Assembly (NCBI GenBank): GCA_964247055.1
Contig: OZ176054.1
Location: 5,394,001-5,458,000 of the forward strand
DNA from: Paragordius varius
Taxonomy: Eukaryota; Animalia; Nematomorpha
Direction of reading: 5' to 3'
DNA: 64,000 nt
In this document: piece after piece, positions 1 to 64,000 of the stretch
How positions within the stretch are numbered: position 1 is the stretch's first letter
How the letters are laid out: every line of letters begins with the position of its first letter
Notes under the pieces: model-generated
Databases searched by the model: none
Told to the model about the DNA's origin: nothing
What the model saw: only the letters and a program-made list of their open reading frames with translations
Translations under genes and position numbers: made by a program

Positions 1-453
1 GTCATGCAGAAGCATTGATTGATTTTTTTGAAGGGTTGAAAGGTGCTTGTAAAACTTTCCGCGAGATCCTTTGATTGAAAGGGAGTTAGGTGCAAATACT
101 TTATCAATTGTAAACAATTTTATATATTCTGTTCTTGTGAACCTAAGGACAAAGTTTAATTAACATCGAAATACTTAACGTAAAAATAAAGGCCGCTAAA
201 GATAATACAGAAGGTGCGCCCATCTCCTGCTAATGATACATGATATACACTTAATTACCAGATCATTGTCGCAAAGCTCCCAAGGGTTCGCACGGAACGC
301 GTACATAATGAATAAATAAAATCTTAAAATTAGGTTTTTTAGTTTTCTTCCGGGAAAGCGAGCATAATTGAGATGTATAGTTCCGTTAAAATAAGTCTAG
401 CAAGAACAATAATTGTATATGTCCCAATTAAAATTTACAATGAAGTCATTAAC
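1..453 (-). CDS. Hypothetical multi-exon protein-coding gene, partial (runs off window start; true 5' exon not found)
   Basis: Removing three GT-AG introns (397-438, 42 nt; 230-258, 29 nt; 143-179, 37 nt) gives about 115 stop-free codons: VNDFI-TYFNGTIHLNYARFPGRKLKNLILRFYLFIMYAFRANPWELCDNDL-QEMGAPSVLSLAAFIFT-FTRTEYIKLFTIDKVFAPNSLSIKGSRGKFYKHLSTLQKNQSMLLHD. Family not recognised. Confidence 0.5.
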
Positions 454-711
454 CTGTACCTATTTTTTGAGAAGTGATCATAATTTTTAATTAATCATTG
501 CAATGTGCTATTCTATGCTATTTAGATACATTTTAGAGATATAGTATAAACCATCATCTTTAATGATTTCAAATATAAAGATGCCCAAAAACTTAACATA
601 CAACCAATAGATTTTTTATAAAAGATTATTAAATTACCTTAAACAGAAATTTCACCAAAAATAACGTTTATTAATAGTTTTTAGTTGATAAGTGGTACCT
701 TTTAAAACAAA

Positions 712-3700
712 TCTATATATTTATAAAAATGGAAAATGCTGGCTTTGTGATCTGGTACAGGAAAACCGGTAGACCCAATCAAATCCAAATATCGAAAAAA
801 TATAATCATTAATAAATGTCCCGACAATAGCTTCGCCCTTTTTTTGAAATATGCCCCCAGTTCGGGCCCACCCCGTATGAAAAACGGGTTTTTTTTGAAA
901 ACAGAAGTCCACAAAATCGTGTTTTTGAGACAATTTTCCGGAGAACGTGTTGGACCATTCAATTTCAAATATGATTTTTGTTTACTTATTTTCGATTGCG
1001 CCGAACATAGTCGAGTCACTTTTTTGATTTAGGCCCTCTTTTTACCCGCTCCCCCCGTAAAATGCCATTTTTTTCAAAAAACAAAGTCCACAAAAATAAT
1101 TTTTTAAATCGATTTTTCGTCCTAGGTATGAGACCTTAAAAATTCAATAAAGATTCCACGTATTCCCTGTTAAAAGGCAAAAATTTTAGTCCACCGTTTA
1201 TTTGATGATAGCTGCTGGGTAAGGAGCTACCCGCTAAAAACTGATTTTTCATATAACTTTGTGATCTGTTTCCGGAAAACCGGTGAACCCATTCAAATCC
1301 AAACATCGAAAAAATATAATCATTAATGAATGCCCCGACAATAGCTTCGCCCTTTTTTGGAATTAGGTCCCCAGTTTGGGCCCACCCCGTGTGAAAAATG
1401 GGTTAAGTCAATTTTTTGGAGAACGTGTTGGACCATTCAATTTCAAATATGATTTTTGTTTACTTATTTTCGATTGCGCCGAACATAGTCGAGTCACTTT
1501 TTTGATTTAGGCCCTCTTTTTACCCGCTACCCCCGTAAAATGCCATTTTTTTCAAAAAACAAAGTCCACAAAAATAATTTTTTAAATCGATTTTTCGTCC
1601 TAGGTATGAGACCTTAAAAATTCAATAAAGATTCCACGTATTCCCTGTTAAAAGGCAAAAATTTTAGTCCACCGTTTATTTGATGATAGCTGCTGGGTAA
1701 GGAGCTACCCGCTAAAAACTGATTTTTCATATAACTTTGTGATCTGTTTCCGGAAAACCGGTGAACCCATTCAAATCCAAACATCGAAAAAATATAATCA
1801 TTAATGAATGCCCCGACAATAGCTTCGCCCTTTTTTGGAATTAGGTCCCCAGTTTGGGCCCACCCCGTGTGAAAAATGGGTTAAGTCAATTTTTTGGAGA
1901 ACGTGTTGGACCATTCAATTTCAAATATGATTTTTGTTTACTTATTTTCGATTGCGCCGAACATAGTCGAGTCACTTTTTTGATTTAGGCCCTCTTTTTA
2001 CCCGCTACCCCCGTAAAATGCCATTTTTTTCAAAAAAAAACAAAGTCCACAAAAATATTTTTTTGATTGTATTTTTTTGTCCACGGTATGAGACTGTAAA
2101 AATTCGAGAAAGATTTTTCGTATTGCCTGTTAAAAGGCAAAAATTTTAGTCAAGCGTTTCTTTGATGATAGCTGCTGAGTAAGGAGTATCTATCATATGT
2201 ATAGCATGTTAAAAGATATATGGATATTAATACATTATTTATCCTCATCTATCTATATATTTATAAAAATGGAAAATGCTGGCTTTGTGATCTGGTACAG
2301 GAAAACCGGTAGACCCAATCAAATCCAAATATCGATAAAATATAATCATTAATAAATGTCCCGACAATAGCTTCGCCCTTTTTTTGAAATAGGCCCCCAG
2401 TTCGGGCCCACCCCGTATGAAAAACGGGTTTTTTTTGAAAACAGAAGTCCACAAAATCGTGTTTTTGAGACAATTTTCCGGAGAACGTGTTGGACCATTC
2501 AATTTCAAATATGATTTTTGTTTACTTATTTTCGATTGCGCCGAACATAGTCGAGCCACTTTTTTGATTTAGGCCCTCTTTTTACCCGCTCCCCCCGTAA
2601 AATGCCATTTTTTTCAAAAAACAAAGTCCACAAAAATAATTTTCTAAATCGATTTTTCGCCCTAGGTACGAGACCGTAAAAATTCAATAAAGATTCCACG
2701 TATTCCCTGTTAAAAGGCAAAAATTTTAGTCCACCGTTTATTTGATGATAGCTGCTGGGTAAGGAGCTACCCGCTAAAAACTGATTTTTCATATAACTTT
2801 GTGAACTGTTTCCGGAAAATCGGTGATCCCAATCAAATCCAAATATCGAAAAAATATAATCATTAATGAATGCCCCGACAATAGCTTCGCCCTTTTTTGG
2901 AATTAGGTCCCCAGTTCGGGCCCACCCCGTGTGAAAAATGGGTTAAGTCAATTTTTTGGAGAACGTGTTGGACCATTCAATTTCAAATATGATTTTTGTT
3001 TACTTATTTTTGATCGCGCTGAACATAGTCGAGTCACTTTTTTGATTTAGGCCCTCTTTTTACCCGCTACCCCCGTAAAATGCCATTTTTTTCAAAAAAA
3101 AACAAAGTCCACAAAAATATTTTTTTGATTGTATTTTTTTGTCCACGGTATGAGACTGTAAAAATTCGAGAAAGATTTTTCGTAATGCCTGTTAAAAGGC
3201 AAAAATTTTAGTCAAGCGTTTCTTTGATGATAGCTGCTGAGTAAGGAGTATCTATCATATGTATAGCATGTTAAAAGATATATGGATATTAATACATTAT
3301 TTATCCTCATCTATATATTTATAAAAATGGAAAATGCTGGCTTTGTGATCTGGTACAGGAAAACCGGTAGACCCAATCAAATCCAAATATCGAAAAAATA
3401 TAATCATTAATAAATGTCCCGACAATAGCTTCGCCCTTTTTTTGAAATATGCCCCCAGTTCGGGCCCACCCCGTATGAAAAACGGGTTTTTTTTGAAAAC
3501 AGAAGTCCACAAAATCGTGTTTTTGAGACAATTTTCCGGAGAACGTGTTGGACCATTCAATTTCAAATATAATTTTTGTTTACTTATTTTCGATTGCGCC
3601 GAACATAGTCGAGCCACTTTTTTGATTTAGGCCCTCTTTTTACCCGCTCCCCCCGTAAAATGCCATTTTTTTCAAAAAACAAAGTCCACAAAAATAATTT

Positions 3701-6700
3701 TCTAAATCGATTTTTCGCCCTAGGTACGAGACCGTAAAAATTCAATAAAGATTCCACGTATTCCCTGTTAAAAGGCAAAAATTTTAGTCCACCGTTTATT
3801 TGATGATAGCTGCTGGGTAAGGAGCTACCCGCTAAAAACTGATTTTTCATATAACTTTGTGAACTGTTTCCGGAAAATCGGTGATCCCAATCAAATCCAA
3901 ATATCGAAAAAATATAATCATTAATGAATGCCCCGACAATAGCTTCGCCCTTTTTTGGAATTAGGTCCCCAGTTCGGGCCCACCCCGTGTGAAAAATGGG
4001 TTAAGTCAATTTTTTGGAGAACGTGTTGGACCATTCAATTTCAAATATGATTTTTGTTTACTTATTTTCGATTGCGCCGAACATAGTCGAGTCACTTTTT
4101 TGATTTAGGCCCTCTTTTTACCCGCTACCCCCGTAAAATGCCATTTTTTTCAAAAAAAAACAAAGTCCACAAAAATATTTTTTTGATTGTATTTTTTGTC
4201 CACGGTATGAGACTGTAAAAATTCGAGAAAGATTTTTCGTATTGCCTGTTAAAAGGCAAAAATTTTAGTCAAGCGTTTCTTTGATGATAGCTGCTGAGTA
4301 AAGAGTATCTATCATATGTATAGCATGTTAAAAGATATATGGATATTAATACATTATTTATCCTCATCTATATATTTATAAAAATGGAAAATGCTGGCTT
4401 TGTGATCTGGTACAGGAAAACCGGTAGACCCAATCAAATCCAAATATCGATAAAATATAATCATTAATAAATGTCCCGACAATAGCTTCGCCCTTTTTTT
4501 GAAATAGGCCCCCAGTTCGGGCCCACCCCGTATGAAAAACGGGTTTTTTTTGAAAACAGAAGTCCACAAAATCGTGTTTTTGAGACAATTTTCCGGAGAA
4601 CGTGTTGGACCATTCAATTTCAAATATGATTTTTGTTTACTTATTTTCGATTGCGCCGAACATAGTCGAGCCACTTTTTTGATTTAGGCCCTCTTTTTAC
4701 CCGCTCCCCCCGTAAAATGCCATTTTTTTCAAAAAACAAAGTCCACAAAAATAATTTTTTAAATCGATTTTTCGCCCTAGGTACGAGACCGTAAAAATTC
4801 AATAAAGATTCCACGTATTCCCTGTTAAAAGGCAAAAATTTTAGTCCACCGTTTATTTGATGATAGCTGCTGGGTAAGGAGCTACCCGCTAAAAACTGAT
4901 TTTTCATATAACTTTGTGAACTGTTTCCGGAAAATCGGTGATCCCAATCAAATCCAAATATCGAAAAAATATAATCATTAATGAATGCCCCGACAATAGC
5001 TTCGCCCTTTTTTGGAATTAGGTCCCCAGTTTGGGCCCACCCCGTGTGAAAAATGGGTTAAGTCAATTTTTTGGAGAACGTGTTGGACCATTCAATTTCA
5101 AATATGAATTTTGTTTACTTATTTTTGATCGCGCTGAACATAGTCGAGTCACATTTTTGATTTAGGCCCTCTTTTTACCCGCTACCCCCGTAAAATGCCA
5201 TTTTTTTCAAAAAAAAACAAAGTCCACAAAAATATTTTTTTGATTGTATTTTTTTGTCCACGGTATGAGACTGTAAAAATTCGAGAAAGATTTTTCGTAA
5301 TGCCTGTTAAAAGGCAAAAATTTTAGTCAAGCGTTTCTTTGATGATAGCTGCTGAGTAAGGAGTATCTATCATATGTATAGCATGTTAAAAGATATATGG
5401 ATATTAATACATTATTTATCCTCATCTATATATTTATAAAAATGGAAAATGCTGGCTTTGTGATCTGGTACAGGAAAACCGGTAGACCCAATCAAATCCA
5501 AATATCGAAAAAATATAATCATTAATAAATGTCCCGACAATAGCTTCGCCCTTTTTTTGAAATATGCCCCCAGTTCGGGCCCACCCCGTATGAAAAACGG
5601 GTTTTTTTTGAAAACAGAAGTCCACAAAATCGTGTTTTTGAGACAATTTTCCGGAGAACGTGTTGGACCATTCAATTTCAAATATGATTTTTGTTTACTT
5701 ATTTTGGATTGCGCCGAACATAGTCGAGTCACTTTTTTGATTTAGGCCCTCTTTTTACCCGCTCCCCCCGTAAAATGCCATTTTTTTCAAAAAACAAAGT
5801 CCACAAAAATAATTTTTTAAATCGATTTTTCGTCCTAGGTATGAGACCGTAAAAATTCAATAAAGATTCCACGTAAAAGGCAAAAATTTTAGTCCACCGT
5901 TTATTTGATGATAGCTGCTGGGTAAGGAGCTACCCGCTAAAAACTGATTTTTCATATAACTTTGTGATCTGTTTCCGGAAAACCGGTGAACCCATTCAAA
6001 TCCAAACATCGAAAAAATATAATCATTAATGAATGCCCCGACAATAGCTTCGCCCTTTTTTGGAATTAGGTCCCCAGTTTGGGCCCACCCCGTGTGAAAA
6101 ATGGGTTAAGTCAATTTTTTGGAGAACGTGTTGGACCATTCAATTTCAAATATGATTTTTGTTTACTTATTTTCGATTGCGCCGAACATAGTCGAGTCAC
6201 TTTTTTGATTTAGGCCCTCTTTTTACCCGCTACCCCCGTAAAATGCCATTTTTTTTCAAAAAAAAACAAAGTCCACAAAAATATTTTTTTGATTGTATTT
6301 TTTTGTCCACGGTATGAGACTGTAAAAATTCGAGAAAGATTTTTCGTATTGCCTGTTAAAAGGCAAAAATTTTAGTCAAGCGTTTCTTTGATGATAGCTG
6401 CTGAGTAAGGAGTATCTATCATATGTATAGCATGTTAAAAGATATATGGATATTAATACATTATTTATCCTCATCTATATATTTATAAAAATGGAAAATG
6501 CTGGCTTTGTGATCTGGTACAGGAAAACCGGTAGACCCAATCAAATCCAAATATCGAAAAAATATAATCATTAATAAATGTCCCGACAATAGCTTCGCCC
6601 TTTTTTTGAAATATGCCCCCAGTTCGGGCCCACCCCGTATGAAAAACGGGTTTTTTTTGAAAACAGAAGTCCACAAAATCGTGTTTTTGAGACAATTTTC

Positions 6701-9700
6701 CGGAGAACGTGTTGGACCATTCAATTTCAAATATGATTTTTGTTTACTTATTTTGGATTGCGCCGAACATAGTCGAGTCACTTTTTTGATTTAGGCCCTC
6801 TTTTTACCCGCTCCCCCCGTAAAATGCCATTTTTTTCAAAAAACAAAGTCCACAAAAATAATTTTTTAAATCGATTTTTCGTCCTAGGTATGAGACCTTA
6901 AAAATTCAATAAAGATTCCACGTAAAAGGCAAAAATTTTAGTCCACCGTTTATTTGATGATAGCTGCTGGGTAAGGAGCTACCCGCTAAAAACTGATTTT
7001 TCATATAACTTTGTGATCTGTTTCCGGAAAACCGGTGAACCCATTCAAATCCAAACATCGAAAAAATATAATCATTAATGAATGCCCCGACAATAGCTTC
7101 GCCCTTTTTTGGAATTAGGTCCCCAGTTTGGGCCCACCCCGTGTGAAAAATGGGTTAAGTCAATTTTTTGGAGAACGTGTTGGACCATTCAATTTCAAAT
7201 ATGATTTTTGTTTACTTATTTTCGATTGCGCCGAACATAGTCGAGTCACTTTTTTGATTTAGGCCCTCTTTTTACCCGCTACCCCCGTAAAATGCCATTT
7301 TTTTTCAAAAAAAAACAAAGTCCACAAAAATATTTTTTTGATTGTATTTTTTTGTCCACGGTATGAGACTGTAAAAATTCGAGAAAGATTTTTCGTATTG
7401 CCTGTTAAAAGGCAAAAATTTTAGTCAAGCGTTTCTTTGATGATAGCTGCTGAGTAAGGAGTATCTATCATATGTATAGCATGTTAAAAGATATATGGAT
7501 ATTAATACATTATTTATCCTCATCTATATATTTATAAAAATGGAAAATGCTGGCTTTGTGATCTGGTACAGGAAAACCGGTAGACCCAATCAAATCCAAA
7601 TATCGAAAAAATATAATCATTAATAAATGTCCCGACAATAGCTTCGCCCTTTTTTTGAAATATGCCCCCAGTTCGGGCCCACCCCGTATGAAAAACGGGT
7701 TTTTTTTGAAAACAGAAGTCCACAAAATCGTGTTTTTGAGACAATTTTCCGGAGAACGTGTTGGACCATTCAATTTCAAATATGATTTTTGTTTACTTAT
7801 TTTGGATTGCGCCGAACATAGTCGAGTCACTTTTTTGATTTAGGCCCTCTTTTTACCCGCTCCCCCCGTAAAATGCCATTTTTTTCAAAAAACAAAGTCC
7901 ACAAAAATAATTTTTTAAATCGATTTTTCGTCCTAGGTATGAGACCTTAAAAATTCAATAAAGATTCCACGTAAAAGGCAAAAATTTTAGTCCACCGTTT
8001 ATTTGATGATAGCTGCTGGGTAAGGAGCTACCCGCTAAAAACTGATTTTTCATATAACTTTGTGATCTGTTTCCGGAAAACCGGTGAACCCATTCAAATC
8101 CAAACATCGAAAAAATATAATCATTAATGAATGCCCCGACAATAGCTTCGCCCTTTTTTGGAATTAGGTCCCCAGTTTGGGCCCACCCCGTGTGAAAAAT
8201 GGGTTAAGTCAATTTTTTGGAGAACGTGTTGGACCATTCAATTTCAAATATGATTTTTGTTTACTTATTTTCGATTGCGCCGAACATAGTCGAGTCACTT
8301 TTTTGATTTAGGCCCTCTTTTTACCCGCTACCCCCGTAAAATGCCATTTTTTTTCAAAAAAAAACAAAGTCCACAAAAATATTTTTTTGATTGTATTTTT
8401 TTGTCCACGGTATGAGACTGTAAAAATTCGAGAAAGATTTTTCGTATTGCCTGTTAAAAGGCAAAAATTTTAGTCAAGCGTTTCTTTGATGATAGCTGCT
8501 GAGTAAGGAGTATCTATCATATGTATAGCATGTTAAAAGATATATGGATATTAATACATTATTTATCCTCATCTATATATTTATAAAAATGGAAAATGCT
8601 GGCTTTGTGATCTGGTACAGGAAAACCGGTAGACCCAATCAAATCCAAATATCGAAAAAATATAATCATTAATAAATGTCCCGACAATAGCTTCGCCCTT
8701 TTTTTGAAATATGCCCCCAGTTCGGGCCCACCCCGTATGAAAAACGGGTTTTTTTTGAAAACAGAAGTCCACAAAATCGTGTTTTTGAGACAATTTTCCG
8801 GAGAACGTGTTGGACCATTCAATTTCAAATATGATTTTTGTTTACTTATTTTGGATTGCGCCGAACATAGTCGAGTCACTTTTTTGATTTAGGCCCTCTT
8901 TTTACCCGCTCCCCCCGTAAAATGCCATTTTTTTCAAAAAACAAAGTCCACAAAAATAATTTTTTAAATCGATTTTTCGTCCTAGGTATGAGACCTTAAA
9001 AATTCAATAAAGATTCCACGTAAAAGGCAAAAATTTTAGTCCACCGTTTATTTGATGATAGCTGCTGGGTAAGGAGCTACCCGCTAAAAACTGATTTTTC
9101 ATATAACTTTGTGATCTGTTTCCGGAAAACCGGTGAACCCATTCAAATCCAAACATCGAAAAAATATAATCATTAATGAATGCCCCGACAATAGCTTCGC
9201 CCTTTTTTGGAATTAGGTCCCCAGTTTGGGCCCACCCCGTGTGAAAAATGGGTTAAGTCAATTTTTTGGAGAACGTGTTGGACCATTCAATTTCAAATAT
9301 GATTTTTGTTTACTTATTTTCGATTGCGCCGAACATAGTCGAGTCACTTTTTTGATTTAGGCCCTCTTTTTACCCGCTACCCCCGTAAAATGCCATTTTT
9401 TTTCAAAAAAAAACAAAGTCCACAAAAATATTTTTTTGATTGTATTTTTTTGTCCACGGTATGAGACTGTAAAAATTCGAGAAAGATTTTTCGTATTGCC
9501 TGTTAAAAGGCAAAAATTTTAGTCAAGCGTTTCTTTGATGATAGCTGCTGAGTAAGGAGTATCTATCATATGTATAGCATGTTAAAAGATATATGGATAT
9601 TAATACATTATTTATCCTCATCTATATATTTATAAAAATGGAAAATGCTGGCTTTGTGATCTGGTACAGGAAAACCGGTAGACCCAATCAAATCCAAATA

Positions 9701-12700
9701 TCGAAAAAATATAATCATTAATAAATGTCCCGACAATAGCTTCGCCCTTTTTTTGAAATATGCCCCCAGTTCGGGCCCACCCCGTATGAAAAACGGGTTT
9801 TTTTTGAAAACAGAAGTCCACATCGTGTTTTTGAGACAATTTTCCGGAGAACGTGTTGGACCATTCAATTTCAAATATGATTTTTGTTTACTTATTTTCG
9901 ATTGCGCCGAACATAGTCGAGTCACTTTTTTGATTTAGGCCCTCTTTTTACCCGCTCCCCCCGTAAAATGCCATTTTTTTCAAAAAACAAAGTCCACAAA
10001 AATAATTTTTTAAATCGATTTTTCGTCCTAGGTATGAGACCTTAAAAATTCAATAAAGATTCCACGTATTCCCTGTTAAAAGGCAAAAATTTTAGTCCAC
10101 CGTTTATTTGATGATAGCTGCTGGGTAAGGAGCTACCCGCTAAAAACTGATTTTTCATATAACTTTGTGATCTGTTTCCGGAAAACCGGTGAACCCATTC
10201 AAATCCAAACATCGAAAAAATATAATCATTAATGAATGCCCCGACAATAGCTTCGCCCTTTTTTGGAATTAGGTCCCCAGTTTGGGCCCACCCCGTGTGA
10301 AAAATGGGTTAAGTCAATTTTTTGGAGAACGTGTTGGACCATTCAATTTCAAATATGATTTTTGTTTACTTATTTTCGATTGCGCCGAACATAGTCGAGT
10401 CACTTTTTTGATTTAGGCCCTCTTTTTACCCGCTACCCCCGTAAAATGCCATTTTTTTCAAAAAAAAACAAAGTCCACAAAAATATTTTTTTGATTGTAT
10501 TTTTTTGTCCACGGTATGAGACTGTAAAAATTCGAGAAAGATTTTTCGTATTGCCTGTTAAAAGGCAAAAATTTTAGTCAAGCGTTTCTTTGATGATAGC
10601 TGCTGAGTAAGGAGTATCTATCATATGTATAGCATGTTAAAAGTTATATGGATATTAATACATTATTTATCCTCATCTATATATTTATAAAAATGGAAAA
10701 TGCTGGCTTTGTGATCTGGTACAGGAAAACCGGTAGACCCAATCAAATCCAAATATCGAAAAAATATAATCATTAATAAATGTCCCGACAATAGCTTCGC
10801 CCTTTTTTTGAAATATGCCCCCAGTTCGGGCCCACCCCGTATGAAAAACGGGTTTTTTTTGAAAACAGAAGTCCACATCGTGTTTTTGAGACAATTTTCC
10901 GGAGAACGTGTTGGACCATTCAATTTCAAATATGATTTTTGTTTACTTATTTTCGATTGCGCCGAACATAGTCGAGTCACTTTTTTGATTTAGGCCCTCT
11001 TTTTACCCGCTCCCCCCGTAAAATGCCATTTTTTTCAAAAAACAAAGTCCACAAAAATAATTTTTTAAATCGATTTTTCGTCCTAGGTATGAGACCTTAA
11101 AAATTCAATAAAGATTCCACGTATTCCCTGTTAAAAGGCAAAAATTTTAGTCCACCGTTTATTTGATGATAGCTGCTGGGTAAGGAGCTACCCGCTAAAA
11201 ACTGATTTTTCATATAACTTTGTGATCTGTTTCCGGAAAACCGGTGAACCCATTCAAATCCAAACATCGAAAAAATATAATCATTAATGAATGCCCCGAC
11301 AATAGCTTCGCCCTTTTTTGGAATTAGGTCCCCAGTTTGGGCCCACCCCGTGTGAAAAATGGGTTAAGTCAATTTTTTGGAGAACGTGTTGGACCATTCA
11401 ATTTCAAATATGATTTTTGTTTACTTATTTTCGATTGCGCCGAACATAGTCGAGTCACTTTTTTGATTTAGGCCCTCTTTTTACCCGCTACCCCCGTAAA
11501 ATGCCATTTTTTTTCAAAAAAAAACAAAGTCCACAAAAATATTTTTTTGATTGTATTTTTTTGTCCACGGTATGAGACTGTAAAAATTCGAGAAAGATTT
11601 TTCGTATTGCCTGTTAAAAGGCAAAAATTTTAGTCAAGCGTTTCTTTGATGATAGCTGCTGAGTAAGGAGTATCTATCATATGTATAGCATGTTAAAAGA
11701 TATATGGATATTAATACATTATTTATCCTCATCTATATATTTATAAAAATGGAAAATGCTGGCTTTGTGATCTGGTACAGGAAAACCGGTAGACCCAATC
11801 AAATCCAAATATCGAAAAAATATAATCATTAATAAATGTCCCGACAATAGCTTCGCCCTTTTTTTGAAATATGCCCCCAGTTCGGGCCCACCCCGTATGA
11901 AAAACGGGTTTTTTTTGAAAACAGAAGTCCACAAAATCGTGTTTTTGAGACAATTTTCCGGAGAACGTGTTGGACCATTCAATTTCAAATATGATTTTTG
12001 TTTACTTATTTTGGATTGCGCCGAACATAGTCGAGTCACTTTTTTGATTTAGGCCCTCTTTTTACCCGCTCCCCCCGTAAAATGCCATTTTTTTCAAAAA
12101 ACAAAGTCCACAAAAATAATTTTTTAAATCGATTTTTCGTCCTAGGTATGAGACCTTAAAAATTCAATAAAGATTCCACGTAAAAGGCAAAAATTTTAGT
12201 CCACCGTTTATTTGATGATAGCTGCTGGGTAAGGAGCTACCCGCTAAAAACTGATTTTTCATATAACTTTGTGATCTGTTTCCGGAAAACCGGTGAACCC
12301 ATTCAAATCCAAACATCGAAAAAATATAATCATTAATGAATGCCCCGACAATAGCTTCGCCCTTTTTTGGAATTAGGTCCCCAGTTTGGGCCCACCCCGT
12401 GTGAAAAATGGGTTAAGTCAATTTTTTGGAGAACGTGTTGGACCATTCAATTTCAAATATGATTTTTGTTTACTTATTTTCGATTGCGCCGAACATAGTC
12501 GAGTCACTTTTTTGATTTAGGCCCTCTTTTTACCCGCTACCCCCGTAAAATGCCATTTTTTTTCAAAAAAAAACAAAGTCCACAAAAATATTTTTTTGAT
12601 TGTATTTTTTTGTCCACGGTATGAGACTGTAAAAATTCGAGAAAGATTTTTCGTATTGCCTGTTAAAAGGCAAAAATTTTAGTCAAGCGTTTCTTTGATG

Positions 12701-15700
12701 ATAGCTGCTGAGTAAGGAGTATCTATCATATGTATAGCATGTTAAAAGATATATGGATATTAATACATTATTTATCCTCATCTATATATTTATAAAAATG
12801 GAAAATGCTGGCTTTGTGATCTGGTACAGGAAAACCGGTAGACCCAATCAAATCCAAATATCGAAAAAATATAATCATTAATAAATGTCCCGACAATAGC
12901 TTCGCCCTTTTTTTGAAATATGCCCCCAGTTCGGGCCCACCCCGTATGAAAAACGGGTTTTTTTTGAAAACAGAAGTCCACAAAATCGTGTTTTTGAGAC
13001 AATTTTCCGGAGAACGTGTTGGACCATTCAATTTCAAATATGATTTTTGTTTACTTATTTTGGATTGCGCCGAACATAGTCGAGTCACTTTTTTGATTTA
13101 GGCCCTCTTTTTACCCGCTCCCCCCGTAAAATGCCATTTTTTTCAAAAAACAAAGTCCACAAAAATAATTTTTTAAATCGATTTTTCGTCCTAGGTATGA
13201 GACCTTAAAAATTCAATAAAGATTCCACGTAAAAGGCAAAAATTTTAGTCCACCGTTTATTTGATGATAGCTGCTGGGTAAGGAGCTACCCGCTAAAAAC
13301 TGATTTTTCATATAACTTTGTGATCTGTTTCCGGAAAACCGGTGAACCCATTCAAATCCAAACATCGAAAAAATATAATCATTAATGAATGCCCCGACAA
13401 TAGCTTCGCCCTTTTTTGGAATTAGGTCCCCAGTTTGGGCCCACCCCGTGTGAAAAATGGGTTAAGTCAATTTTTTGGAGAACGTGTTGGACCATTCAAT
13501 TTCAAATATGATTTTTGTTTACTTATTTTCGATTGCGCCGAACATAGTCGAGTCACTTTTTTGATTTAGGCCCTCTTTTTACCCGCTACCCCCGTAAAAT
13601 GCCATTTTTTTTCAAAAAAAAACAAAGTCCACAAAAATATTTTTTTGATTGTATTTTTTTGTCCACGGTATGAGACTGTAAAAATTCGAGAAAGATTTTT
13701 CGTATTGCCTGTTAAAAGGCAAAAATTTTAGTCAAGCGTTTCTTTGATGATAGCTGCTGAGTAAGGAGTATCTATCATATGTATAGCATGTTAAAAGATA
13801 TATGGATATTAATACATTATTTATCCTCATCTATATATTTATAAAAATGGAAAATGCTGGCTTTGTGATCTGGTACAGGAAAACCGGTAGACCCAATCAA
13901 ATCCAAATATCGAAAAAATATAATCATTAATAAATGTCCCGACAATAGCTTCGCCCTTTTTTTGAAATATGCCCCCAGTTCGGGCCCACCCCGTATGAAA
14001 AACGGGTTTTTTTTGAAAACAGAAGTCCACATCGTGTTTTTGAGACAATTTTCCGGAGAACGTGTTGGACCATTCAATTTCAAATATGATTTTTGTTTAC
14101 TTATTTTCGATTGCGCCGAACATAGTCGAGTCACTTTTTTGATTTAGGCCCTCTTTTTACCCGCTCCCCCCGTAAAATGCCATTTTTTTCAAAAAACAAA
14201 GTCCACAAAAATAATTTTTTAAATCGATTTTTCGTCCTAGGTATGAGACCTTAAAAATTCAATAAAGATTCCACGTATTCCCTGTTAAAAGGCAAAAATT
14301 TTAGTCCACCGTTTATTTGATGATAGCTGCTGGGTAAGGAGCTACCCGCTAAAAACTGATTTTTCATATAACTTTGTGATCTGTTTCCGGAAAACCGGTG
14401 AACCCATTCAAATCCAAACATCGAAAAAATATAATCATTAATGAATGCCCCGACAATAGCTTCGCCCTTTTTTGGAATTAGGTCCCCAGTTTGGGCCCAC
14501 CCCGTGTGAAAAATGGGTTAAGTCAATTTTTTGGAGAACGTGTTGGACCATTCAATTTCAAATATGATTTTTGTTTACTTATTTTCGATTGCGCCGAACA
14601 TAGTCGAGTCACTTTTTTGATTTAGGCCCTCTTTTTACCCGCTACCCCCGTAAAATGCCATTTTTTTCAAAAAAAAACAAAGTCCACAAAAATATTTTTT
14701 TGATTGTATTTTTTTGTCCACGGTATGAGACTGTAAAAATTCGAGAAAGATTTTTCGTATTGCCTGTTAAAAGGCAAAAATTTTAGTCAAGCGTTTCTTT
14801 GATGATAGCTGCTGAGTAAGGAGTATCTATCATATGTATAGCATGTTAAAAGTTATATGGATATTAATACATTATTTATCCTCATCTATATATTTATAAA
14901 AATGGAAAATGCTGGCTTTGTGATCTGGTACAGGAAAACCGGTAGACCCAATCAAATCCAAATATCGAAAAAATATAATCATTAATAAATGTCCCGACAA
15001 TAGCTTCGCCCTTTTTTTGAAATATGCCCCCAGTTCGGGCCCACCCCGTATGAAAAACGGGTTTTTTTTGAAAACAGAAGTCCACATCGTGTTTTTGAGA
15101 CAATTTTCCGGAGAACGTGTTGGACCATTCAATTTCAAATATGATTTTTGTTTACTTATTTTCGATTGCGCCGAACATAGTCGAGTCACTTTTTTGATTT
15201 AGGCCCTCTTTTTACCCGCTCCCCCCGTAAAATGCCATTTTTTTCAAAAAACAAAGTCCACAAAAATAATTTTTTAAATCGATTTTTCGTCCTAGGTATG
15301 AGACCTTAAAAATTCAATAAAGATTCCACGTATTCCCTGTTAAAAGGCAAAAATTTTAGTCCACCGTTTATTTGATGATAGCTGCTGGGTAAGGAGCTAC
15401 CCGCTAAAAACTGATTTTTCATATAACTTTGTGATCTGTTTCCGGAAAACCGGTGAACCCATTCAAATCCAAACATCGAAAAAATATAATCATTAATGAA
15501 TGCCCCGACAATAGCTTCGCCCTTTTTTGGAATTAGGTCCCCAGTTTGGGCCCACCCCGTGTGAAAAATGGGTTAAGTCAATTTTTTGGAGACGTGTTGG
15601 ACCATTCAATTTCAAATATGATTTTTGTTTACTTATTTTCGATTGCGCCGAACATAGTCGAGTCACTTTTTTGATTTAGGCCCTCTTTTTACCCGCTACC

Positions 15701-18700
15701 CCCGTAAAATGCCATTTTTTTCAAAAAAAAACAAAGTCCACAAAAATATTTTTTTGATTGTATTTTTTTGTCCACGGTATGAGACTGTAAAAATTCGAGA
15801 AAGATTTTTCGTATTGCCTGTTAAAAGGCAAAAATTTTAGTCAAGCGTTTCTTTGATGATAGCTGCTGAGTAAGGAGTATCTATCATATGTATAGCATGT
15901 TAAAAGATATATGGATATTAATACATTATTTATCCTCATCTATATATTTATAAAAATGGAAAATGCTGGCTTTGTGATCTGGTACAGGAAAACCGGTAGA
16001 CCCAATCAAATCCAAATATCGAAAAAATATAATCATTAATAAATGTCCCGACAATAGCTTCGCCCTTTTTTTGAAATAGGCCCCCAGTTCGGGCCCACCC
16101 CGTATGAAAAACGGGTTTTTTTTGAAAACAGAAGTCCACAAAATCGTGTTTTTGAGACAATTTTCCGGAGAACGTGTTGGACCATTCAATTTCAAATATG
16201 ATTTTTGTTTACTTATTTTCGATTGCGCCGAACATAGTCGAGTCACTTTTTTGATTTAGGCCCTCTTTTTACCCGCTCCCCCCGTAAAATGCCATTTTTT
16301 TCAAAAAACAAAGTCCACAAAAATAATTTTTTAAATCGATTTTTCGTCCTAGGTATGAGACTGTAAAAATTCGAGAAAGATTTTTCGTATTGCCTGTTAA
16401 AAGGCAAAAATTTTAGTCAAGCGTTTCTTTGATGATAGCTGCTGAGTAAGGAGTATCTATCATATGTATAGCATGTTAAAAGATATATGGATATTAATAC
16501 ATTATTTATCCTCATCTATATATTTATAAAAATGGAAAATGCTGGCTTTGTGATCTGGTACAGGAAAACCGGTAGACCCAATCAAATCCAAATATCGAAA
16601 AAATATAATCATTAATAAATGTCCCGACAATAGCTTCGCCCTTTTTTTGAAATATGCCCCCAGTTCGGGCCCACCCCGTATGAAAAACGGGTTTTTTTTG
16701 AAAACAGAAGTCCACAAAATCGTGTTTTTGAGACAATTTTCCGGAGAACGTGTTGGACCATTCAATTTCAAATATGATTTTTGTTTACTTATTTTCGATT
16801 GCGCCGAACATAGTCGAGTCACTTTTTTGATTTAGGCCCTCTTTTTACCCGCTCCCCCCGTAAAATGCCATTTTTTTCAAAAAACAAAGTCCACAAAAAT
16901 AATTTTTTAAATCGATTTTTCGTCCTAGGTATGAGACTGTAAAAATTCGAGAAAGATTTTTCGTATTGCCTGTTAAAAGGCAAAAATTTTAGTCAAGCGT
17001 TTCTTTGATGATAGCTGCTGAGTAAGGAGTATCTATCATATGTATAGCATGTTAAAAGATATATGGATATTAATACATTATTTATCCTCATCTATATATT
17101 TATAAAAATGGAAAATGCTGGCTTTGTGATCTGGTACAGGAAAACCAGTAGACCCAATCAAATCCAAATATCGAAAAAATATAATCATTAATAAATGTCC
17201 CGACAATAGCTTCGCCCTTTTTTTGAAATAGGCCCCCAGTTCGGGCCCACCCCGTATGAAAAACGGGTTTTTTTTGAAAACAGAAGTCCACAAAATCGTG
17301 TTTTTGAGACAATTTTCCGGAGAACGTGTTGGACCATTCAATTTCAAATATGATTTTTGTTTACTTATTTTCGATTGCGCCGAACATAGTCGAGTCACTT
17401 TTTTGATTTAGGCCCTCTTTTTACCCGCTCCCCCCGTAAAATGCCATTTTTTTCAAAAAACAAAGTCCACAAAAATAATTTTTTAAATCGATTTTTCGTC
17501 CTAGGTATGAGACTGTAAAAATTCGAGAAAGATTTTTCGTATTGCCTGTTAAAAGGCAAAAATTTTAGTCAAGCGTTTCTTTGATGATAGCTGCTGAGTA
17601 AGGAGTATCTATCATATGTATAGCATGTTAAAAGATATATGGATATTAATACATTATTTATCCTCATCTATATATTTATAAAAATGGAAAATGCTGGCTT
17701 TGTGATCTGGTACAGGAAAACCGGTAGACCCAATCAAATCCAAATATCGAAAAAATATAATCATTAATAAATGTCCCGACAATAGCTTCGCCCTTTTTTT
17801 GAAATATGCCCCCAGTTCGGGCCCACCCCGTATGAAAAACGGGTTTTTTTTGAAAACAGAAGTCCACATCGTGTTTTTGAGACAATTTTCCGGAGAACGT
17901 GTTGGACCATTCAATTTCAAATATGATTTTTGTTTACTTATTTTCGATTGCGCCGAACATAGTCGAGTCACTTTTTTGATTTAGGCCCTCTTTTTACCCG
18001 CTCCCCCCGTAAAATGCCATTTTTTTCAAAAAACAAAGTCCACAAAAATAATTTTTTAAATCGATTTTTCGTCCTAGGTATGAGACCTTAAAAATTCAAT
18101 AAAGATTCCACGTATTCCCTGTTAAAAGGCAAAAATTTTAGTCCACCGTTTATTTGATGATAGCTGCTGGGTAAGGAGCTACCCGCTAAAAACTGATTTT
18201 TCATATAACTTTGTGATCTGTTTCCGGAAAACCGGTGAACCCATTCAAATCCAAACATCGAAAAAATATAATCATTAATGAATGCCCCGACAATAGCTTC
18301 GCCCTTTTTTGGAATTAGGTCCCCAGTTTGGGCCCACCCCGTGTGAAAAATGGGTTAAGTCAATTTTTTGGAGAACGTGTTGGACCATTCAATTTCAAAT
18401 ATGATTTTTGTTTACTTATTTTCGATTGCGCCGAACATAGTCGAGTCACTTTTTTGATTTAGGCCCTCTTTTTACCCGCTACCCCCGTAAAATGCCATTT
18501 TTTTCAAAAAAAAACAAAGTCCACAAAAATATTTTTTTGATTGTATTTTTTTGTCCACGGTATGAGACTGTAAAAATTCGAGAAAGATTTTTCGTATTGC
18601 CTGTTAAAAGGCAAAAATTTTAGTCAAGCGTTTCTTTGATGATAGCTGCTGAGTAAGGAGTATCTATCATATGTATAGCATGTTAAAAGTTATATGGATA

Positions 18701-21700
18701 TTAATACATTATTTATCCTCATCTATATATTTATAAAAATGGAAAATGCTGGCTTTGTGATCTGGTACAGGAAAACCGGTAGACCCAATCAAATCCAAAT
18801 ATCGAAAAAATATAATCATTAATAAATGTCCCGACAATAGCTTCGCCCTTTTTTTGAAATATGCCCCCAGTTCGGGCCCACCCCGTATGAAAAACGGGTT
18901 TTTTTTGAAAACAGAAGTCCACATCGTGTTTTTGAGACAATTTTCCGGAGAACGTGTTGGACCATTCAATTTCAAATATGATTTTTGTTTACTTATTTTC
19001 GATTGCGCCGAACATAGTCGAGTCACTTTTTTGATTTAGGCCCTCTTTTTACCCGCTCCCCCCGTAAAATGCCATTTTTTTCAAAAAACAAAGTCCACAA
19101 AAATAATTTTTTAAATCGATTTTTCGTCCTAGGTATGAGACCTTAAAAATTCAATAAAGATTCCACGTATTCCCTGTTAAAAGGCAAAAATTTTAGTCCA
19201 CCGTTTATTTGATGATAGCTGCTGGGTAAGGAGCTACCCGCTAAAAACTGATTTTTCATATAACTTTGTGATCTGTTTCCGGAAAACCGGTGAACCCATT
19301 CAAATCCAAACATCGAAAAAATATAATCATTAATGAATGCCCCGACAATAGCTTCGCCCTTTTTTGGAATTAGGTCCCCAGTTTGGGCCCACCCCGTGTG
19401 AAAAATGGGTTAAGTCAATTTTTTGGAGAACGTGTTGGACCATTCAATTTCAAATATGATTTTTGTTTACTTATTTTCGATTGCGCCGAACATAGTCGAG
19501 TCACTTTTTTGATTTAGGCCCTCTTTTTACCCGCTACCCCCGTAAAATGCCATTTTTTTCAAAAAAAAACAAAGTCCACAAAAATATTTTTTTGATTGTA
19601 TTTTTTTGTCCACGGTATGAGACTGTAAAAATTCGAGAAAGATTTTTCGTATTGCCTGTTAAAAGGCAAAAATTTTAGTCAAGCGTTTCTTTGATGATAG
19701 CTGCTGAGTAAGGAGTATCTATCATATGTATAGCATGTTAAAAGATATATGGATATTAATACATTATTTATCCTCATCTATATATTTATAAAAATGGAAA
19801 ATGCTGGCTTTGTGATCTGGTACAGGAAAACCGGTAGACCCAATCAAATCCAAATATCGAAAAAATATAATCATTAATAAATGTCCCGACAATAGCTTCG
19901 CCCTTTTTTTGAAATAGGCCCCCAGTTCGGGCCCACCCCGTATGAAAAACGGGTTTTTTTTGAAAACAGAAGTCCACAAAATCGTGTTTTTGAGACAATT
20001 TTCCGGAGAACGTGTTGGACCATTCAATTTCAAATATGATTTTTGTTTACTTATTTTCGATTGCGCCGAACATAGTCGAGTCACTTTTTTGATTTAGGCC
20101 CTCTTTTTACCCGCTCCCCCCGTAAAATGCCATTTTTTTCAAAAAACAAAGTCCACAAAAATAATTTTTTAAATCGATTTTTCGTCCTAGGTATGAGACT
20201 GTAAAAATTCGAGAAAGATTTTTCGTATTGCCTGTTAAAAGGCAAAAATTTTAGTCAAGCGTTTCTTTGATGATAGCTGCTGAGTAAGGAGTATCTATCA
20301 TATGTATAGCATGTTAAAAGATATATGGATATTAATACATTATTTATCCTCATCTATATATTTATAAAAATGGAAAATGCTGGCTTTGTGATCTGGTACA
20401 GGAAAACCGGTAGACCCAATCAAATCCAAATATCGAAAAAATATAATCATTAATAAATGTCCCGACAATAGCTTCGCCCTTTTTTTGAAATATGCCCCCA
20501 GTTCGGGCCCACCCCGTATGAAAAACGGGTTTTTTTTGAAAACAGAAGTCCACAAAATCGTGTTTTTGAGACAATTTTCCGGAGAACGTGTTGGACCATT
20601 CAATTTCAAATATGATTTTTGTTTACTTATTTTCGATTGCGCCGAACATAGTCGAGTCACTTTTTTGATTTAGGCCCTCTTTTTACCCGCTCCCCCCGTA
20701 AAATGCCATTTTTTTCAAAAAACAAAGTCCACAAAAATAATTTTTTAAATCGATTTTTCGTCCTAGGTATGAGACTGTAAAAATTCGAGAAAGATTTTTC
20801 GTATTGCCTGTTAAAAGGCAAAAATTTTAGTCAAGCGTTTCTTTGATGATAGCTGCTGAGTAAGGAGTATCTATCATATGTATAGCATGTTAAAAGATAT
20901 ATGGATATTAATACATTATTTATCCTCATCTATATATTTATAAAAATGGAAAATGCTGGCTTTGTGATCTGGTACAGGAAAACCGGTAGACCCAATCAAA
21001 TCCAAATATCGAAAAAATATAATCATTAATAAATGTCCCGACAATAGCTTCGCCCTTTTTTTGAAATATGCCCCCAGTTCGGGCCCACCCCGTATGAAAA
21101 ACGGGTTTTTTTTGAAAACAGAAGTCCACAAAATCGTGTTTTTGAGACAATTTTCCGGAGAACGTGTTGGACCATTCAATTTCAAATATGATTTTTGTTT
21201 ACTTATTTTCGATTGCGCCGAACATAGTCGAGTCACTTTTTTGATTTAGGCCCTCTTTTTACCCGCTCCCCCCGTAAAATGCCATTTTTTTCAAAAAACA
21301 AAGTCCACAAAAATAATTTTTTAAATCGATTTTTCGTCCTAGGTATGAGACTGTAAAAATTCGAGAAAGATTTTTCGTATTGCCTGTTAAAAGGCAAAAA
21401 TTTTAGTCAAGCGTTTCTTTGATGATAGCTGCTGAGTAAGGAGTATCTATCATATGTATAGCATGTTAAAAGATATATGGATATTAATACATTATTTATC
21501 CTCATCTATATATTTATAAAAATGGAAAATGCTGGCTTTGTGATCTGGTACAGGAAAACCGGTAGACCCAATCAAATCCAAATATCGAAAAAATATAATC
21601 ATTAATAAATGTCCCGACAATAGCTTCGCCCTTTTTTTGAAATAGGCCCCCAGTTCGGGCCCACCCCGTATGAAAAACGGGTTTTTTTTGAAAACAGAAG

Positions 21701-23137
21701 TCCACAAAATCGTGTTTTTGAGACAATTTTCCGGAGAACGTGTTGGACCATTCAATTTCAAATATGATTTTTGTTTACTTATTTTCGATTGCGCCGAACA
21801 TAGTCGAGTCACTTTTTTGATTTAGGCCCTCTTTTTACCCGCTCCCCCCGTAAAATGCCATTTTTTTCAAAAAACAAAGTCCACAAAAATAATTTTTTAA
21901 ATCGATTTTTCGTCCTAGGTATGAGACTGTAAAAATTCGAGAAAGATTTTTCGTATTGCCTGTTAAAAGGCAAAAATTTTAGTCAAGCGTTTCTTTGATG
22001 ATAGCTGCTGAGTAAGGAGTATCTATCATATGTATAGCATGTTAAAAGATATATGGATATTAATACATTATTTATCCTCATCTATATATTTATAAAAATG
22101 GAAAATGCTGGCTTTGTGATCTGGTACAGGAAAACCGGTAGACCCAATCAAATCCAAATATCGAAAAAATATAATCATTAATAAATGTCCCGACAATAGC
22201 TTCGCCCTTTTTTTGAAATATGCCCCCAGTTCGGGCCCACCCCGTATGAAAAACGGGTTTTTTTTGAAAACAGAAGTCCACAAAATCGTGTTTTTGAGAC
22301 AATTTTCCGGAGAACGTGTTGGACCATTCAATTTCAAATATGATTTTTGTTTACTTATTTTCGATTGCGCCGAACATAGTCGAGTCACTTTTTTGATTTA
22401 GGCCCTCTTTTTACCCGCTCCCCCCGTAAAATGCCATTTTTTTCAAAAAACAAAGTCCACAAAAATAATTTTTTAAATCGATTTTTCGTCCTAGGTATGA
22501 GACCTTAAAAATTCAATAAAGATTCCACGTATTCCCTGTTAAAAGGCAAAAATTTTAGTCCACCGTTTATTTGATGATAGCTGCTGGGTAAGGAGCTACC
22601 CGCTAAAAACTGATTTTTCATATAACTTTGTGATCTGTTTCCGGAAAACCGGTGAACCCATTCAAATCCAAACATCGAAAAAATATAATCATTAATGAAT
22701 GCCCCGACAATAGCTTCGCCCTTTTTTGGAATTAGGTCCCCAGTTTGGGCCCACCTCGTGTGAAAAATGGGTTAAGTCAATTTTTTGGAGAACGTGTTGG
22801 ACCATTCAATTTCAAATATGATTTTTGTTTACTTATTTTCGATTGCGCCGAACATAGTCGAGCCACCTTTTTGATTTAGGCCCTCTTTTTACCCGCTCCC
22901 CCCGTAAAATGCCATTTTTTTCAAAAAAAACAAAGTCCACAAAAATATTTTTTTGATTGTATTTTTTTGCCCACGGTATGAGACTGTAAAAATTCGAGAA
23001 GGTTTTTTCGTATTGCCTGTTAAAAGGCAAAAATTTTGGTCAAGCGTTTCTTTGATGATAGATGCTGAGTAAGGAGTATCTATCATATGTATAGCATGTT
23101 AATAGATATATGGATATTAAAACATTATTTATGGTAA
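712..23137. repeat. Tandem satellite-like array: 1 trimer (~1.54 kb), 16 dimers (~1049-1058 bp), 7 monomers (576 bp)
   Basis: Near-identical units. Periods were read from the repeated ORF coordinates (e.g. 6461/7510/8559/9608; 15926/16502/17078/17654; 19764/20340/20916/21492/22068). Each dimer has two diverged subunits (A, B) sharing motifs such as CCGACAATAGCTTCGCCC and GGACCATTCAATTTCAAATATG. Confidence 0.97.
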
Positions 23138-23228
23138 TCTATATATTTATAAAAATGGAAAATGCTGGCTTTGTGATCTACAGGAAAAACGGTACACCCA
23201 TTCAAATCCAAACTTCGAACCCCCCCCA

Positions 23229-23279
23229 GAAGTCCGAAGGACTTCCTCGGGCTGCGTAGCAGCACGAGATTCACGCTAG
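23229..23279 (+). terminator. Helitron 3' terminator: two tandem GC-rich hairpins plus CTAG
   Basis: GAAGTCC-GAA-GGACTTC (23229-23245, perfect 7-bp stem) and CTCG.GCTGC-GTA-GCAGC.CGAG (23246-23268, 9/10-bp stem), then ATTCACG-CTAG. Confidence 0.8.
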
Positions 23280-23730
23280 TAAAATTTATAAATTTTTGGA
23301 AGCTCTTATTATTATGATAAAATCACGCATTATGGTAAATTATAAATAAATCATTCAAAACACTTTACATTTAAACGCCAAAAAAATTCATTTTTTACCG
23401 ATTATTCATAATTAATTAATCGATGAGTCAAGCCAAAATCATTTAAAAAATTGGCGTTTATCCATTCACTAATATAACGAAAAAAAAATGATTTTTAACC
23501 CTGCCTTTGTCTTATTTTCAAAATGCAATAATAAATAACAAAAAAATAAACTGTGTGTGTAAACGCATTTGTTACGTGTCCTTGAAATCATACTCATTAT
23601 ATTATATTTTTTTATTGTTAAACGCGAGAACAAAACGCGCACACACACAAACGAATACGTATAAGAAAAAAAGAGGATATCGCTTTTCATTGTACATTTT
23701 TCTTTATAAACCTTTCACCTCTTCTCCATT

Positions 23731-24654
23731 ATGTCATACCGCGGCGAAATATCTATCCCTGTGAGAAGTGAAAGCCGTCATTTCTGGAATAATTCAAACG
23801 ATGATTATGCCATACGGAGGCGGTTTGATGAAGAAAGAAGACGAATGGAAGCCGAAATGAATCGATTGAAACAAAAATTTCACAGGGAAGACAGCGCTGG
23901 ACCCTCTCGTGATTTTTATTCATCTGATCGATATAGACCAAGAGAAGCTGTTCCCTTCTACGATGAGAATATAAGGGCCCCGGTTATCCCCATTCAACAA
24001 CCACCAACAAGCCAGAGACCGGAATGGAGAGTCGTTGAAACGGGTAGAGATGGAAGCAAATGGGTTAACCTAAAATTTGATATGGCTGACTACCGTCCAG
24101 ATGAGATTCAAGTTTTTGTGGATCGTGATACATTACGCGTAAAGGCAAAACACGAAGAATCAAACCCAAATAGGTTAATTTTTATCCAATTCATAAAATT
24201 TTAAGCGTTACCACAGTTTTGCGTATTTTGCATCCGAAAGAATACTTAGTTCAAATAATTAAACGAAAGTAGAATTTTTTAAACCATTAATCAAAATTCT
24301 GCTATTTAAATGATTATAGAAATTTTATTTTTTATGAAGTTTAGCGCAAAACAAAATATATATAGCGGCTAATTTGGGATAATAATTTTTTACAATTTTA
24401 CACATAATTTGTGATTGATAGACTAAAGTATTAAAATTGACTTTGATCGATTCTAAATCTTAATAGTTGTGGGTGTAATAAAGTATTAACCTTACTAAAC
24501 CACATTTAGATCATGTTATCGAGAATATAATCGGGAATTTACACTCCCTTCTGCAATCAATAGTAATCAAATAACGTCTCATTTATCAAGAGATGGAATT
24601 TTAACCGTTGAAGCACCTCTACCATATGAATATCCCAACAGAAACTGGAATTAA
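23731..24654 (+). CDS. Small heat-shock protein (HSP20/alpha-crystallin domain), 2 exons: 23731-24173, 24510-24654
   Basis: Exon 1 ...WVNLKFDMADYRPDEIQVFVDRDTLRVKAKHEESNPN, donor AG|gt at 24173/4. Exon 2 SCYREYNREFTLPSAINSNQITSHLSRDGILTVEAP...NWN* carries the typical alpha-crystallin REF..L.P / LS.DGILTV.AP motif. Confidence 0.92.
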
Positions 24655-24785
24655 AGTTAATGCTATCCATTAGTGATCCAATTATCTCAAAAAACAATAT
24701 TATAGTCATCATAGTTCAAACATGTGTATATTTATTAATTTATTTATCATTTTTTGTACAAATTATATAGGATAGAGACAGATAT

Positions 24786-28607
<3,822 letters not shown>

Positions 28608-28629
28608 CTGATAAATTGATTTGAATTTG

Positions 28630-31527
28630 ATGAATCTCCAATATAAAATAGAAGTTTTAGAAAAAGAAGATCAGATTCTTAGAAAATATATTAATGATAA
28701 CAACTTACCCATTTATGCAGCATGTAATGATATGTGTCCAGAAAAAGAAAGGTATTTGCGACAGATTCGTAAGCAGGTCAGTATATTTGAAACCGAAAAT
28801 TTTGAAGCCGCCTTTTTTGGAAATAAAAAATCCGACTATATATTAGATCCATATAAAGCTATAAAACAATATAGTCGATCAGCCGCCGATCAAGATCAAC
28901 CCCTTCCTACGGAAATAAGAACAATCGTGACACTCGACTATACCATAAATTATCTAGTAACTAACATAATGGGTAATGAGGTTTGCTTATTACACAGCAA
29001 TTTATACGGTGATTATTATAATTTTATTTGGAGTAGGACAAGAGCTATTCGAAAAGACATTGTGCAACAATTGAATTTCGAGAATGAAAATGAATATTCT
29101 CAAAAATTAATCGCTATTTCAATATTGGAAAAATGTGTTAGGTGGCACATATTTTGCGGATATTATTTTTGCCAAGCCAGTCCTGATATTTTTGATGCCA
29201 AACTTAACGATGAACATTTAACAAAATGTTTACATGCCTTACGTCAATACTATTCCGATTTACATTCATACTCAAATATTAAAATTACCAACGAATCGGA
29301 ATTCCAAGCTTATTTTATCATGTTAAATTTTGATTTAAAACACGGTGACGTTATAAGCAACATATCGAATATGCCTTTGGAACTACTATCATCTAAACCC
29401 GTGTTATTGGCATTGGATTTATTCAAAAACTTCCATTTAGGAAATTATGACCGATTTTTTAAGTTGATTAAACGAGCTTCATTCTTAACGTGTTGCATCA
29501 TACATAGGTACTTGTATCGTTTTCGATTAGTTTCAATGGAAAAAATTATTTTCGCCTATAAGGGTCTCCCGTTAACCAATGATTCAAAGATACGTAAATT
29601 CGTTTTATTTCCCACACAATGGCTTTCTCACCTCTTATTTTTTGATGATATCCCCTATACGCAATATTTTTCACAACAAAATGATTTTATCCAAGAATCA
29701 TTGTACCTTTGTATCACCAATACCGACGCAATACTACTGCAAGAAAATGATGATGAAAGTGTTCCCACTCTTATCGAACGACAGTTTGAGCGAGAAACAT
29801 TTTTTGACACATTTATTTTGCCAGATAAAATTTATAAAGTTGCTGGTTACATATATGGTTCTGAGGTGATACCAACACTCCCTCCACACATTCCTACAGA
29901 TTCCTTTAGGGAACCAGAGAAAAACATTAATGTTGATAGCTTTGACGAGCAAATCCCCCCTGAGGAATATATAAATACCAATGATACTAAAACGGTAATC
30001 GATACAAGTTTCCTTATTAATAACCTTATAAATGAGCTTTTGGATGAATTAACATGTGAAATTATACCGCCTCTTATTAAACCAAAACGGCATAAGTCAT
30101 TTAACTCTAAAGTTGTAGTCGAATCAATATATAATTCTTTAGTTGTGGAATTTTGTAACCAAATTTCCAGACATGTTATGTTAGAATTTAGGGCACAGCA
30201 AATATATAATGAACTCATAGATGATATCATTTATGAATGCTTGAAGAGATGTTTGAAGAAAACCAATTTTGCCGCAATAATAAATTATGCAGATTCTATG
30301 GATCTGAATAAATATGTTAAACGGAAACATAGATACCGTATGACCTCAAATAAAATTAATCGAAAAGAGGATGATGCAATGCCATATTTTTCTGTGATCA
30401 AATGTTTAAATATAAATAATCCCATGCTAACTAAGAGTCGCAGTTTAAATTCTGTAATCTATCATGATAAACCTTGTCTGTTATCAATGGAATTGTCTCC
30501 CTGTGTTAATGATGAAAACAGATTAAATGTGAATGAATATTATATAAACATAAATGCTCATATTCCAAGTTGCAATATTACGGATAGGGAAACTATTCAA
30601 AACTATTTCGAGATTACTTCAGATGAAACTGCTCCCAAAGAATCTAAATATTCCATCAATATTTTAAATCAAAAGTATTATTTTACTGTTTTTATCCAAC
30701 TTGATTACGATCATAAAAAATGTAATAACTCTCATATAAATCTCGAAATCTATCCACTACTCGGCCTTCCACCTAAACAAACCATATCGTTGGATTATAT
30801 CAGGGCATCGAAAAAGACATTTATATGGCATTTACAAAATATTTTGGCTGCTACAAGCTCACCACGCCCCAACAACTTATTATTTAATCAAATAATATTT
30901 TCATGTTTGGCGGAAAGGCATTACCAAAAATTTCGATACATTCATGCTCATATAATTTTAAATGCTTTTATAACCAAAATATTGAAATGCTTCTACACAC
31001 ACATCCAATATCATTGCTATAATAATGAGCAGGATGACGATACAACACTAACAACACATTTAGATTGGAAACCTTCTACATTGGTTCGATTCGTTAACCT
31101 TATATGGGATTCTTTCATTCAAAAACTATTCTTTCTATTGAAAAATCAAACTTCTTCTATACCGCCTCATTTGGCCTACCTCACTCTCAGAATCAATAAT
31201 GACAGTTTTCAAACTATATTGTCAACTTTGCAAAACGTGAAAATTGGTGATTATGGACAACTCTTGGATCAAGTTAAGTGCTTTGATGATTTATCCATAA
31301 TAAGTGAATTTATCAATCAAAATGTCATATTCTTTTCAGTTATGTCTGAATTTAAAAATTATCCAATAAATAACTGGGGCCAAATATTTTACACATATTT
31401 AGAAAAAGTTTTACGATATTTAATCAACGAAATTACGGTATCCTTTATTTTTTGTACGCAAGATAATGATCTCTCAGTAGATTTTGAAACTCCTAATATC
31501 CCCTCACCCGATATTCTCCACATTTAA
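28630..31527 (+). CDS. SAC3/GANP-domain protein (TREX-2 scaffold, GANP/MCM3AP/Xmas-2-like), intronless, ~965 aa
   Basis: Single long ORF. SAC3/GANP motifs ACNDMCPEKERYLR, AIKQYSRSAADQ, FIWSRTRAIRKDI, ILEKCVRWHI, NESEFQAYFIMLN, NYDRFFKLIK. A helical region (NLINELLDEL...QQIYNELIDDII) sits where the Sus1/centrin-binding CID lies in this family. First in-frame ATG is at 28630. Confidence 0.88.
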   Translation: MNLQYKIEVLEKEDQILRKYINDNNLPIYAACNDMCPEKERYLRQIRKQVSIFETENFEAAFFGNKKSDYILDPYKAIKQYSRSAADQDQPLPTEIRTIVTLDYTINYLVTNIMGNEVCLLHSNLYGDYYNFIWSRTRAIRKDIVQQLNFENENEYSQKLIAISILEKCVRWHIFCGYYFCQASPDIFDAKLNDEHLTKCLHALRQYYSDLHSYSNIKITNESEFQAYFIMLNFDLKHGDVISNISNMPLELLSSKPVLLALDLFKNFHLGNYDRFFKLIKRASFLTCCIIHRYLYRFRLVSMEKIIFAYKGLPLTNDSKIRKFVLFPTQWLSHLLFFDDIPYTQYFSQQNDFIQESLYLCITNTDAILLQENDDESVPTLIERQFERETFFDTFILPDKIYKVAGYIYGSEVIPTLPPHIPTDSFREPEKNINVDSFDEQIPPEEYINTNDTKTVIDTSFLINNLINELLDELTCEIIPPLIKPKRHKSFNSKVVVESIYNSLVVEFCNQISRHVMLEFRAQQIYNELIDDIIYECLKRCLKKTNFAAIINYADSMDLNKYVKRKHRYRMTSNKINRKEDDAMPYFSVIKCLNINNPMLTKSRSLNSVIYHDKPCLLSMELSPCVNDENRLNVNEYYININAHIPSCNITDRETIQNYFEITSDETAPKESKYSINILNQKYYFTVFIQLDYDHKKCNNSHINLEIYPLLGLPPKQTISLDYIRASKKTFIWHLQNILAATSSPRPNNLLFNQIIFSCLAERHYQKFRYIHAHIILNAFITKILKCFYTHIQYHCYNNEQDDDTTLTTHLDWKPSTLVRFVNLIWDSFIQKLFFLLKNQTSSIPPHLAYLTLRINNDSFQTILSTLQNVKIGDYGQLLDQVKCFDDLSIISEFINQNVIFFSVMSEFKNYPINNWGQIFYTYLEKVLRYLINEITVSFIFCTQDNDLSVDFETPNIPSPDILHI

Positions 31528-31840
31528 AAGTCTTAGCGCTTAATATATTTATTTATACTTTATATTTAAAGCATATTAATAAATTTTCCTGTATAGAATG
31601 TATAATCACCGATGTAATTTTGATATCAGTCGGTTTTGATTGGCCGAATTTTTATTCTGTGAGAGAGAAAGCCTCAAAATAAATAATTGGTAGAAAAATA
31701 GTTATTTATAACGGCACTAGGCCAATGAATTGGGAAATAAGAAATTTATTATAGGTATATTATTTTTTCTGATCGCCATCTAGATAAACTAACGTTTATG
31801 ACTATATTTTAGTTTGTTAAAATAAAAATATATTGGAATA

Positions 31841-32599
31841 CTAGCTGTGCCTGTCCGACATTCTGACAGTCGACGATCTTATTGGCAATCAAATGAATTA
31901 GTCACATAAACGTATTTAATGTGGCCTTGACTATGGCTAATTTTAAAATACTCTGCTGCCTGAATTTATTCTTTTAAAAGTGAAATAACTAGTGTCATTA
32001 TTGTATACGGGTTGTCGCACAAGCTTAAAATATTATCCCAAGCCATTTTTTTATATATAGACGCATGTTTAATATGCGGTTGCAGCCATGCACTAATTTT
32101 TGAAAATAACGTGGGTTAAATATTTGCTTTTAAATGAAAAATAACTTGTGTATGGGCGTATTTAAAATAAAAGACTTACCAGGGGTCAATTTCAAAAAGC
32201 GCTAGATTAAATTTTTTTGCCTTTTTACATAGAATAGTAAAACCATTACTGATTTTATAGTCAACTCGGGCGAAAAATTACTTTAAGATCCGGTTATTGT
32301 TTGGCCTATTTTTTAGAGGGTTGAGCCTTAAGCTGCTGCTTATTAAAAAAGCAATATACCAAAATTTTTTCTTTATATTAGAATTTGTTAATAGAATCCT
32401 ATTCACCCCAGCTATTATCGGCGCTTTCACGAATATAAAAAATTTTACCTTTGAATATGAATGGGCCTTAACGTTTTGCCGGAAAAATACCTAGCCAACA
32501 AGGCTCGTATTAGCTATCCAAATAAAAAAATATGTATATAAGTACCTGATGGTTTCATAGAAACTCTGCATTTATACCCTAAATAAGCATGTTTATAGA
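31841..32599 (-). mobile_element. Older degenerate Helitron fragment related to the array family
   Basis: Minus-strand 3' end CTAG|T at 31841-31844 next to an imperfect CTGTC...GACAG stem. Internal AATTTTTTTGCCTTTTTAC motif (~32212) shared with 32653-34286. The 5' boundary (A|TCTATAAAC at 32599) is weak. Confidence 0.4.
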
Positions 32600-32652
32600 T
32601 GTCACTGAAGTCAAGATGAAAAAAGACTATAAAATTATGCTTTTATACTTTA

Positions 32653-34286
32653 CTAGCTGCCCTGTCACGCTTCGCTGTGATGTAGTTTCACCGATAATTA
32701 TTTTTAATAATTTGCAATAAATAGAGGTAATGGAGATAAAAATAATAAAAAACATTTAATAAAAAGAATGCTTCAATTATTCTTTTACGGGTTTGCATAG
32801 GCTCAAATATTGTTTACTCGAAATTGATCATATTGTCCCTTAAAGTTAATCAAATATATTTAGATTTATTTTTTTTCGTTTTACAAAATCATGGTTAAAT
32901 ATTTTGAAATTGTGTTCACACAGCTGGGATCAAGGGATATAAAAAGTAAATCATCTGTGATCCCCTTTTAAAGGAAAAAAATGATATTATACAAATTACC
33001 CAGAAATGCGTTTAACTGAACTCGTATAGCCTCTTATGTTTTTTGAAAATTAGCTTCAAAACCACCTCATTTTTGTATGGCGTCTCAGTTTTAAACGGGA
33101 AGACCCCTAACCATAGACCTCTACGAAAAAAGCGCTGAGTTAAATTTTTTGCTCTATAGGATAGGGGATCTTTGATTCCATCTTCTCATGGGCCATTCGA
33201 AATACCTCAACACTAAATAATCGCTATACGATGGCGTATTTTTAGGGGCAGAGAGGCCCCAAATTAACGGCTAATTAAAAAAGCCCGACCTTTATTTCTA
33301 TCTAGTTATGGGTAATATTTCAAGCTTTTAATGGACTCATATGACTTCATAAATTTTCTGTATATTAGCTCCAAAACAATGCAATTTCTATATAGTGCAG
33401 TTTTTGGCGGGTAGCTCCCTACAGGGGCAGGTATAAAAAAGCATTAGACAAATTTTTGCCTTTATATGGGGCATATCTGAAATTATCATGGATTTCATAT
33501 GTTCCTATTAGTCTCTTAGGTTCTCTGAAAAATGGCTCCAAATGCATGCTCTATCGATATCATGACACAATTTACGCGGATAGTACCCTAACCATAGGCA
33601 AAACAAAAAACGCTCGATTAAAATTTTTACCTTAATTCGGATAATACCTAGAATCATGATATTGATTTCATATGCTCTCGTGGGTTTTTCGAAAAATTGT
33701 CAAAACCAAAAAGTCATTCTATGGTGGCGAATTTCAGGGCAAGGGCCTATTTAAGGGGTAATTTATTAAACCGCTCTACTTAATTTTTTGCCTTTTTACG
33801 GGCAATATATCAAGCAGCTATTGAACTCATATTGCCTGATAGGTTTTCTGGAATTTAGCCACAAAGGCATGCTATTTCAATATGATGGGCCAGTTTTTAG
33901 CGGGTATCTCCTTACCCAGCAGCCAATATAAAAAAACGCACCACTAATATTTTTGCCTTTTAACAGGGAATACATGGAATCCTTATTGAATTTTTACGGT
34001 CTCATACCCTGGACCAAAAATAGATTCAAAAAATTATTTTTATGGACTTTTTAAAAATGGCATTTTACGGGGGGACCGGGTAAAAAGAAGGCCTAAATTA
34101 AAAAAGCGAGCCGATTATGTTCGGCGCAATCGAAAAAAAGTAAAAAAATTCACATTTGAAATCGAATGATCCAATCTTAAAATTTCAAAAAACCATTTAT
34201 ACACGGGGTGGGCCCGAACTGGGGGCCCAATTCAAAAAAGGGCGAAGCTATTGTCGGTGCATCCATGATTTATTAAGAGTAGTAGA
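32653..34286 (-). mobile_element. Non-autonomous Helitron (~1.63 kb) with both termini; its 5' ~400 bp is homologous to the big array monomer
   Basis: Minus strand: A|TCTACTACTCTTAATAAATC... at 34286, and ...TCACAGCGAAGCGTGACAGGGCAG-CTAG|T at 32653. 33895-34258 shares CCGACAATAGCTTCGCCC, CCCCCAGTTCGGGCCCACCCCGT, TTTCGATTGCGCCGAACATA, TATTCCCTGTTAAAAGGCAAAAAT and GCTGCTGGGTAAGGAG with the array. Confidence 0.75.
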
Positions 34287-34888
34287 TCGTGTGGCAGATC
34301 ATTAGACATACCGATTAGAATGGATGCTAATCATCAGATATAATATATTAACTCTGGTTGGAATGAGGATGTAGTATAATTTATTATTATATCTTTTAAA
34401 ACAGGGGTAACCAACACAAATGGCTTAGTGGGCCGCATCTTTGACTCAAAAACACAAGCTGTACAAATATTAAAAAACCAATATCACTCAATATTTTGAA
34501 AAATAAAGATATATTTTCAATATCAAATAATTTCTTCAAATAAAATCAATTCCGGATGAAAGTAGTTTTTCGAAAATTCTACGATAATATTCCAGCAATT
34601 AAACCATATAATAGCAACAATCAAATATTTCAAAAATCAAAATAAGTCAGCCAATAATATTTGATATTTCTAACAGTTAATATATAAATCAAATCATTAC
34701 AAAATCATATTGTTTCAAAAATATTTGAATCACTACAATCAGATAATTTTCGCCACAATAAAATTATGTCATTGATAGACGACGTATGGAAAATTAAAAT
34801 TTTGACATCTATTATGAACTAAAATCAACAGTAAAACAATAATAGTTCATTGTATTGAGGATATAATTTAAAAATTAAGTGTATAAGT

Positions 34889-36914
34889 CAGTGGTACTCA
34901 CGAAAAAAATTTGACGGGCCAAATAAAATATATATTTTTTTCGAGGGCCAGAATCTTATAATGGCAAATATTCCATAGCTATTTGACACATATGCACATA
35001 TTTATACTCTTAATCAGCACAATTAATTTTTTGCGAATCGCATGTTCCAACTAAAAACTCGTTTTGCACCATTTAGTTTTAAAAATAAAATATTTTGATA
35101 ACAACATTTATTTTTATATTAACCAATAATTTTTGACAAATTTGGTTTCGCCTCATGATAGACCAATCTTAATACGTCGTCCATATGATTATCGGTTAAA
35201 CGATTTCTGTATCCATTCTTGAGATACCTTATTTTTGAATATCCTGTCCACGGGTAACTTGAGAAAAAAACAGTTAGGATAACTTGAGCACATTTTTTTA
35301 TATTTTCATATTTTTTTGGCACATCTTGACAAAAACATACATATCTTTCTTCTCTTCGATTCTCCTTATATATAGCCTCCGAATCGGAATCATTTTTAAA
35401 TCTACGAATTCTTCAATGATATGCGCCTGATCAAAACCGAGATGCTCAAGTTGCTTAATATTGGATATATCCATACCATGGATTTTCCACAAGTTTTAAG
35501 CAATTTTTAATATTTCTGAGTTCTTCAAAATCTGAATTTCATTTCATTAGATAAAAATGCTAAATGACTGTCTATTAATGTTGGAAAATATAGGAGTGTT
35601 TTATTTATAAATTCTTGTTTGTATATTATTAATTTTTCTTGAAAAGCAAATATTTGATTAGCAAATTGGGTTATTTATTTTGCTCCCTTGAAAACTTGTA
35701 TTAAGACTAAGTCTATAAGTAAATGTCGCTAAGGTAGGCAATAAAACCCACCATTGGTCACTATTAATTTCCTCGTCAAACTTTCTGTTATCTATTATAA
35801 ATAATACAATCTTATGTCTTAAAACAAAAAATCTATTTAATACTTTGCGAGTAGCCATCTAGCGGTGTACAAAAGAATATCATCAAACTCACTGTGAATA
35901 TCTTTCAGAAGGTTTAGAATTTATGGCTGTTAAATTCTCTCGGATGTGGTTAACTATATCCACAACCGTTTTAATTACTGAATTGAGTGATTCATCTTTT
36001 ACATCGAAACCAAGTTTTGCTGTTGAGTAAATATTTTTCAAATTATATTTGTGTTTCAAAAGAGGGATAAATCCTCTGTTTCATAGAGGAACAACCATCT
36101 GTGCAGATCGAAACAAATTTTTTTCATAGATATACCATTATTAACGAAAAAAGTGCTACCACTTTCTTTTATTAGTTGGGAATCAGTTAACGGTTCCATA
36201 TTTTTTCCTAAAATATAACAAATTTCATACGAAGCTAATGTTACAGCTTTTCCTGGGAGAAAGCTATAAAAATAATAGTTTTCTTTCTGGTATAATTCCT
36301 TAATTTTTTATTTTTTTTCGTTTCTTTCCTCATGATTTTCTGGTAATTAATGAGAATGATGGATTGTAAAATGTCTTTCAATATTGTATTTTTTTAATTA
36401 TGTTGTCCTTGCATATAAGGCAGGTATCAACATTTTTAAAAACGACAGAGAATTTTTCTTCCCATTGATGTCACCCTTTGAATTTATATTTAAATATTAT
36501 GTAAATTTTTGCAAAAAATAGGAAAATAATTTAAATTATGCTATAAAAAATAGGTATGATGTTGATTTGAAAAATGCAAGTTTGGGTGAAAAGCTTGCTT
36601 AAATACAAAAAAGGAATTCAATAAAAATTTCAAAATGGAAAAAAAATAGAATACAGAAACAGAGACAACGTGTGCCAAAATTTTGAAATCATTTTATGCA
36701 GGGAAATTTTTCTACCAAATTGGGTAAAAAATAGAAATTACGAATTAGATTTAAAGAAAATAAGTTAATATTAAAATAAGCGAAAATTCGTTTATGTGTA
36801 TTTTAAAAATTCATCAATAAAAAAAATAATTTAAGTATCAATATGGTCATAGGGCAATTTTAAAGCACTCTTAGGGCCGCATGCGGCCCGCGGGCCGCGG
36901 TTTGAGCATCACTG
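34889..36914 (-). mobile_element. hAT DNA transposon, Buster/SPIN-type, decayed
   Basis: Imperfect TIRs CAGTGGTACTCA / TGAGCATCACTG. Exact 8-bp TSD GTATAAGT (34881-34888 and 36915-36922), fitting the Buster nnnTAnnn preference. Subterminal GCGGCCCGCGGGCCGCATGCGGCCC. Confidence 0.9.
35119..36470 (-). pseudogene. Disrupted SPIN/GTF2IRD2-like hAT transposase
   Basis: N-terminal QWEEKFSVVF...TCLICK...YNIERHF (frameshifted) and C-terminal dimerisation-like FFSSY...SKIRYLKNGYRNRLTDNHMDDVLRL...KPNLSKII. Multiple stops and frameshifts. Confidence 0.8.
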
Positions 36915-37004
36915 GTATAAGTGCTTAAGTATACCATTACTTAGGTGCGTTTGTGCCAACTTAGGTAGATTTTGACGTGAAACAACTTTATAGGGAAAAT
37001 TTGT

Positions 37005-37378
37005 TCAAAAATTTATTTTTTAGAAAATTTTGTTAAAGCGTATTTCACCCTATTTTTAGGCATGACGGAAACGGTATATATTCGCTTTTATACAAACACT
37101 TATTCTATATAATTTTATCATGCTAAGTATTTTTATTACATGAGAATTTTGATTTTATTATTCGTTCGTCCTTGAATTTATGTCAAATTTAAATTATGCT
37201 TTTATAGGAATTCACCAAAATTTGAAAGTAAACTAGTCATGAAATTAATATTCTAAAGCGATAGAAATGTTCAAAAAAAATATGTTTTTCCAACGTTTTT
37301 ATCATGCCTAAAAGTAGTATGAAGTACGCCTCAACAAAATTTTGCTAGGAAATAAATTTTTGTAATAAATATACATTA
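37005..37378. repeat. Degenerate foldback/MITE-like inverted repeat (~80-bp arms); a partial related copy lies near 60515-60590
   Basis: CAAAAATTTATTTTTTAGAAAATTTTGTTAAAGCGTATTTCACCCTATTTTTAGGCATGA (~37007) is an imperfect reverse complement of TCATGCCTAAAAGTAGTATGAAGTACGCCTCAACAAAATTTTGCTAGGAAATAAATTTTTG (~37302-37362). Confidence 0.55.
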
Positions 37379-38187
37379 AAAAATGATTTTGCGATAATAT
37401 TTAAATAATTGGCCGATCTTGAGCGAAATAATTCGAAACTTTCGGAGCACACCTAAAAAATTAAAATATTTTTAAAATATTATTTTGCTTTTTATATGGA
37501 GCTTGGGATGTATTTTAGTGATTATTTTGTGAAGCCTTTACCTGCCACCAAAAAATTTATTTAAAAAATGTGCGAAAATTCCCATTTTATGATATGAAGC
37601 ACTTACCACAAAAATGTACATAGCCTTATATCACTCGTAAGAGCCAAAACCAAAAGGACCATAATTCTGATACCTTTTCCTTTCAGAATATATATATATA
37701 TATACTTAATCAGGTTACCCCCGATTTTGGATGCAGTGTTTTGCTTTTTTTTAAAAAAAGTGTTAAATAAAAAACATTTCAAACTTTTTTCGCCGATTTT
37801 TTCAATTTTTTTTAAATGGCTAATGCAACAGGCAAATAAATATATATGGATAAAAAATGTATAACTTGAAAAGCTAGGCTACTTTTATTATATTTTAAAT
37901 TTAATATCAGCTGTTCGTTTAAATCGTGTTTCGGAGCTTTCTCACTTTAAACTCTAGAAGTCACAAAACTGTAAAAATATAACCTTTTTATTTTATACAT
38001 AGGAGCCATTTATAATTAAATTTAATTTAAATATACAAGCTCTTACTAAAAAAGTTAGAAAATGTCCATTAATTTTGTGATCTGTATCGAGCATCACCAC
38101 AAAATCGCTAATTTTTATATCAATTGTCAGCAAAACTAAAAGCACAATGAGAATTATCATACAATTATTTGCCATAATATATATTAA

Positions 38188-38754
38188 CACTTGGATACAA
38201 CACACTCATTTTCGTCCTTCGATTCAAATTGTGGTAGTTGGATACCCCAGGCTTGTTTAATATCAAATACTTTACAAAGTATGGAAGCAAACGAAACCAT
38301 GGGAAAATTTTGCACTTATATAACATTATTAAACCGAAATATATAAAAAAAATTATTCAAAAATACTTGATATTTTATTTTGAGCTAAAACTGAAAGGTA
38401 AAAATTTAATGTGTCAAATTGTAAAATTAAAAAATAATAAAAAATAAACCGCTTTTTCTATTTCTATCAATGTTGAAGTAATTTATATAAGAAATAAGCC
38501 TTAGTTTTACCCTTAAAATTAAATGAAGACGATATTTTGCAAAATTTTTGCAAAATAAAAATGGTGTCAAAGTAGTTTGAGATGGAACCTTTTTTAAAAA
38601 ACAAAATTTTATTAAGATATTTTGGCATATTTATATAATATTTATCAGGATAGAAGCATAAATTCAAATTGGGACCGTTTTCTTCAGTAGATTTTTAAAA
38701 ATTTTAATTTAAATTAGTCTGGGGTATTTGGATACCCCAATTTAAATCGAAGTG
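38188..38754 (+). mobile_element. TTAA-flanked (piggyBac-like) MITE, copy 1
   Basis: TTAA|CACTTGGAT...ATCGAAGTG|TTAA. Colinear and highly similar to 43729-44310. Confidence 0.8.
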
Positions 38755-38786
38755 TTAATCAGTATCTCTGCACATTTTTGTCCCAA

Positions 38787-38813
38787 ATATATATATATAT
38801 ATATATATATATA
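38787..38813. repeat. (AT)n microsatellite
   Basis: Perfect AT run. Confidence 0.9.
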
Positions 38814-41800
38814 AAGATATTTTGTATAATTATGTATATATTTACCTTAATTGTTTAAAAACTACAAAAAATTTATTGTATAAAATATTTTATAATAAAG
38901 TTTTATATACCGAATCAAAAACAGTATATGAATATATCAAATGTGCAATGTACATTCATAAACCATATGAAGATTATTCAAATTTTAAGTAAGGATTTCA
39001 TAAATTTAATAATTTATTTTAATTAACATTTGTTTAATATTTTTTACTAATTACAATAAAAGACCTAATTAGTGTGTTATTTTGATTTTTAATACTTATA
39101 TATGTTTAACAGCAGATAAGCCTAAAATTTATTATTATAAAATATAAGCATTGAACTTTTTACTTATATTGCATAATGTTATATATTGCGTGCTTCACCT
39201 TTTATATATCTTTCAACTTGTACTAAAATTTTATAACGCCAATTTAATCGTGAATTCTTTAAGTAAATAATGATTTCAAGATGCCTCTTTTTACAAGAAA
39301 TATATTATACCTCCAATTATTCTACTAATTAGCGTTTACATTTTATTTTGCTGAATTACGATTAAATATATACTTTGGCTTCCTGTGAGCAAGATCCAAG
39401 ATTCGCCTAAAAACTGTTAAAAGAGTGAACCTTTATATATATAAATCTTTATATTAAGATATATTGAATATGGGGGGAAATAAATTATTATTATTATTGA
39501 AGATTATTCCAGTATATTTATCTCCCCTTTTGAATCTGTCAAGACAGATACAGCCAGCAAGCCTTTCTTTATGGCATAATTTATTTTGTCTTTTTTAGTT
39601 ATTATACAAATCTTAATCTTCCAGATATACCCTTATAAAATACTCAAATTTTTCGCAAATTCAAATTTATTTTCATTCTCAAAATTTTAGGATTAATGTA
39701 TATGTATACCATACACTAAAAACTTTTTATATGCATCAGATTAATTTATTGATACTGCCATTTCTAATCATTCAATTCCTGGTAAAAATACTTCTTTTAT
39801 AGTTGTTGTTTTTTTATGCTAAAAATTTCTCTCATGGTTTTAATGATTAATAGAGCTGATTTATATAGATATATATTTCTCTGCAGAGATTTTATGAATC
39901 AGATATGTATATAAACGTAAATGTATACATATATATGGATTATAAATTGATCAATACAGTCTGATAATATAGTATATACACCATTAAATTCAATTGTCAT
40001 TATTGATCAACTAACTTACTATCTTATATAGAATTTCCATTCCATAATCCCTTATATCCATAAATAAAGGTATATTGTTTTTTATTGTATTCAAACACAC
40101 GATCTACATATTATAATACAAATTATTAGACGCGCAAATATATTTATTTTAATTGAATTATATATATGCTTTTTATGGGACACGAATGCGATGAATCGGA
40201 AAAAAAATCAAATCGAAACGACCGATAACAGTAGCGTATATTATGGTGTTTGTTTCGAAGTATATAAACTTGAAGTTTATATCAAAGTGAGATAGGTAAA
40301 AAATGTTTAAATTGAAACTGTTCATCGCTTTATGCCATACGCTACTGAGTGTGATCAATTATTATCGAGTCTTATCAGAATCGCGATAAGTAAACCAGCG
40401 TTCTAAGCAAATCAAATTTAATTTTAAAAGATGTCTCTCACTAAAGTTCTTTTCTCATTACAACTGATATGACCTTTTTAACCAAACACTTAATAAATCT
40501 CAATTACGTTTTCGATTTTTTTTTCAAAAAAAACATATATTTCATCTTGTGTCAGTTCCATTTATACATGATTACACTGTTATTCATATGATTTATTATA
40601 TTTAAATTTAATGTATTTCACATAATAAGAACACAGAGACGATTCTCAGGGTCACACATTTAAGTGACATTTTATAGCGGATTAATATTTTAATTTGGTT
40701 TTTCTCCAATATTTTTTTATTAAGTTTTTTATACTTTAATTAACTAAACAGGACATGGCGTTTTATTAAGCATTTTGATAAGCCAGGTTTGCACATGAAA
40801 GAGAAAAGTAACTACCGTTTTTGACAAATTCATACAATGATTATGAAATTTAAAACTTTTTCTAATTTATTTTTACCAGCCTTCATTTTAATTTTTTTGT
40901 TTATTTTTTTTTGTTTGAATGATAATTTGTCTCATGTTTTGGTTAGCTAGCTAGCTAGGCAAGCTGGCTTGATTAAACTTAAATTAAATTTTTGACATTA
41001 ACATAAAAGGACGCAAATGTGCACAGATACAACGCATCTTCCAATCTTCTAATAAATGTTGTTTGGATCGATTCGTGATTTCTTTTGTGAAACAGGGGAA
41101 AAATCCAATTTATTTATTTACATTATTTGTTTTTTATCATTTAATTTTTATAACGAAATAATGTAATGATCATTATTATTATACGTATTATTTGCCGTTT
41201 TTGGTGTATATGCAAAATTCAATTAGACTTGAATAATTCTTATTTTGTCAAAATAAATTTGGCTTTATCATTTCACTATTCTTGTCTTCCCCATGTACAG
41301 GGAAAAGGGGCTCTCTGATACCAATATTATTGATTTACATTTCGTCTACTCTACAGTATTTAGTTTTAGGTACAAGGCAAACTTGTATAAACACTAAGTA
41401 TTTTTTATTGGACTGTCTCATGTATTATGTTTATTAACAAACTAAATTGTCATTCGTTTAATCAATCAAAAAGTCCATTTTAAAAAGCAAGACATAATTT
41501 GTATTGCTTAAAATAAGTTACAAGAAAATTGTTAGTGTCATTTTTGATAGATAGACCATGGGAATTATATGTAATATACAGTCCATTCTGATTTTTGATT
41601 AAATTTTTTAGGTAAAGAAGTTAAATTACAAATAATTAAAAGGGAAAAATTATTTTACAGCACATACTTAACCTTGAAATCAAGAATCTAATTTAGTTTA
41701 TTCTTAAACTTATGTCATCGCTTTTAAATTTATCTATATATATTCTCAAAGTTGATTAAAAAAAAATTTTCCCAACGCCTAAATTTTTTTGTTATCTATT

Positions 41801-42880
41801 TTTAGTTTCATAGCATTTATAGGTAAATCTGTGTTGTGATAGAAATAAATCTTCAATCACACGGATGATTGGACAATAATATAATATGAGGTTTCTTTCT
41901 CTCTTTTCTTTAACATAAAAAATGTGTTAATTTTACGCTAAAATAAACATTTATGCCTGTCTATACTATATCAATTAGGTTTTGTGCATATAAACTTACA
42001 AATTAATTAATTAATTAATTATATTATTGATTAATGCGTTCACTTTTTTGTATACATTTTTTAATACAGCAGAGAATAAAAATTAAACTGAGTTTACCAG
42101 AAACTTAAGCAATACAGAATCGAGAGCTATTATTGACCATTGCGGCTTTTAAATGGGGGTAAAAGGGGATTTAGTTATTGTTGCCATGTAATTTTTGGTT
42201 AAAATTAGTTACATTTTTAAACAATGGTATCGAACAATATTACATTAGAATACAAATCATATTTCTATTTTTTCGATGCATATTAGCGGATTACGACCGA
42301 CTTCTTTAAAATCAAATATTTTGTAAAATATGGAATGTTTTAAAACCATTTCGATAGTTTGCATTTAGATAACATTAATGCGCCGAAATAAAAAAATGTA
42401 TTAACAATGACAATATTTCTTATTTTATGGATGAACTTGAAGGAAAAAATTATAAACATTACATATTTACATTAGTTTAATTTTAAAATACGGATTAAAC
42501 CTTCTGTCAATATTTGTTAATTATGATCTTTATGAAGCTTTAAGTTTAATTTTAGCGTTCAATTCTAAAAAATCATAATATGCTAAATGTTGTAAAATGA
42601 AAATGGCGTTGAAGTAGTTGGATGTGGAGCTTTTTTTAAAACCACATTTTATATATTTTTATCGAGATAAAAGCATGAATTTAATTGGGACTTTACGTTT
42701 TAGTAGGTTATTTATCAAATGAAGTTAAAGTTAGCTGGAGCTCCTAGTTCCCATTTTCTATCGGAGTGTTTGATATGTAGTTGATTAAAAAACTTAGACA
42801 TAGATATGTAATTAAAAATGTACTTTTAGCCAATTAAATTTAAAAAAAATAACCAATAAGAGCCCTTGATACTATATTAA

Positions 42881-43408
42881 CACTTTGATTCAAATTTAGG
42901 TATCTAAATACTCCAGACAATAATTAAAATGATATTTTTGAAAAACTACTGAAAGAAACGGTTTTAATTTATGTTTATCCTTATATCCTAAATAAAATTA
43001 TATAAATAAACTTATATATCTAAATAAAATTTAGTTTTGGATAAAAAGTTTCTTAAACTATTTGGGCGCCATTATTTCACAATATTTTTGCAATATATCG
43101 TGTTTATTCTAAGCCTAAAAATAAGTTTACTTAATCACATTTAACGTTGATATAAACAGAAAAAGTGGTATATTTTGCATTATTTAGCTTATGTACACAT
43201 GTCATGTTGCTTAATTCTTACCTTTGGGTTTTGCCTCTGAATAAGTAATATCAAATATTTTTAAATTATTATATTTCGGTTCATTAATGTTATATAAGCG
43301 TAGACTTTTGCCATGGTTTTTTGAAATATTTATATTTAAACAAGCCTGGGATATCTAACTACCCCTATTTGTATCGAAGGACTGAAATGAAGGCGTTGTA
43401 TCCAAGTA
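42881..43408 (-). mobile_element. TTAA-flanked MITE, copy 2 (inverted, more diverged)
   Basis: TTAA|CACTTTGATTCAAATTTAGGGTATCTAAATACTCCAGAC matches the reverse complement of the right end of copies 1 and 3. TTGTATCCAAGTA|TTAA matches the left end. Confidence 0.7.
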
Positions 43409-43728
43409 TTAAACATGCGCATATATTTTTTTGTACGTTTGTTTTTTAGATGAGAACGGAAATTAACCTAAAACTCCAGGCTACCATTTATGTGTACTCT
43501 TGTTGCCTACTTATTCTTTTTACCTTTTCTCCTATCATTTGTAATGTATTTAACACATGCATGATGGTTTAAGTATGAAATGTGTGTTTTTTGTTTCATT
43601 AAATTTCATTATTGCTTTTAATTAACCTGCCTAAGAGAGTTTTGAGAGAGAGTTCAATTAATTCATTAATGTTTTGTATGGTTAGGCTTAGGGAGCCACT
43701 CTACATGGTATTTTCATTTGTGAATTAA

Positions 43729-44310
43729 CACTTGGATACAACACACTCATTTTAGTACTTCGATTCAAATTGGGGTAGTTGGATACCCCAGGCCTGTTTA
43801 AAATCAAATAGTTTAAAAAGTATGGAAGCAATCAAAACCATGGCAAAATTTTACACTTATATAACATCAATAAACCGAAATATATAAAAAATTTTATTCA
43901 AAAATACTTGATATTACTTATTTTGAGCTAAAACTGAAAGGTAAAAATTTAGTCAACGTGACATGTCTTAAATTGTAAAATTAAAAAATAATACAAAATA
44001 AACCGCTTTTTCTATTTCTCTCAATGTTAGATGCAATTTATATAAAAGGTAAGCTTTAGTTTTACCCTAAAAATTAAATGAAGACGATATTTTGCAAAAT
44101 TTTTGTAAAATAAAAATGGCGTCGAAGTAGTTTGAGATGCAACTTTTTTTTCAAAACAAAATTTTATCAAGATATTTTGGCATATTTATATAATATTTAT
44201 CAGGAGAGAAGCATAAATTTAAATTGGGACCGTTTCCTTCAGTAGTTTTTTAAAAATTTTAATTTAAATTTAGTCTGGGGTATTTAGATACCCCAATTTG
44301 AATCGAAGTG
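43729..44310 (+). mobile_element. TTAA-flanked MITE, copy 3
   Basis: TTAA|CACTTGGATACAACACACTC...TTTGAATCGAAGTG|TTAA. Confidence 0.8.
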
Positions 44311-46054
44311 TTAATGGAAGAAGCATAACAGTATGCTTCCCTATGCCTATTCCATTAAATAAATATAATATTTTTACTTATGAAATTGTAGGAGTCAAAT
44401 TTTAAATTAAATACATGTTTTAACTATTTTAGGAGAAAGGAATACTCTACAAATCATAGTTAGAAAAATCAAATATTAATTAAATTTTGTTTGGTTTGAG
44501 AGGAAAGGACAATTTGTTTCTGATATAATGCTTTGCAATCGTTCTGGCTGATTGTGTAGATTTTTTTACCAAAAAATAATTTACAATTATATTATCTATA
44601 ATCATATAATTTATGGTTATAATAATAAAATGATATTTATTTTATCAATCGATATACTCAATATTCATAAATCATTTTTTAATTTCATATGCTCCTAATC
44701 CCCTATATGTAAGTATATTGTAAGTGTGCCTACCGTGTTTTCAATTTTAGTATGTTTATTGTGCCTGTCCATTACTTATCATTATTTTGATTGGAAGCAT
44801 TATTATACAAAAATACTAATTTACATATATATTGGAAAAGAATTTTTCAGACAACCATTTATTTTTGTATGTTTGTTTGTTTGTTTTTTTCACAATGGCT
44901 AAATTTAAAACCCCGTTTTAAAAATGTTAGATACAGGCAGCATTTGAAGTTATTAGACTGGATAAAAAATTATATGCGTTTTATCCGCTTAAACTATGTA
45001 TATCAAATACAAAATAGGTCAAAATTTAATTTTATTTTATTAGCTAATAAAATTTATATGTGCAATCATGTTTCCGATACATTTTTTAATTATATGTTAA
45101 TTAGTAAGTAATGTTATGTAATATAAATTTAATAAAAAAAACCAATTATTGAGCTGATACGTAACATAATTATATCCATTTATAAAGTAATGAAATTCTT
45201 TCTAATTTAATTTTAAATGCTCATTTTATATGATTACCATTTTAGTGTGATTTTTATACCTTTATTTGCAACTTTTTTATACAAAAATTTTAAACATATA
45301 AGCAGGCAAATTGTATGTATTGTTTGTAACATCATTGAAATTCATGTTAAGTTTTCACTTGTAGTTAATTTTAACCGTAAAACTAAACTATAAATTAAAT
45401 ACTAATGTTATGATATATCACGTTTTCTTTGAAAATTCAAAGAGAAGAAAGCAAAAATGGTTTTTTGCTGAGCTCTCGCTAAAACATATTATGATTATTA
45501 AGTCGGTGAGCGCGGTTAACAAGAAAAGAATTGTGTAAATACATATTCAGAAAAAAACGTATTTTAATTTACCATTTTACAAAGTGCATTTGAATCTCGA
45601 CTGATTCATGCAATGAAACAATGGTACTAACTTCAAAAAAAAATTTTTTTGCAATTCTTTAAACATCGCATAAATTGCATGTTTTATGAATGATTTATCG
45701 CAAAAAGTTTAGTTTAGTATAGCATAGTTTATTTGTTCTTACTTATATTATAAATGTTGCAAAATTTTAGAATTATACATATGTAGTTAAATTTAAACTA
45801 ATAAATCACACATATTTGAACTTTGTTTTGTTGCAAGTTTTATCTTTTTTTTAGTTGTGTTAATTACCTTACGTACGGTAAATGTTTATCCCATATATAC
45901 ACCGTGATTATTACTCCACATTTTTAAGGTAAATTTTGTTTAATTATATGTATACTAATTCTCTGTTCTTGTAATATTCCATATAGTTCGTAAATCCATG
46001 GCTTACTACAAGTATCTATTAACTAATGCCCCTATCGAAGAACTAAAATAAATA

Positions 46055-49000
46055 ATGGCATTTTACAATTGTGTCACATCCGTGTCTAACATTATAACTT
46101 CAAACGGGCCTAAAATGTCGCCTTTGGAAGATGAATTCGATTGTCGAATACCTTCGCCCCCTCCCCCGCCTCAGAAACAAAATATTGATAAATGGTTACA
46201 AAACTCGGTTACTGCGGATACATCAACCCAAAATCACCACACCACAAACAATGATGAACATGGCAAAAATGCCTTATCTCGATTAAACATAGTTACCGAA
46301 TCATACAGTATAAATGTAAGTTACAATGTTGCCCCATCATCTACCCCTACCCCAAGTGTCAAAGCCAACAAAACTACGGATCATCATCAGGTGGATATGC
46401 CTATAAAAACTAATGCAATGAATGGCGTTAATTTGGATCGCAAACATCAAATTTATTCGATTGTGAATGGCCGCTCAACGGAAAACAGAAAAAGAAGTCC
46501 CATTTCAACACCAAATGCGATGCTGAGAGAAGGTTCATCATCAATATCTTCCTCTTTAGGGATCGGAAGTATGAATGGCACTGCCCCTGAAAATAAGAAT
46601 GTACACAACGCTGCTAATGTTAATTTAAGTATCAGCAATAACATGAGAGAATTGGTGGAAAGAAAGACTCAACAAAAGACGACGCAACAGGTAAGAAAAG
46701 TTATAAAACTTTGTTGTAAAAGTCACCAAATATTTTGATGTTATACATCGTTTAATGTAACACAGAAGGTTTAATGTCAATATAAAAACTCAATATTTTT
46801 CCACTACATATAATGCTGTACATATTTGAAGTTTTCAAATGTGTACACAGTTAAATTTTTTCTTTTATGTCTATTGCAACTAAACTAAAAGGATTAATTT
46901 TGAAACTTTATATATCTGAAATTCCCTTTTTGATGCATAACATTCTAGATATTATTCATTAATCCGTTTACTTTTAATCCACTGCATATAATTGGTAATA
47001 AACGATGTCCAAATTTAATATTAACCAATACGATGTTATGTACTTGGAGATTTTCTTTGTAAATGATGTTTCCCAATATATAATTTTCTTTTTCACGATA
47101 TTACACAATTGCTTGATTGAATTAAGCCTTGAAACAATACAAAATTTAATATATACTTGAGCTTTTATTTTTTTATGTAATACAGGTAACAAGAGTTACA
47201 AAAGTTTACGCAACGCGAAAGTTAAAACCTAGCGGCGAAACGCTTAATAAATCTTTGACAGCTAACGGTCACGTTGCTGGGGATGCAGACGAGGAAGCCA
47301 TTTTGCAAAGTTTGTTAACCGATATAGACAACAATACCAAGGCAATGATTGCACTTGATCCCCTTTATGAGAAGGTTTTTTTTATTTTTTGCAAAAACCT
47401 TAAACTCAGCTTCCCTTTAACTATACTAGATTTGTAAAAATGGTATGTAGTAAAGAAAGCTATCGATGGCCATTTCGGTTTTTAATTGGCTAAAAGTGGA
47501 TTTAATTTTGTCTGTTGGTATGCATGATTTTTTTATTTTTGGAGAAACATCGCCTATAATGAAATATCATGTTAGCAATAGTTTTAATTTAACTATAAAA
47601 TTGTAAAATTAATGCAACAGACTTGTTAATTAAATTTTATTTATCCGATTAAAATACCGAATGGCCAATGATAGCTATCGTTACCGAATCTTATAAGGAT
47701 TTTGTGAGAAATATTAATTCCTCAGAAGCCTGCTAAATTTTTATGAAATTACGCTAAAACTTCGATTCATATCAATTTATACGAGGTTTTTTTTCCTTAT
47801 TGATTTGGATATATATAATTATATAATTTACCGAAAAATCAGTTATAATTTCATATTGAATTATATAGTTAAAATTATTTATGCTAAATCCTAATAGATA
47901 TACATTTTCTATTTCTAAGTGATAAAAACTAGAACACTGTGTAAAAGAATTAATTATTTGTTAAGTATATCCTTTTCCTTCACTTTCTGCCAATCTCAAA
48001 TTCTGTTTTCCCGCTTTCATCATAACACGACACTATTGGTTTTTGTCCTCCGAAATTAAATACACATTAATGTGCCGCGCTTTGTGTCAGTAGTTTAGAG
48101 CAAGTCTGGCAGTGCATATTCTATCTCAAAGGCAGCATAAATAAATTGTTTTAGCTCATTTAATTTTATTGCTCTCTCCCTCTCTGTAAAATCGATATCA
48201 TCCCATCTCTCATCCCCCCTTTTTACATTTTTTATACTCTTCCCCGCTAATTATAATTACATCTGAATACAGAAAATTGGGATCGATCACACAGTTTTTT
48301 TATTCCAAATATTATTCAAGTGAAAATTAAAATTATTTACCTTTACTTTACTGTTTTAGCCAATTAATATTGCCACATCTATGATACGGGGTCCAGCACA
48401 AACTCTTGAAGAAAAAATCATAACGGAAATGTATGATGGGACTTTTGATAGCCCTCGTCATGAAGAGATTACATATCGATACAGTCCACGTTTAAATGGT
48501 TGTACCAATACTTTATCAAGCAACACTGAGAATGATAACGCAATTCTGAATATAGATAATTCCTTTATTCCACTTGAATGCTCTAATCAAACGCCAAATA
48601 TGGATAACACTGAATATTTGTTGTACAATAATTATAATCATATTTTGATGGCTGGACATGAACGTACGAACTCTATATTTAACGTTTTTTTCTCAACACT
48701 AAACATACAGTGGCGTATGCAGTAAAAGATTGTTAGTGCAAAATAATCTTAATAGGGGGATATAATGGATATGTTTATAAATAGGACTTTAATATATGAA
48801 AATTGTCCCCTTGTTTTGTGTTCATTAAGATTATTTTGCACTAACAATCTTTTACTGCATACGCCACTGTATAATTTAATTATGCTTTTCCTTCATTGTT
48901 TGTTTTTGTGTTTGGATAGTGTGGTGTAATACATAAATATATATGGTACGGTCACTTCACTTTGTACATAGTTTTTTCCCCTCTAATTTATATATGATAG

Positions 49001-52000
49001 GTCTCCGTTTTTATTGGTTTTTGCTATCATATTTTCTGATAACATTTTTATTTGCATCACCAATCTTTAAGTGCCACAACATTTTTTATAAAAACTGTAT
49101 TGCATAATTTTGAGATCTACAAGTATATTTTAACTAATTAATTAAATTAATAAATAATTTATAGTTAAATATAATTATGTAATTATTCCATCTATCCATT
49201 CATTTTAGTCAAAGGCCAACAACAACAATCGGATAGCGCAAATTATCTAATAAATAATGAACGTGAAATAAAATTCCCTCAGGAGTATGCCGTAAATAAC
49301 GGTAATAATCATACGCTGGATGTTACAAATGATACTCATCATTCTAAAAAATCAAATGACACGGTATCAATGATACAAAACATGCATTCAAAGAATGTTA
49401 ACAGTTGCGGACCACATCCTTACTTAAAAGATAAACACTACATAGTACAGGAGCTATCTCGATCTCATTACCCTAAACATCAATACAATACTAATTTTGG
49501 CGACAGCACTGATTCCCCATCCATCTTCATTTCGCGGAGTGGAAATCAACATTTTAACCCAAAATATTCTGTACCATCATATTATGACCCTAATCACTCT
49601 TTACAACAAAATTTTCGATTCCTACCAAAACCAGGTAACGAAAATTTGACCGGTTTTAGTGGCAATAAATTGGCAAGTATGAAACAAGATTACTTATCCA
49701 CTCTACCCGAAACCGAAGCTGAGGAACTTTACAATGATGATTTGATAAGCAGTAAACAGTCATCATCTGAATACGATGATTATTATAAATATGGTAATCA
49801 AATGCATCAACGACAAATTTATCCTAAAACAAAGCAAAACCAACAAACATATTATCCATTGCAGGAATTTTCGGACATTCACGGACTCAACAGTATAAAT
49901 CCTAAACGCCAATCTATCGATTCAACCAGTCAATTTAGTCAAGGCATGTTACATAATGGAACGATGCATAGCGCAACGTTTAAACAACATCCATTATCTA
50001 TTACAACGGATGATGATTTGACACATTATCGGTAATGTTTTTGGATTTTTTGTGCGATAATGTGTAAAATAAATAGGCTTTTATTGAATAAAACCTAAAT
50101 ATAGCGATAGGGTAGCAACAATATTTTGTTAAAAAAACTTTTATTGATTGGTGGTTATGAAAAATTTTCCCACGTTGCCAATTTTTCTTCTCAACCAAAC
50201 ATAATTTTTATCAATTGTGCTTTTTACGACTCTAATCTAAAGTGTCATAAATTAGGCCATTAAATTACATTATATTTAATTTATTAATGACATGTTACCA
50301 AATAGAAATCATTTTCATAGCAATAGGTATTTGGATGAAAGCGTATACATAAATTATGTTTTATTGCAAACATTGTTGATTTTTCCTTTGTTTTATATGC
50401 AATAATTGAATGAAAAAGAAATTGTAGTATTATAATGGATATAATGTCCATTAACTATATCCTTTTTTAATAATATACTAGAATATTTCGATTTTTTAGT
50501 TAATATTGGTTTTACCTACTAGATTATCAGATTATCAAGATAGTCCGAGGATATTACCCTTACCACTACCGCCTCAGTATTTCTTTAATGAACCTAATAC
50601 TGGGAAGAACTCAAATCAAAACAATCACCAACATAGATCAAATTTCAAAGACAGTGGTATATATTTTAAAATGATACTTAATCATATATTTTGCATACGC
50701 TAAATTATTGTTTCTTTACTTAAATATATATTATTCAGTGGGATAAATGGTCATTTATTTTTTATATGCAGGTTTACTGTATAGTATAAAGTTAAAGGAA
50801 ATAAGATGTATAATATGGAATGTAAATTAAATTTTTTAACATATAGACGCAAAAATAAAGCAATGTCTTCTTAATCAAGCAAACCATACATATATAAATC
50901 CTTAATAATTTATTTGTAATCTAGATTAGAATTATATACCGGTTGTAAATGGACAAAGGATATTTAAATATACATCAACCCATATAACTTTCAGATTTTA
51001 AGGGGTTTTTTATTAAAAAAAAGAGAGTTTATATTATAGCTTTATTTAATTTTTTGACTTGGCTCCTTATCATATATATTTTTGCATGTTTTGGTTGTGT
51101 TAGATGAAAACACTGTCCTTTGGCGAGATCCCGACCTCAATGATTTAATTGAATACCTAAGACCTCAGACAGAATCTTATGATCAAGTTGAGAAACGCGT
51201 AGATACAAATATACCAAATGGTGTAATAACTGGCAATAACAATAATGAGACGGAAAATAATGATTCAAACAACAGTAAAAGCTGTAAGGAGGAAGATGGT
51301 CAATCTCATTTTAATCGCATTTCACTCAGACTTCATGCATCTGCTTACCTTCAACACCTATCCTACATGAACAATGATATTAAACACATTGCTAGGTTTT
51401 TAATTTTTACATCACAAATTATAATCTAACTTACTCCCATATCGTTTAAAATGCAGTATTATTTAACACACCTTAAATCTCAAAGTGTTTAAAATAGAAT
51501 CTAAATCTTTTAAAATATGAGGATTGATACAGTGTTTATATTTAATTCTTCAAAAAGTAAAATTAAATAGTTTAAAGCTGTTATATATATATATATATAT
51601 AGACACTTAGATCTCATACCCATGTTAATGTGTTATTTGCGTCCTGAAGTATATGACGGATTACCCATACAACTTTTAATAAATGTTTGTGGATGCCTTC
51701 GAAATTTACTATATGGGAGAGATCATGACTTTAATCGAGTATTTTTGGCACCTTTTATTTAACACCATCCATAATGAAAAAAAACTATTTATATTTTCGC
51801 ATATTGTTTTATACTTTTTTTGTATGTTATAGCAAATCTTTGTGGAACATGATGGGATACGATTGATTAAACAAATATTCTTGCGCAAAATCCTAAATGA
51901 ATCGGCCCTTGAAAATTTGACGAAAGGGAAACCAACTGAAATCGATTTACTGTTAGAAACGATAACTGGACTTTTGTGGAACCTTTCGTCTCTTGAGGTA

Positions 52001-55000
52001 TAACTTTATTACATTACAGAATCGTAATGACGCAACATTTTAAATGTTAATATAATTCCCACTATTTTTTATTTAGAGCATACAAACCGAATTGATGAAA
52101 TCTTTGGGAACGTATATGATGCACACAGTCATAATTCCGCAAAATATTTTGTTGAAAATTCATGCGTCCCAAATTACATCAGCCGCAACTAATACACATA
52201 ATTTGCCTTTAACAGTGAACCTTGAATCATCAAGCAAGAACACTGGTAAAATTAGTACCCCTGAAAGCGAAAATGGAGCCAAAAATAGTTGCAATACTAT
52301 GCCTATAAAACCATCAGTTTGGTGTTTGAGCTATAAACATGTTACTGCCATTTTAAGGTTACTTTTCGTTTTTTTGGCTAGCTAAGAAAAAAATTTATCC
52401 ATTTGATAACCTAGTTTTATTTATGATCGTTAGAAATTGTTCATCATCAAACGATCCTGAATGTCGACGGGTTATGGTTAATTTTAAATGTGACACATCA
52501 AATATCGCAACCGAAAGTTCCAAAGAAAATACCAAGAGGGAAGAAATTAATATGCCGATAGCTCAAAGTACAACAACAGTTACCACTCCTACTCGGAGAA
52601 GTTTTTCTCGAAAACTTATGGGCACTTTGGGTGGTCGAAGCGATAACAACAAAGATGGTACATTTTGATGTTTTACGAATTTACATAAACCAAATAATAT
52701 TTTGAAAATTGAATCTATTATATTTTATTACTTGTTATAACTTTTATCAGTGTTGTTACTGCAAAGAGCTATATTATTGCATTGGCGGTCCAAATTTTTT
52801 TTACATAAACATGAATAATCTCTTCGCTTATTCTCGCTTAAATTATGCATTATTAAAAATATATGCAAGGGGGAAGGAAAGATATTTTACTTGCGTACAC
52901 ACATCTATTGCTATTCGCCAATTAAAATATTTTTTTAGGCCAAAACAAATCTCATCATATTACATCTAATGATACAGTTTAATTCCTTTTAATCATTATG
53001 TTTCACGAAACATTTTCTGTCACAGATTCTGTCAAAAGAAAAAGCGGAAAAAACATATCCGATATCGAAGTACATTTAGTCAATTTGCTTGTTGAGACGT
53101 GTTTGATAGCCTTACAGATTCAGGATTGTGATAATAAATGTATTGAGAATATCATGTGTGCCTTAAGAAATTTGTGTTATCAATTACCGCTATCTCTGGC
53201 CATACTTACGCCAAAATTAACCGAAAAAAATTTAATGACTAATAATAGTAATAATAGCTTAATGTACCGTTCCAATAGTTTTAGCAAAGGACCTGAAAAA
53301 AACAGCAAAAAATTCACCCTAAATACTTCAATCAAGTCTCGAGGTTTAAAATTAATGTAGTAAAAAATTTGTGACACAACAAAATTTTTTATTTTTGAAA
53401 CATCATAAAGATTATATTTCGATGCTTATTTGGTTAAAAACTATTCTTTTAACCTAATTCCCAATTAAAATTAAGCTAAACAATTTCACTTTTTAAAATG
53501 ATGTATACAGCAAAATCTGCTACCCGAGGTACACCTACGAACGAAATAGAAAACAATACCATTACCAATACTAACGTATTGTGGAAAATTGATCAAAAAC
53601 ATCCGAAAAAGAAAATTAAAGACAAATGGGTAAAGACTGAAAAAAATGAAAATTTAATGGAAGAATGTCCAGATGATGGGACACCTTCAACATCATCCAC
53701 AAATACAAGCCTCACATCTAACTCCAAACAGCAAAGTTTGTTCACTTTTTTATATAATACAGCATATTTATATTTTAGTTAATTTTGTAGGTGGTGTTAT
53801 ACAAAATTTAAATATAGCTTGGATTTAAGGTATCTTAAATTAAATTGTTTTTTCAGGGAAATAACTGAAATTAAACGTTTACCTAATCTATATCTATATA
53901 GGTTATCTAGTCAAAATAGGTTTGTATACATACCTTTTTAATTTTGTTGAAATCGTGCAATTTATTTTTTAGCCATTTTAGGTAATAATTTATATAAATG
54001 GGGTATTTTAATTCAAAATTATTTTTTTTATATATCGAAAACATTGATCGAATATAAAAATTACAATTTTTTTTAAATTCTTGAATATTAATAATCTAGA
54101 TCGAAAAAATAAATACGGAGAAACAGACAAAGAAGAGTGTGAGAAAATAGCGCTTTTACCAAATTGTGCAAGTATATTATATATTTTTTAAACACTATAA
54201 AACAAGGTTAAAACCATGGTTTTTACATTGATATTTTAAGATACCACAGAAATGAATGGTAATGTTCAACATTGTCGTTCCGTGTCTTTGACTCATAACA
54301 CCGATATCAGCAATACTCTTTTGTGTGCAATGCAATTTCGTCCTTGTGTTTTAGCTTCACAAACTACTTTATCTACACAAACATGGTGTAATGGAACTAA
54401 TCCAACCAAAAATATCGGTATATCTGTGATCTAAATTTGCTGTTGATCATGATATCTAAGAAATTAAAATAATACATAATTTTAATCAAAAACACTAATA
54501 TATACATTATTTCAAAAAAACAGTAAAATTTAAAAGTTTTCATGAGTCAGTAAACCTTGGGTATAAAGTCATATTTAAACCAAAACAAAATGTTTTATAT
54601 CATTTTTGTCTGTTTAATTTTAGGCCAACCTGCAAACTCATCAATGTTGCAATCGAGTAATCGTTTACCCATGCATTCATTTGCTTTGGGCGTTTGTTTA
54701 GGACTTCTTCGGGAATGCGCTAACCCCTGTACCCTTGAAGCCGCCGCTGGGTCCTTACAAAATTTAGCGGCATATTTGTTTTGGAAGGTTTTTTTCCCAT
54801 CAATTCATAATTTAATTTTAATGACTTCTTTATTCCATTATTCGGTTAATTTGAATATTAAAATAATACTTTATTTAAGAGCAAAAAGTAGTTTTTGTTT
54901 GTTAATATTACTTTCGCATAATTAAGATTTGTTTTTATTATTCATTAATATGTTTAAAATTAATTTCATAATAATGCATTCGCAAAATATTTTAAATAAG

Positions 55001-57553
55001 TATTTGGTGGTATTACAAACCTTGCTTATTAAATTACTTATTAGCTTAATTTATGGTATATCGATTTTTTCATGATTAAACTGGTTATACCAATGTACCA
55101 TTATACCTATTATAGCCATCTATTGATATCCGTATGGCTGTACGAAAAGAAAAGGGTCTGCCTATCCTCGTTGAATTGTTAAAATTGGATCATTTAAGTC
55201 AACAAAAACAAATTAATGAAAGTGGAATTATAAACCCCGAAGATAGTAGTCAAACACCTTCATCAAATAATAGTAGTTTATCACAGAATGCGAATCCACA
55301 TTTCACAAGTACGCAAGCTATTGTCGTCAGTGTTTTAATGGCGCTAAGGAATTTAGCCTTGGATGAAAGGAATAAAGAACTTATAGGTATCAACTTGATG
55401 GTGATCGAAATAAACTTAGCTCGCAATTTATGTGTTATCAGACTTGTTAAATGGTTAAAAATGTGTATTAATTATCAGACTTTTATTTGATTATTTTGTA
55501 TATAAAACAAATTCATAAGTTTTTAAACTTTCGATATTTGCTTTTTAACTGGTTTTAACTATACATATATTTAATATATATAAATTATGAAATATAATAT
55601 CGTTTTTAATCTGATATTTTATATATATGCCATTTTAAAATTAGTAACTAATAATTTTAATATTATGGTACAAAATATTACATGTGTAAATTAATATTTT
55701 CATGCTTTTACCATGCTTTAGGCAAATATGCTTTAGCTGATTTAGTAGAAAAGTTACCTGATCCATCGTTAGTGACAAATTTTCAAAATATTTTGGTCAA
55801 GGACAGCCATGATCCTAACAAAACACACTCCACCAAGCGATTAAATTACTTTTTTAACGAAGCAAAAATTTGTGGCTTGTTAGCCGTTTTGCATCAAATC
55901 ACAAAGGATTCACCCGAATTTGCATTGTAACTTTTGATTAATATTTATTTTGAATTTCATTGTATATAAAAAATATATTTTGAACACATTTACAAAATTA
56001 GATCATTCCTCCATCTTCAAGGCATTGATAAATTAATGTTTTTAATCGGAAATTATGAGACTTTAAATCCAAATTCCCTTAGAAATAATTCGATTCATGC
56101 CCAAGGGAATTCTAATGCCTACCTTTACACATTTAGCACTTTGCCAAAACCTATTAAATATGCTTATCAGGTAGTCCCATATTTTTTAGCATAACCGCTC
56201 TTATATCCAAAATATATCTAATACGAAACACAAAATATTCTCAAAATAATTTTTTTATTGCTTAATATGATATTTTTCTTATGATTAAGATTTTTAAAAT
56301 TCGTTATAACGATTTAGGCATATATTTTGAATTTAAATTTATACCAATTTAAGACAAATTTTACCAAAGACGACAAATGTTTAGAATCAATTAATTAAAT
56401 AGAGAAGTGTATTTATATTATCTAAAAGCTTTTTTCTACCGTTTTTACCATGCTCCGACAGATAAACATGGTTTTATTTAAATTAAATATTTTGCAGAGC
56501 ATGATAATATTTTTTAATGTCATATATATGAATTCATCTTATCACAAAATCTCCCCATTAATTTTTAAAAACTAGGCCATTTTAAGGGGCGTTAAAAATT
56601 AGAAACTTCGTACCCACATATAAACCATATTTATTTAGCTTGTTTGCGTTTTTTGATAAGGAGTAATTGATACAAAAGTGTAAATTTTTTTATCTTTTGT
56701 GAGACCTATAAAAAACACCATGATAATCTTACATTTATCAAACAGAATAGGTATTTTTCATTGGGATACTTTTTCACGCTCCCAAATGTTGTACAAAATG
56801 TATAGTTTATTTAAAATAGAATTGATTACAACATCTATTTGAGTTTTATCATAATTATTAGCGTTGAATATTCCGAATAATCTATATTAAATTCATTAAT
56901 ATAGATTTTGGAATCTCTTTGGGCTCACAAAAGCTTACGTGACACCTATTGCAAGTCTGGCTGGAAACCAGAAAATTTCACTTTGCCCCCTTCATTGCAA
57001 CCATCATTTTATCGCGACACCAACACGTAATTAACACTATCTAAATTTTAAGGATATTATCTATTTGAAAATGTTCTGATATCCACTTATATATTTTAAT
57101 ATTTTGTTAAAAATAGAAAGAAATCAGGTAACAACAACGGCATAAACACCTTAAACCGACCTTTGGAATCTCTCTCTATTAACAGCAATAGCTCAGTCCC
57201 ACAGGTAACCCTTATTGTTATTAAAAATATTTTTATTTTGGTAATAAAACCTCACCATGATCAATACAAATTTGTTGTATATTATGTATTAGTCAAAAGC
57301 TAATGGACAAATTAGGCAAGCTAATGAATGCACAAAATATGGCACCGACAAGCAAAATACGAGAAATCCCAAAATTACACCCAAAGATTTTGAAAATGAA
57401 TCCAACACTTTGTACACGGCTGTAAATAAAACTACACTTCCTAATGGCATTGATAAAAAGCTTTCCAACGGTCATGCTAAATTGTTAAATCAAGAAAATT
57501 TGGCAGAATATAAGCACAATTCTTTGTTGAATATAACTGATTCATGGGTTTGA
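46055..57553 (+). CDS. Delta-catenin / p0071 (PKP4) / ARVCF-like armadillo protein (p120-catenin family), multi-exon
   Basis: ARM motifs WRDPDLNDLIEYL (51121), [103 protein letters not shown]. C-terminus ...TDSWV* (TGA 57551-57553). The start at 46055 is tentative; upstream exons are possible. Confidence 0.88.
47450..47684. repeat. Degenerate intronic foldback (old MITE-like)
   Basis: AAAGCTATCGATGGCCATTTCGGTTTTTAATTGGCTAAA versus the reverse complement of TTATCCGATTAAAATACCGAATGGCCAATGATAGCTATCG. Arms extend to roughly 85 bp. Confidence 0.6.
48708..48869. mobile_element. 162-bp Tc1/mariner-type MITE with perfect 46-bp TIRs and TA TSD
   Basis: TA|CAGTGGCGTATGCAGTAAAAGATTGTTAGTGCAAAATAATCTTAAT (48708-48753) and its exact reverse complement (48824-48869)|TA. 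Confidence 0.92.
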
Positions 57554-59040
57554 AAGATTCTGATTTAAGAATTCGCAATAAATTGGATGGATTGCATTTA
57601 ATTTTCTACGTTTTTTATAACCCTTTTTATATCTTTGTTTTATAACGTTTTTATGTCCCCCATCCATTTGTCAATGTGTTATGATACAAGTTGCAATGAT
57701 AGTAATCACCAAAAAATTTGTCAGTTATTTATCCATCATAGCAATTAATAAATTAATATATATACATATAAATAACGTTATAGATTTACATCTAAATATT
57801 GTATTAGTTTTACCAAAAAGTAATTACTCCATATCGAAAAATCATTATGCTAAAAATAAAATTTTTTGTGAAAGCTGAATGCTTCGTTTTAAAATAATTA
57901 CACTGCTCAACAAGGTTTTGCACCACCCCATTATTTTTGCATTTTCTGATACCTAATGGCATGGATAGGCCAAAACAAAAAAGAAAATTGAGGCCACCAA
58001 TAAGATTTTTCCAAAATTTAATTTTTAAATTTGTATTTAATTCAAAAATAACAATCATTCCTCGTGTACATATGTTTAAATATTCAAACAAGCAAGTCGA
58101 TACAAGTAATTTTTCATGCATGGATAACAAATTCTAGGCATTAAATAAGATACTAAACAAGCTAAGAGCCAAAGTATTAAAAATCTAAAAGGGCTTGCTT
58201 AGTATAGTGTGATAGATCCGGGCGGTTGCACAAGCTCTGCATATCCCTCAAGCGATCCTATAATAATGCCAGATGTGGCAAAGATAACAATAAGTAATCG
58301 TAAAGTCCGATAAGAGAGATTTGCGAGCAAAATCTCCAGGCAAATTGACATGTTAAATTAACCAATTTACAGAGTAAAGTTAGATAAATTCTACAATTAA
58401 ATTGAATATAAATTAGGTAAATACAAATGGTCCAACCCCATAACAGTAAATTCTACTAAAAGTGGCTACACAACATCCATCTGAAATTCAAAATACACAA
58501 CAACCAATAATTTTAAAAAAATAAGGTATATCCACTAGGTATAAATAAAGGATTTTTTATAAGAACCAACTCACGAGAAAAAGTCTATACTCGAAAGAAC
58601 GAAAACTAACAAAAAAATATAGCCTATCTGAAAGCCGAAGGTTTAAACCATAGAATGCCTTTTTTAGTATTTTTTAAAAAATTTTTATATGTGTTAAAAA
58701 TTCACTTGAAAAAAAAGACTAAATTTTGACGTTTAAGTCCGTACTATTTTTTTCTCTCTGATATTTAAATGACATATTTATATTCAAAAGATAGAGTTTA
58801 AAACGCTTTATTAAATGATATTAAGTTTATAATATAATAACATTTTATTATAAAGTTATATTTAATTTTCTCTCGATTTTCACCTGTTTTTGAAAAATTG
58901 AAAAACCTATAAAATTTCGAAATTCTGATTGGCGGGATTAAAATTTTTTTCAAATTCGGTTTTAAAACACTGAACTTACTCATAATTTAAAAAGTTTGAG
59001 TGGTGGTGCTCAAAAATGTCCAAATTTGTCGACTAGTGTT

Positions 59041-59046
59041 ATATAT

Positions 59047-59081
<35 letters not shown>

Positions 59082-59088
59082 ATATATA
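59041..59088. repeat. Interrupted (AT)n microsatellite
   Basis: AT run with two G interruptions. Confidence 0.9.
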
Positions 59089-59779
59089 GGACAAAACAAA
59101 ATTTTATAAAATTTTTAGATATGAGCTCCGAGTCTCAAATTTTTGGCCAAAAATAGGCTAATTTTTTGAAATGAACGCAAAAATGCCTATATTGCACAAT
59201 AAAAATTTTTTTAATGTATGCTGAATTTTGACATCAAAATTTTTTTCCCGAAAAACAAAGGTGGATCGATTTTTATCGTATTTTGGAATCTGGAATGTTT
59301 TTCTGGCGCCCGGTGCAGGAATCCTTAATGGCGCCCCCTGCCCTCCACGCAACTCCTATTTTAAAAAAATATTGTATGGATATTGTCGAAAAATATTGAG
59401 CGCCGTTGTTAGGCAGATGTGTTGTTAAATTATTATTTCTAAAAAGATTGCGTCCCATTTGTTGGGCAAAGGTTTTGTTAGATTATTATCTATAAAAAAA
59501 TAAATTTTGATATTCAAAATCAGTGAATTTATTATTGGGTACATTTGAAATGTTCAAGAGTGAATTTTATTATGGGGAATCATAATTTTATAATAAATTT
59601 GTGTAAATAAAATATGATTTCTTTAAAAAAAAGATACCTAAAATAATGAGTGATCTGTATATAAGCATTTGTTAAACACACTTGTATCAACACGGGCAAT
59701 TTTATTTAGGGACAAATACTTATATTATTGAAGGTAATGTAATTTGATTTTTGAATAGTAATTCTTTATATTTGGAAAT

Positions 59780-60400
59780 ACTTATATTAGCATGGTAATA
59801 TTATTTTATTATTGAAAAAGGCAATAGTTGGAAATGCTTATAGGTAAATAGGCCGTTAAAAGGTATGGTTTATTGTAATTAAGCATATTAGCACGGGTAA
59901 TATAATTTGATTGTTGAAAAGTCTACGTTTGTTATAAAATAATATATTAGCATGGGTAACACAATTTGACTTTGAAAATAGTACTTATTTTCGCATGGAA
60001 ATTATAATTTGATTGTTGAAAATAATCATAGCATGGGGAATATAATTTAATTATTAATACGTGGAAAATTTAAATATTGGCATGGTAATATAATTTTGTT
60101 GAAAAGGGATGATTGATTGTGAAATTTGGAGTATAGATAATATAATTTGATTGTTAAAGATGGATGGTAAATTGTTTAAAATATTTATTTTAGCATGGTG
60201 GTTCGATTAAAAATTATATCATTTTAAATTTATTATAATATTGTCAAGTAATTGTTGGAAATACTCATAACATGGGTAATTAGATTAAAATTATTTAGCA
60301 TGGGAAATATAATTCGATGGTTGAAAAGTACGATGCTGAATATACTTATATTGTTGGGTAATGTGATGATTGATTGTTAAAAATACTTATGTATCAATTA
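59780..60400. repeat. Degenerate minisatellite, core AGCATGGGTAATATAATTTGATTGTTGAAAA
   Basis: About ten imperfect copies at irregular spacing, e.g. ~59789, 59889, 59949, 59992, 60029, 60079, 60191, 60297. Confidence 0.65.
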
Positions 60401-60631
60401 TATAATTTGACAATTAAAAGTCTATGAGTAAGTATAAACTTAAAGCGCTGAAATTGCGCTATAAAAAATTTTCAAGCTATAATAATGAGTAAAAATTTCA
60501 AAAAATGGATAATTTGTTCAAAATTAATTTTTAGCAAAATTTTGTTGAAGTGTATTTTATGGCATATTGAATAAGGGAAACGGTATAATAGTATTTCTGT
60601 ATAATTCATTGATGTTATCCAACCTTAGGTT

Positions 60632-61352
60632 GATGATTAAAAAACATGTTCATCGGGCGGCTCTTACAATTTTTTATGCAATATACGAAAATATTGGAGA
60701 GTACGGGTAATTTAACCTCCTTTGCAGTCAAAACTTGGTGTTTGATATGACTAATTCGGTTGGCGTTTACAATAATTTAATTCAATATATACCGTTTCGA
60801 TAACATGTTATTTCTTACGGAATAAAATTTATAATTTGTAACAAATGAAATTTGTTTTTTTTATATTTGATTATTTGATAACATTGAAAATAACGCCAAA
60901 ATCCCATTTTTTGTCACTATATTATTTTTAAGTAAAAATTTATTAAATTATCATAAAGGTCAAGTCTAACCGGTTATAGATGGATTTATGACAGTTAATG
61001 ATTGATAATAAAAATAAGCAGCAATTTTTGATAGTTTATCATGCGATATTAGAACAATTATAATTATTCTTTTTATATATAATAAATTGAATACCTTTTG
61101 TTGTATCAACGAAAACTGCACATATGATATCAGATCGGTTTTATTTTGACCGATAAATAAATCAACCGTACTCATCATAATTTTATTTTTAACAAAGATT
61201 AATATATTCGTTTCGAAACTTCATTTTATAAATGCCTGTGTATGTGATACATAATTCATTAATTTTTAGACTCCTATTGTAATGCAAGAGTGCTATTTGA
61301 TATGTCGGTATTATAACTTTATAAACTTTAAATAAGTTACGCCGGTTGAAAA
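60632..61352 (+). CDS. Possible small multi-exon gene of unknown function
   Basis: MIKKHVHRAALTIFYAIYENIGEYG | 21-nt GT-AG intron | QNLVFDMTNSVGVYNNLIQYIP ... SSLTGYRWIYD | 25-nt intron | TAIFDSLSCDIRTIIIILFIYNKLNTFCCINENCTYDIRS. One donor is weak, the 3' end is uncertain, and no homolog was recognised. Confidence 0.25.
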
Positions 61353-61655
61353 ATATCATCTACGAACAAGTTATATATTTGAAGAGGTAAATTAGATAAA
61401 ATGTTGTGCCTCTGATTTGACACATATAATTGTTCAAATCAACTAAGATCTTAATAACACAAAATAAAATGATTTGGAAAAAAAGTAAATCGACTCCACA
61501 AATGCTATTCAAATTAAAATAATTATTACAATACAAATATTACCAATTAAAATTATATCCATTAATAACCAAAGCATATATCATGGTATTTATAATTGCA
61601 ACAAAACTATAATAAATTCGTAAGTCTAACCTAATTAATGTAAATTAATCGCATA

Positions 61656-63729
61656 TTAATCCTCATCGTCATCCAATTTTTGTTTTTTGGCTGGTGATTT
61701 TTTAATAGTTTGTTGATTCTTAATTTGCTCTTGGTCTTGATAAGATTGGGCAATCTAGAAATTTTAAAGTTAGTACCGATTTATATAATTTGTCGCAAAA
61801 ATAGTAATTTCAAAGTTTTAAATGAAATTTTTTACTTGAGCAGCAGTAGTGGCCTGTTCTGCAGATTTATCATCTCGAAGTTTAATGTATCTGGGAAAGC
61901 GTAATGAAATACCTTTAAAATCATCAACCTAAATGAAAATAAATAATTAAATTTATATAATAGCAAACTCCTTCTCCCATTCCATATTTAATATTACTAC
62001 CATAATCATAAATAAAAACCTATTGGCTAAATATCAAATGACAAATAATATTCATAAATGTTAATGAATTAATAAAGGGGATAATAAATCATTTATAAAA
62101 ACAATCTAACACTAGTTGACAAACCAAAAATATATCATCATACTTTTGATTAGCGTATTCAGTAGTGAATATCTAATTTTTTATTCTACAAACACACTAT
62201 TGAAAGCATATTCAATCATTCCCAATAAAAAATATACCCAAATATTTTTATTGGCATATTTTCATAAAAAAAATTGCATTTTCAAATTAATCTAACGCAT
62301 GTGGCAAAAAATCGTAATCAATTATAACTTACGATTCCTATAGCCGCTTTGTGGATAGGTGAAAGCGAAAGATCCGCAGCTTTAACCTCACAAACCAACA
62401 CAGGATCAAACCAAACATCAGGTCCCCCAACTATAAATAAATACAGCAAAAATTTAAATTATAAATACAAAGCCTGAAATCTTAATGACAAATTATTTTT
62501 TTAAAAAAACGTACATTAAACCTTAACATTTTAATGTAAAATATCGTTTTGGAATAGGAATTGAATGGAAAATGTAAATTAACACTCTCAATTACATTCA
62601 AGATTTTACCATTTAGGTTATGTAAAAAAATAAATTTAAAAAATATACTTTCGTCTTTAAAATATATGTCTTTTCGTTCTTAAGTTTCATCTTTATAATT
62701 ATAACTTATACTGTAATAATATATTTAAATATCCAAAATTTTCGGCAAAATATTAACTTTTAATCGACAATTAATGATACCATTTGATCCATCGATCCCA
62801 TTGTAACCACTTACATAGTAAGATTTTGGACCCGCAATTATGTGCGGCTTTAATTTATCTCTCAATTCTTCTAAATCGGCATCTTTGAACCCGGTCCCAA
62901 GCTATTTGTACAAATTATATGTTTTATAGATTTTTTTGTGTTAATGCACTTGAGTGCCTCATAAAAAATAAAAGTATATGTTATAAATAAATATTTATTA
63001 ATTTAATGATATAAACGGGATAATATATATATATTTTAAAAAAATGAAACAGTAAACTAGTCAGAATGTTTTTAGTGTCAATATATATATATATATATAT
63101 AATCGTATAATAAATTATGTTTGTATTATAACATTAAAATATTATTTTTGGACTTTAATTCTTATTAGAGAAACATTTTATCATACTATGTAGAATTGGA
63201 ATAAGCCTGTTTTCACAGGCATACCATGTTCATCGTAAAGAGAAACGTTGTTTTGATTTATGGACTTTTTACTAAATTCTTATGGTTTTCAATGCAGAAG
63301 AAAACAAAAATAGATTTATTTGAAAATTAGTATATTCAAGTTTCGTATTACACATTTATGAACCAATTTTAGTATGGGGACATATTTCCAACTATTAAAA
63401 AAATTGTAATTAGAGTGGATGGTATTACTATTTTGGTAACATAGATAGATTTTACATACTTTCTGGTCCTTATAAAAAAACTCATAAATTAGCGATTAGC
63501 TTTTAATTAATTATTGGGTACTTGATCCCTAAACATACGAAAAAAAAGTATTCCTTAAGATTTTTTAGAGAATTACCTTACAAATACTTTGATATTGTTC
63601 ATTGGCATCATCATAACAGGCGAGCAATAAGCCTCCATAAACTCCGGTTCTTTTACCTTGCCCTTGATAAGCCCCAATGATAACCAAATCAAATGTGTCG
63701 CCAGTACTGTCAATATAATCCTTTTTTAA
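61656..63729 (-). CDS. LIG1: DNA ligase 1, 3' exons (the gene presumably continues beyond the window end)
   Basis: [40 protein letters not shown]...ICK (63577-63729), [10 protein letters not shown] (from 62901), [54 protein letters not shown], ...DDDED* (TAA 61656-61658). Confidence 0.95.
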
Positions 63730-64000
63730 CTAAAACGATTGGGAAATATATATATATATATTATAAAATAAGTTTGCACAAAAAAATTCACAAAAAATAT
63801 TATTTGTCTAATCATTAGGTATTATTAATTAAAACCATTTTAGGTGCAAAAAATATGCACAAAATATATTATATTTAAACATAAAATAGTTATAAGATAT
63901 TAATATATATAAATTAATTGCATTACGAGGAAAATAAAGTTTTATGATGACAAATATCAAAAAAAATCGTTTTTCCAAAAACCAATAAAAGGATTAACCG

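What the first reader, a model, noticed from the sequence alone, without database searches (positions are those of the whole stretch)
712..23279. A 22.6-kb satellite that is one Helitron: 25 heads, one tail
Seen: every one of the 24 units, plus the last stub, begins A|TCTATATATTTATAAAAATGG. No internal junction has a hairpin/CTAG (they read ...TTATCCTCA|TC). The only 3' terminator is at 23229-23279, and the flanks rejoin as an A|T site (TTTAAAACAAA|TAAAATTT) with no TSD. Established: Helitrons have 5'-TC and hairpin+CTRR-3' ends, insert at AT, and can form tandem arrays. Inference: this is a new satellite DNA caught forming from a non-autonomous Helitron by rolling-circle re-initiation and/or unequal exchange, with both original termini and the target site intact.
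Basis: partly seen in the sequence, partly recalled or inferred. Interest (0 to 1): 0.9.

Follow-up and report, generated by a model that had tools for sequence, protein, structure and literature searches.

The report
Helitron-bounded satellite: 25 heads, one tail
A 22.6-kb tandem array lies exactly between one rolling-circle transposon (Helitron) start and one Helitron end and repeats the start signal 25 times; the layout is real, but it is already known from plants and fungi, and here it grew mainly by ordinary unequal recombination.

Summary
There are 25 exact copies of the 31-nt head, each preceded by A. One 3' end (two hairpins, then 11 nt to CTAG) abuts T at 23280. There is no target-site duplication, no terminal inverted repeat, and no similarity between flanks and unit.

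- The ends fit a canonical non-autonomous Helitron.
- The array is not a uniform rolling-circle concatemer. Units fall in three length classes (576, about 1055, 1540 bp) that differ by a 478-bp internal sub-repeat.
- The 576-bp unit is an R1/R3 recombinant.
- Multi-unit blocks are duplicated exactly (4,461 bp at an offset of four units).
- The edge units are the most divergent. This is the signature of unequal exchange.
- It is not a new satellite caught forming. In contigs of three sample organisms, head, body and tail reach roughly 10^3-10^4 times the single-copy depth. A fourth, more distant organism holds the same spacer-head-body junction.

First readers of this scan noted at least seven other "n heads, one tail" arrays elsewhere in this genome; I could not check them. 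Arrays with many 5' ends and one 3' end were described in 27 plant genomes (Xiong, Dooner and Du 2016), and multiple 5' termini in Fusarium.

The empty site, the array length on long reads and an autonomous partner remain untested.

Verdict: a new member of a known kind, of moderate interest.

The parts
712..23279 (+). Whole composite non-autonomous Helitron: 24 tandem units, each starting with the 5' terminus, plus a terminal 142-bp stub that carries the only 3' terminus
   Evidence: Flanks show no similarity to the unit beyond chance, and there is no terminal inverted repeat.
711..711 (+). Host A immediately 5' of the first TC
   Evidence...AAAACAAA|TCTATAT
712..742 (+). First of 25 identical 31-nt heads (5' terminus TCTATATATTTATAAAAATGGAAAATGCTGG). 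The others start at 2252, 3310, 4367, 5425, 6474, 7523, 8572, 9621, 10676, 11732, 12781, 13830, 14885, 15939, 16515, 17091, 17667, 18722, 19777, 20353, 20929, 21505, 22081 and 23138.
   Evidence: 25 matches, 0 mismatches, 0 expected
712..2251 (+). Unit A, 1540 bp: head + three copies (R1, R2, R3) of the 478-bp sub-repeat + 60-nt spacer S + TCTA slip
   Evidence: TRF: 931-2186, period 478, 2.6 copies, 96% matches; alignment
2252..5424 (+). Left-edge units B, C, D (1057-1058 bp: head + R1 + R3 + S), 97.3-98.4% identical to the central units
   Evidence: identity matrix; classes
5425..15938 (+). Central units E F F F G H F F G I (1049-1056 bp). They include an exact 4,461-bp duplication, 6923-11383 = 11132-15592, at an offset of 4,209 bp = four units.
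15939..22080 (+). Units J K L G M J K K J. The seven 576-bp units (J, K, L) are R1/R3 recombinants that lack one 478-bp sub-repeat. There is an exact 1,555-bp duplication, 15592 = 19430, at offset 3,838.
22081..23137 (+). Right-edge unit N (1057 bp), the most divergent unit (97.0-98.3%). Its spacer ends GGTAA instead of CCTCA.
23078..23137 (+). Spacer S of the last unit. A 60-nt AT-rich segment lies between the last sub-repeat and the next head in every unit, for example 3250-3309.
   Evidence: alignment
23138..23279 (+). Terminal stub: head (41 nt identical to all the others, then a 3-bp deletion and 5 mismatches over about 40 nt) joined to the 3' terminal module. On its own it is a complete 142-bp mini-Helitron.
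23220..23279 (+). 3' terminal module (C8 run, two hairpins, CTAG). In other genomic copies it is joined to other internal positions or to unrelated sequence.
   Evidence: joints 22919>23222 (X3, X6) and 22755>23183; loose end before 23221 in X8; summed depth 2.2 million against about 700 in the flank
23229..23245 (+). Hairpin 1: GAAGTCC-GAA-GGACTTC
   Evidence: in both the MFE and the centroid structure
23246..23268 (+). Hairpin 2: CTCG.GCTGC-GTA-GCAGC.CGAG, ending 11 nt before the 3' end
   Evidence: The 11-nt spacing is the same as the Helraiser palindrome (PMC4778049).
23276..23279 (+). 3'-terminal CTAG (fits CTRR)
23280..23280 (+). Host T immediately 3' of CTAG. Contigs of two runs (X3 record 10, X6 record 19) start aligning exactly here.
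   Evidence: table 8

Best explanation
Window 712-23279 is one composite, non-autonomous canonical (Helitron1-type) Helitron, inserted at an A|T site 452 bp upstream of a small heat-shock protein gene. Its body is a tandem array whose repeat unit (head - 478-bp sub-repeats - 60-nt spacer) contains a full copy of the element's 5' terminus. The single 3' terminus lies outside the repeated segment. Shown: the array reached its present form by unequal homologous exchange, between sister chromatids or homologues or by replication slippage. This acted at two levels. Between the 478-bp sub-repeats it gave 576, about 1055 and 1540-bp units. Between whole units or blocks of up to four units it gave exact duplicated segments of 1.5-4.5 kb. 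Inferred: once an element holds two heads in direct orientation, every unequal exchange between them adds a head and never a tail. 'n heads, one tail' then follows automatically. How the founder with two heads arose is not shown. Candidates are tandem or nested insertion followed by end bypass, or an event on the circular intermediate. Also inferred: the transposase can start at the outermost head or at any inner head and stop at the one tail. Such arrays would then seed new loci with different head numbers, which would explain the several similar arrays reported elsewhere in this genome.
For: Helitron ends: TC after A at 712; CTAG before T at 23279/23280; a hairpin ending 11 nt from the end, as in Helraiser; no target-site duplication or terminal inverted repeat, and flanks unrelated to the unit. 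The tail occurs once in the window. It is high-copy in reads: the summed contig depth of the tail bin is 2.2 million in X3 against about 500-900 in the unique flank, and 12,890 against about 4 in X6. It is joined to different upstream contexts in other copies. Unequal exchange: three unit length classes differ by the 478-bp sub-repeat. The 576-bp unit switches from R1-type to R3-type sequence within the sub-repeat. Unit order is A B C D E F F F G H F F G I J K L G M J K K J N, with exact duplicated segments of 4,461 bp (offset 4 units), 2,924 bp and 1,555 bp. Edge units are 2-3% diverged while central blocks are identical. Family-wide layout: a 412-nt contig of a more distant organism (X1) carries spacer + head + body at about 96% identity. 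First readers of the scan list at least seven other multi-head arrays in this genome (unchecked). A second Helitron with different ends at 32653-34286(-) carries the same sub-repeat at 83% identity.
Against: No empty allele was seen, so the A|T insertion is read from one filled site only. Dispersed copies were inferred from summed contig depth, which the tool itself says is not a copy number, and from joints; no independent insertion with its own flanks was read. Identical multi-kb blocks could be produced or miscounted by an assembler, and no long read was examined. Unequal exchange explains the present arrangement but does not exclude a rolling-circle origin for the first few units. No autonomous RepHel element with these ends was found or searched genome-wide.
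Confidence: 0.7

Rival explanations
1. Rolling-circle concatemer (the model of Xiong, Dooner and Du 2016). A circular Helitron intermediate lost its 3' terminus. Rolling-circle replication on that truncated circle spun out a head-to-spacer concatemer. The concatemer was integrated with a single terminator, so most of the 24 units were made in one transposition-coupled event.
For: The layout of many 5' ends, one 3' end and units lacking the 3' terminus is exactly the pattern for which that model was proposed. Helitron circles are experimentally shown. All 25 heads are identical over 31 nt.
Against: A single circular template predicts units of one length and one sequence. Here there are three length classes and 14 distinct full-unit sequences (15 with the stub). 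The 576-bp unit is recombinant. Duplications have offsets of four units (4,209 bp) and 3,838 bp rather than one unit. Divergence increases toward the edges. No tail-head (CTAG|TC) junction is present anywhere. At most it could have made a short founder array that was later remodelled.
Confidence: 0.15
2. Two unrelated events. A pre-existing satellite array that merely contains a Helitron-derived motif was hit at its right edge by an independent insertion of an abundant 142-bp mini-Helitron (23138-23279). The array itself is then not bounded by Helitron ends.
For: The stub is a complete mini-Helitron with its own A|TC and CTAG|T. Its body differs from all array units by a 3-bp deletion and 5 mismatches, and the junction before it differs too (GGTAA against CCTCA). 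Tail depth is of the same order as head depth genome-wide, which suggests that many short elements with one head and one tail exist.
Against: The array would then have to begin exactly at the first base of a head after an A, and end exactly at the last base of a spacer. That is two boundaries at phase 0 of a roughly 1-kb unit. The sequence after the stub is not a displaced head or unit: the right flank scores no better than shuffles. An insertion at the spacer|head A|T site should have left a head 3' of CTAG, and none is there.
Confidence: 0.07
3. Assembly artefact. The true locus holds a short Helitron with a few units, and the assembler expanded or mis-ordered near-identical repeats into 22.6 kb.
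For: Several units and multi-kb blocks are 100% identical, which is the situation in which assemblers miscount. No long read was inspected.
Against: The array is a specific, non-periodic order of 14 distinct unit variants with diagnostic indels, which is not the look of a collapsed or expanded consensus. The repeat family is massively present in independent read sets. Similar arrays are reported at many loci (unchecked). This would change the number of units, not the nature of the element.
Confidence: 0.08

Closest known systems
Tandem arrays of truncated Helitrons with multiple 5' ends and a single 3' end in 27 plant genomes (Xiong, Dooner and Du, Plant J 2016; read here only through the summary in PMC12628747 and citations in PMC5148889 and PMC11934779)
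   Same: Many 5' termini in direct orientation, one 3' terminus at the downstream end, units that lack the 3' end, and repeat numbers from a few to hundreds.
   Different: Those arrays are described as partly decayed and mostly centromeric, and are explained by rolling-circle replication of truncated circles. This array is young (97-100% identical units) and lies 452 bp from a gene. It is in an animal, reported by another agent's unchecked note to be a hairworm. Its internal structure points to unequal exchange rather than a uniform concatemer.
Fusarium oxysporum FoHeli elements with multiple 5' termini (PMC5148889)
   Same: Reiterated 5' termini in front of one 3' terminus. The proposed origin is self-insertion or tandem insertion followed by transposition from the outer 5' end to the first 3' end.
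   Different: FoHeli repeats only the first 31-85 nt once or a few times. Here the repeated segment is 576-1540 bp, is reiterated 24 times, and is itself built of sub-repeats.
Helitron/Helentron-borne internal tandem repeats that expand into satellites (DINE-TR1 in Drosophila virilis; Cg170 and other satellites on Helentrons in the Pacific oyster; PMC7492417, PMC8268682, review PMC12628747)
   Same: A non-autonomous rolling-circle element carries central tandem repeats that expand into long arrays and are dispersed through the genome by the element.
   Different: In those cases the repeated unit is internal cargo and does not include the 5' terminus. The oyster and DINE-1 elements are Helentron/Helitron2 type. 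This element has canonical Helitron1 ends, and each repeat unit includes the 5' terminus.
Helraiser/Helibat (PMC4778049) and Helitron head-to-tail tandems in bats and on the Drosophila pseudoobscura Y (PMC9248874)
   Same: 5'-TC and CTAG-3' ends, a palindrome 11 nt upstream of the 3' end, and insertion at A|T. Helitrons are known to occur as tandem copies.
   Different: Those tandems are detected by complete tail-head junctions. Here no junction contains a tail.

Membership tests
Canonical Helitron (Helitron1 type), non-autonomous | 5' end begins TC and abuts a host A | tested here: met
   A|TCTATAT at 711/712; all 25 heads are preceded by A
Canonical Helitron (Helitron1 type), non-autonomous | 3' end is CTRR and abuts a host T | tested here: met
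   ...ATTCACGCTAG|T at 23279/23280
Canonical Helitron (Helitron1 type), non-autonomous | GC-rich hairpin about 10-12 nt upstream of the 3' end | tested here: met
   Two adjacent hairpins at 23229-23245 and 23246-23268. The second ends 11 nt from the end, the same spacing as Helraiser. The whole-stub fold has a z-score of only -1.85, but both stems are in the centroid structure.
Canonical Helitron (Helitron1 type), non-autonomous | No terminal inverted repeats and no target-site duplication | tested here: met
   Head against reverse-complemented tail scores 11, where shuffles average 11.8. The flanks AACAAA / TAAAAT share no adjacent direct repeat.
Canonical Helitron (Helitron1 type), non-autonomous | Termini shared by many copies of a family | tested here: met
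   Summed contig depth over the tail and head is 2-4.6 million in X3 against about 500-900 in the flank, with similar ratios in X6 and X8. The tail is joined to other internal positions and to unrelated sequence in other copies. Caveat: summed depth is not a copy number.
Canonical Helitron (Helitron1 type), non-autonomous | Independent insertions at different A|T sites, and a precise empty site at this locus | tested here: inconclusive
   Contigs X3 record 10 and X6 record 19 start aligning exactly at 23280, with 28 and 6 unaligned letters. Those letters were not shown, and for X3 their side is ambiguous. The genome cannot be searched with these tools.
Canonical Helitron (Helitron1 type), non-autonomous | An autonomous RepHel partner with the same ends | not testable with these tools
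   There is no RepHel-sized ORF in the window. The scan notes hold no Helitron helicase entry. No genome-wide search was available.
Helitron arrays with multiple 5' ends and one 3' end (Xiong et al. 2016) | Several 5' termini in direct orientation followed by a single 3' terminus | tested here: met
   25 heads and 1 tail
Helitron arrays with multiple 5' ends and one 3' end (Xiong et al. 2016) | Uniform units, as expected if made by rolling-circle replication of one truncated circle (the proposed mechanism, not the descriptive definition) | tested here: not met
   Three length classes, 14 distinct full-unit sequences, recombinant units and multi-unit duplicated blocks
Helitron arrays with multiple 5' ends and one 3' end (Xiong et al. 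2016) | Centromeric location (typical, not defining) | not testable with these tools
   Locally the array lies 452 bp upstream of an sHSP gene and within 6 kb of other genes. The position of the centromere is unknown.
Helentron / Helitron2 (DINE-1-like) | Insertion between T and T, with asymmetric or subterminal inverted repeats | tested here: not met
   The flanks are A and T, and the ends share no inverted repeat
Satellite DNA | Long head-to-tail array of a high-copy unit | tested here: met
   22.6 kb and 24 units here. 46,114 contigs were laid in X3, with depth 10^3-10^4 times that of the flank.

The most novel reading that the evidence does not exclude
In this animal lineage one Helitron family works as a self-propagating satellite generator. 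Because every repeat unit carries a functional 5' terminus, the transposase can launch from any head and end at the shared tail. Arrays would then bud off daughter arrays of any length to new A|T sites, and each daughter would regrow by unequal exchange. Transposition and array expansion would be coupled, and together they would have built several per cent of the genome. That would give a directly testable route from transposon to dispersed satellite in animals.
Probability: 0.2. Interest if true: 0.7.

Novelty: new member of a known kind. Interest (0 to 1): 0.4.

Why it matters
How satellites arise from transposons, and how they come to be scattered along chromosome arms, is an active question. 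This locus is an unusually clean specimen. Both Helitron termini and the A|T flanks are intact. The units are young enough (97-100% identical) that individual duplication and recombination events can still be read. It also separates two explanations that are often lumped together. Here the layout of many 5' ends and one 3' end does not need rolling-circle concatemerisation; unequal exchange between reiterated heads and sub-repeats is enough. If the other arrays reported in this genome share unit order truncated from the left, that would show array-bearing Helitrons transposing from internal heads. The phenomenon itself is published for plants and fungi, so the value lies in a well-resolved animal example from a poorly studied phylum, not in a new principle.

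Tried and rejected
- Exact scans of the JGI metagenome contigs for the last 29 nt of the tail and for the head found 0 loci. No dispersed copies could be fetched.
- The look-up of encoding contigs on three ORFs inside the unit (42, 56 and 49 aa), tried as a way to pull other copies out of public assemblies, found nothing on record.
- The search for homologous proteins with exon 1 of the neighbouring sHSP gene, tried to reach orthologous loci and an empty site, found no hit. The 106-aa ORF across the head also found no hit. The organism's proteins appear to be absent from that collection.
- An Rfam scan of 1-3400 at E<=0.1 found nothing, so the unit is not a known RNA gene or a SINE-like tRNA derivative.
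- I tested whether the right flank is a decayed head or unit, prompted by the shared 9-mer ATTTATAAA. The whole flank, its first 60 nt and the left flank score no better than dinucleotide shuffles. Rejected.
- I tested whether the spacer S is a module shared with the second Helitron in the window (TTAAAAGATATA...ATCCTCAT upstream of 34286). The local score is 28, against a shuffle mean of 19.8 and a shuffle maximum of 34. This is suggestive only and is not used.
- A roughly 160-bp sub-sub-periodicity inside the 478-bp sub-repeat is weak: one pair of thirds scores 24 against a shuffle maximum of 23, and the other pairs are at chance.
- The scan's index searched by relatives returned nothing.
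- Read laying was given 2,101 letters, within the 6,000 limit.

Full report
**1.
An exact search finds the head TCTATATATTTATAAAAATGG 25 times between 712 and 23138, always on the + strand. The 31-nt version TCTATATATTTATAAAAATGGAAAATGCTGG has 25 matches with no mismatch, where shuffles give none. Every head follows an A.

Of the 24 internal junctions, 22 read TTATCCTCA|TC. One has a 4-bp TCTA slip at 2248-2251. The last reads TTATGGTAA|TC.

The 3' end CTCGGGCTGCGTAGCAGCACGAGATTCACGCTAG is unique in the 64-kb window even with three mismatches allowed. Folded as single-stranded DNA, the last 51 nt form two adjacent hairpins, at 23229-23245 and 23246-23268. These are followed by exactly 11 nt ending in CTAG. 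The flanks are ...AAAACAAA| and |TAAAATTT.

Neither flank resembles the repeat unit more than shuffled sequence does. The two ends share no inverted repeat.

**2. The ends are those of a canonical Helitron.**
The features are 5'-TC next to A, CTAG-3' next to T, a palindrome 11 nt from the 3' end, and no target-site duplication. These are the hallmarks listed for Helraiser/Helibat (PMC4778049).

The Helentron/Helitron2 alternative requires a T|T target and subterminal inverted repeats. It is not met.

A second element in the window, 32653-34286 on the minus strand, also runs from A|TC to CTAG|T with its own hairpin. Its head and tail are different. It carries the same internal sub-repeat at 83% identity over about 400 bp. 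This genome therefore holds several Helitron families that share cargo.

**3. The anatomy of the array.**
The units are not uniform: one of 1540 bp, sixteen of 1049-1058 bp, seven of 576 bp, and a 142-bp stub. The classes differ by a 478-bp internal sub-repeat (TRF).

Each unit is head + R1 (+R2) + R3 + a 60-nt AT-rich spacer. The 576-bp unit starts as R1 and switches to R3-type sequence within the sub-repeat. It is therefore a recombinant that lost one sub-repeat.

Giving identical units the same letter, the order is A B C D E F F F G H F F G I J K L G M J K K J N, then the stub. The exact duplicated segments are:
- 4,461 bp (6923-11383 = 11132-15592), at an offset of 4,209 bp, which is four units;
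- 2,924 bp, at an offset of one unit;
- 1,555 bp, at an offset of 3,838 bp.

The left-edge units A-D and the right-edge unit N are the most divergent, at 97-98%. The central blocks are identical.

The stub shares its first 41 nt with every head. It then differs by a 3-bp deletion and five mismatches, and joins the 3' module at about 23220.

**4. What this says about mechanism.**
A concatemer spun from one circular template should consist of one unit type at one offset. If the circle were complete, it should contain tail-head junctions. Neither is seen.

What is seen is recombinant sub-repeat numbers, duplications of one to four units at a time, and homogenised centres with divergent edges. That is the classical signature of unequal homologous exchange.

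Once two heads lie in direct orientation in one element, exchange between them multiplies the head-to-spacer segment. It never multiplies the tail, which lies outside the repeated segment. 'Many heads, one tail' therefore needs no special replication step.

How the two-headed founder arose is not shown. Tandem or nested insertion followed by transposition from the outer 5' end to the first 3' end is the model proposed for Fusarium (PMC5148889). Helibat copies inserted next to one another are documented.

**5. This is a family, not a one-off.**
I laid contigs of four public runs on 22600-24700.
- In run X3 the summed contig depth is 2-11.6 million over the repeat and about 500-900 over the unique flank.
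- The bin that holds the last 41 nt of the tail still has 2.2 million. The next bin has 830.
- X6 (about 13,000-108,000 against about 4) and X8 show the same pattern.
- The tool warns that summed depth is not a copy number, so I take only the order of magnitude.
- The tail is as much a high-copy sequence as the head, and depth falls by three orders of magnitude exactly at 23279/23280.
- Joints such as 22919>23222 (in X3 and X6), and a loose end before 23221 in X8, show the 3' module attached to other internal positions or to unrelated sequence in other copies.
- In X1, a more distant organism in which the family is low-copy (18 contigs laid), one 412-nt contig carries spacer + head + body at about 96% identity. 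The head-inside-the-repeat layout is therefore neither private to this locus nor recent.

First readers of this scan also list at least seven other arrays in the same genome with 3 to 16 heads and one tail. I could not read those loci, so they are leads only.

**6. What could not be settled.**
- The empty site. Two contigs (X3 record 10, X6 record 19) begin to align exactly at 23280, with 28 and 6 unaligned letters. The letters were not printed, and for the minus-strand record their side is ambiguous.
- The array length on single long reads.
- The presence of an autonomous RepHel partner.
- Attempts to fetch further copies all failed.
- The organism is called a hairworm relative (Nematomorpha) only in another agent's note. 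This fits the 30% GC and a freshwater metagenome holding some of the repeat's words. It also fits the 200-300 Mb, about 27% GC, repeat-rich genomes described for that phylum. I did not verify it. The papers I read on hairworm genomes mention Helitrons only as a superfamily that is present.

**7. Comparison with what is known.**
- Arrays with multiple 5' ends and a single 3' end, from a few to several hundred repeats, were reported in 27 plant genomes by Xiong, Dooner and Du (2016). They explained them by rolling-circle replication of circles that had lost the terminator. I read this through the review PMC12628747 and citations.
- Multiple 5' termini occur in Fusarium Helitrons.
- Helitron- and Helentron-borne internal repeats that grow into satellites are known from Drosophila virilis and oysters.
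- Head-to-tail Helitron tandems are known from bats and a Drosophila Y chromosome.

The present case belongs to the first class by description but does not fit its proposed mechanism. It differs from the Drosophila and oyster cases in having canonical Helitron1 ends and in reiterating the 5' terminus itself.

**8. Verdict.**
This is a young, exceptionally clean animal example of a published architecture, and its internal record favours unequal exchange over rolling-circle re-initiation. It is a new member of a known kind, of moderate interest. Interest would rise if a comparison of arrays across the genome showed transposition from internal heads.

Noticed in passing
window 32653-34286 (- strand): A second, complete Helitron-like element: A|TCTACTACTC...CAGGGCAGCTAG|T with a short hairpin before the end. 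Its head and tail differ from those of the array. Its first 400 bp (33891-34275) match the array's 478-bp sub-repeat at 83%, followed by more degenerate copies of related repeats.
   Followed up: partly
window 23731-24173 and 24511-24654 (+): A two-exon small heat-shock protein (alpha-crystallin type) gene starts 452 bp downstream of the Helitron tail. Exon 1 found no homologue at E<=0.001 in the large protein collection. Contig depth over part of exon 1 is 2-3 times that of the neighbouring unique sequence in X3, which may mean paralogues.
   Followed up: partly
window 2248-2251: The first internal junction carries an extra TCTA (…CCTCATCTA|TCTATAT). This is a 4-bp slip that duplicates the first four bases of the head.
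   Followed up: yes
each R1/R2 sub-repeat, e.g. 10000-10040 (unit G position 408): A perfect 10-nt palindrome AAATCGATTT lies 8 nt upstream of an internal CTAG (followed by G). It superficially resembles a Helitron end, but it is AT-rich, unrelated to the real tail and not at a junction.
   Followed up: partly
window 34350-34400 (- strand), just upstream of the second Helitron's 5' end: The motif TTAAAAGATATA...ATCCTCAT resembles the array's spacer S (TTAAAAGATATATGG...ATCCTCA|T). The local alignment score is not significant against shuffles. If real, the spacer would be a module shared between Helitron families.
   Followed up: partly
runs X1 (organism A) against X3, X6 and X8 (organisms C, D, E): The repeat family is at thousands of times the single-copy depth in three sample organisms, but only 18 contigs were laid in a fourth that still shares part of the flank. 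This suggests a lineage-specific burst.
   Followed up: no
window 28621-31527 (+): A 968-aa uninterrupted ORF with an N-terminal SAC3/GANP domain (protein-atlas feature score 0.96 to SAC3_GANP clusters). Other notes of the scan place a USP22 gene head-to-head with it.
   Followed up: no

Follow-up and report, generated by a model that had tools for sequence, protein, structure and literature searches.

Hybrid monomers with and without the 5' terminus in a many-headed Helitron array

Does a satellite monomer need a transposon origin in order to multiply? The question is raised by the window, the whole stretch of 64,000 nucleotides analysed here, in which a hybrid monomer carrying the TC terminus of a Helitron is found seven times and a hybrid lacking it once. 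The first-pass annotation had proposed from these counts that amplification may favour units keeping the Rep nicking site. Our analysis indicates that the array is very probably the body of one non-autonomous Helitron, grown and reshuffled in place by misaligned exchange between its tandem copies in several registers, and that amplification does not require the 5' TC terminus.

Anatomy of the element

Positions 712 to 23279 of the window, on the plus strand, form a single non-coding Helitron. Its body consists of a tandem array of 22.6 kb, and the element has 25 heads for a single 3' end. The head, a 31-nt 5' terminal motif starting with TC, is first found at 712-742 (plus strand), where it is preceded by the nucleotide A and opens with TCTATATATT, as expected for a canonical 5' TC end; each of the 25 copies is a potential nick site for Rep. 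The 25-nt core of the motif has 25 matches in the window, with TC starts at 712, 2252, 3310 and so on up to 22081 and 23138, and the head-to-head spacings are 1540 bp for the first, 1049-1058 bp (n = 16) and 576 bp (n = 7). Most units of the array are A+B dimers of about 1049-1058 bp. The nucleotide A precedes the heads at array starts and is near-universal before heads that open an element, while internal heads are preceded by the tail of B (…CCTCA).

At the other end of the body, a terminal partial repeat (23138-23220, plus strand), made of a head and about 50 nt of monomer front, gives head-to-head homology that spans the whole body; the fetched loci contain 26 such termini, in which the tail preceding the last head is a …GGTAA variant. 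The 3' terminus itself (23221-23279, plus strand) is predicted to fold as DNA into two adjacent hairpins, followed by CTAG (-15.3 kcal/mol, z = -4.26; none of 200 shuffles folded equally well), and the hairpins stop 11 nt short of the terminus, as in a canonical Helitron. The element ends with ...CACGCTAG at 23279 and is followed by T. In the fetched DNA, T lies directly 3' of 37 of 37 family 3' ends, next to unrelated flanks, as expected of insertion between A and T, and CTAG (CTRR) closes all 37 of them and 749 genome-wide. By its TC start, CTAG end, 3' hairpins and A/T insertion, the element of the window is a canonical (Helitron1-type), non-autonomous Helitron. With 25 heads and one 3' end, it is also a many-headed array, that is, one in which two or more 5' termini stand in tandem before a single 3' terminus.

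None of the 16 Helitron_like_N matches in the assembly is an intact Rep: all are partial or interrupted by stops, with open stretches of at most 299 aa. The family head was found near Rep-like matches at none of the six fetched loci. A family 3' end lying by a Rep remnant (L046) was considered as a cognate autonomous element and rejected, the two being on opposite strands.

Hybrid monomers and nested duplications

The array was painted with 12-mers diagnostic for A or B, and positions within units are given as alignment columns. Painting revealed three headed 576-bp hybrid units at 15939-17666 and four more with the same breakpoint at 19777-22080 (both plus strand). All seven are A-type to column 415 and B-type from column 417, with the switch inside GGTATGAGAC, and the junction of CCTAGGTATGAGAC with TGTAAAAATTCGAG has 7 exact matches in the window. 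Pairwise, the seven units differ at 0-2 positions. Spacings and painting agree exactly with the seven A-front/B-back hybrids carrying the TC terminus that the first-pass annotation had described. The flanking unit at 22081 has exactly the same A sequence as their A-part, and the upstream dimers exactly the same B sequence as their B-part. At the breakpoint, identity extends over only about 10 bp, although an identical tract of 110 bp was available; therefore, template switching or microhomology fits this breakpoint better than classical crossing-over.

The extra 478-bp unit without terminus, previously placed at about 1263-1740, was found at 1258-1735 (plus strand), inside the first array repeat, and the head is indeed absent. 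It combines a B front (columns 32-336) and an A back (columns 356-552), being B-type through GCTACCCCCG (1526-1535) and A-type from about 1549, with AAAGTCCACAAAAATAAT at 1561. Its front is that of the adjacent B and its back that of the adjacent A, and the segments 940-1559 and 1418-2037 are equal save one mismatch. The unit lies at the 5' edge, where the array is less homogenised. As copies of the hybrids are near-perfect, chance can be set aside as an issue. Inheritance by transposition might explain the A-BA-B trimer at the 5' side, an extra unit being present at the same place in loci L038, L039 and L041. This was rejected for the window and for L038, because the duplicate halves share locus-private variants and the breakpoints differ; in particular, the extra head-less unit of L038 has the variants of its own locus and a different breakpoint.

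The earlier proposal that unequal exchange made both hybrids stands as far as a local, misaligned exchange between A and B is concerned, with parts that match the neighbouring units, but their description as near-reciprocal has to be abandoned. The breakpoints are unlike (columns 336-356 in the 478-bp unit and 415/417 in the 576-bp units), hence one and the same event did not produce the two hybrids as reciprocal partners. That 576 + 478 = 1054 is no evidence of reciprocity but simple arithmetic: a hybrid is as long as the offset (A-to-B or B-to-A) at the point where it switches, and two opposite offsets at any one site sum to one dimer. True reciprocal partners of the two hybrids would measure about 482 bp and about 584 bp. 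Moreover, the reciprocal products of a single exchange land on different chromatids.

The seven copies do not indicate a preference either, as the two blocks amount to one segmental duplication plus about three 576-bp steps. This tandem duplication, with a period of 3837/3838 bp (two dimers and three 576-bp units), extends over 13667-21644 (plus strand); 13667-17806 equals 17504-21644 with three differences over 4.1 kb, and the SNP pattern at unit position 141 (G,T,G versus G,T,T,G) supports that it joins both blocks. The seven 576-bp copies reduce to about four events, and the 3.8-kb duplication among them copied ordinary dimers too. A second tandem segmental duplication, with a period of 4209 bp (four dimers), covers 6923-15592 (plus strand), where 6923-11383 and 11132-15592 share 4461 identical bases with zero mismatches. 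The dimer distance matrix, in which this duplication is visible, also contains 1049-bp dimers that are identical over whole runs. Core dimers differ from each other at 0-6 positions, and from the first three dimers and the last one at 15-20.

In the classical satellite model, higher-order-repeat satellites evolve by unequal crossing-over. As expected of such a satellite shaped by unequal exchange, our array has a dimeric repeat, out-of-register hybrid monomers that match their neighbours, multi-unit duplications, a homogenised core and divergent edges; unlike these satellites, it has a transposon terminus within its repeat unit and remains bounded as a whole by the mobile element. The coexistence in one array of nested duplications of different periods and near-perfect identity supports exchange in place, the identity of hybrid parts with neighbouring units supports that it was local, and edges more divergent than the core are expected under unequal exchange.

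The same layout could have been built prior to insertion, if a circular intermediate devoid of the 3' end had been amplified in rolling-circle fashion and the product integrated as a block. This would account for the many 5' ends with one 3' end, for the exact bounds (A before the first head, T after CTAG) and for the genome-wide counts of heads (1871) versus 3' ends (749), and such an origin is the one modelled by Xiong et al. 2016, according to PMC12628747. However, it predicts a strictly periodic array, whereas we observed a non-periodic nest of 478-, 576-, 1049-1058-, 3837- and 4209-bp duplications with an edge-to-core gradient of divergence. Moreover, the A-part of the hybrid matches the next downstream unit and its B-part the next upstream one, the signature of exchange between neighbours in place. 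Non-periodicity, gradient and neighbour-built hybrids, although they test the mechanism indirectly, make a rolling-circle generation improbable.

We also asked whether the copy numbers of seven and one could be unreal, the assembler having collapsed or over-expanded repeat copies. Multi-kilobase tracts of 100% identity are the hardest to assemble and the window was read from one assembly, but ordered unit-specific variants (position 141 G/T, position 57 G/A, lengths 1049/1055/1056/1054) nest consistently, and other contigs carry the same types of unit at many loci. An artefact of this kind is therefore hardly credible.

We infer both the exchange mechanism and its neutrality from these patterns. 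Misaligned exchange in place could proceed by unequal crossing-over between sister chromatids or homologues, or by template switching during replication. The body of the family is most aptly summarised as a head, n internal monomers of about 478 bp (front and A back), a last monomer with the B back and a long tail, a second partial head and the 3' end. An exchange from head to head would duplicate the whole body and lead to many-headed arrays, while an exchange between an A half and a B half would move the register by half a dimer, giving either a headed unit of about 576 bp (n = 0) or an extra head-less unit of about 478 bp (n + 1). Both kinds of hybrid presumably arise repeatedly across the genome, and the later multiplication of a new unit may depend mostly on drift and on its position in the array, the interior being homogenised and the edges not.

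Head-less and headed runs elsewhere in the genome

The idea that the terminus drives expansion can be stated as a mechanism in which Rep/Hel nicks at the 5' TC and re-replicates the monomers that keep the head, so that a transposon origin selects among satellite variants. The seven headed copies versus one head-less copy in the window agree with it, and so does the headed hybrid present as 3-5 copies at 3 of the 4 other loci where it was readable. In addition, on single-stranded DNA the Helraiser transposase makes its cut precisely at the junction of flank and 5'-TC, and transposition requires the left end (PMC4778049); the published rolling-circle model over-amplifies 5' ends (Xiong et al. 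2016, as reported in PMC12628747).

The genome-wide picture is different. At C5:10.48-10.53 Mb, 96 consecutive head-less units of 474-480 bp extend over 46.8 kb without one head, and this run begins mid-monomer, also with no head. At least 29 consecutive head-less units are found at C1:14.906-14.926 Mb (about 40 units in the 20 kb examined) and at least 10 at C1:2.47 Mb. Headed runs of about 576 bp reached 3-5 copies among the places scored; longer ones may exist beyond these places, under a ceiling of 211 internal B tails outside the window. The census covered the first 100 places per pattern, with 3-32 candidates scored per DNA search, and a search with two head-less units, in which 3 of 1431 candidates were scored, missed the large arrays. 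Five places (C3:10.03-10.05 Mb, C2:4.09 Mb, C2:10.41 Mb, C9:1.96 Mb and C4:4.73 Mb) were characterised by motif spacings only, and a putative 2014-bp repeat at C2:10.408-10.414 Mb is likewise read from spacings alone.

Long terminus-less runs elsewhere, which the first-pass annotation had named as the finding that would refute a preference for the Rep site, thus exist at three loci. The strict claim that only start-keeping variants can multiply fails. The longest runs seen, by far, are of the head-less monomer, and the other evidence also weighs against an amplification biased by the TC: the seven copies represent about four events, one of them copying ordinary dimers; the head-less unit of the window sits in the first repeat, at the less homogenised 5' edge; all 16 Rep-like matches are broken, yet the duplications are recent enough to keep 4.4 kb of identity; and the sample of headed runs was drawn by a query built of two headed units. 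We therefore regard selection by the transposon origin as very unlikely.

In dimer arrays, a small and biased sample, headed hybrids were more often expanded (7, 5, 3 and 1 copies) than head-less ones (mostly 1). There is a slim chance that, in head-bearing dimer arrays, TC-keeping units of about 576 bp expand more readily, with occasional Rep-dependent re-replication from internal heads adding to unequal exchange, while long head-less arrays would follow a separate, slower and purely recombinational route.

Headed hybrids at other loci have different breakpoints (columns 445/451 and 416/428 in L037, columns 457/473 in L051 and L014), which argues for independent origins. The genome contains units of every kind from n = 0 to n = 3 internal monomers. 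Two shortcuts for typing units across the genome were discarded. The surplus of BA over AB units, calculated from 817 A tails versus 234 internal B tails genome-wide, is confounded by the terminal …GGTAA tail variant, which was not counted. The B-type front failed as a marker of head-less units in many solo elements, where it comes straight after a head; the type of front is therefore no guide to head status.

Relation to known systems and significance

Many-headed Helitron satellites are already known as a kind, and the array of the window is a further member of it. Truncated Helitrons arranged in tandem, with several 5' ends to one 3' end, were described in 27 plant genomes (Xiong, Dooner & Du 2016, Plant J, as presented in PMC12628747). 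Our array resembles them, as far as that account describes them, in its many 5' termini and one 3' terminus, in lying exactly within the Helitron ends and in copy numbers from a few to about 100. It differs in its internal pattern, which points to stepwise exchange in place and not to one rolling-circle burst, in its animal-like host with a 110-Mb genome, and in the coexistence of head-less and headed arrays of one monomer.

Central repeats of Helitrons or Helentrons that expand into satellites are also known from DINE-TR1 in Drosophila virilis and Cg170/HindIII in Crassostrea gigas (PMC12628747, PMC8268682). From what these sources describe, the common features are internal tandem repeats of a non-autonomous rolling-circle element reaching tens of kilobases and the occurrence of element-bound, one-side-bounded and free arrays, the run at C5:10.48-10.53 Mb, which starts mid-monomer, being our counterpart. 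By the same sources, DINE-TR1 and Cg170 are of Helentron/Helitron2 type with monomers of about 150-170 bp, whereas here the element is a canonical TC...CTAG one with a monomer of about 478 bp and the 5' terminus inside the repeat unit. The ends are those of Helraiser, the reconstructed bat Helitron (Helibat; PMC4778049), with 5'-TC and CTAG-3', a hairpin placed about 11 nt before the 3' end, and A and T flanking the insertion; in contrast to its single 19-bp palindrome, there are two adjacent 3' hairpins here, and an intact cognate transposase was not found among the 16 Rep-like matches.

If it were true that a nick site biases which satellite variants expand, this would provide a testable link between transposase activity and satellite evolution. 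The genome-wide check indicates that such a link is unneeded, as the same monomer amplifies furthest without the terminus. The history of the array is fully readable as nested unequal exchanges, which makes it a very clean, dated-by-identity case of a Helitron body turning into a higher-order satellite. With units of n = 0, 1, 2 and 3 and both kinds of hybrid within one genome, the family may also serve as teaching or benchmarking material for models of satellite evolution.

An array with many 5' ends and one 3' end

The window (G000:C5:5394001-5458000, from an assembly of 110.5 Mb in 44 contigs) contains a tandem array that, according to k-mer offsets, spans ~700 to ~23,200, with main periods of 1049-1058, 576 and 478 bp; Tandem Repeats Finder, with periods limited to 500, detects the 478-bp part only. 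The array opens at 712 (TCTATATATTTATAAAAATGG...), immediately after a host A, and closes at 23279 with two adjacent hairpins (-15.3 kcal/mol, z = -4.26) and ...CACGCTAG; the next base is a host T. In the DNA fetched, CTAG then T was found at 37/37 family 3' ends, with unrelated flanks, and an A precedes the heads (31-nt 5' termini beginning TC) that open an element. The head occurs 25 times within the window's Helitron, and motif counts over the whole assembly gave 1871 heads versus 749 3' ends. The TC/CTAG ends, the A/T flanks and the recurring head mark the family as canonical, non-autonomous Helitrons. An extra TCTA precedes the first internal head at 2248-2255 (…CCTCATCTATCTATATATT…), a 4-bp duplication of the terminus seen at no other junction in the window.

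As Helraiser cleavage of single-stranded DNA falls between the flank and 5'-TC, with the left end required for its transposition (PMC4778049), each head is in principle a plausible nick site. We found no cognate intact Rep/Hel among the 16 Helitron_like_N matches in the assembly, all of which (16/16) were partial or stop-interrupted, with surrounding open stretches of at most 299 aa; Rep-like remnants of this kind (L044-L049) lie at G000:C8:2.82 Mb, C1:10.59 Mb, C6:4.23 Mb, and C2:1.43 and 11.90 Mb. An active Helitron transposase may be absent from the genome, despite the ~1900 heads of this family. Located 5 kb downstream of the Helitron, an uninterrupted open frame of 968 aa (28621-31527, plus strand) with a strong SAC3/GANP domain (E = 2e-73) probably represents a host gene for nuclear mRNA export.

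Origin of the hybrid units in the window

The window dimer has two halves: A (~542-546 bp), which joins the head to a monomer with a 36-bp insert, and B (~513 bp), whose monomer has another back half and ends in a 60-nt tail adjoining the next head. A and B are alignable end to end, with an identical tract of ~110 bp (columns 225-335 of their alignment) outside which diagnostic differences and indels are scattered. The indels make the A-to-B offset vary by segment (514, 478 or 482 bp, complemented by B-to-A offsets of 541-544, 577-580 or 573-576 bp), and the length of an out-of-register exchange hybrid is exactly the offset at its breakpoint.

Painting the array with 12-mers specific to A or B revealed 16 ordinary dimers, seven 576-bp units (15939-17666 and 19777-22080; A-type to column 415, B-type from 417) and one 478-bp unit (1258-1735; B-type to column 336, A-type from 356). 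Both hybrid types therefore exist, and a string search matched their junctions where the first-pass annotation had placed them. The near-reciprocal origin that it had proposed does not hold, since the breakpoints differ and the two hybrids are not the products of one exchange. The 576-bp unit would have had a partner of ~482 bp and the 478-bp unit one of ~584 bp, the latter because the first repeat measures 1540 = 1062 + 478. Reciprocal products also go to different chromatids. The sum 576+478 falls near one dimer because the offsets add up arithmetically.

The 478-bp unit, located in the very first repeat of the array, is a clean local duplication: 940-1559 equals 1418-2037, the only mismatch being the diagnostic A/C difference at column 336. 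Among the seven 576-bp units, 0-2 positions differ; their A-part, where it carries T at 141, is the same base for base as in the downstream 22081 unit and the 712 unit, and their B-part matches that of the upstream dimers without a difference, the signature of neighbour exchange. Moreover, 13667-17806 matches 17504-21644 at an offset of 3837/3838 with three differences, so that the duplicated segment was dimer, dimer, 576, 576, 576, and the two 576-bp blocks are not independent. At position 141 the three-unit block reads G,T,G and the four-unit block G,T,T,G, which implies one more 576-bp step afterwards. Another duplicated segment, four dimers long (4209 bp), shows no mismatch across 4461 bp. 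Core dimers differ from each other at 0-6 positions, whereas the first three and the last differ from them at 15-20; the interior of the array is thus being homogenised and its edges are not.

The count of seven copies against one is correct, but it does not establish a preference for headed units: given the segmental duplication and the few 576-bp steps, it reduces to ~four events against none, at unequal array positions. Under neutral drift, a new unit would reach k copies before loss with a chance of ~1/k.

Repeats borne by Helitrons or Helentrons have become satellites in Drosophila and oysters (PMC12628747, PMC8268682). Xiong et al. 2016 reported arrays in which several 5' ends share a single 3' end from 27 plant genomes, with a rolling-circle model over-amplifying 5' ends, as related in the review PMC12628747. 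The window array is a new family among these known systems. In contrast to such a rolling-circle burst, the internal pattern of the window array favours stepwise exchange in place.

Head-less and headed runs elsewhere in the assembly

That only units keeping the terminus expand is contradicted by long head-less runs of ~478 bp, named beforehand as the evidence that would count against it, at three loci. At C5:10.478-10.538 Mb, a run of 96 head-less units (474-480 bp, all B-type in front and A-type at the back) extends over 46.8 kb with no head; it opens mid-monomer and on its 3' side turns into headed dimers. At C1:14.906-14.926 Mb, ~40 units in 20 kb include 29 consecutive head-less spacings of 468-479 bp (at least 29 units), and the array continues past both ends of the stretch fetched. 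At C1:2.466-2.475 Mb, at least 10 head-less units come after one head. Several other dimer arrays carry single extra head-less units, and the one at locus L038 has locus-private variants and a breakpoint other than the window's. The 3'-side headed dimers of the first run (L031, G000:C5:10478001-10488000, minus strand) measure ~1000 bp, with a headed half of 465-467 bp front to front and without the 36-bp insert; this dimer type differs from that of the window.

Headed runs of ~576 bp were found with five units at C3:6.366 Mb and three at C1:6.208 Mb, with a single unit at C8:3.89 Mb and further single units on C9, C2 and C3 from alignments or motif spacings only. Breakpoints differ between loci (415/417 in the window, 445/451 and 416/428 at L037, 457/473 at L051 and L014), and these units therefore arose independently. 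No headed run exceeded five units among the places scored outside the window, where 211 internal B tails set an upper bound on headed units still hidden. This census of run lengths covers the pattern matches listed and a few scored DNA-search candidates in arrays as assembled, and its headed runs were found with a headed query, which biases the sample towards them. A modest head-linked expansion bias within dimer arrays is possible.

Body plan of the family

The family is better described as a body made of a head, n internal monomers of ~478 bp, a last monomer (B back plus tail), a second partial head and the 3' end. Here A corresponds to the first monomer, BA to any internal one, B to the last, and AB to a body with n = 0. 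The junction 28-mer with A on its left and B on its right occurs 25 times genome-wide (18 outside the window), often ~290 nt from a 3' end, i.e., in the last unit. Tandem units were found for every n from 0 to 3. At G000:C2:10408598-10414640 (minus strand), B tails recur every 2014 bp and enclose pairs of 478-spaced monomers; motif spacings and alignments suggest a higher-order repeat (A, then two head-less monomers, then B) present at least three times.

We also observed other arrangements of family members. Near position 1500 of L013 (G000:C1:9226177-9230379, minus strand), a family 3' end (…CACGCTAG) abuts a head (TCTATATATTTA…), representing either two Helitrons joined tail-to-head without an intervening host base or the insertion of one precisely at the other's end. 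Two heads in opposite orientation lie ~20 bp apart at G000:C1:6418141-6418212, so two members inserted head-to-head. In the window, a lone degenerate fragment of the ~478-bp monomer (33891-34266, minus strand, opposite to the array; 80-88% identity) has neither a head nor a 3' end close to it.

If the 5' head exchanged with the internal partial head, the whole body would be duplicated. By this route, many-headed arrays would start exactly at the terminus, and a transposase would not be needed.
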